A DNA stretch of 64,000 nucleotides, taken from NCBI GenBank assembly GCA_024704765.1, contig JAKMXF010000321.1, forward strand, positions 434,001 to 498,000. Reading direction: 5' to 3'. Under the pieces are notes generated by a model. That model ran no database searches. It was given only the letters and a program-made list of their open reading frames with translations, and was not told the DNA's origin. Origin of the DNA: Oopsacas minuta (lineage: Eukaryota; Animalia; Porifera). Of this stretch, positions 1-64,000 are shown one piece after another. The position numbers and the translations under genes are program-made. How positions within the stretch are numbered: position 1 is the stretch's first letter; each line of letters starts with the position of its first letter.

Positions 1-1182
1 TGAATCATTCTCTAATATACATTCATGTATAATTGTATATATTTGGTAAGAATTTGATATTCCCATTTCCCAGACAGATGTGAGGCGAAATACATTTTAT
101 TGGAATTGTATTTTATCAATTTCATTATTACCAAATAAGGAATATTACGTTCTAGCTGTTAAATACTATACAATAAACTCCCGTTATCACCAATTCGGAT
201 GTAAATGAAATGATACCAGGGTCCCGAGCACTTCGTTATAACGAAAGTTTAGTGTAATTACATTCCATCGCTACATATGGTTGCTTCAAAACAATTCAAA
301 AATTTCGGTTACACATCTCTTTGTTATTCAATACATTAGCTACATTATTTCGTCCTGTAAAACTTCTATCAGTCATATAAATTTGTGATTACATCAACAC
401 CCGTTTGTTAGTTAATATCTCTATGAAATATGTCCATGTGAGCATTTGTATGGTAGTATACTAGTGCGTAATTACCTTCATGGTGGTGGTGGTTAGTTAT
501 TTCTATGGGTTAGTTTATTAATAGATTTCATTAAGGTTTCGGTATTATGATAACAATATCTTCCCCACGGGACCAAAGATATCGCCATTATAAAGAGATA
601 TCTATGACTTTATGGGATCTTATTTTAATACAAATCTTATGGGAATTATTTCAGAATGGTTAATAATAGTACGTATTTGAATTTTTTGATATTCCATTAC
701 AATTACAGCGAATGATTTGGTAGATACTTTCGGCGCGAAAAGATGTTCATTCACACTAGATTAGCTCCTATATAGTTAATAATGCCCATATATGGAATTA
801 TCTAACAAATTTCCTTGAATTACGTGCAGCTTCCTTCTTCAATCCTCATTATAGCTTTATCAAATTCCTGATAAGATAATTAAGATATTACTACATAGGA
901 TAATAGCCATCACAACTATTTTCTTAATAATTATATTCGTTATGTCGATTTCTATTTTTATGGAATGGATTGCAAATGCTATTCATTCAAAAGGTTTGGA
1001 TTACCTCTTTTGCATACGTATTCGCCTGTTATACGATAATTCTAATATATAGTCAGCTCTCATTATATCGAAGCTCAAGGATCCGCGATGGTTACTTGGA
1101 TATAATGTGAGTTGACTGTATGGTCCATGAGAAAAACTACAGTTATATTACTTCTCAATTTATATAAACCCTATCATTCTAG

Positions 1183-3072
1183 CAATCCGATTTAAGATCC
1201 ACGACAGTACACTATGTTTCGTAAACTCTCATTTCTCTGCTCATGTCACAGAGATAGAAAAGCGCAATTCAGAATACAAAGAAATAATGACAGATATGTT
1301 ATTCCAAATCGGAGATAGAACAATACCACTTATAAGCCATAACATTGTGTTTTGGTTTGGAGATCTAAACTATAGATTTGAAATGAGTAATACATTTTGT
1401 TATGATGACGTCATGGTTGCTTGTAAGGAGAATGACACAGAGGCTCTTAAACTACATGACCAGTTCTACTTAGAACATCAAAGAGGAGATATATTCAGTG
1501 AATTCCAGGAGGGGGAAATTACATTTCTGCCTAGCTACAAGTATGATCCGGGTGAGTCAATTATTCTATCATTGTTAGGTTACTGAAGTTTTGGTAGTTG
1601 GAAAATTTGTGACTAAAATACCACGAAATTTTGGACCTTTTGGGACCGAATGGAATTTGGAATTCGATCCTAGATATCGATTCCAAAGACTCAAAAACTA
1701 GAACCATGAGGTAATGCAGGACCAATTTCGGGGGCGATTTTCGACCAATACCGAAAATATCTACTATATCAATTATATGTTTTTTGTATTAGGCACGAAT
1801 ATCTGGGATTCTAGTGCCAAGAAGCGTTGTCCTGCTTGGTGCGACAGAATCCTTTGGAAAGGAGAGGAAGTAAAGCAGCTATCCTACTCAATGCATCATA
1901 CTATATTACCATCAGATCACAAACCTGTATCTGCTTTATTTAACGTACAAATTAGAGGAGTTGATCAACAGAAACTGGATAAAGTGGGGGAGGAAGTCCG
2001 TGACAAATTAGCCGACAAAAACCATAAATATAACGGTACACCAATTATCAAGGTATCACCACCAGTTTTGAGATTTGAAGATCTACAATTTCACGAACAA
2101 ATGACTAAGAAAATCCTAATTACAAACGATAGCCCTATCCCAGTTAAAATCTCATTCGGACAGCCTATCAACGTTAAAACCCTTGCTTCACCATATCTAC
2201 GTATTTCCCCATTGAGTTATATGTTACTAGGTGATTGCTGTATGGAAGTTTCATTGACTATAATGGTAGGTTTAGAAACGATCCCTCTCATATCACAAGG
2301 ACAGTTTGTAATAGAGTTAATGCTAGTACTTCATGTTGAGACAGGTATAGATCAATACATATATGTTACTGGTAACTACCTACCCTCAAGCTTTGGAGTT
2401 TCACTGGATTTGTTATCCAAAAAATCAGATCCAATTCGTAGACTATCTTGCATAGATATTGGTCGTGTCAGTAAGAAAACAGATACACATGCAGAAATAC
2501 CGAAAGAAATAAAGACAATTTTGAAGTATTTACACTCGAATGCACTTCAAACAAAGGATTTATTCATGACTCAAGGCTTGAAGAGTGAGATGAGGTTAAT
2601 ACGAGAATCTCTCGATACAGGAGCTAAATTGCCTGAACTACATAGCGTACACTCAGCAGCTGATTTCCTGGTCACATTCCTTATGGCTTTAGATGATCCT
2701 GTAATTCCTATTAAATTCCATGACGATTGTGTGAAAGCTGCTAACAACTTTAAGGAAGCTAAATTAATAATTGAATCTCTCCCTCCAGTTCATCGCTCTA
2801 CATTTCAATATCTAATTGCATTCCTGAAAGAGCTATTGAATAATTCTAAAGTAAACAGACTAACTGCACTATATTTGTCCTCCGTATTTTCCTTGTGTAT
2901 TTTACGACCTAAAATCCAATACAATGAGAATGGTAAACTTGAAAAGAAGGACTTACGGGGTGGCACTCAAGTTCATAAACTAAAAAGCACCTTCTTGGAA
3001 CTATTCCTAACTAATGAATACACACTTGGTACCTATTTAGCCCCTCGTAGCCTCTATTTAAAAAATACCTAA
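1183..3072 (+). CDS. OCRL: OCRL/INPP5B-type inositol polyphosphate 5-phosphatase, 3' part (5-phosphatase C-half, ASH, inactive RhoGAP-like domain)
   Basis: Exons 1183-1551 and 1793-3072 with AG/GT ends in compatible phase. Motifs CFVNSHFSAH, WFGDLNYR, PSYKYD, PAWCDRILW, SDHKPV; RhoGAP-like domain lacks the Arg finger (LFMTQG). 5' exons not found, presumably upstream of the window. Confidence 0.92.
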
Positions 3073-3663
3073 AAAGATTGTACAAATTTAATGCTATTCT
3101 TCCCATCTCACTAAGAGCTTGATGTATATATATTTCCTTGTGTATTAATTCTTTTATGAGTATTAATTAATTCAATGTACTATTATAATTATTGTTATAA
3201 TCTCTTATTATTATTTTATTAGATATTGGGTGAGAGGGTGTCTAGTATTATGGATGTAACTAGCTTTGAGGCATTTTTGCATTACTTCACGTTTGAACAT
3301 CCCCTAGGGAAACATTCATTCCTACCTCTTCGCTCTGTGTTTTCTAGTTCCGCCCCAGCAGTGTTTCCTTGTTTGTCGTCTAATAACACATCCGCTTAAT
3401 TAATAGCAACTTTTTACATTTTTGATGGTAAATAATTCGCGTTTTTTCAGGTAGGAAAAGTGCTACAAAATACGATTAGCCATAGCATTCTATAGATTTG
3501 CTATAGGCGAATCAACTGTAGTATATGGCGGTTTTTACATCAGCATATGGCATATCTTCGCCTGTTAGGAATGTGAGCAGAAATCCATTTCTTTGTTATA
3601 AATCATACGCCGTTTTTCAATCATTCAACCATAAAATCTCTATATTTCTAGTTCATACATACA

Positions 3664-4434
3664 ATGGCAATGGCTGGTAAATTACTAGCCAATAAAGTCG
3701 CCATCATAACAGGATCAACAAAGGGTATAGGATTTGCTATAGCAAAGAAACTAGCATTAGAAGGAGCTACTGTAGTAGTAAGCAGTAGGAGACAGGAAAA
3801 TGTAACTACTGCAATAGCTGAACTAAAGAAGGAGAATTTACCTCATCTAGGTGTAGCTTGTCATGTCGGGAAGGAAGAAGATAGGAAAAATCTTATTGAG
3901 CAGACTATTAAGAAATTCGGGAAGATTGATATATTAGTTTCTAACGTAGCAGTTAGTCCACATTTCGGGTTAACAATTGGAATAACTGAGAAACAGATAG
4001 ATAAAATATTTGATGTGAATGTGAAGAGTTCATTTCTGATAGCTAGAGATTGTTACCCATATCTCAAAGCTACAAAGGGTAACATAACATTCGTGACGTC
4101 AATAGGAGCGTATAAGCCGTTTGTGGGGGGAGGCTGGTACTCTATTAGCAAGACATCTCTCCTTGCGTTGACCCGCGTGATGGCTAGTGAGCTAGCAGTA
4201 GATGGTATCAGAGTTAACTGTATTGCTCCTGGATTAATAAAAACAGATTTCAGTAAGGGTTTGACAGAAAATGAAACCATAAGGAATAAGTTTCTAGAGG
4301 AAATACCTCTTGGTAGGTTGGGACAGCCAGATGACTGTGCGGGGGCAGTTGTGTTCCTCTCTTGTGATCAGCTGTCTAGTTACGTCACGGGGGAATGCAT
4401 ATCTATGACAGGTGGTATTCAGTCTAGATTATGA
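3664..4434 (+). CDS. DHRS4: Peroxisomal short-chain dehydrogenase/reductase DHRS4-like, intronless
   Basis: TGSTKGIG Rossmann motif, YSISK catalytic YxxxK, RVNCIAPG, C-terminal PTS1 -SRL. Confidence 0.9.
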   Translation: MAMAGKLLANKVAIITGSTKGIGFAIAKKLALEGATVVVSSRRQENVTTAIAELKKENLPHLGVACHVGKEEDRKNLIEQTIKKFGKIDILVSNVAVSPHFGLTIGITEKQIDKIFDVNVKSSFLIARDCYPYLKATKGNITFVTSIGAYKPFVGGGWYSISKTSLLALTRVMASELAVDGIRVNCIAPGLIKTDFSKGLTENETIRNKFLEEIPLGRLGQPDDCAGAVVFLSCDQLSSYVTGECISMTGGIQSRL

Positions 4435-4806
4435 GTTGTTTTACTGAAATTATTTTGATTCATTAAATGTAGATTCTTAGTTTATTGTTCGAAAATTTGT
4501 ATTTTTGTTACAGTCTACCTTTTATGCTTTAAATATCTTTATAATGCAAACACTGATAGTTTCCTGTAAATGCCATCAGAGCAGCACTTTTCAACGCTAT
4601 CTGGATATGCACCTGGTTATGCCAATAGAACCTGAATAGCTTTAGACTGTATAGAGATTACAATAATCTTCTGAATTCAGGATATATTAGCTTATGATGT
4701 TTGTAAATCACTTTATTCCAATTTGTCCATCTACTTAAGCACCATCAAACTGTTTTATTATTTGTCTGTTATTAGAATCTTTAGCTTGTAAAACACAATC
4801 TACAAC

Positions 4807-7800
4807 ATGCAGACTCTGATAAAAAGATTATCAGTGGGAGCTATGTTCCTAAGACCTTCTATCAGCTATAGACAATTATCAGATACAACTGTGAGTAATA
4901 GAGAACACATAATAATATTGTGATTTATTCTTTCTATTTGTTGCTAGGATTTGAAGGCTCGTTTAGCTGAGTTAATTCCGATTAGGAAATTAGAACTTGC
5001 AAAGTTCAAAGAGGTTCATGACAAAACTGTAATTGGAAATATCACTGTAGGCATGGTAAGTATGCTTTGTCAGCGATTCGACCTTGCTTCATACAAGCAA
5101 ACCCCTTGACTTGTTACCGAAAGATTCCCAAAGTAACAAAATTTATAATTTTATGCTCTATAGCTGTATAAAGGCATGCGAGGAATGAAAGGACTAGTGA
5201 CAGAAACTTCATTATTAGACCCAGAAGAGGTGAGTATTATTTGTTATTTGTTTCAGTCTTTGTGATGCATATACAGCTAACATCCGGTAACTCGAAACTT
5301 AAGGGGAATCAAAGTATGTTCGAGTCAACGGATGCGATAAGTACTAAAAGTACAACGAAGGGAAGTGAAAATTCGTTCTAGGCGAAGTTCGAGTTACCAA
5401 ATGTTGACTGAATTCTTCAAAGAGTATGATAACATACTCGTACCCTCCCCGGATTATCCGGAGTTTTCCAAGAAATTCAGGAAAATATTTGCAAATGTAT
5501 GTGGCTTTTTTCCCAAATATTAGCCTGAAAATACTAATTTATTGATGTAAACTTGGAAATCCAATTTATTAAAGTTTGGTAAGTATGGTATTATATAAGC
5601 GTGACGTACAATTATCTCTTAATAATGTATGTAATTCCTCCTCTCACCAAATATATTTATTTATATATTTGAATATTCTTAAACTACACAGCTACAATGT
5701 TATATACAGTGTGTCTATTCATTTTCTCAGTGTTCTGTATCTTTACACTGATAAAGCTATTCACTAAGAAACATCCTAAACATCCTCCCTTATATGTAAT
5801 ATATCAAGATATAGCTGATGTGGATAACTTATACACACTCCTGTTGTTAGGAAGAGTACTTAACGTTTCACCTGATAGTCCTATGCGATTAGTATTAATG
5901 CCCAGATTAGTTGATTTGAGTGTAGCACCATTTGATTCTGAACGAGAAACCTTCAATTTATCAATGTTAATCCCTGGTCCATTATCCTCTGATTCTTGCT
6001 ATGAATCCGAATTAATATTTAAAGATTCAGCTACTAGAATATGGCTGTATCTCCACAAGGCACTTGGTCATGAGAAGCGGAGTTTACCGCTCTGCTACAC
6101 CATGGATTGTGTTCGTATTTTCCATGGAGATTATCCTATAGGAGCATTTGCTCAGGCTTCGCCTAGTTTAGCTGCTATCGATCACGCGGTACATGCTCAT
6201 GATTATGTGTTCTTTAGACAGGATTTGTTTGGTGGTATTTATGGTGATGTCATAACTCCAGACGATTATAAGAATTGGTTAAAATCTGTAAGGAATAGTA
6301 AGAAAAGGTCTGAGCTAATTCGAAGTGAAATAGAAAATGGTTTTGAGTTATTTGAGTTTCGTAGTGATTCTTGTATCAGTGCTGCTATACGTTCCTTAGA
6401 TGAGTTACATAGCGATATTAAGTTGAAGTCTCCTGGACGTAATCTCAGGTTGGTTCTACTGGCTCAAGCTACTTCCTTGGTTAAACTTCTAGAAGATAGG
6501 AATTTAGTAACGAGGGTTGAATGTATTCATGCACAGTATTTCACATGGTCACATTCTGATAATGTTCTTGGAGAACAATTCAATATAGTCTTAGATAGAA
6601 TAGCAGCTGAAAATTGCGTTAGAATTGTGAAGAAATACAGAATTCCTTTTTACTGTATTACAACTCAATATCCTAGTAATGGTAATGCTCCTATGGAATT
6701 CATATCTAAGTTAGAGATGAGAAATAAATTTGATTCGAATTGTTTCTTTGCTCTTAGGAAACTTTGGAATAGTTTGAAAGGTGGAAAAGCTCAAACAATA
6801 TTTGATATCTGGGTAGTAGCTCTGATTTGTAACTCTCATCTCTTCGATATTCTTCCAGTTAATGTGTCTTTCTCAAGAAATCAATTTCAACTCCAAATCG
6901 ATTCCACGAAAAAATCGAAAATATTCACTGCAACGGATTCTTCAGTGCAAAATACTCGTTTATTAGTTGATTGGATGGAAAGTCACATATTCTAGAACAA
7001 TATAAAATTGGTAGTATAACAGAACTTGTATTATTTATATCCATGGTGTTTGATATTATATATGCTGTCAACTCTAAATTGGTTTGATAGTTCATTCTTA
7101 CATTTATTTAAAAACACCCAAACCACTTAAAACACTGTATTGTTACAATCTCTAGGGTAAGCACAGAATAATCCGAGAAAAATATCTAAAAGGTGTCGAA
7201 TTCCACCCTCGAATTGACATTTATTGTATCCTCTCGTATATAGCTTGTCCTAGGAATAATTTAGAAATATCTCACACTTTATTTACTATATTACATGTAT
7301 AATTACGTATAGAACTATACTTACCATTATCCTTATTAATAACTAGCATTTATCAATTGACTAAACACATACAACATGTATCGGCCCAGTAGTGAGCACA
7401 AAGCAATATATCATGACTTAGAATTCAAACAGCTTAGGGCTACAATGTCTGCTTCTTTCCGAGAGCTCCACAAGAAGTTAGATGAGAGAGAAGCTGTGTT
7501 AGGGGATACACTGGAGAGCACTTTCAAGAGGAATTCAGAGCGGAAGAAGAAACGAAATGCTGAGTTAGAGAAGCTACGTAAAACCTATGAAATGGTGGAG
7601 ACTAATCTCTCGGAGACATCACTTGTAGATACAGGACTAGAAGCATTGAAACCTATACAAACACGCATTATAGAGCTTGAGAAAGAAGGAAATGTTATTC
7701 AGTTCGGTTGGGACACCTCAACACTCGAGCAAGCTATCAATGAGCTAGGTAGCTTCATGGTAATGTCTGGGAGTGGGAGAGAGGAAGAATTATTCCATGA

Positions 7801-10800
7801 CCATGTGGGTAACGGTTCTCCAATTTCACCTCCTAGAAATGACGTAGAAATACATAACTCTATTCCTGATTACGTTACAGATGAGCCTAGAGACTATCTA
7901 CAAATATCAGAACCATTGTTATCTGTTGGTATGACTGGTGGAGACCCGGGGCAGCTCAAGTCTTCATGCGGTCTAGCAGTTGATGATCTATCAAAACGGA
8001 TATTCGTAGCGGACTACAAAAATCGTCGTATTCAAATATTCACATTTGACGGTAATTGTTTGGCAGAATTCGGTGAATCAGAACTATTTGAGCCTTACGG
8101 ACTGTGTGTTAGAGGAGATACTATCTACGTAACTGATCTGGGCCATAATGCGTATCTATCTTTCTCTATAAAATCACAGAAATTGCTAAGTAAGACAGGA
8201 TCTGAGGGAGAAGCGAATGGGCAATTTGATGTACCCTATGGTATAGATATTGATTCAGATACTAAGCTAATATACGTATGTGATTGTCTCAATAACCGTG
8301 TGTCATTATTCGACCAGACTAGCAATCAATTCCGAAGGAATATAGGATCTAACCTACTGCATCTTCCTAATGACGTCAAGATAACAGAATCATCTGTATT
8401 TGTGCTTGATCAGAATACAGTTTGTATTCATAACTTTGATAAAGCTACAGGAGCTAAACTAAGTAGCTTCATAAGCAGGGGTCCTGACAAGCAAGTAGAA
8501 TTTGCTTACTTTTTCTGCATAGACAGACACGGGAATATGATCCTTTCCGATCGCGACCAGAATTGCCTCAAGGTATTCTCACCAACAGGAGTGACGATAT
8601 GTATCGTCGGAGAGAAAGGGGACGAGCCAGGACAATTCCATTACCCAGAGGGTATCGCACTAAGAAGCGACGGAAAAATAGTTAGTGTATGCAGTGAGAA
8701 AACAAGGAATATTCTCCAAATACTTTGAAACATTGATTAGTATTTGGATTTAGCTATTACGTCATACTATCAGGATAGTCTATTTAGATATTTTAATTAA
8801 TTTACCTCAACTCTTATTATTTATAGATTTATCATTGGTAACACTTTAACTCTACCTACTACGCAGTAACGCAGATTATACAACTTTTATTTTGTTTTGT
8901 TTTTGTTACTGATGGGATTTCTGTGATATTTTGTTTATTTATTTGCATTTATTTTGTGATAGGGGATCAGATTCCGCGGCTACACTCTTCCAGAATTACA
9001 AAAGGTGAATACTTGAGACTTCTTGTGATGAATATATTCAGTGTTTACCTCTTGATCATATATGCAAGCGAATTTGTTGTATTTATAAAACAATCAACTC
9101 CTGCTATATCGAAGCTCAAGGGCCGTGATAATTACACATTATAAGCGGAGTTCGATCTAACCGATGAGATATATATGAATTTGGCGGTTTGGGACCATGT
9201 TTATACAATTTCAGACTTCGATATAGGCGGGTAATTCAATATATCATTGTCCGTTACAACTGTAGTTTTGACTGCATACCAAAATTTGCCATACATATTT
9301 GTTCCTACATTTAAAATAAATAATATTATTCTCATTTTAAGCTACTCCCATCTGCTGAAGGAGGAGAAGTTCCACTCCCAGAGGGTCTGTTCTGGCTCTT
9401 AATCACAGGAGAAATTCCTAACAAGGACCAGGTATATACTACATCTTAACATTTGACAGAAGTTCTGACTAATGACTGATCAATGCATATTCTCTAGGTA
9501 CAAGCTATCTCAAAGGAATGGGCTTCTAGATCTGATCTCCCTGCGCACGTAGTTCACATGGTATCACACTTCCCTTCTCATCTCCACCCCATGTCTCAAT
9601 TATCATCTGCTGTATCTGCTATGCAGTCAGAGAGTCATTTTGCTAAGGCTTATTCAGAGGGTGTTAATAAGGCTAAATATTGGGAGGTATGTTCTTAGTA
9701 GTTTTTGGAATTAGGAGTATGGTTAAAATTCGGTCGAAATATTTATTTGAGGGTTCATTAGTATACTTTATCTTCATAAAAACAACCGTGTCCTGTTTTG
9801 TCAGAAATTACTCGATGCGTATTAGTTACTTAGCCATGAATGGTGGAATTAGTTCATCTGCTTGGATGTTGTTCTAGGTTATATTGAGGAACTCCTCGCC
9901 TGGTTGGAAGTAAACATAAAATAAACAAATTCCACCATCCATGGTTAAGTAAGTAATAAGCATTATAGCATTTACGTTAATTCCTATTGTCCGTAGTTCT
10001 TTCTATATCACTGTACCTTATCTAACATCTTCGTATTAATCTGAATTCCTTGTATAAGCATACTGGAGTAACATTACCCAGCTTTACAAATCTATAATTG
10101 TTATTCTACACAAGCTAATTAGCCTGTGTGAATTCAATGGATGTACAAGTTAAGACATTAACCGGACAGACAACTAGCATACGAATATCTGAAGAAGATA
10201 CTGTCCATGAATTTAAGTCTCGTATTAAATTGACTAGTATTAGCTATCCTAGTCATCTGCAAGAATTGTATTATAATGGAGAGATGCTTGACAACGAATC
10301 TAAACTAAAGGAATGTAATATCAAGGATGGAGCTCAGGTTGATGTTAGAATGAAGGTAGAGTTAGGTAGAGACCCTTCAAACACAGAATCTAGACCCCAG
10401 AGTCAAAGTTCTCAGAGTGGAGGATCTTGTTGTGCTTACATTTGAAACTATTCTTTAATGCTTTAATTGTAATATACTTTAGCAGAATTCTTAATATTAT
10501 ACTGTTGTATTGGTTAAAAATAGTAGGAAAATTTGGTCGTAAGGGTATTCAGCTTGTAAAATTGGTCCAGGACATCGACATCGGATCCCAACCTGGGGTC
10601 TATGGCCTTTGGTGATCCACAAGATCTCAAAATTTGAATTGTAGTCTATGGGAAGGGCACAAAATGTGTTAAAATTACTACGCATAGGGGTCCATTGGTT
10701 ATTAGTGTTGGGAACCTCTTGTCCAGGATGATGACCTATTTATATTTTCACCATTTCCCTACAGACTACATATGAGGATACAATGGATCTCATCGCTAAG

Positions 10801-12954
10801 CTGCCCTCACTGGCAGCTCTCATATTCAGACATCTGTACAGAGACGGGAAGATGGCAACTACTATTGAAACAGATTGGTCTGCTAACTTTGCTCACATGC
10901 TAGGTATAAATACACTCAACTCACTTTATATCGAACACTGAAATTGTACAAATATAGTCCTAAGCCGTCAAAGTAACATATATTTAATAGGTAATATCCC
11001 CCTAAGTAATTATCGCGGTTCCTTGAGTTTTGATGTAACAGGAGTTTAGTGTATATAACTGCTCATAAACATTTGTCATTTATTTTGTCATTAGTTGATG
11101 CTACTATCACATTGATGACTATGTTTAGGTTTCACTGAGCCTAACTTCATTGAGCTATTGAGACTGTATCTTACAATACATGCTGATCATGAGGGAGGTA
11201 ATGTATCAGCACACACTTGTCACTTGGTAGGGAGTGCTCTCAGTGACCCTTATCTCTCTTTTGCTGCCTCTATGAATGGTTTGGCTGGTCCCCTACACGG
11301 TTTAGCTAATCAGGTAGATTGAATATATTATAGTTAATACGTCATAAGGATACTGTGGACAGTGGAATCGCCACAAACGGGGTAGTATTTTTCGGCCTCC
11401 CTAGCACCCCGTTTGCGGAGGCTACACTATACTCAATATTCGGTACAGCCGCGTAATATCCATTGAAAATTATTGATAATTAAATTTGATATAATATTAT
11501 TAAATTAGAATATCCTAATACAGACGATCTATTAGGTATTTTAACGAATTATCTTCTCCTTATGAATGCCTATATTAATAGGGATTTGTACTGGAAATGC
11601 GAGCAAGTTACTATATAGTTTTGTATCTGTTAATAGAGCCTTTGTTATTATCTATTAGGAAGTATTGGTTTGGCTTACAAAGCTACAGAAGGACTTAGGA
11701 GGCGAAGTAAGCGATGAGAAGATGAGAGAATTCATATGGCACACTCTGAATAACGGACAGGTGAGATCTGTAATATAACTTACTGATAATTGGCTTCAAA
11801 CCCGTATAACTTATTTCTACCATCATATGTTATATATTTAAGTAGAGTACATAATTATTGGGCTGTATTCTAATATTTATACACGTACAGTCAACTCCCG
11901 TTAGTTCGAACCCAGATATATCAAAATAGCCGATTAAAATCAAAGTCTTAAATTGTACGAATATATCAAAAACCTCCAAAGTAGCATAACTTTCATCGGT
12001 TATATCCAAGTACTTTTTCGCGGTCCCTTTAGCTTCGATATCACAGTAGTTGACTATAATTCTAACGTAATTCGATGTACTTAAATACATTGATCACTGA
12101 CCAAAGGATTATTGAAATATATGAATAATTGTAGAGAATTTCTTTCGATTCTTCAATCCATCTATTGTAAAGACGATTACCAATGAATCATTTTCGACAG
12201 ATAACAATCATTATTGCTACACTATGTCTATAGGTTGTACCCGGTTATGGACATGCTGTATTAAGGAAAACTGATCCCAGATACACTTGTCAGAGAGAGT
12301 TTGCTCAGAAACACCTTCCAAATGATCCTCTATTCAAGCTAGTTAGTCAGGTGTATAGAGTAGCTCCTCTTGTAATGCAAGAACACGGAAAGGCTGCTAA
12401 CCCATGGCCTAATGTAGATGCTCATTCCGGAGTTCTCCTCAAGGTATGGAATATTCTAGAATAGTTTTTAATACATGCAATGCTCTGTTGAACGATATCT
12501 AACTGATTTGAATCATAAATCGTTATTCTCGTTAATTTTACGGAAATAAACTGTATTTGCCAGTTTCCTTCATATATTCCCTTTAATTTCCCTAATTTCA
12601 ATGACGTAATCGCTTTAATAAAATAATTCAGATGTTAACCTTTTTTCACCCATGGACCGTATATCCTCTCCCATTAACGGTACAACAAATTTTTGGTATC
12701 CTGTGAACTCCCTAGTATTGTCCGGACCACCAAGGGACCATGGATCCCAAATTGGGAACCGCTGTCGTAATTGCTATGAATTCTTACTGTAGTACTACGG
12801 GCTATCAGAGATGAGCTTCTATACAGTCCTATTCGGAGTATCTCGTGCTCTCGGGGTCCTCTCCTCTCTTGTATGGGACAGAGCATTAGGACTGCCAATA
12901 GAACGTCCAAAGTCAATGACAACTGAAGCATTGCAAGCCATAGTAAAGAAATAG
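4807..12954 (+). CDS. CS: Mitochondrial citrate synthase, 11 exons, 458 aa
   Basis: Manually assembled in-frame exons: 4807-4890, 4948-5055, 5164-5229, 8963-9004, 9342-9431, 9498-9686, 10765-10903, 11129-11313, 11659-11760, 12234-12443, 12793-12954; all GT-AG. Motifs [46 protein letters not shown]; presequence-like exon 1. Mostly missed by the ORF track. Confidence 0.97.
5274..5410. mobile_element. TIR-bounded MITE in CS intron 3
   Basis: cagctaacatccggtaactcgaa ... ttcgagttaccaaatgttgactg imperfect inverted ends. Confidence 0.6.
5697..6995 (+). CDS. Membrane-anchored, divergent inosine-uridine nucleoside-hydrolase-like protein, nested in CS intron 3
   Basis: 432-aa intronless ORF with N-terminal hydrophobic anchor. 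[16 protein letters not shown] resembles the DxDxxxDD Ca-binding motif; [26 protein letters not shown] and [10 protein letters not shown] resemble ALGPLTN, EFNxxxDPEAA and HDPLAVA. Confidence 0.6.
   Translation: MLYTVCLFIFSVFCIFTLIKLFTKKHPKHPPLYVIYQDIADVDNLYTLLLLGRVLNVSPDSPMRLVLMPRLVDLSVAPFDSERETFNLSMLIPGPLSSDSCYESELIFKDSATRIWLYLHKALGHEKRSLPLCYTMDCVRIFHGDYPIGAFAQASPSLAAIDHAVHAHDYVFFRQDLFGGIYGDVITPDDYKNWLKSVRNSKKRSELIRSEIENGFELFEFRSDSCISAAIRSLDELHSDIKLKSPGRNLRLVLLAQATSLVKLLEDRNLVTRVECIHAQYFTWSHSDNVLGEQFNIVLDRIAAENCVRIVKKYRIPFYCITTQYPSNGNAPMEFISKLEMRNKFDSNCFFALRKLWNSLKGGKAQTIFDIWVVALICNSHLFDILPVNVSFSRNQFQLQIDSTKKSKIFTATDSSVQNTRLLVDWMESHIF
7376..8728 (+). CDS. Coiled-coil plus NHL-repeat beta-propeller protein (TRIM-NHL-like C-terminus), nested in CS intron 3
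   Basis: 450-aa intronless ORF; repeats such as [43 protein letters not shown]; no RING or B-box visible. Confidence 0.85.
   Translation: MYRPSSEHKAIYHDLEFKQLRATMSASFRELHKKLDEREAVLGDTLESTFKRNSERKKKRNAELEKLRKTYEMVETNLSETSLVDTGLEALKPIQTRIIELEKEGNVIQFGWDTSTLEQAINELGSFMVMSGSGREEELFHDHVGNGSPISPPRNDVEIHNSIPDYVTDEPRDYLQISEPLLSVGMTGGDPGQLKSSCGLAVDDLSKRIFVADYKNRRIQIFTFDGNCLAEFGESELFEPYGLCVRGDTIYVTDLGHNAYLSFSIKSQKLLSKTGSEGEANGQFDVPYGIDIDSDTKLIYVCDCLNNRVSLFDQTSNQFRRNIGSNLLHLPNDVKITESSVFVLDQNTVCIHNFDKATGAKLSSFISRGPDKQVEFAYFFCIDRHGNMILSDRDQNCLKVFSPTGVTICIVGEKGDEPGQFHYPEGIALRSDGKIVSVCSEKTRNILQIL
10137..10445 (+). CDS. Ubiquitin-like protein with C-terminal CCAYI (CaaX-like) tail, nested in CS intron 6
   Basis: [12 protein letters not shown]...[25 protein letters not shown] parallels ubiquitin/NEDD8. 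First ATG at 10137 (the ORF track starts at a GTG). Confidence 0.75.
   Translation: MDVQVKTLTGQTTSIRISEEDTVHEFKSRIKLTSISYPSHLQELYYNGEMLDNESKLKECNIKDGAQVDVRMKVELGRDPSNTESRPQSQSSQSGGSCCAYI
11888..12056. mobile_element. MITE family A (Tc1/mariner-pogo-like, TIR CAGTCAACTCCCGTTA..., TA flanks), representative copy
   Basis: Related copies at about 1050-1118, 9091-9274, 10913-11051, 13296-13456, 15759-15889, 22493-22584, 50678-50947, 53003-53077, 55779-55921, 58602-58777, 61001-61086, 62186-62335. Shared core TTATCGCGGTCCCTTGAGCTTCGATATAACGGGAGTTGACTG. Confidence 0.85.
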
Positions 12955-13544
12955 AGTATGCGTTACTAGAGATTATTACAGTATATCTTAGATTTATCTG
13001 ATCTGATAGTATTATAGTTTGACAGTTCAATCAAGCTAGGGTAATTATCCAAATATATTAAATAAAATGTTATTTCCTCTCTGCTGTGAAACGATGTTAC
13101 TCATATGTGGAATCTCGTTAATACGAACACCATGGATGGTCAAAAATGTGTTCGCTTTATCCGGAGTAATGGCAATCGAATACCCATTATAGGGACCTGG
13201 TTTTGTGTAAATATGCGTTCATCTTTATCAGGAAATTCGTATTAACCCTGTGTTCTATGAGATTCCACGGTATAATATTGAATAGTAATGGATTAGAGTC
13301 AACTCCTGTTATATCGATGCTCAAGGAACCGATATAGTTACTCCGATATAAGCAACGAAATTTGTTTGACGGTTTGGGACCATATTTGTACTATTTCAAA
13401 CTTTGACATATGCGGGTATTTAGCTATATCCACTTATATATAACGGAGGATGACTGTAATTGGGACGTTTTCGAAGAAAATATATACAGCCAAACCAGTT
13501 TTCTTACTAATTTTACTTATAGTATAAACTTGCTATTCAGTAGA

Positions 13545-14345
13545 ATGTACGGTGGTAGACACCCAATAGAACAACCAGAGGAGAGTATCTACAAGCTAAT
13601 CCCTCATACCCCTCCTGCTATCTACAAAGCTCCTAGATACAAATCTGTCCATGCAGACAGAGTACAGAAACAACTAAAAACTAATAAAATGCAAACAAAA
13701 ACAATGGGACCAGCTAAAGTAACGCAACCCGATACACAAAACTATCTCAAGAAGAACTCTATTGCGAATATGAAACCGCCTAGAAGATCTTCTGATGAAT
13801 TCGAGAGAGACACAACTCACAAACCGCCTGTACCTAAACACGATGAGCGACCCCTCATGGGTACTAAGACTGATAAGAACTTTATCAAATCCAATGCAAT
13901 GGAGAACATCAACTCAACTGCTAAAAAGTCCGATCCTAAATACGTAGACTCCCCTTCTGGTACCTCACATACACTGGACCCATCGGGACTTGTACCGAAA
14001 TATGTCATGAAACGGGACTACGGTAAAGTGCCTGGCTACTTAGAAAAACGAAAAGATGAGCGAATACAAGCACAAGAATCATATGATCATTTCGTCATAG
14101 AGCAACAGAAAGCTGGAGCTCTAAAACAGCTGAGCGATAAAGATAGACAAGCAGTTATAGAGGGTCTAAAGAAAAACTGGGAAGATCTATATAAACAGTA
14201 TCAGGGGCTATCTGTAGTGACAGACACAGCTCCTAAAAAGGCTAGGAAAGAGAGATTAGAAGCTGATATGAAACGACTTGAGAAAGATATCGAGATTATG
14301 GAGGGACACAAGATTATCTATGTATCTACTGATGACGTAGAATAG
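13545..14345 (+). CDS. ENKUR: Enkurin (ciliary/flagellar microtubule inner protein), intronless
   Basis: ESIYKLIP, KTMGPAKV, KNFIKSNA, DPSGLVPKY, DYGKVPGYL, GLKKNWE, RKERLE match the enkurin pattern. Likely start ATG 13545; the ORF track's 5' extension runs into a MITE. Confidence 0.93.
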   Translation: MYGGRHPIEQPEESIYKLIPHTPPAIYKAPRYKSVHADRVQKQLKTNKMQTKTMGPAKVTQPDTQNYLKKNSIANMKPPRRSSDEFERDTTHKPPVPKHDERPLMGTKTDKNFIKSNAMENINSTAKKSDPKYVDSPSGTSHTLDPSGLVPKYVMKRDYGKVPGYLEKRKDERIQAQESYDHFVIEQQKAGALKQLSDKDRQAVIEGLKKNWEDLYKQYQGLSVVTDTAPKKARKERLEADMKRLEKDIEIMEGHKIIYVSTDDVE

Positions 14346-14634
14346 TTAAGTATGTTAATATTACTCGTTACAGTAAGCCAGCAATAGTCACTTATACTCA
14401 CACATTATAATATATTTGATTTGACTTGCAACTACGTGTATTCTCTTATCCAAGCGTTGTCCCATGCCAAAGCCAAAATCTTTGAACTTTGTACTTGATC
14501 TGGCAACCCTGTTTACCCCGCTAAACTGGGCAACAATTGGTTAAATGTTATCTTAAAATCTTAACAACCGAAATTGTATTATGGTATTAGATTATTAGCT
14601 TGTTATTATGTGCGTTACTTCGTGAGATATATAT

Positions 14635-17316
14635 ATGGCTAGCAAAGGAAATACAATTAAAAGAAAGAATAGTTTTCCTCCCTCAATATACACGCTTGGA
14701 TTGGATAAACTTTTGGATAAGATTTGTGAAGATAATTCTGATTCTGAAAACTATGTCATTGAAAGAGAGAAAGTGACAACTTTCGCAGAGAAGATATCTT
14801 CAGAAATCAAAACATTTAAGGACACTATAAAAGAGAAAGACAATGAAATAATTCAACTTAACAAGCAGGTGAATTATAATTTTATAGCTATCCTATATAT
14901 CTTTTCTAATTAACGGATTCATAATCATAGCCATTTCATAGCAACCAATATTATACGAATAAATACTTAACAACCCTCTCTACAAATTTCCCGGGATTTT
15001 CCTTACCAAATCCTAAGTTCTCAATATTTTCCAGGCATATCACGCGTTTCCTCCTATTCCACTCGAAGATAAAACTTCCAAGAAATTTTAAGATTTAACC
15101 TTGATAGGACGTAATTAACGGGACGGGAGGGTTGTCAAGTATGTGGATAGTTGTTCGTTTATATCCTTATAATATTCTCTCTATAGTTGAGTTCTTCGCT
15201 TCAAGAAAATAAATCGAAAGAAAATAAACTGAATGAAGAATTAAAATCTAATAGAAGAGAGCTAGCACGTCTCCAGTCCAAAGTACAAAGAATTGAGAAT
15301 GAAACTGAAAAGCTAAACAAACTAAAGAAAGAGCTTCAAGAAGATAACAATAACATTACAATAAAAATGAACTGGGCTCAGAACCGTTTGAAAACAGAGC
15401 TAGAAACACACGTAACCTGTAAATCAGAGCTAGAGGTAACTCAACGTAAACTTAAACAGGTTACAGAAGAGAAGGAACAAATACACAGTGAGTTTAAGAA
15501 TATTATTTTACAGTATGAAAATAATACAGATGTACAGAGAATAGGTGATAAAGATAAGGGAGGTGTTAATCTACAGAAAGAAGTTATAGATGGACTTAAG
15601 AGTGAGTTAGATTCTTGTAAGGGAGAATTGAGGGGAGTTTGTGAGAGAGAAGATGGACTGAGAGAACAGATCGCTAAATTGGGAGATGAGAAACTGTATT
15701 TTATAAAACAAACAGAAAAGGTGAATTAAGTAATACAAATAGTTTCAGTTAATTAATCCAGTTAACTGCCGTTATAGCGAATTGTACAAATATGGTCCCA
15801 AACCCGCAAACCCGTCAAAGCAACATTTCATAGGTTATGTCGAAGTAATTATCGCGGTCCCTAGAGCTTCATATAACGGGAATTGACTACATTTAAATGA
15901 TTGATTAGTAGAATTAGTCATTCTTCGAATATAAACTTTACTTCTTTTTGTGTTTAGGGAGAAAAATGGAAACAAAAGAGTGAACAATTCAAATCAGAGT
16001 TAGAGCTTTTAAGAACTCAGTTTAATTTCCAGAAAGAAGATACGAAAGCTGTAAAAGAAAATTGCACTGAATTAAGAGGGAAGAATAAATCCTTATCCGA
16101 CATTAATCAGATGCAACAGAAGAAATTAGCACAACAAGAGAATAAACTTGAAAAGTTGAACTTAAGATATGACACTTTATCAAATGAACAAACACAGTTA
16201 AAAGCAGAGATTACTTCGGTTAAAAATGAGTTTATTGTTTCTGAACAAACTTGTAACGATCTTAAACAGGGTTATACCGCAATGTCTAAAGAGAATGAAG
16301 AATTAATCGCGAAATGTCACGAGTTCAGTGAACAAACACTCAGATATAATTGTAAAATTGAAAATGAGAAACGTTTAGAACAAACTATAGAATCTTTAAA
16401 ACTTGATTTTGAGAGTTGTAATAAAAATTATTTAAATTTACAGAATCAAGTCAAAGAACTGTTGGAAAGGAATGAGACATTAACAACAAACTTGGAAACT
16501 TTAACCCATTCGAACTCAAAAATTGAACATACAAACATAGAACTTGAATCTAACTTAAAATCATTAAAAGAACAATTAGATAATTCTGAAAAATTAACTG
16601 AGAAATTAACTATAAATTCTGAGAAAAAAGAAGCTATTTTGAAGTTGGAAGTAAATAAACAAAATGCTTTATTGCAGGAGAAAGATACAAACTTGAAAAT
16701 ATTACAGCAAAAATTAAACGAACAAAAAAACGAGAAGAAAATAATCGAAAAGAAACAGACTCAAATCATGCGAGATATTTCCAAACTTGTCAAAGCTCAA
16801 GCCGATAAACTTGGCTCGATGGAACGAATCCAAGAGGAGCCTCCTTTGACCCCCGCCTCTAAGCGGTCCTGCTCCACCCCAACACTAGCACACTCTGAAA
16901 TCGACAAAGATGAAAATATTTCAGTTTTATTTGAAACAATCAACAACTTTGCTGTAAAGATAGAACGTTTACAACTTGAATTAAACCAGAAAAAGGACAA
17001 AATTACTTTTCAAGAAGATCACCTGAAACAGCTAACGAAAGAGCTACAGAAAAAGGCTAGAATTATGCAAAACATAGTCAATCGTAGTGACAATCCGCGA
17101 ATGAAATCTCCTACTCAATCTTCCAATATGTATGAACTAACAGATGGACTGAGTTATGAAAGAACTCTACAACAACAAGTTTTAGTAGAAGATACTCTCA
17201 TGCGAAATATTGCACTTCAAGCCAGCTTAGATGTCGTAACGAAACAAGCGGAGGTTTTACAACAGGAAAATTCAAATTTGAGAAGTCTTATCGGAGGTTC
17301 TAGGCATCTAGATTAG
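14635..17316 (+). CDS. CCDC186: CCDC186-like long coiled-coil protein, 3 exons, about 708 aa
   Basis: Exons 14635-14868, 15187-15720, 15958-17316, all phase 0. IKMNWAQNRLKTELETH and FQEDHLKQL...VEDTLMRNIAL match the CCDC186 signature as I recall it. Confidence 0.8.
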
Positions 17317-18463
17317 CTCATATTTCACTCACATGGATATATATGCAGAATAATGTAAAGCGACTGCATACGTTATCTTAATGAAATTTGTTTTGTAATT
17401 CTAATATGATCTAATTTGAAGTTTTATTGCAATATTTCTCATCCTTAAATGGCTACATACGTATTGGGGCTATTCCTGCTGAATTCTTAATATAGTATAC
17501 CACAGTATTGCTTATTCCACAGATATAAATATGAAAATGAACCTGGTACCTCTATATTTAATTTGCTTATTATATCTTTTATAAAGCATTATTCTCTCCT
17601 TGTCCTTCTGGGTTGATTTGGTTGCCAAACTTCTTGGATATATCTAATACAACCTCGATTATCCAAACTCGTACACTGTACTAGTCACTAATTATTACAT
17701 TGTATTCACTAAACACACTGTCTTACCAAATTCATTCAAAATTAGTAAAATTACAACCAAATATGGCATGACCTTATTTACTGTAGGAGATGGTGCGGCT
17801 GGTCATGTTTCTACGGGACCAACTTTAGATTGATTAGCACAGTGAGTATAGAGTAACTGGTCCAATTCAATCGTTCTTCATACAAGCCTATTTATTGATG
17901 TTTGACTCTCAACCGAATACGTCCTGCAAAATATTAACAGTATTCGATAAAGTATTCATGAATACTGACCGTATCATAAAATAGTACGCAGTGTATGTCT
18001 ACTCATAAGTTAAGTAGCTGAATAGGAAGTTCCCAAACAAGAGGAAAACTGGGAAATGTTAATATGATCACAATGTTATATTTTAATTTATAACTCGACT
18101 GTAATCAAATATATTTCTGGATTATTTTTCAGAATTTCCACTTTCTCTCACAAACTTTGACTTAGGAATCCTTTTCCACTATCAGATGCTTTTATCTTTA
18201 TATTCCAAGGGTCACATTTGGAGGTGAGAGACTAGGTTTCTACGCTCTTATGTATACTTATCCAGACCAATCCGTGGCTGTCTTAATTCGAAATATTTCC
18301 AAAGTCATAATTTCGTGTAAATTTCTAAAATGTAAAATATGGAAAGCTACGGAAGATCGCAGACTATTTACTGTATACAATAATATATGTATGAAACTAT
18401 GTTTATTGAGTAATTACTGTATTCATAATAGCACAAACACACAGTTAGATACTAAATAAATAT

Positions 18464-21400
18464 ATGTCATCTTCTCCTACACAACCTGAGATAGAGCTAG
18501 AGAAGAGCTCTCCATTGAAAGCTAAAGGAGACGGGGAGAATGGACAAGAAGAAGTGGAAAACCTAATTCCTCCAGAAGAAAATGGTAAAACAATAAATTC
18601 GAATGATTTAGGATCGACAGAAGCTCAAACGGAAGGAGACATGACTCAGAGTGACCCAACTAATCCAAGTGAAGGTGATCAACATGATACGAATGAGGTT
18701 GAACAACCTGAACGTAGTGACCCCTCTAGTCAGAACGGAAATGCCGACGATATCATGGATACCACAAACATCCCGCCGGAAGTAGAGAACCAAGCTGACG
18801 ACGTGCAGGTCAATGGAGTAGCTGAAAAGGAGAATTCTAAAGCTGATGACGTAGATTCGGATCCAGAGGATAATCCTGTGATTATAGAAGCTCCTACTTA
18901 TGATTTACAGAAATCTGAGATACAAGCTCAGCTATCCAAACCCTTGCTAAGTGGACAGAAATGGTACCTTATACACATACGTTGGTTCAAACAATGGAAG
19001 CGTTATGTCGGGTATGATAACTGGGATAAAAGTAGTGCGGGAGAAGAGGTAGGACGACCTGGTCCGATTGACAACACCAGTCTCCTGGAACATGCTAAAC
19101 TACGTCGTCATCAAGTAGATGAGATAGATTATAAACTGGTTCCAGAGGACGCTTGGAAGAAACTGGCCTCTTGGTACGGGCTAGCCCCTGATTCACGGGC
19201 TATATCCCGTCGTGTTGTGGAGTATGGGAAGTTTGTGAAGCAATGCAAAGTGGAAATCTATCCTCTGGAATTGAAGGCTTGTCTATTCCCCAAAGAGAGT
19301 GACTTTAAGATCGTACGGATATCTCGTTGTGACACTATTCGTGTCTTAGAAAAGAAAATACGAAAAGCTTTCAGCATAGAACAAAGCAAAGAAGTCCGTG
19401 TTTATAATCGATACATGACGTACACATACGAGCTAATTAAAGATCTGAACCTCGAAGCACAAGATGTAGGTCTGTTTGATGGACAATGTGTTCTTCTAGA
19501 AGTTCAAAACCAAGACGCATCCTGGCCGCGGACTAACCACGCTACTCGTAGCATGCAGATGCCATCTAACGCCGGTGTTACGACACGATCTCAGGCCCAT
19601 TCAACATACTCTTCTACTAATAGTAACTACAACTATCCATATTCTAATAATTATGGATATTATTCGGGTAGACAGCCTACTACACCAGGACTGTGTGGTC
19701 TATCTAATTTAGGAAATACTTGCTTTATGAATTCAGGCCTCCAGTGTCTGATCCATATACCTCCCCTGATCGAGTATTTCGAGAACGATACATACTTGAA
19801 AGAGATAAACACGAAAAATCCGCTCGGTATGAAAGGAGAGCTAGCCAAGTCATTCGGTGAGCTCATCAAGGCCATGTGGTCCGGAGACTACGCCTATTTA
19901 GCCCCTAGAGACTACAAACTGACTGTAGGTAAGTTTGCACCAACTTTCTCAGGCTACGCGCAACAGGACTCCCAAGAACACATATCTTTCCTACTGGACG
20001 GATTACACGAAGATTTGAATAGAGTAATGAACAAACCTTATATAGAGCTTAAGGAGTTAGACAAGCCTGATGATATAGCTGCACAGGAATCATGGGATAG
20101 ACATTTGATGAGAAATAAGTCTATCATAGTAGATACATTCCAAGGACAGTACAAATCAACTCTAGTATGTCCTGAGTGTAATAAAGTTTCTATTACATTT
20201 GATCCATTCATGTATCTATCACTACCGCTTCCTATCAAGAAAACGCGAAACATTAAGCTAACTTTAATAACGCTCAATCCTGCTAACAGACCCACAATAT
20301 TCAAAGTTAAAATACCTAAGAACAGCAGTGTAGCAGAGCTTTGCGAGGAACTATATAAGCTCTGTGGTATTGAGGCTGATCGTCTAGTTGTATGCGATGT
20401 GTATAGTCACCGTTTCCATAAGATATTTGAGCATTCAGAATCCGTGAATGGTATAACGGAAAGAGACGATATATTCGTATACGAAACACCTATTAGCTCT
20501 ATGGATGATTCTGATCTAATATGCCTGCCAATGTATAACCGTGAGCTACGTCGTACTCAATACACTAGCATTGGTACACATTCCTATGTCCATCATTATC
20601 TCTTCGGTATGCCATTAGTTCTTCCTATACCTAGAGATAAAACTACATACAAAGATCTATACAAGATATGTGTGTATTTCATGAGCAGATATATCATTAT
20701 ACCCGAAGATTATAAAGTTCAGTTAAAACAGGCTGCGCAGGCAGAACAAGCTAAAGATGATGTTGATATGGAAAACTCTGATTCTGGTAATGATAGTGAC
20801 GATAAGGAAGATAAGAAATCAAACACAGATATTCAGGATGGTACTATTGATACAAACAATGATCCAGAAACAGGAGGGGATGAGAATCCAATCGAAGATG
20901 AAGCTGTCAGATCGAAACCGGATTCAGATGATGAACCTGTCGGTGAAATGGAAGTCGAAGGAGCTTCAGCCCAGTCCACATCCTCTTACGCATACGTCCC
21001 AGACGATTTTGACATCTCTCAATACCCCGCAGACATGTTCAAACTAAAACTAGTGAATGCATACGGATCTGCCGAGATGGGAGAGCTACGTGATGACGAG
21101 AATTGTTTGAAACTTTTCAACAGATCAGTTATTGCTATGGAATGGAACTCAAAGTATAGACATTTCTACAGTGAATCTTCACTAAGAGATATTTCTGAAG
21201 ATGAAAGTGTACACAAGAAAGACATAAAAAGAGAAATCCACTTGGCTGATTGTATCAAATTATTCACTGAGAAGGAAATATTATCAAAAGATGATCCATG
21301 GTATTGTCCAGTATGTGAGGACTTCAGGCAAGCATCTAAACAACTAGAATTATGGAAAATACCTGATTGTCTAGTAATTCACCTAAAACGCTTTTCATAT

Positions 21401-21805
21401 AATCAATACTGGAGAGACAAACTTGATAGTTTAATTCATTACCCGTTAGAACTCGATATGACTGAATACACACTATCAAAAGCACAGGTCTCTCTTCAAT
21501 ATGAACTCTACGGTGTGTCTAACCATTTCGGAGGTCTGGGGGGTGGTCATTATACTGCATATGCTAAACAAAAGAATAATAGTAAATGGTATAATTTCGA
21601 TGATAGTTCTGTGACTTCATTCGCACAAAACGATTCAGTAGTGACCAAAGCTGGCTACCTTCTATTCTACGTAAAGAAAACATGCATTCCTTTAGCACCA
21701 GCCGTTGCCAAGGAGGAAAAAGTTGAAATCAAAGACGCAGATTCGGATCATGACGATGTTGACGATAATGCTGTCTCCGAATCAGTGGGAAACGACGAAA
21801 CCTAG
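18464..21805 (+). CDS. USP15: Ubiquitin-specific protease USP4/11/15 family (DUSP-UBL-catalytic), intronless
   Basis: DUSP (WYLIHIRWFKQWK, PGPIDN), Cys box GLSNLGNTCFMNS, QQDSQE, His box HFGGLGGGHYTA, WYNFDD. Confidence 0.93.
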   Translation: MSSSPTQPEIELEKSSPLKAKGDGENGQEEVENLIPPEENGKTINSNDLGSTEAQTEGDMTQSDPTNPSEGDQHDTNEVEQPERSDPSSQNGNADDIMDTTNIPPEVENQADDVQVNGVAEKENSKADDVDSDPEDNPVIIEAPTYDLQKSEIQAQLSKPLLSGQKWYLIHIRWFKQWKRYVGYDNWDKSSAGEEVGRPGPIDNTSLLEHAKLRRHQVDEIDYKLVPEDAWKKLASWYGLAPDSRAISRRVVEYGKFVKQCKVEIYPLELKACLFPKESDFKIVRISRCDTIRVLEKKIRKAFSIEQSKEVRVYNRYMTYTYELIKDLNLEAQDVGLFDGQCVLLEVQNQDASWPRTNHATRSMQMPSNAGVTTRSQAHSTYSSTNSNYNYPYSNNYGYYSGRQPTTPGLCGLSNLGNTCFMNSGLQCLIHIPPLIEYFENDTYLKEINTKNPLGMKGELAKSFGELIKAMWSGDYAYLAPRDYKLTVGKFAPTFSGYAQQDSQEHISFLLDGLHEDLNRVMNKPYIELKELDKPDDIAAQESWDRHLMRNKSIIVDTFQGQYKSTLVCPECNKVSITFDPFMYLSLPLPIKKTRNIKLTLITLNPANRPTIFKVKIPKNSSVAELCEELYKLCGIEADRLVVCDVYSHRFHKIFEHSESVNGITERDDIFVYETPISSMDDSDLICLPMYNRELRRTQYTSIGTHSYVHHYLFGMPLVLPIPRDKTTYKDLYKICVYFMSRYIIIPEDYKVQLKQAAQAEQAKDDVDMENSDSGNDSDDKEDKKSNTDIQDGTIDTNNDPETGGDENPIEDEAVRSKPDSDDEPVGEMEVEGASAQSTSSYAYVPDDFDISQYPADMFKLKLVNAYGSAEMGELRDDENCLKLFNRSVIAMEWNSKYRHFYSESSLRDISEDESVHKKDIKREIHLADCIKLFTEKEILSKDDPWYCPVCEDFRQASKQLELWKIPDCLVIHLKRFSYNQYWRDKLDSLIHYPLELDMTEYTLSKAQVSLQYELYGVSNHFGGLGGGHYTAYAKQKNNSKWYNFDDSSVTSFAQNDSVVTKAGYLLFYVKKTCIPLAPAVAKEEKVEIKDADSDHDDVDDNAVSESVGNDET

Positions 21806-22178
21806 TTCTGTGTGATTTTACATATTACTCTGATTTGAATATTCTATTGCTATGAAACAATGGCAATTCTGTTGTACATTGTAACTACTAGTTGATTAGC
21901 TATGTATTTGTACGTATCCTTAACTATTCAATAATAGTGGACTCATTTGAACTTAGCTTTTAATTTTTAGCATCTAAGGTATTGTATGTGTTGTCAGAAG
22001 GATATAGAGTTGATTGTGATTAAACTTCGTGTATGTTACATATAGAATATATTATACATTTGTCTGGGTGGATATAGAGTAGATATCTGATATACAGACA
22101 CGTCTGGAGTATATTTTTTTCATAGGAATTGTCAAAAAATCCAAGGAAACAGTTGCAAGGGGTTGGTAAGTAACTATA

Positions 22179-22348
22179 CAGTGGAGTCTCCCAAAACGGA
22201 CAACTCCATCCAACGGACAAACCTTCTGGCACGGATTGAATTTGCCAAGCATATAATTACTACTTAAGCAGTCTCGGAGGAGCGGACAATTCTCTACAAC
22301 GGACAGATACCATGTCCCAAACGTGTCCGTTATTCAGAGACTCCACTG
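22179..22348. mobile_element. MITE family C (TIR CAGTGGAGTCTC, TA flanks)
   Basis: cagtggagtctc...gagactccactg between TA dinucleotides; internal AACGGACA subrepeats. Confidence 0.88.
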
Positions 22349-22770
22349 TATATATACGTATATATACAGTTATACACCAATTTTAACACATTCTGTGGAC
22401 ACCCTACCATAGGCTGCAGTACAAACTTTGGGATCCTGTGGACCCAGAGGCGTATCCAGGGTGCTGTATTTGCCGCAGCCTTTGTATAAATAAGGTCCCA
22501 AACCGTCAAAGTAACATATTTTCATCGGTTATATGGATCTTATTTTCGCGGTCCCTTGAGCTACGATATAGCGGGAGTTGACTGTGTTTTATATGTTTCT
22601 GCTTATGCTATAATTCCATGTAATTACTCTAATATTTTGAGAAACTGATTAGCATCATTTCATCTTAGTTCTCATTTCATCTTAGTTCTATCAAGTGAGC
22701 ATTAAATACTGTCGAATTGTCATTCTCGAAAAGAAACATTTTACAATTATAACTTGTAAAAACTTACACT

Positions 22771-24849
22771 ATGACAGACGACCAGCTGAGTCAAATGAAA
22801 AAGTCACTTCGAGCAGTTTTGATATCCTGCCCTGAAGGAACTCCTCTTGCTAAGGTGGAATCAGATTACCGATCGTTTATGGGAGAATCACTTTCTTATC
22901 GACAATTTGGGTTTAGAAATATTGAATCTTTCCTCCGTTCTATCCCAGATACTGTCCGTGTAAGCGGGCCAATTGCTTATGGTGTTGCGTGTGAGGAAAT
23001 TAAGCATGTTACGAAGTTAATAAATAATCAAAGAAAAGTAACTTCAAACCTTAAGAATGTTAGAAGAGCGAGGGATAATGCTAGACTTCAACCTTTCTTC
23101 CCTCATCCGAGTATTCCAAACAAATACTCTTGGGGTTCTGGTGCTCCTCAACACGCCCCACTGTACCCTCCTTTGCCTCCTCCTCATCATCCAATACATT
23201 ATTCTCAATACGGTCATCGACACCATGGACCCCCTAGACACCCTGGTCCTCATGGTCCCCAGCAAATGAGACACCCTCCATTTTATCCACCACCAGTGAC
23301 GCCTCCTCTTCCTTCCCATTCAGATTTCCACCCAAGTTCTCATCCTCCGAAATTCCAACCGTCCGCTCCCCTAAATTCTCCACACTCGCACTCCCCAAGT
23401 CCAACTCCTAGCGAAACCGGAGATGAAATAATATTCAGTAACGCTGAAATAATAGAATTGCTTAAAAAGGAAGACGTCTACATCACAAAACAGCTAGTAA
23501 TTATCCTATCTCTAGCATTCCCTTATATATACAGAGGTTCACATATTGCTATTCTAGACCTGAGTATTCCCTTATGTATTGACATTGCTACTGCAGTAGC
23601 TTTTGATTGTGAAGAGGAGCTGGAAGGAACACCAGCTATCCTCGTATGTAAAATGCAAGATGTCTATGACTGCACTCAACTGGAGAAATCTTCTAGAGTT
23701 AAACTATTTAATGTTAATGAATTCAAAAGTACAAAGGTCAAAGTTCTTACAATAAAATTCCCTGAGATGATTAATCTTCTAACCAGTAATAACGATCATT
23801 TCTATAAGTCAGTAACGTTTGTAATATTCGTGGATATTAAACCAGCTCATATGCTGATAATTCATGATCTTCTTCCCCCTGAATTACAATATCTTTTCTT
23901 ATTCACTTCTTCCTGTAACGGAATTTCATATAAGCCTCCACATGTTGTAATACGAAAATGGGGTACTCAATATACAGACGTAGCTTATAATAATGAAACC
24001 ATTATTGATAAGTTAAAGTATAAATTATCTTACCTGAATAATTCTCCTATACCCTCTCCTTCTACGTTACTCCCAACACCCCCTGTTGTGACCCAACAAA
24101 CGACAACACAACCACCACCTCGACCAACCGAACAACAACAACAACAACAGGCCGCCAAGAAGCCCACACCTTCAGAAGAGAATTCTCCAGTTAGAACAAA
24201 CTGTGTTTCCGCTACAGAAAGGACTAGGTTTCCATCTGATGGTCTTAGGCATTTATCCGAAGCTTCTTTCAAAGCTAATATAAACATGTTTATACAAGCA
24301 GGCCCTAATAAAGGTAAAACCTGTCTCCTAATAGAATTTGCTCTTAGTAAAGTTGATGTTACACAAGATATGCTACAAGTAATACTTACTGCTCCTAATC
24401 CCAAAACATCTGGACAATTATTCCTGAGATTAAAGGAATACGTTAATTTACAAGATATAACTGAGGTTAGAGCATTTGGGTATACTGAAGGAAATTTTGA
24501 GAAATTATCTCTTTACATTAGTGAACAAAAGGTTCATGTTTTAGTCATTGAAAATTCTCATTTACCTGCTCTACAATCTAAGAGCCCTGCTTTGTTAAAG
24601 AACTGTAAACTACTGGGCTGTGACGAGCTATATGGGAGTTTTTATACTAAACAAGTGCCTACTACGGTTTCTGGTTGTTTTAGAAAACTTAACCCGAATA
24701 CTACACAGATTATAACGATTGCTCATCCGAGTGACAAGGAGGAAATATTACAATCTCACATGCCGAAGCCTTTCTGGCATATTAAGGAAGAAATTGGAAG
24801 TACTGAACAGAAGGAAAAGTATCTAGTTACGTTTTTCAATAACAATTAA
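22771..24849 (+). CDS. LOTUS/OST-HTH domain + Pro/His-rich linker + two degenerate DEAD-box RecA1-like modules
   Basis: LRAVLISCPEGTPLAKVESDYRSFMGESLSYRQFGFRNIESFLRSIPDTV resembles the TDRD5/TDRD7 LOTUS domain. C-terminal module has AGPNKGKT, LQVILTAPN, CDELY, QIITIAH. Confidence 0.8.
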   Translation: MTDDQLSQMKKSLRAVLISCPEGTPLAKVESDYRSFMGESLSYRQFGFRNIESFLRSIPDTVRVSGPIAYGVACEEIKHVTKLINNQRKVTSNLKNVRRARDNARLQPFFPHPSIPNKYSWGSGAPQHAPLYPPLPPPHHPIHYSQYGHRHHGPPRHPGPHGPQQMRHPPFYPPPVTPPLPSHSDFHPSSHPPKFQPSAPLNSPHSHSPSPTPSETGDEIIFSNAEIIELLKKEDVYITKQLVIILSLAFPYIYRGSHIAILDLSIPLCIDIATAVAFDCEEELEGTPAILVCKMQDVYDCTQLEKSSRVKLFNVNEFKSTKVKVLTIKFPEMINLLTSNNDHFYKSVTFVIFVDIKPAHMLIIHDLLPPELQYLFLFTSSCNGISYKPPHVVIRKWGTQYTDVAYNNETIIDKLKYKLSYLNNSPIPSPSTLLPTPPVVTQQTTTQPPPRPTEQQQQQQAAKKPTPSEENSPVRTNCVSATERTRFPSDGLRHLSEASFKANINMFIQAGPNKGKTCLLIEFALSKVDVTQDMLQVILTAPNPKTSGQLFLRLKEYVNLQDITEVRAFGYTEGNFEKLSLYISEQKVHVLVIENSHLPALQSKSPALLKNCKLLGCDELYGSFYTKQVPTTVSGCFRKLNPNTTQIITIAHPSDKEEILQSHMPKPFWHIKEEIGSTEQKEKYLVTFFNNN

Positions 24850-25068
24850 TTGGCTATATTGACATGTTCGATGGTTAAACTAAATTCTAATCCATAATCT
24901 AACTTTTGCTACCTGTACACAGATATAATCTGTCATGGATCTTCAAGGTTAACCGAATAACTTTTACATATATTTGGTGATTATCTTAATGTTACGCTCT
25001 CTTTTTCTGGGTATTATATCTTTCAATAATTATATCTTTCAATAATTATATCTTGCAAGTTCATTACA

Positions 25069-25254
25069 CAGTGGAGTCTCCAAAAACGGACACTCCGAGA
25101 AGCGGACAACTCCATACAACGGACAAACCTTCTGGCACGGATTGAATTTGCCAAGCATGTAATTACTGCTTAAGCAGTCTCCGAGGAGCGGACAACTCCC
25201 TATAACGGACAGAAGCGATGTCCCCAACGTGTCCGTTATTCGGAGACTTTACTG
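25069..25254. mobile_element. MITE family C copy
   Basis: Very similar to 22179-22348, same orientation. Confidence 0.88.
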
Positions 25255-25515
25255 TATTATCGTTTTGTTTCAGGTCGAGCCGATTACTGCCTGTGAGTTA
25301 CAAGTGTAATGAATAGTATGTTGGCAGCCAATTCCCTCCAGAATTTTGACATTTGTACACATTTTTATATGTAAACTATTGGTTAATTTCCCTTTCTTCT
25401 CTTTTGAAAATTGTTAATTGTTAAATTCTCGCAGTTAGAAACGTGAAAATATTTATTTTAAGTAATTACGTATTCACAGAACAGCAAACATATCTTACAA
25501 CATTCAAAATTCTTA

Positions 25516-26940
25516 TCAATTATCAAAATTGAGAAATCTCATTGCATCGATTGTCCTAATTATAAAATTTAGCAAAGCACCAACACCAAACGGGATAATA
25601 GTATTAAACACACTAATAGAGTAATCTCCCAGAAATGCAATCTCAAAACGTTCTTTACTGGCAGATATCATGCTCAATTCTAGCTTCATATCATTCTTAA
25701 ACTTATCCATACCTTCCTCAATTACAAAATGTGTAATAGCATTTTCATCTTCTGATAGAACTGAGTCACTGAACTTTTCCAATTTTGTATTAAGAGCTAT
25801 TATAGCATCACTCATCAGCCAAACACTTATGAATTGGTACATGTATATGAACGGTGTTCTAAACGCGATCAAAACATCTAGTCTATCATTTGTCTTGCCA
25901 ATTTCTGCCAGTTTCTGGGTGAAACCAATATTATCTGATCCTACATAGCTTGTGAATAGACTGGTTAGTATTAGGAAAACTGCAATGATATTTATTGTAG
26001 CAACGTAGTGAACGACTTTTGAATATTCCTTAACACGACTAGTTAATTCATAATATGCTAGAATTGGCCTTTGAATTTTCAAACTCCAATTTTCCATGTT
26101 GCCTGCTTTTATGAAATCTTTCGATTGCATAACTGCGATTTTAACTTGATATTGTAACTCTTCACATATGTATCTAACTGTAATACATGCAAACACAGGG
26201 CTCAAATGCCAGTGTATTGTGATAATATACGTCAAATATTTGTACCATAAATTGTGTTCCTCGTTGTCATGATTCGTAGGGTTCTTAGTCTCCAATTCTA
26301 GTGGGAAGATTTCTATATACGTGTTAACCCATGATAAGCTTTTAAACTTGCTGAAAATAATACAAGCCATAAGGAATGGGAGAATTATTATAATCAAATA
26401 TGCGAAGAAGATTGCTATTCCAGAGAAGATCTTGTTTTTACTAGCAGGAAAACTGAGTTCGTCTTTTGTAGATGGAGCTAACGGAATTCTGAAAGTTATT
26501 CGCTTGAAAATATCCGAGTTTACAAAAATGAAGTAGCAAGAACCAAGGGAAATAAGCGAATCAATCAAATCTGTAACGAATAATACTTCTCCAATTATAT
26601 CATTATTTAATGAGGTAGAGTTACGACTGTTTCTCACATTCTCATCAATCCAGAATAGAACGAACTGGAATACAACTTGTGCCGTGAAAAGTACGAAAAT
26701 TAACGCTTGACCAATTCTCATAACACATTTTCCAATTTTGTTACATTTTTCCGATTGTTGGTAACGTTTTGGTAAAACTTTGGTTGAATTCGAGATAACA
26801 TATCGAATGAATTCAAGTGTTAAAAAGCTATATAAGATTACTGGAGTATACCATAATAATTTTCTTAGATATAGCACTGAACATGTTACACGATTCCTAC
26901 TGCCCTGGGCGAGTAGAGGGGTCATTTCCTGAGCTAGCAT
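25516..26940 (-). CDS. Multipass membrane protein, gustatory-receptor-like / 7TM ion channel (7TMIC) architecture
   Basis: 474-aa intronless ORF with about 8 hydrophobic segments, a long amphipathic helix after the fifth, and a split terminal segment. The ORF is solid; the family call is inferred. Confidence 0.6.
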   Translation of the reverse strand: MLAQEMTPLLAQGSRNRVTCSVLYLRKLLWYTPVILYSFLTLEFIRYVISNSTKVLPKRYQQSEKCNKIGKCVMRIGQALIFVLFTAQVVFQFVLFWIDENVRNSRNSTSLNNDIIGEVLFVTDLIDSLISLGSCYFIFVNSDIFKRITFRIPLAPSTKDELSFPASKNKIFSGIAIFFAYLIIIILPFLMACIIFSKFKSLSWVNTYIEIFPLELETKNPTNHDNEEHNLWYKYLTYIITIHWHLSPVFACITVRYICEELQYQVKIAVMQSKDFIKAGNMENWSLKIQRPILAYYELTSRVKEYSKVVHYVATINIIAVFLILTSLFTSYVGSDNIGFTQKLAEIGKTNDRLDVLIAFRTPFIYMYQFISVWLMSDAIIALNTKLEKFSDSVLSEDENAITHFVIEEGMDKFKNDMKLELSMISASKERFEIAFLGDYSISVFNTIIPFGVGALLNFIIRTIDAMRFLNFDN

Positions 26941-27254
26941 TCACAATAAATAAATTTATATTTTCACAAAATTTACATAATTTAGTTATTTTATACAATT
27001 ATTATTTTCAGCAATTTCTATATAAGTAATCGGTAATTATTTTATGGATTTTTGTGGTATTTTTCCCAGATTATGTTTACATGATTTGGGAATAAAGTTA
27101 CTCTCAATTTTCCTACACAAATCATGAGAGTAGTTTACTATTACAATTAGTATTACATGATGCCTTATTAAATATCTATGTGTTTTCCTATCCTTTGCAC
27201 TGTTTGATCTATTTTTATTTGATATTTAGACATTCCATAACACACATATATCTA

Positions 27255-29207
27255 ATGTCGCTAACAAACCCAATAAAATCAACTCTAATTAGCCTCATTG
27301 AGGAGCATAAGGTCGATATCGAAGTTATCCCAGATTTCTACTTACACACATTTGCATATCTGTTGGGAAGAGAGAGCCTAGTTCTAGAAGGATTTGAAGT
27401 TAACCTATCTATTGCATTATTTGATTTATTCGTGTTAGAACAAGCTAAAAATTATGAGACTGACAAACATATTCATCTGATATATTTCGGTTCTAATAGC
27501 AGAACAATCTCTAAGATCTCCTCACTAAACCCCCCTATACTCTCAGATAGTACTCCCCCGACTCCTATAGTAGAATTAAATCTACAACAACTATGTCAGT
27601 TAAATCAGAATAATATTCCTCGGCTCAAGGATGTATCCGTTACCCTTGTCTTATTCCTAATCGATGATCTTATTTCTAGTCTTATATTCCAACCGAATTG
27701 GCAAATTATTGTGATACCTATAACAAAGTTTGAAGGTTCATGCCAGAATATATCTGTAAACTTTTTGAAAATTGCACAGAGTAGTGACGTCATTAGAATT
27801 GAGCGAGTGCAAGAACGGATATCTAAAATATCATTAAATGAAAATATTCCTCAATCAGAAATAGCTACACAGAATCATTCTTATCCAACTAATACAATTG
27901 AAATTGTTGCTTCATCTGCTCAATTAATGTGTAAGAACCATGGATTCGCTATAGATATGAATGATACTTTACTTCCCTCGCTTATATACACACTCCTAGG
28001 GGAGAATGTCATTATGCATACTTACAGTGAGATTGACTTTATACATGTAGTCGGTATTGTTGCTTCTGAGAATCAAACCGGTGAATATGGTAATTTATTT
28101 ATTTGTATAGAAAGTCTTGAAGACCGTCAGAAACTCCTAGACTTCAAACGTTCCGTAGATTTCCATGAGTCTCAAATCTTAGAGACAATCAATAACGAAT
28201 CCCATAGCAATTATTTAATTACCGCAACTGAATTTAACCAAATCAAATCCTCACCTATCCTAAAAGGAAAAAGTGGGATAATTGCACTACAATCTTCTAT
28301 ACCAAAAGAATTAACTAGATTTCTAACTAACCTCCCTACTGGCTATACAGTATTAATTGGTACTGCATGTTATAATGAAGATTTGTTAAAGATTATGACC
28401 CAATTGAGATTTGTACTATTCTCTGGTTATCCTATACGTCCTGTTAAATGTGTTGGTTATAAATCACATGAATTTCAACTATTAGATCTCTCTAAACTGC
28501 CTTATATACCATTGTTTAAACCAAGACCATTGCATGCACACTCTCCTAAGGCCAAGGGAAGGACTAAAAAGAAACCTACAAAAAATAGTGAGCCTATCCC
28601 AGACGAGCCTATATTTATAGACAATAGATTTAGCCTTGAAGATCATTCAAATATTCTTTTAGAATCCCTACTACAATCTCCCTGTAATATCGTAGTACAA
28701 TATGTATCTTCATTTGACTGTAATACTTATTTGAATCATTTGATATCAGTAGTTGATATCACCAGTGAGACGCTACAGGTTATTGTCCATGGAGATTTAG
28801 CATCAATGAATTTTATGTTCGAACAATTCGCTACAAGCGATATAAGGCATAACTGTAATGTGTTTTGTTATTCTAGTGGAAAATTGAGTTCTTTAAAATC
28901 ATTACTGATAACTGAGAAGACACAGATCCTATTTATACCATCTAGTGAGTTCCTTGTTGTTAATAGATCAGCTGTTCTGACAGAGAACTGCAGGATTATG
29001 ATGTATATAGCTATTAACAATACTAATGATTTGCTACCAGGAAGTACATTAGCTTGTCTATATGATGAAGTTCAATTGAGTACACAGATTATAGTAGTTA
29101 CGAAAGATCACTTGAGAATAGATTCTAACTATATTAACACACCCTACTGTCATGTACAGGAATCTAGTGAGCTAGTTAAAGAACAATTTATTCTTACTTT
29201 TTTGTAA
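27255..29207 (+). CDS. Pseudo-helicase paralogue 2 (about 3 degenerate RecA1-like modules)
   Basis: Intronless; first in-frame ATG 27255. C-terminal ISVVDITSETLQVIV...TQIIVV...EQFILTFL aligns with LSKVDVTQDMLQVIL...TQIITI...EKYLVTFF of the LOTUS protein. Confidence 0.75.
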   Translation: MSLTNPIKSTLISLIEEHKVDIEVIPDFYLHTFAYLLGRESLVLEGFEVNLSIALFDLFVLEQAKNYETDKHIHLIYFGSNSRTISKISSLNPPILSDSTPPTPIVELNLQQLCQLNQNNIPRLKDVSVTLVLFLIDDLISSLIFQPNWQIIVIPITKFEGSCQNISVNFLKIAQSSDVIRIERVQERISKISLNENIPQSEIATQNHSYPTNTIEIVASSAQLMCKNHGFAIDMNDTLLPSLIYTLLGENVIMHTYSEIDFIHVVGIVASENQTGEYGNLFICIESLEDRQKLLDFKRSVDFHESQILETINNESHSNYLITATEFNQIKSSPILKGKSGIIALQSSIPKELTRFLTNLPTGYTVLIGTACYNEDLLKIMTQLRFVLFSGYPIRPVKCVGYKSHEFQLLDLSKLPYIPLFKPRPLHAHSPKAKGRTKKKPTKNSEPIPDEPIFIDNRFSLEDHSNILLESLLQSPCNIVVQYVSSFDCNTYLNHLISVVDITSETLQVIVHGDLASMNFMFEQFATSDIRHNCNVFCYSSGKLSSLKSLLITEKTQILFIPSSEFLVVNRSAVLTENCRIMMYIAINNTNDLLPGSTLACLYDEVQLSTQIIVVTKDHLRIDSNYINTPYCHVQESSELVKEQFILTFL

Positions 29208-29669
29208 TTATTCTTTCTAGATTTTATCTATTAAACATAGACATTGAATTTCCAGACAAATTCTGGTCTGACCAGCATTTACAGCAAAACTATTGTACTT
29301 CGTAGTCATATTTCTATTACCATTAATGAGAGTATATTTCCAGCTTTTATGAGGATAATGACAAGTATTTGGAAAGTAAAAGATTGGGATCTATAATGAA
29401 CTCAAATTATGCTTTAATGGGTTATATTATTGCTACTTTGGGTAACATACAGTGCAACCTCCATCGGGGAATCGAGGTAGCATTTTTCTTCCTCCTAGCA
29501 CCCCGTTTGTGGAGGTTCCACTATAATACATTCCAGGTTACGAATAGCTACACATTTACGTAGATTATTGATAAAACTCCATTATTTTTACTTAACTGTC
29601 TCTGAATACAAATAAAATCTGTAGAATTTAGATATTTTTAGATTTTTGTACAATTAGTTAAGCGTTGAA

Positions 29670-32600
29670 ATGGCAAGTTGGGATTCGGACTTTGAATTCC
29701 CTGATTCTCTAGCTAAAACAACCATGGATGAAATGCAATTATCTCAACTCAGTGATAAATATGCTGTAAATATAACCACTTTAAAATCCATTTGTAACAC
29801 AGTTAATAAATATTTCATCAACGGCCGTTCTATTTTGATTACAGAGTACCCTTCCGCGTTACGTACCTGCATACTTGAACACTTCATCTTCAAGTTATTA
29901 CAATTGAATTCTGGAAAGATCATACTTTTACACATTTCTGAAGTTGAACAAGTTTTGATTCCAACGTTAAATATTAAATATTCAAAGTTATTTGGTGGTG
30001 TCTTAACAAATACATTGGATACTACTAAGAGAATATTCACGATATCTAATGACCAATACTCGCATGGATTATTTACATTAATACCCGAACTCACTCGTGA
30101 TAAAATTGTATACTTTTATACTGGAAATAATTCGTTTAACGTCTCGCTAATGCCTGGATTACTGAATGTTCAGAACTTCATTCTTGCTTCTAAGTTATTG
30201 CCGAGCTCAGCTTGTGATATTCCATACTCTTTTGTTCATTTATTCGTAGGAGATCACAATCTTTTACACTCAAATGTGTACTATTTAAATCCTAGTAAAA
30301 CAAAGGTTAACTCAGAGAATTCTGATAGGAAATCAACGCTATCTTTCCCAACAACTATCCAAGGCTCATTATGTGTCCCTCTTGCACCTATTCCAGCCCC
30401 TACATGTACCCCAATCGGAGCTCCTATTGATATCTCATTGAATTCACTCATTCAGAAACACAACATTCCAGAACATACTCGTGTATTAGAATACCTAACC
30501 TGTAATACAATGGAGTGTATGGCGAGAGGAGAATCAGTTGTAATAGACGGATTCTCTCTAGCTGTACTTACTTGTTTGTTAGATTATATAATCACAAAGA
30601 GGTTAGAGACAACTGAAAATTGTTTACGTACTTTGGTTGATTCTACAGAGAATTTTCGATATGAATTGAGCAAACTAGGAGTAATGCAAACTACCGATTT
30701 TTCATATGTAACTCATGATTTTGATTATTCGAAAAGAGTATTATTCATAAAGCTATTAACAATGAGAACTCCTGTCTTGAATTCAGTCCTTGATAATTGT
30801 ATACTGGTTAGTTATACTAAAACTGGCTGTAGTTTAAATAAAGTCAGATTGTTCGATGGTCCAATCGTCTCTCTTACTACATCTAGTAAGCTTTTAGACC
30901 GTACGCTAGCAAATATTACTAAAACTTATACCCGCTTGAGTCATTCAGAAGAAGTAAGGTATGGAGTCATAGATCAAATTCCTGTTCACACCACCAGAGT
31001 AGTAAAACAACAATTTCCAGGACAATACTTCCGAAATTTAGACCAGAAATTAGAAGAAATAATTAATGCAGAACAAGATGCTATCACAGAACCTATAATC
31101 ATTCCAACAGTAAGTACAGCCCCAGATACTGAACTGTTGTTAGGGCTCGTTCAAAAACACAATATTATTGAAGATACCTGTAATCTAGAATATATGATAT
31201 CTACTGTAATGGAATGTATAGAGAGAGGAGATTCAATTGCAATAGAAGGATTCGACAAGAACATACTCACTTGTTTATTGGATTATATTATTGTTAAGAG
31301 AATGGAATCTTTTCGCAGTCCATACTTACACACTATAATTGATTCTACAAAAGTTATTCGAAAACAATTGATAAATTTAGAAATAAGGAGTATTAATGGT
31401 TTTAATGATTCATTAAGTTCACCAAGACAGGTATTATTCACTCAACTGAATCTTTCAAATTTGCATCTACTGAATTCAGAAAATAAAAAGCTTATACTCA
31501 TTAATTATACAAATTATGGTGACAGATTTCCGATTTTGAATCTATTACCCTGTCTCTTTGTATCACTATCGCATTCACGAATTAGTAAAGAGCTGCTAGC
31601 CAAAGTTTCTAGGCCGTTTCTACTCATTACTTATTTGAAAGATTCAAAAACAGTAGAATATAATCGTTTGAATGATTTCAATGTTCATATCCCAAACGAA
31701 CCTCAGAAAACATCAAATTGTATTATGGATACGAATGTGTTACCCAAGAAAATAGATCAATTAATTGATATTGATAGTTTACTACTTCGTCTCTCAAATA
31801 AATATAATTGCTATCTGAATTCAAATGTCTGTTCTACTGTGAATTATTTTATCGAAGAAGGAGAGTCTTTGATTGTCGATAACTTTTCCCAGCTTCAACT
31901 CCTTTATATTATTGATTTCGTTCTTACCATAAAGACGTTTAGAAGGATTTCTTTCTCAGAAACAAAGACTCTGATTTTATGTAGTGAGGAGGATTTACAA
32001 ACTAAACTACAGGTATTGGACGTTATAAGGTCTAGTCAATATTCCTGTATAAACTCAGATGGCACTTTTGATTATAATGGAAAGGTTTTGATATTGCATG
32101 ATATTTCAAGTAAATTTGGTAATATACTAAAGGAACGCTTAAAGTTAGACAAATCTCATCTACTAATACATCTTTACAAAAAGCCACAAGGAAGATTCCA
32201 ACGTAGTTTCTCTCTAATGAACTGCAATGTATTAGGATTGTGTGTAGATAGAACAGAATTATTTCCAAAGAAAAAAACCTTCATTCATCTCACACAGAAT
32301 GAATTTGATCAACTTGAGGTTAATGACTGTAGAGACAATATCAAGAAAACAAAGAGTAAGAATTTTAACTATCCAAATGATGATAAAGTTACAGATGATA
32401 ATAAACTTAAAGATACTCAAAGTATTCTTACAACTTCTGAGAATTTACCTCCTATAACTAACCCTTTATTCCTTAATAAACAGAACCCAATCACTACATT
32501 AATATGCCAGCTGTTTAATAAGCATCAAATAGAACTACTATACACAGATTTGCCTACAGAGCTATATAACGTAACCTTGACTACTCTTATGGATCATAGG

Positions 32601-34340
32601 AATGTTTGTATAGACGGATTTGCTTATACATTAGTAACTCCATTATTGACTGTATTCGCACTTGAATGCGTAGAGCTAGGTATTCCAGTGAAAATACATT
32701 ATGGGAACGACGTTGAATTGCCCGTAGATAAATTGAAAGATATCCCTGTAATTCCAAATATAGATATAATACAAACTTTAACAGAGAATAATGACCCCAG
32801 ACATCTATGGATATTAATTGGAACAGATCATAGACAGCTTAAACAGATTTTCTCTCTTATAAAGACAACTCATCAATGTATTTTCTTGTTATCCTATGCA
32901 GTATCGTTAATATTGGAGCACTCAGGGCTTAATATTACTAGAATATATAAGTTCATGGATTGTGTGTTTGTTTGTTCTTTTAATAAACATTTGCTTTATG
33001 TATCTTCTAAGGATGGATTCGATACAGAAAACTTGCCTTTCTCTCCAAGAATTTTTACTTCAGACACTCCGACCTCTCCAATAGTACCAATGGACATTAC
33101 ACCAGCAAAATCCACTGAAACCCAATTACCAGACAAGATTCGACTCAATATTATGCAAGATTCAATAATTGAAAATTCTTCTGTGAAAATTGATTTTAAT
33201 GATGTAGAAAACACAGATTTTGAATTGTCAGATTCTTGTAACGATTTATCCATACATAAAACTGTATTTCCTGAACTAAATCAGGAGTTTGTTGTTGCAT
33301 TAGAAGAAGCTTGTTTGCCTGAAAATTGTACTGAAAGTTCTACTAGATTAATTAATTTAACAGGTAACCATACTCCTGACATTCCTAATACAGATAATCT
33401 AGAAAGCAATGATGAATCTAATTTAAATATTATCTGTAATAATTCTGAAGATAATGATACTTGTATTGACAGTGATATTTTGAAGGTTGATAGTGAATTG
33501 CTGCAGAAAGAAAGCGATTGTTCAAAAATGGAAGAGAAATTATCTGAGAATAAAGAGGTTGACGAATCTCCTTTGAAAGAGACACAAATTTTGGCTGAAA
33601 GTTCTGCGACTACGAATACGATTTCAACAGAACAAGTTAATGAAAAGAACATATTGTCCACAGATTATATAACAAAACTAGTCTCAGAAGAGCTCTCAGA
33701 ATTATGCCCTGTAGCACTACCAGATAATACAATAATAGAATCAAATACTACCGAGCCTATAATAATATCACCCTCTGACCTCGGCATCCAATTAGTAACT
33801 TCTCCTTTGCAAGCAGGCCTCCATACAATCCTATACAGCACAGATACTACATACTACACCATTATAATACGTCATATAGCTGACGTATTGGATTGTCTAC
33901 GTAATACATTACAGGTTGTAATTACGTCTCAAAACCCTGATATTTGTTCTCAACTTTTAAAACTAGCTTCAATTCACTTACACACAGCCCGTGGATTCTT
34001 ATACAGGGCCGGTTCAATTCACAGTTTGTGTGATTACATTGTACAACAAGAATTACAGATTCTCTCTATTCCAGTTTCATCTCTCGTTTCTTTAATTCAA
34101 ACCGATTCCAGTCTGTTTCTAGATAATCATATTCTAGTTTATGTTGAGGACCCTAAAATCAAATATTTAGATAATCCTATTTTAATCAAAGTTCTGACGA
34201 AGAACATAGCTTTTCAATATATTTTCATATTACCAGACAAGAAACCAAGATTTGATAATTTCCAATCTCCTCATTGTGAAATCAAATTTTCTGATTTCTC
34301 AAAGAATAATGAAAGTTATTTTGTAGAATTTAATTTTTAG
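29670..34340 (+). CDS. Pseudo-helicase paralogue 3 (about 6 degenerate RecA1-like modules), 1556 aa
   Basis: Intronless ORF with internal repeats (LIQKHNI...RGESVVIDGF...LTCLLDYII and LVQKHNI...RGDSIAIEGF...LTCLLDYII) and the shared C-terminal module (VLDCLRNTLQVVI...ESYFVEF). Confidence 0.8.
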   Translation: MASWDSDFEFPDSLAKTTMDEMQLSQLSDKYAVNITTLKSICNTVNKYFINGRSILITEYPSALRTCILEHFIFKLLQLNSGKIILLHISEVEQVLIPTLNIKYSKLFGGVLTNTLDTTKRIFTISNDQYSHGLFTLIPELTRDKIVYFYTGNNSFNVSLMPGLLNVQNFILASKLLPSSACDIPYSFVHLFVGDHNLLHSNVYYLNPSKTKVNSENSDRKSTLSFPTTIQGSLCVPLAPIPAPTCTPIGAPIDISLNSLIQKHNIPEHTRVLEYLTCNTMECMARGESVVIDGFSLAVLTCLLDYIITKRLETTENCLRTLVDSTENFRYELSKLGVMQTTDFSYVTHDFDYSKRVLFIKLLTMRTPVLNSVLDNCILVSYTKTGCSLNKVRLFDGPIVSLTTSSKLLDRTLANITKTYTRLSHSEEVRYGVIDQIPVHTTRVVKQQFPGQYFRNLDQKLEEIINAEQDAITEPIIIPTVSTAPDTELLLGLVQKHNIIEDTCNLEYMISTVMECIERGDSIAIEGFDKNILTCLLDYIIVKRMESFRSPYLHTIIDSTKVIRKQLINLEIRSINGFNDSLSSPRQVLFTQLNLSNLHLLNSENKKLILINYTNYGDRFPILNLLPCLFVSLSHSRISKELLAKVSRPFLLITYLKDSKTVEYNRLNDFNVHIPNEPQKTSNCIMDTNVLPKKIDQLIDIDSLLLRLSNKYNCYLNSNVCSTVNYFIEEGESLIVDNFSQLQLLYIIDFVLTIKTFRRISFSETKTLILCSEEDLQTKLQVLDVIRSSQYSCINSDGTFDYNGKVLILHDISSKFGNILKERLKLDKSHLLIHLYKKPQGRFQRSFSLMNCNVLGLCVDRTELFPKKKTFIHLTQNEFDQLEVNDCRDNIKKTKSKNFNYPNDDKVTDDNKLKDTQSILTTSENLPPITNPLFLNKQNPITTLICQLFNKHQIELLYTDLPTELYNVTLTTLMDHRNVCIDGFAYTLVTPLLTVFALECVELGIPVKIHYGNDVELPVDKLKDIPVIPNIDIIQTLTENNDPRHLWILIGTDHRQLKQIFSLIKTTHQCIFLLSYAVSLILEHSGLNITRIYKFMDCVFVCSFNKHLLYVSSKDGFDTENLPFSPRIFTSDTPTSPIVPMDITPAKSTETQLPDKIRLNIMQDSIIENSSVKIDFNDVENTDFELSDSCNDLSIHKTVFPELNQEFVVALEEACLPENCTESSTRLINLTGNHTPDIPNTDNLESNDESNLNIICNNSEDNDTCIDSDILKVDSELLQKESDCSKMEEKLSENKEVDESPLKETQILAESSATTNTISTEQVNEKNILSTDYITKLVSEELSELCPVALPDNTIIESNTTEPIIISPSDLGIQLVTSPLQAGLHTILYSTDTTYYTIIIRHIADVLDCLRNTLQVVITSQNPDICSQLLKLASIHLHTARGFLYRAGSIHSLCDYIVQQELQILSIPVSSLVSLIQTDSSLFLDNHILVYVEDPKIKYLDNPILIKVLTKNIAFQYIFILPDKKPRFDNFQSPHCEIKFSDFSKNNESYFVEFNF

Positions 34341-34490
34341 AATTAATTAGTCAATTCCTAATTTGCTTGTATAATTATTGCTTCATATTATTCAGTGTAA
34401 TGATTATTATATGAATATTTAGATGAGCTCCTAGAAACGAAACTTATTAAATAATTTCTTTAGCTTAATTTAGATATTATTTTCAATATT

Positions 34491-37400
34491 ATGTCAACTA
34501 CTACCAATACTGATAAAGAACAAGCAATTCCAGCTAACATAATCTCGTGTAGTGAATTGGAGAATTTACCAGATAATTCTAGTATTCCCACTAACGAAGT
34601 TACACCGAATGTAAAGGAACAAATATTTAGTAATATTCCTACAGAACAAATTATACAAAACTTCCAAGAACTTAAACTTAACACTGAACTATATACGAAC
34701 CTAAAAGTTAACGGTTATGTCAAACCAACAGACATTCAATCACACATTCTATTCCCGTTAGTTCAAGGTAAATCAATGCTAATTGAATCTAAACCAGGGA
34801 CTGGTAAGCTAACCTCACTCTATATCTTATTACTACAACGCTGTAGACTCAGTAGCATGCGTATACAAGGTATTATCGTTACAGGAAATACGGTGTATTG
34901 TTCAACAATTGAAATGAATCTAAGCTTGCTATCAGAAGAAGTCACGGCGATTAACCTAGATGAACTTGAGGTCACTGACCCAGGAGAGGTAGCAGACCAC
35001 CAATTTATGATGGGAAGTGAGCAGAGCATTGCATTACTTTCCGGGGTAATTAACGTCATTAAAATACCTATAATACTATGTCTATACAATATTAATATAC
35101 AGCAGAGCGTTTTAATGGATAAAATAACTTCAAATTTGACAAAATTCAATCAGATCGTTATTATGAGAGATCAAACTATTACCATAGACTACAAATTGAT
35201 TACAAAACTCCTTACACAAAATGCAATGCATTTATCAGTTGATATGCAAATGTCTGGTCCTAGTCATTTAACGGGGATGTTTAAACAAATCCACCAGATA
35301 GAAACTATCCCCAAACCACAAGATAACAGTAAGCAAGATATCTCACCAGCAAATACAGAATATTCACCTGCAAAACAGGAACAAATCCAAGAAACGCCGA
35401 ATTTAGAAGTATTACGCAAACTCGAGTCAGGAGACAAGATAATTGAATTCTTCCTTAAACACGATTTATCATTAAAAGTCCCAACCTTTTATGTTTTCGT
35501 CTTCAACTATTTATTCAAAGGTTTGAGTGTTGTGCAAACAGGATACAAATCTGTTGAACGTATAAACTTAATAAGTTTAGTTGTAAAAGAGTTTGACAGA
35601 CATCTGACAGCTCCCGTACACGTAGTAATATGTCATGATGGTAAAGAATTCAAAGATTCTAAATTATTGGCAAACCCATCCGTGTACATTTTTCAAGATG
35701 AAGAAACATTAAATGATATTCCTAAAGACAAGACGATAATAATTGCATCAAGCTCGAAAACTTTATCAGTTCTCAAATCTTTCCCTAATTTATTCCACTC
35801 AACTGGTCGTATTATCGTCTTCTACAATATTTCCATTGGTAAATTCAAAGATATTACACAGCTATTTCCACAAGGGTTGCTGTTCCTTGCTATGCTTAAA
35901 TGTCAAATAGAATCAATAGCTGGTGATATTCAAATACCATTTGTAAATGTAGCAAAGCATGAAAATAACCTCAACATTGAGCCTTTCTCGGGAGCTAAGA
36001 TATCACCAGACGATTTGAGTTGTTTAGAAGAGCTTACTCGTGAGAAAACGAGTTTACCCCAGAAATTTAACACAAACCAAGATTTCCATAAATCCAGATT
36101 CCATACTACGAACAGAGAAGACCATAAGTTTGAAGATTCACGTACAATGCCGCGCGTCGTTAGTATAAATCTATTACAAACAATCTCAGCTAAACACGGG
36201 ATAAATCCTAAAGCAATCTTACCATTCTACCCAGAAGTATTCTCATTCTCTATTCGGGGAGATAATATTCTTCTAATTGGGTTCCAGCAGTCGGAATATT
36301 CGTCTATTGTTAATATAGTTAGTTTAGAGAGAGTTAGTAATAGTACTGAGCCTGGCTGTCAAGTACTAGTATACTATGGTTCTGGGGAAGAAGCAGATCT
36401 CTGTGATTATCCTAATTGTAAACGTCTGCTGTCTGGAAATGAGAATTCTATCTTAGACATATGTCCGTTAGTTAGTGTTGATACTATACGGGATATAACA
36501 CGTTTGTATACCAAGCAAAATGCGAAATTTTACGCCCTTAAGAAGTTAATTGTTCTCGTGGGAGTAACACTTGATGAGTGTATTGAGATAATTTCTAATC
36601 AGATACCGTGTCAGCTGATATTCATTTTGACTGATATTCCAACTGATGACCATTTTAATGATTTACCCGTTTCATTTGTGAGATTTCTAAATCACAACAA
36701 TTCTGTTAAGATTGAGAAAGTTGGACAAGATGATTCTCTGTTAACTGACGAAAATACACAAGAATCTTCTCCCGAATTGGTTAATGAATCACCATCAGAT
36801 ATCCCAGATACAATCGATAATACATCTAAGCCTGTTCGCCCCACACAACAAACATCTATGGACAACGAATTTCCTCAACAAACAACCTCATTAGCGCGAG
36901 CTATACTTGTCAGAAATAATGAGACAGTAGTAGTTGATAATATGGAATTTTTCACTACAGCATTATCCCATACAATTGGTGGAAATAATATTCTAATACG
37001 CGAATTCTCCAAGGAAATTATCACTAGCTTTGTAACGATATTATACCAAGATTACTGTGTTAATATCCCAGGCAATGACTATGTGCTATTCTGTCTTGGT
37101 TCACGAATATCCGATTTATTTTTGCCATCATTTAAGTGTCCATCTTCTCTCTGGCTCCAGAACGATAAAAACATCTCCGTACAGCCCAATTTTCAAAAAG
37201 AAGCATATTTTCTAACAATTACCAGACTCCTAAATATGATACACACAGAACTTGAATGTTTAGTAAATCGAACTTGGCTGATAGTATTCATTGGTCTTTC
37301 ACATAAAGAAATTGAATCATGTATCCCATACATTCCCCTCTCCAATCAGTATTTGTTTATCCTAAGCATAGAACATCCTCAGTTTAAGAAGTTCATGTCA

Positions 37401-38192
37401 GCACCATACGTGGTTATAAGGAAAACACGTAGAAAACTAGTCACAACTGAATGGGTGCATAAAAGTAAAATGAAATCATTCAAAACTGAATACAAACAAA
37501 CAAATTCTATTCAACAATATGATAATAATGTCGAAACAACAACCACAACAACGATTCCACCTACGCAGGATTCCAAGGAAAATAATCGAGCGTTAGCATT
37601 ACATGCAATAGCTTCATCAATATTAAACTCTGGAAAGCATGTATTACTGCAAGCAACAAGATCATCCGGTAAAACTACATTAGCATTTGATTACTCAATT
37701 TATAATATAGACAGAAATAGCAAATGTGTTCAAGTTATATTTAGTTCTCCGAGTATTTTTAAGAGCGTTAAGCTATTCACTGATCTTAATCAGTATTTGA
37801 AACGTAATAATGAGACTGAAGTGAAAGCTTTTTTGCATGCAAAAGGCGATTCGTCACAATTATCTGCTTACCTTGAAAATATTGGTTTTCATGTTCTCGT
37901 GACGACTAATGACAGTCTGAGTAAATTAATAAAAGAATCGAGTATTATCCATGCATGTGGTCTAATAGTGTTTGACGAGTTATACTCCAATGCAGACGTA
38001 GACCAGGTAACTGCAATGTTGCCAACTTTATTTCATGACTCTATACCTCGTGGTATACAATGTATCTTTATAACAAGTTCGTCAGAAGATGTAACAAAAC
38101 TCTTACGGTTTATTCCAATGTCGTTTTTCTATATTCATTCTACTCGTGAAACTCTCCAGAAATCTACTTATTCCATAGATTGTTATTTTTGA
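34491..38192 (+). CDS. Pseudo-helicase paralogue 4 (about 5 modules), 1233 aa
   Basis: N-terminal FQELKL...GYVKPTDIQ...GTGKL is an eIF4A/DDX19-like Q motif plus broken Walker A. Last module has ATRSSGKT and FDELY. No motif VI anywhere. Confidence 0.8.
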   Translation: MSTTTNTDKEQAIPANIISCSELENLPDNSSIPTNEVTPNVKEQIFSNIPTEQIIQNFQELKLNTELYTNLKVNGYVKPTDIQSHILFPLVQGKSMLIESKPGTGKLTSLYILLLQRCRLSSMRIQGIIVTGNTVYCSTIEMNLSLLSEEVTAINLDELEVTDPGEVADHQFMMGSEQSIALLSGVINVIKIPIILCLYNINIQQSVLMDKITSNLTKFNQIVIMRDQTITIDYKLITKLLTQNAMHLSVDMQMSGPSHLTGMFKQIHQIETIPKPQDNSKQDISPANTEYSPAKQEQIQETPNLEVLRKLESGDKIIEFFLKHDLSLKVPTFYVFVFNYLFKGLSVVQTGYKSVERINLISLVVKEFDRHLTAPVHVVICHDGKEFKDSKLLANPSVYIFQDEETLNDIPKDKTIIIASSSKTLSVLKSFPNLFHSTGRIIVFYNISIGKFKDITQLFPQGLLFLAMLKCQIESIAGDIQIPFVNVAKHENNLNIEPFSGAKISPDDLSCLEELTREKTSLPQKFNTNQDFHKSRFHTTNREDHKFEDSRTMPRVVSINLLQTISAKHGINPKAILPFYPEVFSFSIRGDNILLIGFQQSEYSSIVNIVSLERVSNSTEPGCQVLVYYGSGEEADLCDYPNCKRLLSGNENSILDICPLVSVDTIRDITRLYTKQNAKFYALKKLIVLVGVTLDECIEIISNQIPCQLIFILTDIPTDDHFNDLPVSFVRFLNHNNSVKIEKVGQDDSLLTDENTQESSPELVNESPSDIPDTIDNTSKPVRPTQQTSMDNEFPQQTTSLARAILVRNNETVVVDNMEFFTTALSHTIGGNNILIREFSKEIITSFVTILYQDYCVNIPGNDYVLFCLGSRISDLFLPSFKCPSSLWLQNDKNISVQPNFQKEAYFLTITRLLNMIHTELECLVNRTWLIVFIGLSHKEIESCIPYIPLSNQYLFILSIEHPQFKKFMSAPYVVIRKTRRKLVTTEWVHKSKMKSFKTEYKQTNSIQQYDNNVETTTTTTIPPTQDSKENNRALALHAIASSILNSGKHVLLQATRSSGKTTLAFDYSIYNIDRNSKCVQVIFSSPSIFKSVKLFTDLNQYLKRNNETEVKAFLHAKGDSSQLSAYLENIGFHVLVTTNDSLSKLIKESSIIHACGLIVFDELYSNADVDQVTAMLPTLFHDSIPRGIQCIFITSSSEDVTKLLRFIPMSFFYIHSTRETLQKSTYSIDCYF

Positions 38193-39287
38193 TATTTTGT
38201 ATTGCGTATTGAGCTTTGAATTTATAGTATTTCTACGATTCCACTAATAGCCCAGAATATTCAATATTATAACTGATCTACGTAGTTTTATCATTATTAA
38301 ATGAAATAGTAATAATAGAATACACGAGGTGGAAATACGAGATTCTCATTATGAAAGTATTTATTATTTATAATTATTTCATTAGACACGAGGACATTAA
38401 TCTACATTAACTGGAATGGTTGTGGAACTATAATGATATAATTGCTTCCACTTTCATTGTGAATTCATGCTTACTTATCTGATTATTATATCCAAAGAAA
38501 AACTTTCAATTCTATTAATTTGTAAATTATTGAGAAACAAACATTTTCCGAACTCGATTATTTACTGACTTAGGTTTGTTGTCAAAGCAAACTACAGTCA
38601 ACTCTCGTCAATACGAATACGGTCAACAGGTATTCTACAATATACACCTTATAAAGTAGTTCTCGGTTACTTTAAACTCGGTTTAAGACGTACTTCTCTT
38701 GTACGTACTATTTTTGTTCCCCCGAGGGGTTACGTCTTATCCGAGTTCTACTATACAGCCGAACGTCTGAGGTCTGGGCATTGTCTTCCGGAGGGTTCCC
38801 AACCCTGTTTAGGGAGGTACTCAGATGTCAGGCTGTATTTCAATGAATATTACTTGAGTTAATACATATTACGAACATGCGGATAGGGAATACATATTCC
38901 TGCTATCTGATTAAAGTAAGGATATTGAAAGCTGTATGTGTGATCGGAGTTACCTATTACTGTTCGTTAACTTAAATACAATAAATCAGGTGATTCAAGT
39001 AAGGGCATTTATCTGAAATACTCTTACTTTATCATGAAAGTATTCAGGAGCCTCGCGTTCTGTAGAATGATACCCACGGGTTGTAACGATTGTATAAAGT
39101 TCATCGAAAGAGTAACATTTATCTATTTAACAAAAGGTTATTTCCAGTTTCTTATTAAGCAGAATAGTGCTTATAGTTACATCATATCGAAAGTGAATTT
39201 ATCAGTAATACACAATATTAATTGCCAGCCAATTCTGTATTAGTATAAATAAACTTGTATAAATATATCTCAAATCAAAGGAATTTA

Positions 39288-40094
39288 ATGGATACAATCC
39301 TACCAAGAGGTCCTCAATGCGATGATACACAGTACCATCAAGACATGAATTATGCGCATACTGTTATGACAAGGAAATCGAATGAGAAAACAATTTCCGA
39401 AGATCGTCCAGATTATATACACAAGAGAAAACCAACTCCACGCATCGTACAGGAAGAAATTAAATCAGATCAAATTTATGTAAATGTGAAATCTGGTAGT
39501 ACTGAAGAGCAGTTAGGTCTTAGTCAAGAGATATACACTTTAAAAATAAATATTCATCAGTTGATAAAAGATAAAGAAGAACTTAAAGACCAAATACATT
39601 TGTTGAAAGATCAAAATTCTGAGTTAAGTTCCAAATTAACAAATCAGGCTATAAGTGACCTGAAAAGTTACGAAGAAGAGAAACGACAATGGAAGTTGGA
39701 TCGAGAAGGTCTAGAAAATACAATTAGTCTGTGTAAAGGATATATTCGATGCCAAGATGAAGATAAATTACACCAAGGAGAAAAGATTTCAATGTTAGAA
39801 ATAGCCCTGAAAGCACATCATTCATCTCCTGAATATGCTTACAATCCTCGCGATGCAATGTATTCTAGTCATAGCAATACTATACAGCAATACCGTGGAC
39901 ATACCTCTGATATCCCAACCTATGGGAAGCCAGGATCTTCACCTGCCTATCACTCTGCTTATTCGCATTCTCATCATACGACAGTACCTCTTGTATATGA
40001 CCCAAACTTAACTTGTGATCACTGCGGATCTAAATTCTTATATGATGAAATACAGAAGTTGAGAGAACATTTAAATACTATGCATCCAAACTGA
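39288..40094 (+). CDS. Coiled-coil protein with C-terminal C2H2/UBZ-like zinc finger
   Basis: Central heptad-rich segment; terminal CDHCGSKFLYDEIQKLREHLNTMH. First ATG 39288. Confidence 0.65.
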   Translation: MDTILPRGPQCDDTQYHQDMNYAHTVMTRKSNEKTISEDRPDYIHKRKPTPRIVQEEIKSDQIYVNVKSGSTEEQLGLSQEIYTLKINIHQLIKDKEELKDQIHLLKDQNSELSSKLTNQAISDLKSYEEEKRQWKLDREGLENTISLCKGYIRCQDEDKLHQGEKISMLEIALKAHHSSPEYAYNPRDAMYSSHSNTIQQYRGHTSDIPTYGKPGSSPAYHSAYSHSHHTTVPLVYDPNLTCDHCGSKFLYDEIQKLREHLNTMHPN

Positions 40095-40564
40095 TTGAGT
40101 TCATGTTCGTGTTGCGTTGTGTTTCTGTGTTTCCTCATTTTTGGTTATAATGAGAAAAGTCTATTGTAATCATAAAATAATACATATGATACTCTGTTTA
40201 TGATAATTATTAAAACATGAAAAGTAGAATATAATTATATCGAAACAAATACCTTGGTTAATATCGTATTTTTTCGAAACATGATTAATCATATGATGGA
40301 CCTGAAAATAAGATAATATCCGAATCTTTTTGTTATTAAGCGAGTTGCTAATAAGAGAACTACACTTTATTTATTATTGAACTATAACGCATTATTTATT
40401 ATCAAACAACAAAATTACATTTCGTGCGTCATACAAAATGTTGAATATCTGTAATTTCTTATGCTACCAGAAACGAATATCTACACTCTTATAATACTAA
40501 TTCTTGCACTCAATTTTTAAAATTCATACTCAAAACTAACACATATTATTTATCATACAAATAA

Positions 40565-47948
<7,384 letters not shown>

Positions 47949-48688
47949 CCATGGAAACAATCAGATAACGTAGAATAATGGTAGGAATGATTCAGTGAAT
48001 TAGGACAATAAATTTATAGAAACCAAACCTCACTTATAGCAGATCTAACTCTACTAACTCGATTTAGTAACTATTCCAATTTATAACTAATAATAGTATA
48101 TTTTCTATGTCTTTAATTGCTTTTCACGAATACTTTGATTTATATTCACTTGCTATAGTTAGATCCAAATATTGTTAAGGGAAAGTTCTCCACTGTACTT
48201 TTTCTAGTTAATGTGTTCCCAATTGCTTCACTAAATCAGCCAACAAACGAACTATCATACTTTAGTCTATCCGACATCTGTTTTATCCATAAGTACTGTC
48301 ATAATCTTATTGTTGTGCTATAATTGCTATTCTGTGTCATAAGAAAGATTTGTTGCAAAAATTCCTGTAGAATAAATAATAAAATATTTTATTAACTCAT
48401 TGGCTAGCAAAGCAAATCTTTACTATTTTATTATTAATCTAATTATAATCTCGTTAACACACGATTTCGTAAACTTTAATTTCCTCAAATTTCACTTAGT
48501 CGATATTTTGTTACAGGAAGCTTTTCCAATTTACAGTAGACTATTTGATTATTGATCTACTATACATATTATTTTACTTTATTTTCTTCAACGTATATTT
48601 GCTTTACAATTCTTCCCAGCTTACATAGAATAGCTAATAGATATTTTTTCCTTTTACACTACACAGAAATAGACTATCCTCTCAACAA

Positions 48689-50455
48689 ATGGTGAGTTAT
48701 TATCAGATTTTTGTTACAGTGTAATCTCCACAAACCAGGGACGCCGACGAATGATACCTCGTATATGGAGGTTCATTTGTATGGGACTGGGAATACGCTC
48801 TATTTATTTTTTACTCCGTTACCAGAATATTCGGTTTACACAGTCCCGTTTGTGGAGGTTACACTGTATATGGTATGATTATATTTAATATAGCCAATCC
48901 ACCTTTGAATACGGTGTTCCTAACTTCCTTATACAACATTACTACTTATCGGCAATTACCTGTGCTGACTGTGCTATTATATACTTTACTAATTGACTTC
49001 CTCAATATTCATTGTAAAATTGAAGGTGTTGAGGTAATTAAAGTTTATTCATTCAATTGTTCTACGATTTAGTCCGCATTCAGAAAGTTCTTACCCCTGT
49101 TCGATCGAGTTTTGGTTAGAAGAGCTGCTCTCGAGACGGTGAGTATTTCTCTACATCACAAGTGTTTAATATTTATCATCTGGTGTGAATTGTTCATATT
49201 TGTTCAATTGAACATCTGTAGTATACCTACCTTACACCAAAATTTGGTTTAAAGTAATTTTCCATAAATTAGCTACTTTGTTATGGTTTAAGTCTCGTGT
49301 TTTTTGGTCGTCAAGAACTACTTCGATCACCACATCAAAGGAAATTAATAACTTACTGAATTATTGACTTGTTATGAATTTGAAATTATCAGGTATTTAA
49401 CCCTTCAGATCTCAGTTTCAATATATTACACAAGTCTATGTGTCGAATTAAGTTATGTTCCTCACTATACGGTACATTCTTCTCCGAAATCTTAGCTTAC
49501 AACGTAAAATTATTGCTTTGTTAGCAGCATGCATAATAAGTTCTATAATTGTTCGAATTAATTTACAATATTAAACTTCCAGGATGTGGCTTAGTAATAA
49601 TGTTAGTAATTATTTATCTAATTGATATCTTGCTGCATGTTATTCGTTTGATCTCTGATTTTAGCAAACTAAAGGTGGACTCTTTATTCCAGAGAAAGCT
49701 CAGTCTAAAACGAATAGAGCAACTGTCCTAGCTGTCGGACCTGGAAAGAGAAATGAAGTACGTTAGCATTTCATAAAACAGTGGCGTTCGCCTATTACTA
49801 TGAGCAATATTGGCCTAATAGCAATTTTTCAGGGACTTATAGTCTATTTTGCATTTGAAAAATCTCCTAATGCAAGTTCGCGTATTACCACTGTATTTAT
49901 ATTTCAGCTACTTCTTCTTAACTAATACTCCATGATAATAATCTCCATAGCATTTGTATTAAATTTAGTTCGCTTAATTTTGATTTTTCAGGAGTTAAGT
50001 ATTAGTTTTTGCCTTTCAAAGAAGTTTAATGATATTTATTTGGGCTTTAGAATGGCAAGTATATTCCATTGTCAGTCGCAATGGGAGAAGATGTCCTCAT
50101 ACCTGAGTATGGAGGTACAAAGATTACACTACAAGATGAAGTGAGTTCATATTTTCACATTCAACTAAGATATTCATACTACAGTGAAACTCGGATAAGA
50201 CCTAGTACTTACTATCCCAGTGTTACGTCTTATCTGAATAGGGATTGTATTATGATGGATGGGAACTAAATTTGATTTGAAAGAAGTACATACAATGGAA
50301 CCCTTTAATACGAACACCAGTTCACATTAATGAAGTTGCACTGTAGTACGTCTTATCCTTGTTCTACTGTAATTATGTAATTATACATCTGTTCTTCCTA
50401 GGAATTCACTTTATTTCGAGATTCAGACTTTCTCGGCAAATTCTCCCCATCCTAA
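48689..50455 (+). CDS. HSPE1: Mitochondrial co-chaperonin HSP10, 5 exons, 101 aa
   Basis: Exons 48689-48691 (ATG only, followed by gtgagt), 49073-49138, 49665-49757, 50051-50140, 50402-50455 give MSAFRKFLPLFDRVLV...TKGGLFIPEK...VLIPEYGGTK...LFRDSDFLGKF. Confidence 0.95.
48717..48866. mobile_element. MITE family D (TIR CAGTGxAAxCTCCACAAAC)
   Basis: Shorter copies at 11360-11429 and 29450-29523 share CCCGTTTG(T/C)GGAGGxTxCACT; mostly TA flanks. Confidence 0.75.
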
Positions 50456-50718
50456 TCTATCACTAGCTGAATTTACTAATTTTAGAAGACTGATCTAACG
50501 CCGAAGTACGAGTAGGATCATTACCTGCAACCCGTTGCACTAATAGTAAGAACTTTGAATTACCAATAGAGCTAGCTGATGGGTTTAATTTTGTATTCTA
50601 GAGCATTCAATTTATATTACTTATTAGTAGTACTTTCATACATACATATATATATATATATCCTCTTCCGTAACGTACAGTCAGCTCCAGTTATATAGAA
50701 CACGAATATATCTTAATA

Positions 50719-50819
50719 CAGTGGAATCTCCCAAAACGGACACTCCGAGAAGCGGACAATCCCTCTACGACGGACAGAAGCGATGTCCCCAACTTGTCCG
50801 GTATTCGGAGACTCAACTG
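50719..50819. mobile_element. Internally deleted family C MITE inserted into a family A MITE
   Basis: TA|cagtggaatctc...gagactcaactg|TA inside 50678-50947. Confidence 0.82.
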
Positions 50820-52082
50820 TAGTCGCGTATATAGAAGTATTAAATTTATACGAATATATCCCAAACCAAAGTAACACAAATTATAATCGGTTACATCGAA
50901 TTATTGTGATCCATTGAGCTTCGATATAACGGGAAATGACAAAACTGTAGGTGTGTCTATAGGCGAATTGTTCATTTTGACACCATTATTCTCTCACTCA
51001 GGTATTAGACTTATTGCAAACGGTATTTATTCGTAAATTCATCACGAATTCATTAGGTGTTTGTCGTGTACACTGCTGAAAGTAAATTCAGTTGAATTTT
51101 CGTCCTCGAAAAAAATATAAATTGTAAAGAAATTGGCTTTTGCTGTAAATACATTCAAGTTATTTGTGCATCTAATATTTTTGTCTTCATTCCTCGTGTA
51201 AAGAAATAGACATAAAACGATTTCTAATGTACGAAATTCCGCGTTCAGGATGTCTTTATAGCTCATTATTTTCCAATAAAATATGTCTACAATGTGAAGA
51301 TATTTCTCCACTAAAACAGGATGATTATGCGATAATATGAAGATCTTTATCAAATTGAATATTTGCATCCTGTATACAGTTATCAGCTATATCGTGCTTC
51401 CTATGCGGACAGCTGTTCCAGGAATAATTATAAGCGTTAGTCAAAATTGCATATTATTGTTTTGTCAAAGATTCTTACAAGATCATATTTTCCCGATATA
51501 TATTCATTTAAACTTTCTATTTACAGTTGATATCCGATCGAAATTTCTATCAGTTTTTAGCCCTGTATGTACTAATCAATTGACACAGGCATACGATCCT
51601 TGATAATCCCCAGGGAAGGGGGAGGCAAACGGGGCATTTGCCCCGGGTCTGACAGATCCTCAGACCACCACTGCCCATTATATAATAAGATTTTGTCCCA
51701 TATTTGAAATCTTTGCCCTGGGCATGCAAAATTCTGGGACCCCTGATACCAGGCAAAATATTTGAAAATTTTTGGAGCATTTTTTCAATGATAACATCCT
51801 GAAATTACTATTAATGGATATAGACTTTGAAATCGATGGAACTTAATGAAGAATATTCCTAGAAATAATTGTGGGGAGTTGGTTGGTAAGTATTGATACG
51901 AATCAGTATTTATTTCACACTAACCCCTCGTCGTTAATCAATTTTATATTAACACGAGATTACACGCTTTTAATTGTAAATATTTGTTATTTATTTTTCA
52001 CGCCAAAACCTCTCAAATCTGTTAAATACAAACATAAACATTCTCTAGTATTTATTGTAAGCTACACACAACACAACTAGTT

Positions 52083-52652
52083 ATGTCATCTTCAAAGAAA
52101 GCGAATTCTGCTAAGAAGAAGCGAAGACGTAGTCCCAGTCCTGCTAAATTCGAGTCAGAAGATGAGGAAATCTACAGTGTAGAAAAGATTGTAGACAAGC
52201 GTATCGTAGCTGGTAAGGTGGAGTATTATCTTAAATGGAAAGGGTTCGGGTCAGCTGATAATACCTGGGAACCTGAGGATAATTTAGACTGCTCGAATCT
52301 TATCAGTGAGTATGAGCGCAACTTAAAAGCAAAGAAACCCAAGGTCGAGAAGCCAGGTCCCCCGGGTATAGGCCTAAAGGAGAAAGTTAATCCCATCCCT
52401 TCTAGCTCAGATATGGACGAGAAGATAGGTTTCGCAAGAGCTCTAGATCCTGAGAGAATAATCGGCGCGACTGAACAAGACGGGAATATAATATTTCTAA
52501 TTAAGTGGAAAGGATCTGATGAAAACGATCTTGTACCTGCTTCAGAAGCTAATATAAAATGCCCTCAAGTCGTAATTAAATTTTACGAGTCGAAACTAAC
52601 TTGGCATGAAGCTAAAGATGACGACGAGGGAGCTCCTGTCTCGGAGAAATGA
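52083..52652 (+). CDS. HP1: Heterochromatin protein 1 (chromo + chromoshadow), intronless
   Basis: [10 protein letters not shown]...YYLKWKGF...NTWEPEDNL; PERIIGAT...FLIKWK...[10 protein letters not shown]. Confidence 0.95.
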
Positions 52653-53169
52653 AAATTAGTTTATTAGTAATGATAGTACTTACCAGTTGTGCACTTGAAG
52701 TTTCTTACATATTAGCTATCTTGAACCAAGGATTATAACACTGATTTCTACAATTTACAATAACGTGTCAAGGAGCTGTGCATGAATTTGCCGTGCTATG
52801 CTATTTGTATGACAATTAGTGTATGATTGAATGTATTTTAACTTAATAAACTAGATACATAGTAATATTCGGGTAACAGCTGTTATTGCTAGGTTAAGAC
52901 GAACAAATTCTACACAGTAATATAGCATCTAAACTAACGAAAAATGTATATTTTTTATATCAAACACATATATTGTAATATCCTCTTATAGCAAAGTCTT
53001 AAGTTGTACAAATATGACCAGTTATGTCGAAGTAATTATTATAGTCCCTTGAGCTTGGATATAACCGGAGTTGATTGTATTTGAGTAGTGATATTATTAC
53101 AAAATTAACATCCTGTTCTGTAACACGTTTTGTATATTATCCCCAGATCCTTGATATTAGTTATCAAAA

Positions 53170-53760
53170 ATGTGTGCTTCCATAAGCAAGAGTGCATCAG
53201 AAGCTCTGAAACGAATCAAGAAAGCTAACACTATACAAAATATCATTGAAGGTTTACCCATTGTATTATCAGATCCCAAATACAAACTATCTAGTATGAA
53301 AATGTATAACAGATCACGACACATACAAGATTGGGTATTTGATACAATTAAAGCTAACGTTTCTCACTTTTACGATAATGCTTGTCCATGGTTAGATAGT
53401 GATAAGCGAGATGAGATTTTACATCGAGAAATGTGGAATATTATAGTTTCCTCTGAAGCGGTTTATTTGGGGTTTTTGAATTTTAGATTTGATATGGATG
53501 AAGATTGTGACGTAGTATACCTATATGAAATACAGGTTAATCCTTTAGCACAAAGAAAGGGGATAGGATCTCTGTTACTTTCAATCGTTGAAATGATTGC
53601 AGTTAGAAATAATATCACTAAAGTTATATTGACTAGTCATAGAAATAATTCAGCTTCTCAGAAATTCTTTCGTGATAAACATGGCTATACAGATGATGAA
53701 TCTTCTCCGACATTAGAACCTGTTAATTATGATATTCTTAGCAAGATTATGCATCAATAA
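53170..53760 (+). CDS. NAA40: N-alpha-acetyltransferase 40 (NatD), intronless
   Basis: FRFDMDEDCDVVYLYEIQV, QRKGIG acetyl-CoA motif, DESSP near the C-terminus. Confidence 0.88.
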   Translation: MCASISKSASEALKRIKKANTIQNIIEGLPIVLSDPKYKLSSMKMYNRSRHIQDWVFDTIKANVSHFYDNACPWLDSDKRDEILHREMWNIIVSSEAVYLGFLNFRFDMDEDCDVVYLYEIQVNPLAQRKGIGSLLLSIVEMIAVRNNITKVILTSHRNNSASQKFFRDKHGYTDDESSPTLEPVNYDILSKIMHQ

Positions 53761-54164
53761 TGGCTTAATGAGTATACGTATTTTATATCTGCATCTTATG
53801 CGGCAATTAAATTGAGTTTTTTCTTAATAATACCCCTGTTATTAATGAGAAGCTTGTTTCAGCTCGACACGATATCCATCTAAGTATGCGGGCGGCATTT
53901 CATTATGTATGACGTTATCTTAATACAAAGTAGCCAATTAATGGAAATTCTACGAAATATGATAATTATGCGTGTTAAAGGAAGATAAAATTCCTAATAA
54001 TATATCCACCCGTTAGTAAATATATTGAAATAGTGACAATATTCATGCTTCAGGTAAACCTGATGCGGGCGATGGAGCTGAAACAAGTTTCCAACTAACA
54101 GTAGCCTCAAATATGTATATCCACATATTAGGTTATATATTTATTTATTTGTAAATTTCTGACG

Positions 54165-57115
54165 ATGAACTTCGATCGTGTGAAAGAAGAATGGGACACA
54201 GCATCTCCTACATCCGCACCCTCTCAATACGGACCAATCCCCACCTACCCAGTACAGGTTCCCTCTCTCCCCTCTCCTGATATAACACCTGGAGGCATGA
54301 CAGGGGTACACGGGAGTGATATGAGACCCCCTCTCACGTTAGGACGGGGAGCTCTCTCTGCTTCTTTCTCTGGGACTGGTACAGTAGCTTCTCCATCTGT
54401 GGGAGCACAGAGCCCTGCTACTCAGTCAGTACCTACGCCCCCTAAAGTGTGTGTGTTATATTTACTTATTAAGAAGCTATATTTTATTAAAATTGGACAT
54501 TCCATAGCCTGAAGGATGTGTAATGTCCAATTTAATAGATATTTCCTGGGAAATTGACTATAATATTGTCTCTATACCGGGATATCCTGTTTGTCAGAAA
54601 TTACCCTCTATATGTTTTTTAGTTATTCGCCCATTGATAGACATAGATAAGATGTATTATTTTGTCAAATTCGAATCCTGTTTACATGGATATTGGTTGT
54701 TTTGAAGCGATACCGTCTTCTCGAGCTAAGCATCCATAGTTCACTTGAAAATAAATAATAATTTTCTATTTTAGGAAGAAGACAGTTTTGATGCTGGAGG
54801 AGCATCATACATCCGTAAGCTATTCCGTACAGAATTAGTTTCCAATAGCAATCAGATTGAAATAGTCAGGAATGATCCTAATTCACCATTATACTCTGTC
54901 AAGAGTTTTGAAGAACTGAATTTACCTAAACCGTTACTCGATGGTGTATATGCTATGGGTTTCAATAAACCTAGTAAAATACAAGAAACAGCTCTCCCTA
55001 ACCTAATATCAAATCCACCGATAAATCTAATAGCTCAATCTCAGAGTGGTACTGGCAAGACAGCTGCGTTCGTACTAGCTATGCTGACACGTGTAGACCC
55101 GAGTAAGCACTATCCACAGGTCTTATGTCTATCTCCTACTTATGATCTGACTAAACAGACTGGAGAGGTAAATTTATCGAATATCGTTAAGTGTTTACTT
55201 CGTCCGATGTTGTCATTTTTTGTATGAACTTTTCAATGTTGAGGAGGTCATTTACTTGGATTAGTGAAAGGTTACTTTTTATTCTGGATAGGATAGTCTC
55301 TTTGATAACATCGAACGCCGACATATAACACTGGCGGTCTTAGTGGGAGGGCAAATGGAACAAAGCCCCGTAGTCATTTTTGGTCAGTTTTGCTCAAATT
55401 GGCCTTGGAAAGCCGAAAAATGACTTTAAATATTTTGTGACCACAGTGTGGCCAAGTTTGATCACATGACCACAGCTTGAAAATGCCTAATGTACTGATC
55501 TTATGATTTCCACAATTTCATTTTAGGTACTACTACAAATGGGAAAATATTTGACTGATGTTCACGTTATCTTCGCTTTAAAAGGAACTCATAGATTTAA
55601 TTCAAAACACCAAATCACTGAGCAGATTATGATAGGAACGCCTGGCACTACGTTAGATTGGATAAAGAGGAGATTCTTTGATCCATCTTTAATAACTATG
55701 TTCGTGTTAGATGAAGCTGACGTCATGATTGCAACACAGGGACATCAAGACCAAACCGTTCGTTCTTTAATACTTTTACAGTCAACTCCCCGTTATATAG
55801 AAATCCCCGCTTATACCGAAGATTAATATCTTACGTCTCAAACCGAAATTATCATCAGTGATATCGAAGTATGCAATTATCACTGTCCTTGAGTTTCGAT
55901 TTATATAACAAGAGTTAACTGTATTTTGTTTTTACCTAAAATAATTGAATGCTCACAGCCTGGCAGTAAATTGTAATATTACTATAGGTTCGGATACACA
56001 AAGATGTGTATAAGAGACAGATATGTCTCTGGCCCCTACCATACAAGGAGTATTGTTTTCAGCTACATATGATGATGAAGTAATGAAGTTTGCAGGTAAC
56101 ATAATCCCTAATCCTACAATAATAAGATTGAAGCGTGAGGAAGAGAGTCTAGAGAGTATTGCTCAGTATTATATTAAGTGTAAAGTACAAGAAGAAAAGT
56201 ATCAAGCTCTAGCTAACATATATGCTTTTATAGAAATAGGTAATGTTATAATAGTATACTTACTATCCATTAATTCCTGAGATATCTGGATTATAATTCC
56301 AGATTGTGCTTCATGTACAATTTTACTATATTATGGGGAGTATAGGAGAAATACGTTTAGGAGTTGGTAAGTATTTATAATGGCATTTTCTCAGTTCATT
56401 GTTTCTATGTTTCGATGTGTTAGAACAAAGGTTGCAACCGAATAGTTCAATATTCGGTATTCGTTTCGGTTGATCAAACTTATCAGTATTCAGTTCATTT
56501 AACCAAATAATTTCAGTACTCGTATCAGAATTTGGCAAGGATATTAATTATGAATACTGATATTCGGTTCAAACCGCTCCAACTCAAACCTTAAAAGGCA
56601 TCTACATAGCCCCCAAATGTAACCAACAATTATCCTCCATTATATTCATATTCATTAATATTTTTTTTGTTTCAGGTCAAGCTATAGTATTCTGTCAAAC
56701 GAGGAAATCAGCTCATTTCCTGGCAGGTAAAATGTCTAAAGACGGACACTCTGTAGCTATACTGTCAGGGGATATGGATATATCTGCTAGAGTAGACGTA
56801 CTGAATCGCTTCAGAGAAGGGAAAGAAAAACTCCTAATAACAACCAATCTCTGTGCACGAGGTCTGGACATAGAACAAATAACTCTTGTTATAAACTACG
56901 ATCTCCCATTGGATTTAATGGGTAACACAGATTTTGAAACTTATCTTCATCGTATTGGCCGTACAGGACGGTTTGGGAAGAAAGGGATTGCGATTAACTT
57001 TATTGACGGACCAGACAATATGCAGAGATTACAAACTATACAACAGCACTTCGGTAGACCGATAAAGTGCCTTGATACTGATAACTACGAGCAGCTAGAG
57101 AATATAGCTGTCTAG
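54165..57115 (+). CDS. DDX19: DEAD-box mRNA export helicase DDX19/Dbp5, 5 exons
   Basis: Exons 54165-54446, 54775-55167, 55527-55757, 55988-56239, 56676-57115. Motifs [40 protein letters not shown]. Exon 4 is frameshifted by an insertion containing a Tn5 mosaic end. Confidence 0.92.
56002..56020 (+). other. Tn5/Nextera mosaic end, probable library-adapter artefact
   Basis: Exact 19-nt AGATGTGTATAAGAGACAG inside DDX19 exon 4. Confidence 0.9.
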
Positions 57116-58189
57116 AAGCAAAAGCTGGAAGTTAGATGAATTTATCCTTGATACTCTCTACTTTCTTATAGGAGATCCATTGTTACTTTATTAAATATTC
57201 ATATTTTCTTCCCTATTATATCGTATGATAAAATGTGAGGCACTTAAACAGGAGACTAACTTTTGGAAACGGAGTGAGAAATTGAGCGAATTTCTATCTG
57301 ATATAAATTACCCTCCATAAACTGAGAAACGAGGTTGTATGTTTCAGCTTTCCTACACTTAATATTCTTAAGTAGTAAAATTCACCTCCCATGCCCGTAT
57401 AAACAATTCTAGCACATTGATTCATTAAAATTAATCGAATCCTCGTCTATAATTTACAATTTTTGGTACATATATGGATCATCCCCAATTATTTACACTT
57501 ATCATATTGCTTAGAATAAGAATCCAGCATTTCTGAACAATACGCCTAAAATTTTCCACTCATTATTATGCGCGCCTAGAGTATACATATAGTATGACGG
57601 TATGGGGGTCTTGCTCGAATTTTGACGCGGCTAGATCTATATTCGCTGAAATTCATGCGCCTGTAGGAGCGAGCATACGCCTGGATGAAACCCTGGCACT
57701 ACCTGTACGAAAAATAAGCCCTGGGGATTATTCAGGGTAATACGATATTTGCTGAATCACGGTTCTGTGCAATCTTAATATTTGAAATCATATTTAATCA
57801 ATATGCAATATTCTAATGGTAATTATACTTACACAGTGACAGTTCTATGAATTGTGTTAATTAGCTTCGTTTACACTTACTAATCATAATAGTTTATATC
57901 GCTTGTAGGTATTATTATGTCTAATCTCAGTTAATCTGCATTAATATTTTATATCAATAAATCTGATGAGATTATCTTATTCTATACAAATATTTAATTC
58001 TTTACTAATCATTAAGCATTTCTGACAAATATCTTATGTTACATTTCGATGGGTGTTTTATGGTATTGTTCAAGTTGATTGAAAAATTGGCAAGAGCAAC
58101 GAAATTGAAAATTGGCATGTGTATGCAACTTGGTCCAACTTCATGAAATTTAAATTTTTAAGCGCATCTCTGAGGAAAGGTGACAAAAC

Positions 58190-58235
58190 TTCATAAGTAT
58201 AAAGTATGGAATTATCCATACTTTATACTTATGAA
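58190..58235. repeat. Perfect 21-bp inverted repeat with 4-nt loop
   Basis: TTCATAAGTATAAAGTATGGA-atta-TCCATACTTTATACTTATGAA. Confidence 0.95.
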
Positions 58236-60136
58236 AAAGTCCTGCAAGATATTTCTTTGTTGAATTGTGAAGAATCAAGATTTTGTTATTAGAAAATTGT
58301 ATTTCCATTAAACTTTATCACAATGCGCTAATATCTCCTTATTCCTGTTTATCTCACTAGTGAAAGTTTATATTATGTGTTGTATAATATGTTTCATTGG
58401 CTATATGATGCAATCCACTAGCAATATGCAACTAATGTAAGAAAATCTTGTCTATATTAATGTAACTCATACTTGTAGGGACGAATTTCATGTTTTGTTT
58501 GTGTGTTACATATTTTATACTTTTACGGATATTATAATTATTGCGTTAGAGATATCTACTTTTGTATTCCAGAATATATTTGTCCCTTTCGTTGAATAAT
58601 ACAGTCAACTCCCGTTATGTCGAACACAGATCTATCGAAATACCCGCTTATATTGGAACCTGAAATTGTACAAATATGGTCATAAATCGTGGAAGTAATA
58701 TAACTTTAATCGGTTATGCCGAACTCCGCTTAGATCGAAGAAATTATCGCGGACCCTTGAGCTTCGATATGACAGGAAAAAATATATAAGTTTCCTAGAA
58801 TAGTAAATTGGAGTAACAAGGGAATTAGCCAAATATCTCCATTCTGTATTACCCGATTAGATAGAATTCACTCTATCAAATTTCCCTAAAATAATTCCTC
58901 CACTCATGTCTAGCTATTTCATTACTAACTCTAATGAGAATGAGTGGGAACAGTACGCATGCAAATCTACCTCATCTCTGTTATTGGATCATGCATGACC
59001 ATGTGCTAAATGAAATATTTATATACAAGTTTAGTTAAGAATGACTCAACTATTTCTAGGAATTTAACTCTCTTCACCTGCAGATATACAGCAAGTAAAA
59101 CTGCCCTGTATACGTTTCTGTTAGTGATCAGTGTATATATTATCTCGCAATGTACTGATACGTATCATAATTATATACTGTTTATGTGGTTTGTATTAAA
59201 TGTGTCCTTTGTTCGAATTTATTGTAAGTTTATTGGGGGCAAATTAGCATATGGTTAATTTAGAAAACCTGTCTGGTATCCAAACTTAATTGAGAGCATT
59301 CTAAGAATTCTTTCATTGAATTTGCACTTCAGTAACGAAAGTGGATCTAGTTCATTTAATTATTCTCATTCTTGGAACTTAAAATTACGATGTCAGAAAC
59401 TAAAACCACTTATATTCATGTGTATGTGTTGGTTTCCTTACAAATGTTATTAAGAATTTTTGTATTGTGTGAGTCTATTTGTAGTCTCGAGAATGTTAAT
59501 CAAGAGGTCGTGAGAATTCCTAAGCAAGGGCGTATTTCCTTTTATTGAAAACACTGTTCATACTTTAGGCGTTCTACATCAAAGGTATTAAGCAGTATTA
59601 CTTATTTTTAGCTGATTCTGTATCTGGAATTTAGGGCGAGTTTATATAAATACACAGCCAGTTGACTCTCTTTAATAAGACACAGTTTCTATAACATTAG
59701 CTATATACGTAGTGAAAATGATTTAAAGATTGAAATTATTCAGCAATAAACTATCATTTCAGATTTTCACCAGTAATTCCCCTCATGGTTAGCTATATCG
59801 TCAGCCTTTTTGTATGTTTTTTTAGAGCGATTGACCGCTTATATAATTGAATTCAAGGGTTTAGATAAACTAAATGTTGGACTTCCTCCATCAATGCATA
59901 TGCAATACCTTCCCAATCAATTTATTCATTTAATTATTATATACTCCAGAGAAAAAGTAGATGGTACGCGAGTCTATGTTAAGATATTAATGAGAGACGA
60001 CTGTGTACACAAGGGTGATTGCATAATCATTTTCTCTACGTACACTAACTCTACCATTGTAACTTCTACAATTAAACCTGAAAATGTACAAGTGTAACAG
60101 TTACACATGGGATCCCTGTACCAATTTTTCTGACTG

Positions 60137-60303
60137 CATACTTACCACTAACCCCTTTCACTAATTTCCCGAGATTTCACGTTGTTCTCCCTATTCCACC
60201 CGTAAAATATCCAGAAATATAGCAAAACATGGGAAAAATAACCGGGATATTCAAAAATTTCCACTTGATACGACGTGAAATTCCGGGAGTGTTGGCAAGT
60301 ATG
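60137..60303. mobile_element. MITE family F (termini CATACTT...AAGTATG)
   Basis: Related copies at 5433-5587, 14963-15143, about 41025-41154 and a partial copy ending near 22172. Superfamily unassigned. Confidence 0.7.
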
Positions 60304-61264
60304 CTGTAGACTCCCTTCCGTTACTGAGATACAAATCTTGATTTCTTGTGGACCCCCTGCTGTCATCAGTGGGCCATCAAGGAGTACATGGACTCCAAGG
60401 TGGAATCCGCTGGTTTAATATATATTATTAATACACCATTATTCACGTGATAATTCGTGTTAAACCCTCAGCAAGTACTTTCCTCATCATTAACATGCTA
60501 TAAAAGATCTGATTTAATTTATAGAATTACAGTAACATTGCTTGTGATTTAATTTACTGTTTTTAGGGGTTTCTTGTCAGCTTAGTCATCCAAATCTTTA
60601 TTTGATTATTTTTGCATATGTTTGAACATTTCCCACGCTATGCTATGTCCAATTATATAATTACGCCAGAAATAATTTCGAAATAGATATTACAATAATT
60701 ATGCGACAATACATAGAATTGCGTGTTCTGCAATATGTCCTCAGGTATATAAGCAAAGTATCTGAAGTTAAACTAAAATTAAAATTGAATTGAATTTTAT
60801 TTGATACTCCGAGGACCTGATTTAACATACTAAGGTGATTCATTAATTATCTGTTGTAGTAAGAAACAAGTATATTAGAAAGTTGTCTTTATCAATTATC
60901 CCACACTGTAAGGGAATAAGTAGAAGTATTCGAGATAGGACCAAGATATATTTATGTACCTATATGTTGAGTATTGAATTTAGACATTGAAATTACATTG
61001 CAGTCAACTCCAGTTATATCAAAGCTTAAGATACGGCGATAATTACTTTTCGATATATCCGTGTTCGATATAGCAGGAGTTGACTGTATTTTTATTGATA
61101 TTTATTGAAGGTATCACTACAATGAAAAATCGAGGCATAACTCTTGCATTACATCTACACATATTTAAGTTCACATACCGATACAGCTAATTACCACATT
61201 CTTTACGTTTCACTTCAAATATTTATATTCCAATTACTTTTCTCTTCACTTTAGCTAATTCGAA

Positions 61265-63863
61265 ATGTCAGATATGAGAATTTCATCTCCTTCTACTGCC
61301 ACTAATGGCCCTGTGAGACCCAATATTTTTCTGGGAGTGACTTCAACACTCAACATAGATAAACCTACTCTAGAAGACCTGAGAGCTACAGAGAATATGA
61401 TCACTGCAATGCAACCACACAAAGTATTCGACACACCAGAGGGTTGCTCTCAACGACGTAAAGTCCTCCTTGAGTTGGAAAAAATGGCAAAAGAATGGAT
61501 TAAAGAAATGACCTTATTACAAGGTTTGTCTAAATTAGTATTAAGCTATTAATATTAAATATCTCTTCATTATAGTTTATACGCTATGTACATATACTGT
61601 CATATTTACATTAGTATTACTATATATCTGTAACAGTTATGAAATCGATACTGTTGCTGAAATAAGGTAGACTACAGTTATAACGTAATCGGGTATAACG
61701 AAAAGTGATTCTTAACCATCAGAGCTTGAGTAATTGATTTTACTCCGCTTACAACGAATGAAGCACAGCCCCAGAGCAATTCGTTATGACTAGAGTTAAC
61801 TGTATTTCCTTAATATCACTGATCTAATGCACCTGTCTATTTAATCAGGACGCTCTGAAGAGTATGCTAAGGAAGTTGGTGGGAAGATATTCACCTTCGG
61901 ATCCTATCGTCTCGGTGTACACACCCAAGGGGCAGATATTGACGCGCTCCTGGTCGCACCGCGACATATTTCGCGAGATGAGGTCTTCACGAAGTTCTCG
62001 GATCGTTTGAGATCTCATGATCAAATAAAACACGTTAAAGTAATAGAAGATGCTTATGTTCCTGTTATAAAGATGGTATTCTCTGGTATTGAGATGGATC
62101 TTACTTATGCACGTCTTGCTCTGAAGGCTATTCCTAATACATTAGATTTACAAGTAAGTATATTTATTCTTGAATTTGTTGAATACAGTTAACTCTCGTT
62201 GTTATATCAAACACGGATATATCGAAGTCTAAAATTGTACAAAGTAACATACATTAAACTCCCGCAATCTCGTTATATCGAAGTTCAATTCAGACTTCAA
62301 TATAAGTGTGTATTTCAATATAACGGGATTTACTGTCTTTTATTAACATTTCTTTATAGCACTTATTACATTATATAATCATAATCTTCAATCTATTAGG
62401 ATACAGAACTTCTCCGTAACCTAGACCCCAGATGTATCCGGTCCCTAAACGGCTGTAGAGTGACGGACGCTATTCTCACACTAGTACCTGACGTTAATCA
62501 TAAAGAGGCTTTTAAATGCGCACTCAGGATGATAAAATTATGGGCGAAAAACCGTGGAATATACAGTAACGCTATGGGATATCTAGGTGGCGTTTCATGG
62601 GCTATCCTAGTCGCTAGAACATGTCAATTATATCCGAACGCTTCAGCTTCTACAATCGTACACAAATTCTTCCGAGTATTCACACAGTGGAAATGGCCAC
62701 AACCCATAATGTTAAGAGGTTTTGAAGAGAACGTTTTAAACATGCAGGTCTGGGATGCTCGTCTCAATGAACAAGATGCAATGCATAAAATGCCTATTAT
62801 AACGCCAGCATATCCTGAACAGAACACTACATTCAATGTACGAAAATCCACATTATCAGTTATGCAAGAGGAATTCGACCGAGCTTCAAAGATATGCATG
62901 TTAATAAGCTTGAACAGAACAAATTGGGAAGTTCTGTTCGAACCAGTTAACTTTTTCAGTAAATACAAACATTATATAATTGTTCAGCTAGAAACAGACA
63001 CTGAACAAGATCATTTGGAATGGCAAGGCCTATTAGAATCAATGATCCGATTTCTAATTGAAAACTTAGAAACTATTCGTAAATACATTGATGTTGCATG
63101 TGTATACCCGTCCCCTATACGTCAAGATCCTCTCCCAAGCACAGGTCCTGATGCCGTTAAACCCGTCTTTAAGTCCTCCTACTTTGTTGGTCTACAATTC
63201 TTAGTCGCTGGTATCGATCTCCATTTAGCAGAGCCTTTAAAACAATTCACAGACCGTGTGTATGAGAAAGCTCGTAAGAACAAATTCTCTCCGACTGGAA
63301 AAATAGCACTTGTCTATTATAAGCGTTCTAACCTGAAGGAACAATTCCCTAATATCGATATTAAACGTAAGGATACGTTTTCACGCCTCATGAAGCAGTA
63401 TAGTAATTTATTCACTACCCTAAACCCTAGGAAATCTCCCTCTCCCCCTCGTAACTCCCTTGCCGTCTCTTCAAATCCCGGTAGTCCCCGCGTCCATCAT
63501 GAATCACCTCAAGGAACAACAGGTGCCATGACAATGTCTCCCAAGCCAAACGGAGCACCGTCCTCTCCTCAAGACGTCTCAATGCGAAACGCGAGTCAGG
63601 CATCAGAGAGTAATTCTCAAATGGATACGAATGGTGACGTGACTAAACGCGAAACTAAACGCAAACATGAACTCTTACCCTCTTCCCAACCAAAAAGAGT
63701 ACGTTCTCAATCGCCACCCCTTCAAGAGCATATCTTGACTCCAGAGCTAGCCACACCCTACGAACTAGAGAGATTTATTCCCCCATTCCCCCTGGGCAAA
63801 GACACCCGTAAAGACATAGAAATTAAACTAATTTCAAAAGCTACAACTACCACGACATCATGA
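61265..63863 (+). CDS. PAPOLA: Canonical poly(A) polymerase, 3 exons, about 675 aa
   Basis: Exons 61265-61523, 61849-62153, 62400-63863. FGSYRLGVHTQGADID, SLNGCRVTD, LGGVSWA, MPIITPAYP; basic, Ser/Pro-rich tail. Confidence 0.96.
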
Positions 63864-64000
63864 GAGCTTTCATCACTCGTGCCTAGTGCGAGAGAAGAAA
63901 TGAGTAAATTATTTTGTTTTCTTTAATCAACTAACACACTCAACCTCATTTATCAATTAATTCACTCTTTATAATCAATGCTTTGTTACTATTAAGTGAG

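Follow-up and report, generated by a model that had tools for sequence, protein, structure and literature searches.

A tandem array in the glass sponge Oopsacas minuta encodes four proteins (here A, B, C and D) that are strings of two, three, six and five domains resembling the N-terminal RecA domain (RecA1) of DEAD-box helicases, and none of them carries the C-terminal RecA domain (RecA2). This glass-sponge-specific family arose by duplication of domains as well as of genes. In our judgement there is about an even chance that A–D, a RecA1-only family derived from an eIF4A/DDX6-type helicase, act mostly as non-catalytic multivalent scaffolds, with A possibly a Vasa adaptor. The window is the whole stretch of 64,000 nucleotides that was analysed (contig JAKMXF010000321.1, positions 434,001 to 498,000), and coordinates below are positions within it.

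The array consists of four uninterrupted plus-strand ORFs without stop codons, placed as in the initial annotation, which had them begin at 22771, 27255, 29670 and 34491 and share a C-terminal module of about 200 aa:

Gene A, 22771..24849, plus strand: 692 aa; eLOTUS-like domain, Pro-rich linker, inner RecA1-like module, linker and end module.
Gene B, 27255..29207, plus strand: 650 aa (675 from an upstream GTG); three modules, B1, B2 and B-Ct.
Gene C, 29670..34340, plus strand: 1556 aa; five contiguous inner modules, acidic linker and end module.
Gene D, 34491..38192, plus strand: 1233 aa; five modules with linkers of 39–66 aa between them.

At a G+C content of 33%, ORFs of 650–1556 codons that stay open in seven genomes greatly exceed what chance would give. 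BLASTP bears out the shared C-terminal segment of about 200 aa, aligning A with D (29% over 194 aa, E 2e-19), A with C (E 4e-06), A with B (E 2e-04 or 9e-07, depending on direction) and B with C (E 1e-04). Every ORF, in all species, ends right behind its last RecA1-like module, and proteins A–D terminate a few residues past the last strand of that end module; this module, common to all four, is the family signature. Modules were called by iterative profile searches on the window proteins and on the orthologues from six syntenic loci, and the total of 16 (2, 3, 6 and 5 in A, B, C and D, with C5 the weakest) equals the rough count made at first. The stretches recovered by these searches include aa 490-688 for the A end module, aa 10-~200, 223-362 and 468-649 for the three modules of B, aa 701-919 for C4 and aa 1371-1556 for the C end module; the list below gives the domain limits. 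The L..KH-like helix and following G-x-S/N-hydrophobic strand described at that stage are likewise both present in the module consensus lines. The domains are as follows:

LOTUS domain of A, 22771..23070, plus strand: eLOTUS-like, with conserved putative C-terminal helix and basic tail; from Pfam and PDB sequence matches.
A inner module, 23455..23958 (aa 229-396), plus strand: motif-less, RecA1-like; found with a D4-seeded profile and a member of alignment A3.
A end module (A-Ct), 24238..24846 (aa 490-692), plus strand: AGPxKGKT (Walker A) and CDELY (motif II) retained.
B modules, plus strand: B1 aa 1-205, B2 aa 206-400, B-Ct aa 468-650; from iterative profile searches.
C1–C4 inner modules, 29697..32426 (aa 10-221, 241-480, 483-702 and 703-919), plus strand: from jackhmmer.
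C5 divergent inner module, 32442..33044 (aa ~925-1125), plus strand: first ~60 aa found with the C-module profile.
C linker, between C5 and the C end module, plus strand: 240 aa, acidic, Ser/Thr-rich.
C end module, 33765..34337 (aa 1366-1556), plus strand: Walker A and DE lost.
D1, 34638..35276 (aa 50-262), plus strand: eIF4A-like RecA1; Q motif and GTGK-L present, motifs II and III lost.
D2, D3 and D4, 35475..37445 (aa 329-493, 560-731 and 795-985), plus strand: motif-less, RecA1-like; from jackhmmer.
D5 end module, 37563..38189 (aa 1025-1233), plus strand: QAxRxSGKT and FDELY retained.

By sequence comparison the modules of A–D are homologous to one another. The motif-less inner modules are tied together by profile-profile comparison (76–96%), for example the C-inner profile A5 with the inner profile A3 (96.3%, E 1.8e-09, 172 columns), D3 with D4 (94.6%, hhalign) and B1 with the C-inner profile (83.7%), and it is solely through such comparison that the C-inner modules join the family. 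When hhalign was given the seven orthologues of each module, D3–D4 was the sole strong link; the larger module-family profiles connected more. The first ~60 aa of C5 match the C-module profile (E 3e-11) and its remainder is weakly similar to A3 (31%, E 5e-04), and C5 is a probable, not a proven, fifth inner module of C. In composition the linkers are proline-rich or acidic and the modules neutral to acidic.

Homology of these modules to the DEAD-box N-terminal RecA domain is supported by sequence matches for D1 and the end modules, by profile links for the inner modules and by predicted fold for the D4 type. D5 matches Pfam DEAD at 8.4e-16 within the whole D protein and at 4.9e-13 as a single module, gene A gives a weak match, and 8 of 21 end modules are matched. 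The profile of D1 orthologues finds eIF4A-type chains (2.6e-11, the best being a probable eIF4A; eIF4A-I at 2.8e-11), eIF4AIII (2.5e-09) and DDX6 (1e-07), and that of the A end module finds the Dhh1/DDX6 RecA1 domain (E 0.0017, 163 positions). Against 1.84 billion proteins, the next-best matches of the end-module profile were true DEAD-box helicases, aligned at RecA1. The D5 ortholog profile had no PDB match at E≤0.01, though the single sequence matches Pfam DEAD. In per-module scans the inner modules matched Pfam DEAD at E≤1 in 0 of 29 and 0 of 33 cases; against PDB, inner-module profile A3 had no match and A5 just two chance-level ones with E above 2. DDX19 was considered as the parent gene and rejected as unsupported: D1 and DDX19 share 29% identity over 65 aa, and the D1 profile scores eIF4A far above DDX19.

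Our confident structure model is of one module type, represented by D4 (AF2, pLDDT 88, pTM 0.86). The model matches the first RecA domain of SF2/DEAD-box helicases with Z of 10–12 and DEAD clusters of the ESM Atlas with TM of 0.59–0.66, and in every structure library nearly all of its best matches are SF2/DEAD-box first RecA domains. The fold of the inner modules by itself indicates no more than an SF2 first domain, and it is the sequence matches that point to the DEAD-box group. A model of nearly the whole D protein (AF2, aa 34-1233, 7-sequence alignment) reached a pLDDT of 43.6, so that the domain arrangement in it is unusable; its Foldseek matches (KaiC, Ski2 and DbpA/DEAD-box cores) give only a hint of tandem RecA-like domains. 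The initial annotation had named the modules DEAD-box N-terminal RecA domains, with AlphaFold and structure search as the check on a RecA fold; the Pfam DEAD match of D5, the eIF4A match of the D1 profile and the fold of the D4 model, with its RecA1 matches, agree with it.

RecA2 is missing throughout the array, as had been claimed from the start: Pfam detects no Helicase_C (PF00271) in A–D at E≤0.01, motifs IV, V and VI are absent from the array, and RecA2 probes from true DEAD-box proteins, run by tblastn on the window, match only 56675-57016, within a separate DDX19 gene. This DDX19 gene lies 16.5 kb downstream of the array. Within the RecA1-like modules themselves, motifs Ia, Ib and III are degenerate in all, no module has an intact DEAD-box set (Q, I, Ia, Ib, II, III), and most are less than 15% identical to real RecA1 domains. 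B and C carry no ATP motifs, B-Ct being among the losses. Walker A plus DE survives only in the end modules of A and D, where GK[TS] and the motif II D-E are kept in seven of seven species (A-Ct) and six of seven (D5); the exception is L003, whose D5 has lost both motifs in a gene that is still intact. In both A-Ct and D5 the Q motif is gone, and so are the RNA motifs Ia and Ib. The initial description of the modules as degenerate stands for the 13 of 16 that lack all ATP and RNA motifs and needs refining for A-Ct and D5, which keep Walker A and D-E, and for D1, which keeps its Q motif and GTGK.

Among the four genes LOTUS is found only in A (PF12872 at 8.6e-14, Pfam), and against PDB sequences this domain matches fly FI02030p (1.3e-11), TDRD7 (1e-10) and TDRD5 (1.2e-05). 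Its alignment to TDRD5 extends to residue 88, and the segment EIKHVTKLINNQRKVTS behind the LOTUS core is conserved in all A orthologues that have the N-terminus. Pfam found no Tudor domain in A, the rest of which is linker and two RecA1-like modules. A C-terminal alpha-5 extension defines eLOTUS domains and is needed for Vasa binding, in which they touch only the C-terminal RecA domain of Vasa (PMC5458760); stimulation depends on a basic tail (bioRxiv 10.64898/2026.03.28.715021). Judged from its sequence, the A domain is of the TDRD5/TDRD7 type, and its conserved putative helix and basic tail would fit Vasa docking. LOTUS domains also have partners besides Vasa.

The array is present in conserved gene order (USP-A-7TM-B-C-D) in six other sponge assemblies, with six orthologues each of A (50–60% identity, BLASTP) and D (45–60%). 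Across the seven genomes ORFs of 650–2510 codons have remained open while dS is saturated. In most comparisons dN/dS is 0.09–0.21 for the D modules, motif-less ones included (D5 reaches 0.33 in one pair), and it is 0.20–0.24 for B and 0.38–0.54 for C; the N-terminal tail of D and several linkers give higher values, up to 0.70. These comparisons support purifying selection on the A–D family. C evolves faster and has gained modules lineage by lineage: a two-module unit is duplicated in the L002/L005/L006 lineage, module scores alternate in L004, and the C gene lies in two ORFs in L001 and in fragments in L006. An origin as pseudogene, transposon or virus was rejected, given the dN/dS values, the uninterrupted ORFs and the conservation of synteny. 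When 1.84 billion proteins were searched exhaustively, no member of the family turned up outside these sponges, which upholds the earlier proposal of a lineage-specific family. One run of unspecified kind has RNA-like uneven depth, and its coverage sets in shortly before the start codons of C and D; an X4 contig covers 29629-34074 (the gene C region) and X4 contigs begin at 34462, 29 nt before the D ATG. Transcription of the array is only suggested by this run. In D the within-sample variants number 8 nonsynonymous and 4 synonymous, with no stops, and are uninformative.

The ancestor of the family was the RecA1 domain of an eIF4A/DDX6-type DEAD-box helicase. The DEAD-box ATPase and RNA clamp require RecA2, and since 13 of the 16 modules are motif-less yet under purifying selection, we infer that the modules are folded binding units rather than enzymes. 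On this view A–D would serve as scaffolds that are multivalent and for the most part non-catalytic, with the modules as folded beads on proline-rich or acidic disordered linkers, a build common among RNP-granule organisers. A hypothetical role of this sort, as RNA/protein scaffolds or decoys in germline or piRNA-type granules, had already been put forward in the initial annotation. The shared C-terminal module is a plausible common docking or assembly module, and variation in the module number of C would tune valency. A is likely the adaptor that connects the family to a Vasa-like helicase, because its eLOTUS-like domain resembles those of TDRD5/TDRD7, and in other animals eLOTUS domains of this type attach to the Vasa RecA2. 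Nucleotide binding, perhaps as a switch, may persist in the end modules of A and D; since Walker A and DE were selectively retained there, these two at least are probably more than inert beads. Quite improbably, in our estimate, A could be a trans-acting half-helicase: its eLOTUS would grip the RecA2 lobe of an open Vasa-like helicase, and its tethered, nucleotide-competent orphan RecA1 (AGPxKGKT, DELY) would pair with that lobe, so that either a hybrid ATP site arises or Vasa is kept from closing on itself. B, C and D would dock by their common C-terminal module, and the number of dead RecA1 beads that they contribute could be tuned.

Catalysis may not have been lost altogether. It is unlikely, but a possibility to be reckoned with, that A-Ct and D5 each combine with a further RecA-like domain into an active ATPase cleft; the partner could be an adjacent RecA1-like module serving as surrogate lobe or the RecA2 of a separate DEAD-box protein (for A, the eLOTUS-held Vasa RecA2). 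Such a split or hybrid helicase would be in keeping with the survival of GK[TS] and DE in both modules despite saturated synonymous divergence and with the binding of eLOTUS only to the RecA2 domain of the open helicase (PMC5458760), and the two-module duplication and alternating L004 scores in C hint at pairs as units. However, motif V/VI and an arginine finger are absent from all modules, the very modules concerned have lost the Q motif, Ia and Ib, ATP motifs occur nowhere in B or C, the motif-less D5 of L003 sits in an intact gene, and the module number of D is odd. The beads might instead be decoys or competitive regulators: resembling the N-terminal domain of the helicases eIF4A, DDX6 or DDX19, they would titrate its cofactors (MIF4G or MA3 proteins, Nup214-like partners) and lower translation, decay or export instead of forming granules. 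We think this rather improbable: D1 is still eIF4A-like from the Q motif to the Ia surface, neutral to acidic modules favour protein over RNA partners, and C evolves fast and changes copy number, but with less than 15% identity to real RecA1 most modules are unlikely to have retained known partner surfaces, and there is no link to any given cofactor.

The two remaining explanations fare far worse. The contiguity of the five inner modules of C, without linkers, could recall a ring of tandem AAA+ modules (midasin/dynein-like), a different P-loop class, and the protein-language-model features of C2 (ESM Atlas) are nearest to AAA_5 (dynein/midasin) clusters; this is a lead only, its value of 0.85 lying inside the tool's stated chance range. 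The AAA_5 identity of C2 was dropped on fold evidence, nearly all top inner-module matches being SF2 first RecA domains; the exceptions are one dynein chain at rank 50 (Foldseek PDB) and ORC1-type matches at lower TM (Swiss-Prot models). With no AAA lid domain seen, and with sequence links that lead to Pfam DEAD, eIF4A and DDX6, an AAA+ ring is very improbable. That the ORFs are mis-called or are decaying, non-functional remnants of helicase copies we find scarcely credible: the loss of catalytic motifs from most modules and the broken C genes of L001 and L006 would agree with decay, but not the ORFs of up to 2510 codons held open in seven genomes at saturated dS, the dN/dS of 0.1–0.2 in D and B, the conserved synteny, or the RNA-like coverage of one run, with its onset just ahead of the C and D starts.

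The long retention of serial first-lobe proteins in a deep-branching animal lineage shows that the RecA1 lobe is reusable as a stand-alone, repeatable block. RecA1 lobes fused to a candidate Vasa-docking eLOTUS suggest the testable idea that helicase activity or granule valency is controlled in trans; the half-helicase possibility, if true, would be a previously unknown regulation of DEAD-box proteins by domain substitution, together with a setting of RNP condensate valency. Since C varies in its number of modules, it provides a natural series for testing valency against condensates, and the array would add a lineage-specific component to the poorly known germline/stem-cell RNP machinery of sponges.

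A two-lobed core is the defining feature of DEAD-box proteins. With their N-terminal domain (PF00270; eIF4A, DDX6/Dhh1, DDX19) the sponge modules share the fold, including Q-motif helices, beta-1, P-loop position and helix in order, and they keep the LQVI strand, the Gly at the GG position and the Q before motif III; unlike the helicases, each sponge protein has two to six copies of RecA1 rather than one and no RecA2. Pseudohelicases such as Utp25/Def and the Brr2 C-terminal cassette are similarly helicase-derived with catalytic motifs lost, and they serve structural or regulatory roles; TDRD12 and the fly Yb proteins are pseudohelicases too. All these retain a RecA1+RecA2 core, however, and to our knowledge all known DEAD-box regulators and pseudohelicases keep this two-lobed unit, whereas the sponge proteins are serial RecA1-type lobes only. 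In the literature covered, a limited selection, we came across neither serial RecA1-only proteins nor LOTUS-RecA1 fusions. A resembles the eLOTUS germ-granule scaffolds (TDRD5/Tejas, TDRD7/Tapas, Oskar, C. elegans MIP-1/EGGD-1) in its N-terminal LOTUS, disordered linkers and repeated folded modules, but these repeats are RecA1-like where the scaffolds have Tudor or further LOTUS domains. Like KaiC, Ski2/Brr2 and dynein/midasin, finally, the sponge proteins place several nucleotide-binding-fold domains on one polypeptide; those are active ATPases built as defined rings or cassettes, whereas in the sponge array most sites are dead.

Four tandem intronless genes on the plus strand, here called A to D, occupy 22771-38192, as the initial annotation had recognised; coordinates, BLASTP and profile links agree that they share a C-terminal module of about 200 amino acids (aa), here the end module. 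They and their neighbours are listed by window position.

Genes of the array and its surroundings
13410-14345, strand not given, enkurin (1.9e-27)
18464-21805, plus strand, USP-type deubiquitinase (DUSP, UBL, UCH; 1113 aa), intronless, directly upstream of A
22771-24849, plus strand, gene A, stop-free ORF of 692 aa
25516-26940, minus strand, ORF of 474 aa between A and B, with a cytochrome b561 match below threshold only
27255-29207, plus strand, gene B, stop-free ORF of 650 aa counted from the ATG
29670-34340, plus strand, gene C, stop-free ORF of 1556 aa
34491-38192, plus strand, gene D, stop-free ORF of 1233 aa
39255-40094, strand not given, striatin-like ORF with a zf-BED hint
43636-44658, minus strand, G-alpha-like ORF, antisense inside HSP60
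54775-57112, plus strand, DDX19/Dbp5 orthologue, a canonical multi-exon DEAD-box helicase gene (first-exon translation against human DDX19B, E 1e-53)
62460-63863, strand not given, poly(A) polymerase (6.7e-66)

Neighbouring ORFs of the array lie close together (150 nt for C-D, 460 nt for B-C). By BLASTP the terminal ~200 aa of A and D are 29% identical over 194 aa (E 2e-19), and the pairs A-C, A-B and B-C give E values between about 1e-04 and 1e-06; this part of D is a Pfam DEAD domain (8.4e-16), and the end module of A matches that family weakly. The modules were mapped by iterative profile searches across 24 proteins from the window and from syntenic loci in other sponge assemblies. A profile seeded with D4, the fourth module of D, recovered D2, D3 and D4 in all species together with A 229-396 and two B modules, while one seeded with D5 recovered the end modules of all four genes in all species. 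Seeding with C 241-480 found four full modules and the beginning of a fifth in the window's C, and three to nine in its counterparts from other species; cross-species BLASTP of C gives out-of-register alignments that recur about every 220-245 aa. Past this fifth module (C5, ~925-1125), C continues with an acidic Ser/Thr-rich linker of 240 aa and then the end module. The resulting map holds 2 modules in A, 3 in B, 6 in C and 5 in D, the same 16 that had been counted by eye; C5 is the most doubtful of these, with a match of E 3e-11 across its opening 60 aa and only 31% against the inner profile over the remainder.

The expectation that these modules would find one another in profile searches was borne out. 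In profile-profile comparisons the inner modules of C match those of D2-4, A and B at 96.3% (E 1.8e-09, 172 columns), the latter match the end modules at 75.9% (E 2.3e-05; 91.6% using jackhmmer alignments), and D1 matches the end modules at 73.1% (E 3.1e-05). Against the PDB, the D1 orthologue profile aligns from the Q motif to motif Ia with eIF4A-type chains (2.6e-11; eIF4A-I 2.8e-11), eIF4AIII (2.5e-09), Dbp5 (8e-08) and DDX6 (1e-07); the A end-module profile reaches Dhh1 RecA1 (E 0.0017, 163 positions) and the pooled end-module profile the DDX6 N-terminal domain (E 0.07), and 8 of 21 single end modules match Pfam DEAD. The inner modules matched neither Pfam DEAD nor any helicase chain in the PDB, so that structure is the decisive test for them.

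We therefore turned to a model of D4, built with AlphaFold2 from a 29-sequence module alignment (pLDDT 88, pTM 0.86). Foldseek matches in the PDB are mainly the DEAD domains of DDX41, DDX6, DDX20, CshA, Hera, UAP56 and eIF4A, along with Ski2 and Mtr4 at their first lobes; among Swiss-Prot models the majority are DEAD-box proteins aligned at the N-terminal lobe, and BcsE and a small number of ORC1-type proteins follow with lower TM. With VIA-align, 160-180 of the model's 191 residues align with the RecA1 ranges of Ski2, Mtr4, HsdR, eIF4AIII, eIF4A and Dhh1 at Z 10-12. When 48,161 chains were scanned by a method independent of Foldseek, the 50 best matches were all SF2 helicase-type proteins, and those checked (RecQ family, Ski2, Mtr4, eIF4A, DDX6, DDX20) align at the first lobe; a shape search of the ESM Atlas returned DEAD/ResIII clusters only (TM 0.59-0.66). 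The predicted fold of the inner module is thus that of an SF2 first RecA domain. The proposed AlphaFold and Foldseek check supports a RecA1 fold for D4, but this fold alone is not DEAD-box-specific; the DEAD-box origin of the modules is supported by the sequence matches of D1 and the end modules together with the profile links to the inner modules.

The description of the modules as degenerate holds for most of them, but not for all. The end module of A keeps AGPxKGKT and CDELY in seven of seven species, and D5 keeps QAxRxSGK[TS] and FDELY in six of seven, both being gone at locus L003, so that Walker A and DE persist in these two; D1 retains the Q motif and GTGK, with Leu replacing Thr, but has lost motifs II and III. 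None of these motifs occurs in the end modules of B and C or in any inner module, and motifs Ia and Ib have degenerated in every module. Structural core positions (the LQVI strand, the Gly of the GG position and the Gln preceding motif III) are retained. The claim that RecA2 is missing also stands: Pfam finds no Helicase_C in A-D, and tblastn of RecA2 segments from true DEAD-box proteins against the window has its sole match at 56675-57016, outside the array, in the RecA2 exon of the normal DDX19/Dbp5 orthologue at about 54.8-57.1 kb. In every species with that end shown, the ORF stops at, or at most 3 residues past, the last conserved Phe of the end module. The DDX19/Dbp5 orthologue lies 16.5 kb downstream of the array, and D1 is no nearer to this gene than to eIF4A.

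Orthologues of A and D all come from ENA assemblies. The six of D (1188-1251 aa) are 45-60% identical by BLASTP and 46-62% in alignment, and the six of A are 50-60% identical. Six loci around D orthologues (L001-L006) share the order B-like, one or two C-like, D, striatin-like and HSP60 with the nested G-alpha-like gene, and two around A orthologues carry USP, A, a minus-strand gene and then B on shared contigs. The whole array is therefore older than the split of these species, between which most synonymous sites have reached saturation. At the site between A and B, L003, L007 and L008 also have a minus-strand gene, of 485-541 aa, so that the position of this gene is conserved within the array. 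The USP-type deubiquitinase adjoins A in L007 and L008 too. When the end-module profile was searched exhaustively with HMMER against 1.84 billion representative proteins, 13 strong matches came back, all from the already known array loci. Next in rank stood a 101-aa fragment that matches nothing in Pfam, and below it true DEAD-box helicases carrying both DEAD and Helicase_C, of which the better-scoring align at RecA1. Thus, within that collection, the family is restricted to this sponge group, as its initial description as lineage-specific had proposed.

In unsaturated species pairs, dN/dS is 0.17-0.20 for the whole of D and 0.09-0.21 for each of D1-D5 in most pairs (D5 reaches 0.33 in one); constraint is as strong on the motif-less D2-D4 as on D1 and D5, and the N-terminal tail and several linkers are higher (maximum 0.70). 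B gives 0.20-0.24 and C 0.38-0.54. C ranges from 1292 to 2510 aa across species, and in a tree of its modules roughly three types are old and blocks have been duplicated recently, some only in the L001/L004 clade and others only in the L002/L005/L006 clade. In L001 (3314-9406) C is divided between two ORFs, and in L006 (4692-9840) it is in fragments; a frameshift, an intron or genuine decay may lie behind either case. Upstream of its 2510-aa C gene, L004 carries an extra C-like module ORF (60-965).

Four public runs, from one sample, cover the region. Three have flat, DNA-like depth; the fourth, X4, is uneven, at about 190 over C and about 500-750 over D, with a hole at 34150-34462. One X4 contig spans 29629-34074, starting 41 nt ahead of the C ATG, and others begin at 34462, 29 nt ahead of the D ATG; the run showed no joints. 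This pattern, RNA-like in its depth, is suggestive of separate unspliced C and D transcripts. In X4, 19 unmatched letters, TCTTCATAAAAAAACTTAC, are joined directly before 34462; a 5' leader exon joined by splicing, a trans-spliced leader or an allelic difference might each account for them. X4 differs from the window at 13 coding positions in 34006-37909 (9 nonsynonymous, 4 synonymous; mixed types, no stops), none of them present in the same sample's DNA-like runs; differences between alleles or individuals are a likelier source than editing. Between D and the striatin-like ORF, a ~32-nt segment at 38721-38755 reaches a word depth of thousands in each of the four runs, against about 100 elsewhere, and has many differing flanks, marking a high-copy repeat.

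The N-terminus of A is a LOTUS/OST-HTH domain (Pfam 8.6e-14), nearest to fly FI02030p (1.3e-11), TDRD7 (1e-10) and TDRD5 (1.2e-05, alignment reaching residue 88), and is followed by a conserved stretch resembling a helix and by a basic tail. One family member thus joins a LOTUS domain of TDRD type to RecA1-like modules. Since A lacks Tudor domains, it is not a TDRD5/7 orthologue. In other proteins, eLOTUS domains are defined by a C-terminal extension and contact Vasa only at its C-terminal RecA domain, in the open state (PMC5458760); stimulation of Vasa needs a basic disordered tail (bioRxiv 10.64898/2026.03.28.715021).

A to D constitute a lineage-restricted, conserved and selected family whose RecA1-like domains, derived from DEAD-box proteins, stand in series with no RecA2. 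The folded beads, the proline-rich linkers in A, the acidic linker in C and the neutral-to-acidic modules suggest that the modules may act mainly as non-catalytic binding units of multivalent scaffolds. A may be an adaptor toward a Vasa-like helicase, the end module common to A-D would serve as a shared docking unit, and the P-loops retained in A and D might act as nucleotide switches. Two rivals to the scaffold reading are a split or hybrid helicase and decoys for cofactors. That the array is junk is poorly supported, given the constraint on D, and so is an AAA+-like ring.

As scaffolds, A to D would be helicase-derived, non-enzymatic proteins relevant to specialists in helicases and germ granules. 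In the literature searched, no account of proteins built serially from RecA1 alone came up. To our knowledge, known pseudohelicases retain both lobes, whereas the helicase-type lobes of the sponge proteins A to D are all RecA1-like.

Follow-up and report, generated by a model that had tools for sequence, protein, structure and literature searches.

A glass-sponge gene joining an extended LOTUS domain to two helicase first-lobe domains: a candidate adaptor for a Vasa-type ATPase

What might a protein do that begins with the kind of domain by which Vasa is recruited and ends in pieces of a helicase? The question is raised by a gene, here called G1, that lies in a stretch of 64,000 nucleotides of Oopsacas minuta DNA (the window, whose positions are used throughout). 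Oskar, Tejas/TDRD5, Tapas/TDRD7 and MIP/EGGD are extended LOTUS (eLOTUS) proteins that localise and activate the germline helicase Vasa, and the rear halves of these proteins, consisting of Tudor domains, the OSK domain or disordered regions, determine the destination of Vasa. The original prediction for this locus was an extended LOTUS domain fused to a single half-helicase, which could dock on Vasa and offer its own first lobe in trans.

The gene and its orthologues

G1 is intronless, and we divided it as follows.

22771 to 24849, plus strand: G1, whole intronless ORF, 692 aa and stop, uninterrupted
22771 to 22989, plus strand: LOTUS/OST-HTH winged-helix core, residues 1-73, from Pfam, PDB sequence matches and fold
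22990 to 23088, plus strand: eLOTUS extension, helix alpha5 (about residues 75-89) and basic tail, from alignment with TDRD5 and conservation
23089 to 23412, plus strand: IDR1, Pro/His-rich disordered linker, residues 106-214, from composition and pLDDT
23413 to 24081, plus strand: middle module, predicted degenerate SF2 helicase lobe 1 (RecA1-like), residues 215-437, from a structure model
24082 to 24237, plus strand: IDR2, Q/P/S/T-rich linker, residues 438-489, from composition and conservation
24238 to 24846, plus strand: C-module, RecA1-like, residues 490-692, from Pfam DEAD, fold and conserved GKT/DE

The gene occupies a single 2.08-kb ORF in a region of 35-39% GC and has seven orthologues with 50-64% identity, all of which keep the order of eLOTUS domain, dead RecA1 and Walker-bearing RecA1. 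Its synteny with an array of genes downstream is also conserved in related genomes. Two of the orthologues, P0006 and P0007, were shortened by gene callers. Over the whole ORF dN/dS is 0.18, with 0.10 in the middle module and C-module against 0.38-0.50 in the linkers and 0.10-0.20 across the folded parts; these values come from the relatives L002 and L004 only, dS between the window and its relatives being saturated and so undefined. Both lobe-1 domains of G1 are under strong purifying selection.

Read coverage is suggestive of transcription. Run X4 gave contigs only over positions 22757-24959, at a depth of about 480-1030 and with zero coverage of the unique flanks, compared with a flat depth of about 80 in runs X1 and X3 from the same sample. 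The DNA-like runs span the gene evenly and without a break. That G1 is an artefact, be it a wrongly joined piece of TDRD7, a chimera of the assembly or a pseudogene in decay, has a negligible probability in view of the single ORF, the three-domain order found in seven genomes, the low dN/dS of the folded parts and the even DNA coverage. The first of these possibilities, raised together with the original prediction, is excluded by the uninterrupted frame, the equal architecture in the seven related genomes and the conserved synteny. G1 is a real and conserved gene, probably of glass-sponge origin. The product of its USP neighbour is about 50% identical to those of the named animals listed, which belong to several phyla, and no single phylum stands out.

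The extended LOTUS domain

The LOTUS core that had been proposed was recovered by several routes. PF12872 (Pfam) matches residues 6-65 with an E-value of 8.6e-14 and a score of 51.6 bits, the cut-off being 23.8, and sequence matches in the PDB include Tejas (8wxs, 3e-10), TDRD7 (3rco, 2e-9) and TDRD5 (3s93, 2e-4), with the family profile reaching the Tejas LOTUS domain 8wxs at 7e-15. The AF2 model of full-length G1 is poor (pLDDT 47) and was used only for the LOTUS domain and the C-module, at about residues 1-63 and 510-616. Modelled residues 1-76 resemble TDRD5 (Z 10.5), TDRD7 (10.4), Tejas (10.1) and Oskar (8.7), with an rmsd of 1.8-2.3 A; in the matches of Z 10.1-10.5 it is 1.8-2.2 A, with 72-74 residues superposed.

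To decide on the type of LOTUS domain, we used the eLOTUS definition of Jeske (2017, PMC5458760), and key interface positions from the same work and from Garbelyanski (2026). The helix IKHVTKLINNQRK, singled out in the original prediction as following the core, corresponds to residues 77-89 (nt 22999-23037). Residues 74-88 align with helix alpha5 of human TDRD5 (3s93), and residues 76-92 are almost invariant among the five full-length sequences aligned, making this the best-conserved part of the LOTUS domain. AF2 predicts a helix at residues 75-104 with low confidence (pLDDT about 40), which is compatible with, and no proof of, folding upon binding.

At the interface positions, A15 lies opposite S16 of Tejas and A162 of Oskar and is Ser in the orthologues. 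V80 is invariant and occupies the position of I85 in Tejas and L228 in Oskar; the eLOTUS domains that have been tested carry Ile or Leu there, not Val. Eight residues further on, R88 is likewise invariant (compare I85/K93 in Tejas and L228/K236 in Oskar), and it begins a basic tail in which seven of the 19 residues from 88 to 106 are Lys or Arg. By these sequence features, the proposed assignment of the G1 LOTUS domain to the extended type is supported.

Helicase first lobes in G1 and its neighbours

Behind the LOTUS domain, residues 106-214 form the Pro/His-rich disordered linker that had been noticed (31% Pro, 15% His; AF2 pLDDT about 30). It is poorly conserved, with a mean pairwise identity of 38% and a dN/dS of 0.50, and is expanded by PHGP repeats in the L006 orthologue. 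Residues 215-437 had also been taken as linker and form instead a conserved folded module. Its AF2 model has a pLDDT of 88.9 and a pTM of 0.86, and its best structural matches all belong to helicase lobe 1 (UvsW, Z 14.0; ALC1, 13.5; the DEAD domain of DDX10, 12.5), with Foldseek E-values as low as 8e-5. The module lacks both the P-loop and DE, a loop of four residues standing in the place of the former, and is homologous to internal modules of the neighbouring genes G2-G4. Its profile had no match among PDB sequences. Comparison of internal-module and C-module profiles was marginal, giving a probability of 0.2% and an E-value of 0.35 with seven sequences, and 15-18% and about 0.0015 with 28 modules, in a register unlike that read by eye. 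Because this comparison is marginal and its register differs, the lobe-1 assignment rests on the structure model and not on sequence; by its predicted fold, the middle module gives G1 another helicase lobe-1 domain, one that is degenerate throughout. The second linker, IDR2, has a mean identity of 33% and a dN/dS of 0.38, and contains the poly-Q tract of the original prediction as a run of six (QQQQQQ, residues 455-460, nt 24133-24150) that is not conserved in the orthologues.

The C-module still has both Walker motifs of a nucleotide-binding site. Walker A (AGPNKGKT, nt 24298-24321) contains GKT at residues 515-517 and Walker B (nt 24622-24633) reads DELY at residues 618-621, both as first described. 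The Pfam DEAD profile reaches residues 504-621 with a score below threshold (18 bits, E 0.0025), and modelled residues 507-625 resemble domain 1 of DEAD-box proteins (DDX6, Z 11.3; DDX20, 11.2; eIF4A, 10.1). All seven orthologues preserve GKT and DE unchanged; about 35% of the columns of the module are invariant, and five chosen positions would all be so by chance in about 0.5% of cases on a naive estimate. The Q motif, which reads adenine, had been reported missing and only a relic of it was seen, PS.(G/A)L against the P(S/T).IQ of DEAD-box proteins, with the Gln replaced in all orthologues. Of the motifs that contact RNA, Ia has changed from PTRELA to PNPKTSG and Ib from TPGR to ENSH; motif III, which serves coupling, has changed from SAT to IAH, and the GG of lobe 1 has become GY.

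No second lobe follows. Pfam gave no match to PF00271 (RecA2/Helicase_C, motifs IV-VI) in G1, and the chain stops about 40 residues past the position of motif III, where RecA2 would begin; without lobe 2, G1 therefore has no arginine finger and no motifs IV-VI. There is no Tudor domain in G1 by Pfam at E-values up to 1, as had been stated, and neither Pfam nor fold comparison matched an OSK (SGNH-like) domain in the protein. The remainder of the chain after the LOTUS domain is made of the two lobe-1 domains and linkers. The description of this rear half as RecA1 only is thus right as to the presence of lobe 1 without RecA2/Helicase_C and wrong as to number, there being two such domains and not one.

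A LOTUS domain coupled to a lobe with Walker motifs could also act on RNA independently of Vasa, the LOTUS domain binding G-rich or G-quadruplex RNA and the C-module serving as a nucleotide-gated switch or weak NTPase on an RNP. LOTUS domains are reported to bind G-quadruplex RNA (PMC7498356), the basic tail could touch RNA, and Walker A and B are conserved. We nevertheless regard this as quite unlikely: the Vasa-type extension and interface residues are present and are conserved more strongly than the rest of the domain, the canonical RNA motifs of the helicase lobe are lost, and the Tejas eLOTUS domain alone bound neither the ssRNA nor the dsRNA tested (Garbelyanski, 2026).

Three further intronless genes adjoin G1 downstream, and bring 14 further modules to a total of about 16 across the four.

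27180 to 29207, plus strand: G2, 675 aa, two internal modules, then a C-module that lacks both GKT and DE
29670 to 34340, plus strand: G3, 1556 aa, five internal modules, then a C-module that lacks both GKT and DE
34491 to 38192, plus strand: G4, 1233 aa, N-terminal lobe 1 that is eIF4A-like and keeps a Q-motif relic, three internal modules, then a C-module that has both GKT and DE

The C-modules of G1 and G4 share 29% identity (E 1e-21), and RecA2 is absent from the whole G1-G4 array. The N-terminal module of G4 is the best preserved of the family, with a Pfam DEAD score of 58.6 bits and eIF4A-I/II as the top PDB matches of G4 residues 52-134. In an exhaustive search of 1.84 billion proteins, the G1 profile found its own family and one eIF4A, and nothing else; the C-module aligns motif by motif with this eIF4A-family member at a pairwise identity of about 20%. 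A C-module profile (A4) that placed eIF4A-III and eIF4A-I at the top in the PDB was discarded as circular, because it included the canonical eIF4A-like sequence P0013. The same profile less P0013 (A7) found nothing in the PDB at E <= 0.01, and the C-module of G4 alone had no match there. At the level of sequence, the link between the C-module family and DEAD-box proteins is therefore weak. The family has been amplified locally, and its best-preserved module, the N-terminus of G4, resembles eIF4A and not Vasa.

These observations bear directly on the idea of a split helicase or competitor, in which the C-module would replace the RecA1 of an open Vasa molecule; the outcome would be an ATP site of hybrid make-up, or else a complex that is locked and inhibited. 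Invariant Walker A and B motifs in all orthologues speak for it, as does the fact that eLOTUS domains recognise Vasa in its open form and have an effect even on its isolated C-terminal domain (Garbelyanski, 2026, among others), and the linkers would be long and flexible enough for the C-module to get there. The idea is nonetheless very unlikely, given the loss of motifs Ia, Ib and III and the change of GG to GY, elements by which lobe 1 meets RNA and its partner lobe 2 when a helicase closes. The C-module also lacks the Q motif, the ancestor of the family was an eIF4A-like lobe and not Vasa, and an extra folded module lies between it and the LOTUS domain. G2 and G3, moreover, retain the C-module without any nucleotide motifs, and because the module persists there, its conserved role is not catalytic. 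A broader version of the idea supposes that in glass sponges a new class of scaffold, made of eLOTUS domains fused to eIF4A-derived, lobe-1-only modules, took the place of the Tudor-based one of TDRD5/7 or was added to it, and that the C-module of G1, binding nucleotide, engages the RecA2 of the recruited Vasa as a surrogate lobe 1 in trans, yielding a two-lobe assembly, hybrid or locked, and gating the DEAD-box ATPase; we consider this, too, a long shot.

The array suggests another partner for the eLOTUS domain, namely the RecA-like modules of its own family, bound either in cis, where it would be a latch that inhibits G1 itself, or in trans, on G2-G4, to build chains or networks. MUT-16 and MUT-15 provide a documented case of an eLOTUS domain bound to a DEAD-box-like scaffold that is catalytically dead, targets would be plentiful in the four neighbouring genes, and their synteny with G1 is conserved. 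Known eLOTUS partners, however, offer a RecA2 surface, whereas the modules here match lobe 1 and the array has no RecA2, and the conserved signature residues of the domain are those for binding Vasa. On balance we find such a target unlikely.

A possible adaptor and its relation to known systems

The reading to which we incline, with slightly better than even confidence, is that G1 is a lineage-specific adaptor of germ-granule type and not a helicase. Because it has two helicase first halves and no second half, the role of a scaffold is much more probable for it than that of an enzyme that unwinds RNA. By analogy with characterised eLOTUS proteins, its eLOTUS domain would bind a Vasa-type DEAD-box ATPase at lobe 2 (RecA2), and may through the basic tail aid the ATPase in engaging RNA, as in Oskar, Tejas and TDRD5/7. 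The dead and half-dead lobes would act as protein-interaction modules, the last possibly as a nucleotide-binding switch, and may link the recruited ATPase to an assembly of the pseudo-helicase proteins G2-G4, with which G1 has the C-module in common. The intact Walker A and B sequences could nevertheless signify a real nucleotide-dependent activity that the term scaffold masks.

TDRD5 and TDRD7 (Tejas and Tapas) offer the nearest comparison. They have the closest LOTUS sequences and folds, they too have an N-terminal eLOTUS domain followed by disordered sequence, and a Vasa-recruiting scaffold role is presumed for G1 by analogy with them; G1 differs in having no Tudor domains and, in their stead, two helicase lobe-1 domains at the rear. 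Oskar is similar in being lineage-restricted and in being built of an eLOTUS domain, a linker that is disordered and a domain of enzymatic descent whose catalysis has been lost, its OSK domain being SGNH-like (2010 survey of LOTUS architectures). This domain has an SGNH hydrolase fold, however, in contrast to the helicase lobe 1 of G1, and the two proteins are unrelated in sequence outside LOTUS.

In Caenorhabditis elegans, the eLOTUS domain of MUT-16 binds the pseudohelicase MUT-15, a small-RNA-pathway scaffold. Here, as in G1, an eLOTUS domain is coupled to a DEAD-box-like pseudohelicase with degenerate Q and catalytic motifs. MUT-15, however, retains the two lobes RecA1 and RecA2, the second of which is where the eLOTUS domain binds in trans, whereas G1 has the eLOTUS domain and the lobes in one chain and lacks RecA2, the lobe to which eLOTUS binds. 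As for eIF4A, it is the top match of the G4 N-terminus, and an eIF4A-family member is the one canonical helicase that the G1 profile retrieved; G1 differs from it in having lobe 1 only, in the loss of the Q motif, Ia, Ib and III, and in the absence of motifs IV-VI.

G1 thus shows a different kind of rear half for an eLOTUS protein, two helicase first lobes and no second, one of them with an intact nucleotide-binding site; this combination of eLOTUS with helicase lobe 1 is not listed in the 2010 survey of LOTUS architectures. By the exhaustive profile search, the module family is confined to one small animal lineage, and pseudo-helicase scaffolds of the G1 type would here have arisen from eIF4A through loss of lobe 2 and tandem amplification. 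G1 is therefore a case for asking how such scaffolds arise, whether a lone RecA1 lobe with Walker motifs acts as a switch, and how Vasa and LOTUS proteins are wired in an animal that branched early and does not set a germline apart.

Domain order of the G1 protein

The gene under study, G1, is a single stop-free open frame of 692 codons (window 22771-24849, plus strand), and all of the elements named in the original prediction were located in its product:

residues 6-65, OST-HTH/LOTUS domain
residues 77-89, helix IKHVTKLINNQRK
residues 106-214, linker rich in Pro (31%) and His (15%)
residues 455-460, Q6 run
residues 515-517, GKT
residues 618-621, DELY

The LOTUS domain is confirmed by a Pfam match above cut-off (E 8.6e-14; 51.6 bits against 23.8), and among solved sequences it is closest to its counterparts in Drosophila Tejas (8wxs, E 3e-10), TDRD7 (3rco, 2lh9) and TDRD5 (3s93). 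Pfam also gave a DEAD match below threshold at residues 504-621 (18 bits, E 0.0025), and no Helicase_C match anywhere in G1. Alignment with six relatives, found by word search at 50-60% identity, delimits three conserved blocks: the LOTUS region (1-105), a middle module (about 215-437) and a C-terminal module (490-692). The predicted layout was thus right about the first and last of these, but overlooked the folded block between them.

Because the model of the whole protein was poor (pLDDT 47), the middle block was modelled alone, using related modules from inside the neighbouring genes, gathered by iterated HMM search (29 aligned). This model reached pLDDT 88.9 and pTM 0.86. Foldseek against the PDB returned 31 structures with E <= 0.001, almost all of them the ATP-binding lobe of SF2 helicases (including Mtr4, Ski2 and the DEAD domains of BstDEAD, DDX21, DDX41, DDX53 and DDX10), and one a RadA recombinase filament. 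An independent all-against-all structural search agrees on helicase lobe 1 (RecA1).

Structural matches of the G1 middle module
UvsW lobe 1: Z 14.0, 171 aligned residues
ALC1 lobe 1: Z 13.5, 174 aligned residues
DDX10 DEAD domain: Z 12.5, 181 aligned residues
eIF4A: Z 12.0, 194 aligned residues

In both the module alignment and the model, a four-residue loop replaces the GKT loop after the pre-P-loop strand, and the DE pair is absent. Canonical nucleotide binding by this module is ruled out.

The modelled core of the C-module (residues 507-625, pLDDT 70-83) matches DEAD-box domain 1 (DDX6, Z 11.3; DDX20, 11.2; eIF4A, 10.1). Its motifs were read by alignment with P0013, a canonical eIF4A-family protein.

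Helicase motifs, canonical form and G1 C-module
Q: P(S/T).IQ; PSDGL (relic, Gln lost)
I: A-x4-GKT; AGPNKGKT (kept)
Ia: PTRELA; PNPKTSG (lost)
GG: GG; GY
Ib: TPGR; ENSH (lost)
II: DEAD; DELY (DE kept)
III: SAT; IAH (lost)

The terminal module was therefore correctly described as having GKT and DE and no Q motif. The chain ends about 40 residues past motif III, where lobe 2 (RecA2) would be expected to begin, which, with the missing Helicase_C match, upholds the claim of a RecA1-only helicase half. Together with the motif losses, these observations establish the order of G1 as extended LOTUS (eLOTUS), linker, dead lobe 1, linker, and lobe 1 with Walker A/B. A helicase function is impossible.

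The module family of G1 to G4

G1 and its downstream paralogues contain about 16 modules in total:

G1: one internal module and a C-module
G2 (window 27180-29207): two internal modules and a C-module
G3 (window 29670-34340): five internal modules and a C-module
G4 (window 34491-38192): three internal modules, an eIF4A-like N-terminal lobe and a C-module

Between G1 and G2 lies a 474-aa multi-pass membrane protein matching no Pfam family (window 25516-26940, minus strand). Among the relatives' contigs, L001 carries a minus-strand gene of similar size (541 aa) after G1, and in L002 and L004 G1 is followed by a plus-strand gene of 479-480 aa. Just downstream of the array is a 279-aa ORF (window 39255-40094, plus strand) that matches a Striatin-type coiled coil below threshold (28.7 bits, cut-off 29.4) and, weakly, a BED zinc finger at its C-terminal end.

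The C-modules of G1 and G4 share 29% identity (E 1e-21), those of G2 and G3 being more remotely related to that of G1. G4 exceeds the Pfam DEAD threshold (58.6 bits), and its N-terminal lobe (residues 52-134), whose top PDB matches are eIF4A-I and eIF4A-II, retains KPTDIQ, which resembles a Q motif, and GTGKL, a near-Walker A with Leu for Thr; within the family this lobe comes closest to eIF4A. GKT and DE are present in all G1 orthologues and in the C-module of G4, and missing from the C-modules of G2, G3 and the G4 orthologue P0009.

An exhaustive search of 1.84 billion representative proteins with a profile of the G1 middle and C-modules yielded nine proteins: three G1 orthologue representatives, G4, P0009, relatives resembling G2 or G3, and one genuine eIF4A-family helicase. 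The latter, the divergent P0013 (L005 185-1618), is the only canonical helicase reached; it is extended by about 90 residues at the N-terminus, reads SHTQELA instead of PTRELA, and comes from a 3.8-kb contig of metagenome record KOPF15-1. On these results and the eIF4A matches of G4, the family is restricted to one lineage and likely descends from an eIF4A-type lobe 1, not from Vasa.

The original prediction was that G1 could dock on the RecA2 of Vasa and offer its own RecA1 in trans, as a competitor or composite ATPase. The open form of Vasa is indeed what eLOTUS domains bind, but a composite ATPase is disfavoured by the motif losses in the C-module, by its eIF4A origin, and by the fact that G2 and G3 have kept this module with none of the nucleotide motifs.

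Conservation and possible transcription of G1

Two of the relatives are publicly called from an internal Met (P0007, 392 aa; P0006, 478 aa). Their contigs hold full ORFs of 690 aa (L004 9107-11179) and 741 aa (L006 9212-11437), both beginning with a LOTUS domain, so the full architecture is present in 7/7; in L006 the first linker is enlarged into a long PHGP-type repeat. Synteny is kept in relatives: Enkurin, USP4/15, G1, then the array. The neighbour of G1 is:

window 18464-21805, plus strand, USP4/15 orthologue, 1113 aa, intronless, DUSP-UBL-UCH

Among the matches listed, this USP is 78-84% identical to relatives carrying G1 orthologues (metagenome contigs; P0015, at 83%, shares its contig with P0003) and about 50% identical to named orthologues from echinoderms, brachiopods, molluscs, chordates, arthropods and corals. 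G1, in contrast, is just 50-64% identical to its relatives, and is thus fast-evolving yet constrained. L002 and L004 were the only pair close enough to measure dN/dS (dS 0.63).

dN/dS between L002 and L004
Whole gene: 0.18
LOTUS: 0.20
Middle module: 0.10
C-module: 0.10
Linker 1: 0.50
Linker 2: 0.38

Two sequencing runs of one sample (X1, X3) cover G1 and its unique flanks evenly, at a depth of about 70-100. Contigs of a third run of that sample, X4, cover only 22757-24959, at about 480-1030, with zero on the unique flanks. For this run of unrecorded type, the pattern is suggestive, being that expected of an RNA library with an unspliced G1 transcript of about 2.2 kb.

A 158-nt direct repeat (91% identity) flanks G1 at window 22194-22351 and 25100-25257. 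This repeat and the intergenic pieces 22114-22683 and 24964-25305 are very high-copy dispersed repeats, with k-mer depths that lie in the thousands and reach about 29,000 across the four runs. The window has weaker copies at 9.1-15.9 kb and 45.7-53.1 kb.

The extended LOTUS domain and an adaptor reading

eLOTUS domains carry a C-terminal alpha5 extension required for Vasa binding, with interface residues at Oskar A162 (Ala/Ser) and L228 (Leu/Ile) (Jeske et al., 2017; PMC5458760). The Tejas counterparts are S16 and I85; a Lys/Arg (Tejas K93, Oskar K236) is conserved, and stimulation depends on a disordered basic tail (Garbelyanski et al., 2026). In G1, A15 aligns with Tejas S16 (Ser in the orthologues), and V80 with an Ile of TDRD5 in an alignment that extends through alpha5. 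R88 lies eight residues beyond V80, the spacing of Tejas 85/93 and Oskar 228/236. Seven Lys/Arg fall within residues 88-106, and residues 76-92 are almost invariant among five full-length sequences. On every one of these sequence-level points the domain reads as an eLOTUS, as predicted, the sole deviation being Val for Ile/Leu, and we infer that it binds Vasa. A further rival would have it target modules of its own family; however, the eLOTUS partners known so far are bound through RecA2, and the modules of G1-G4 are all lobe 1.

The most economical reading of G1 is an adaptor. Its eLOTUS would recruit a Vasa-type DEAD-box ATPase, with the basic tail assisting activation, and both helicase-derived lobes, conserved yet stripped of RNA-binding and coupling motifs, would serve as interaction modules common to the paralogous array. 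That Walker A/B never varies in the last lobe suggests that this lobe binds nucleotide as a switch; hydrolysis is unlikely because the arginine finger is missing. There is precedent for such an adaptor in Oskar, where an eLOTUS is paired with a catalytically dead SGNH-like domain, and in C. elegans MUT-16, whose eLOTUS holds MUT-15, a DEAD-box-like pseudohelicase with a scaffold role.

The kinds of domain in G1 are already known. Their combination is missing from the 2010 catalogue of LOTUS architectures, and the exhaustive search found no counterpart outside the lineage. What is new is an eLOTUS joined to lobe-1-only pseudo-helicase modules within an amplified local family, and we class G1 among the eLOTUS scaffold proteins.
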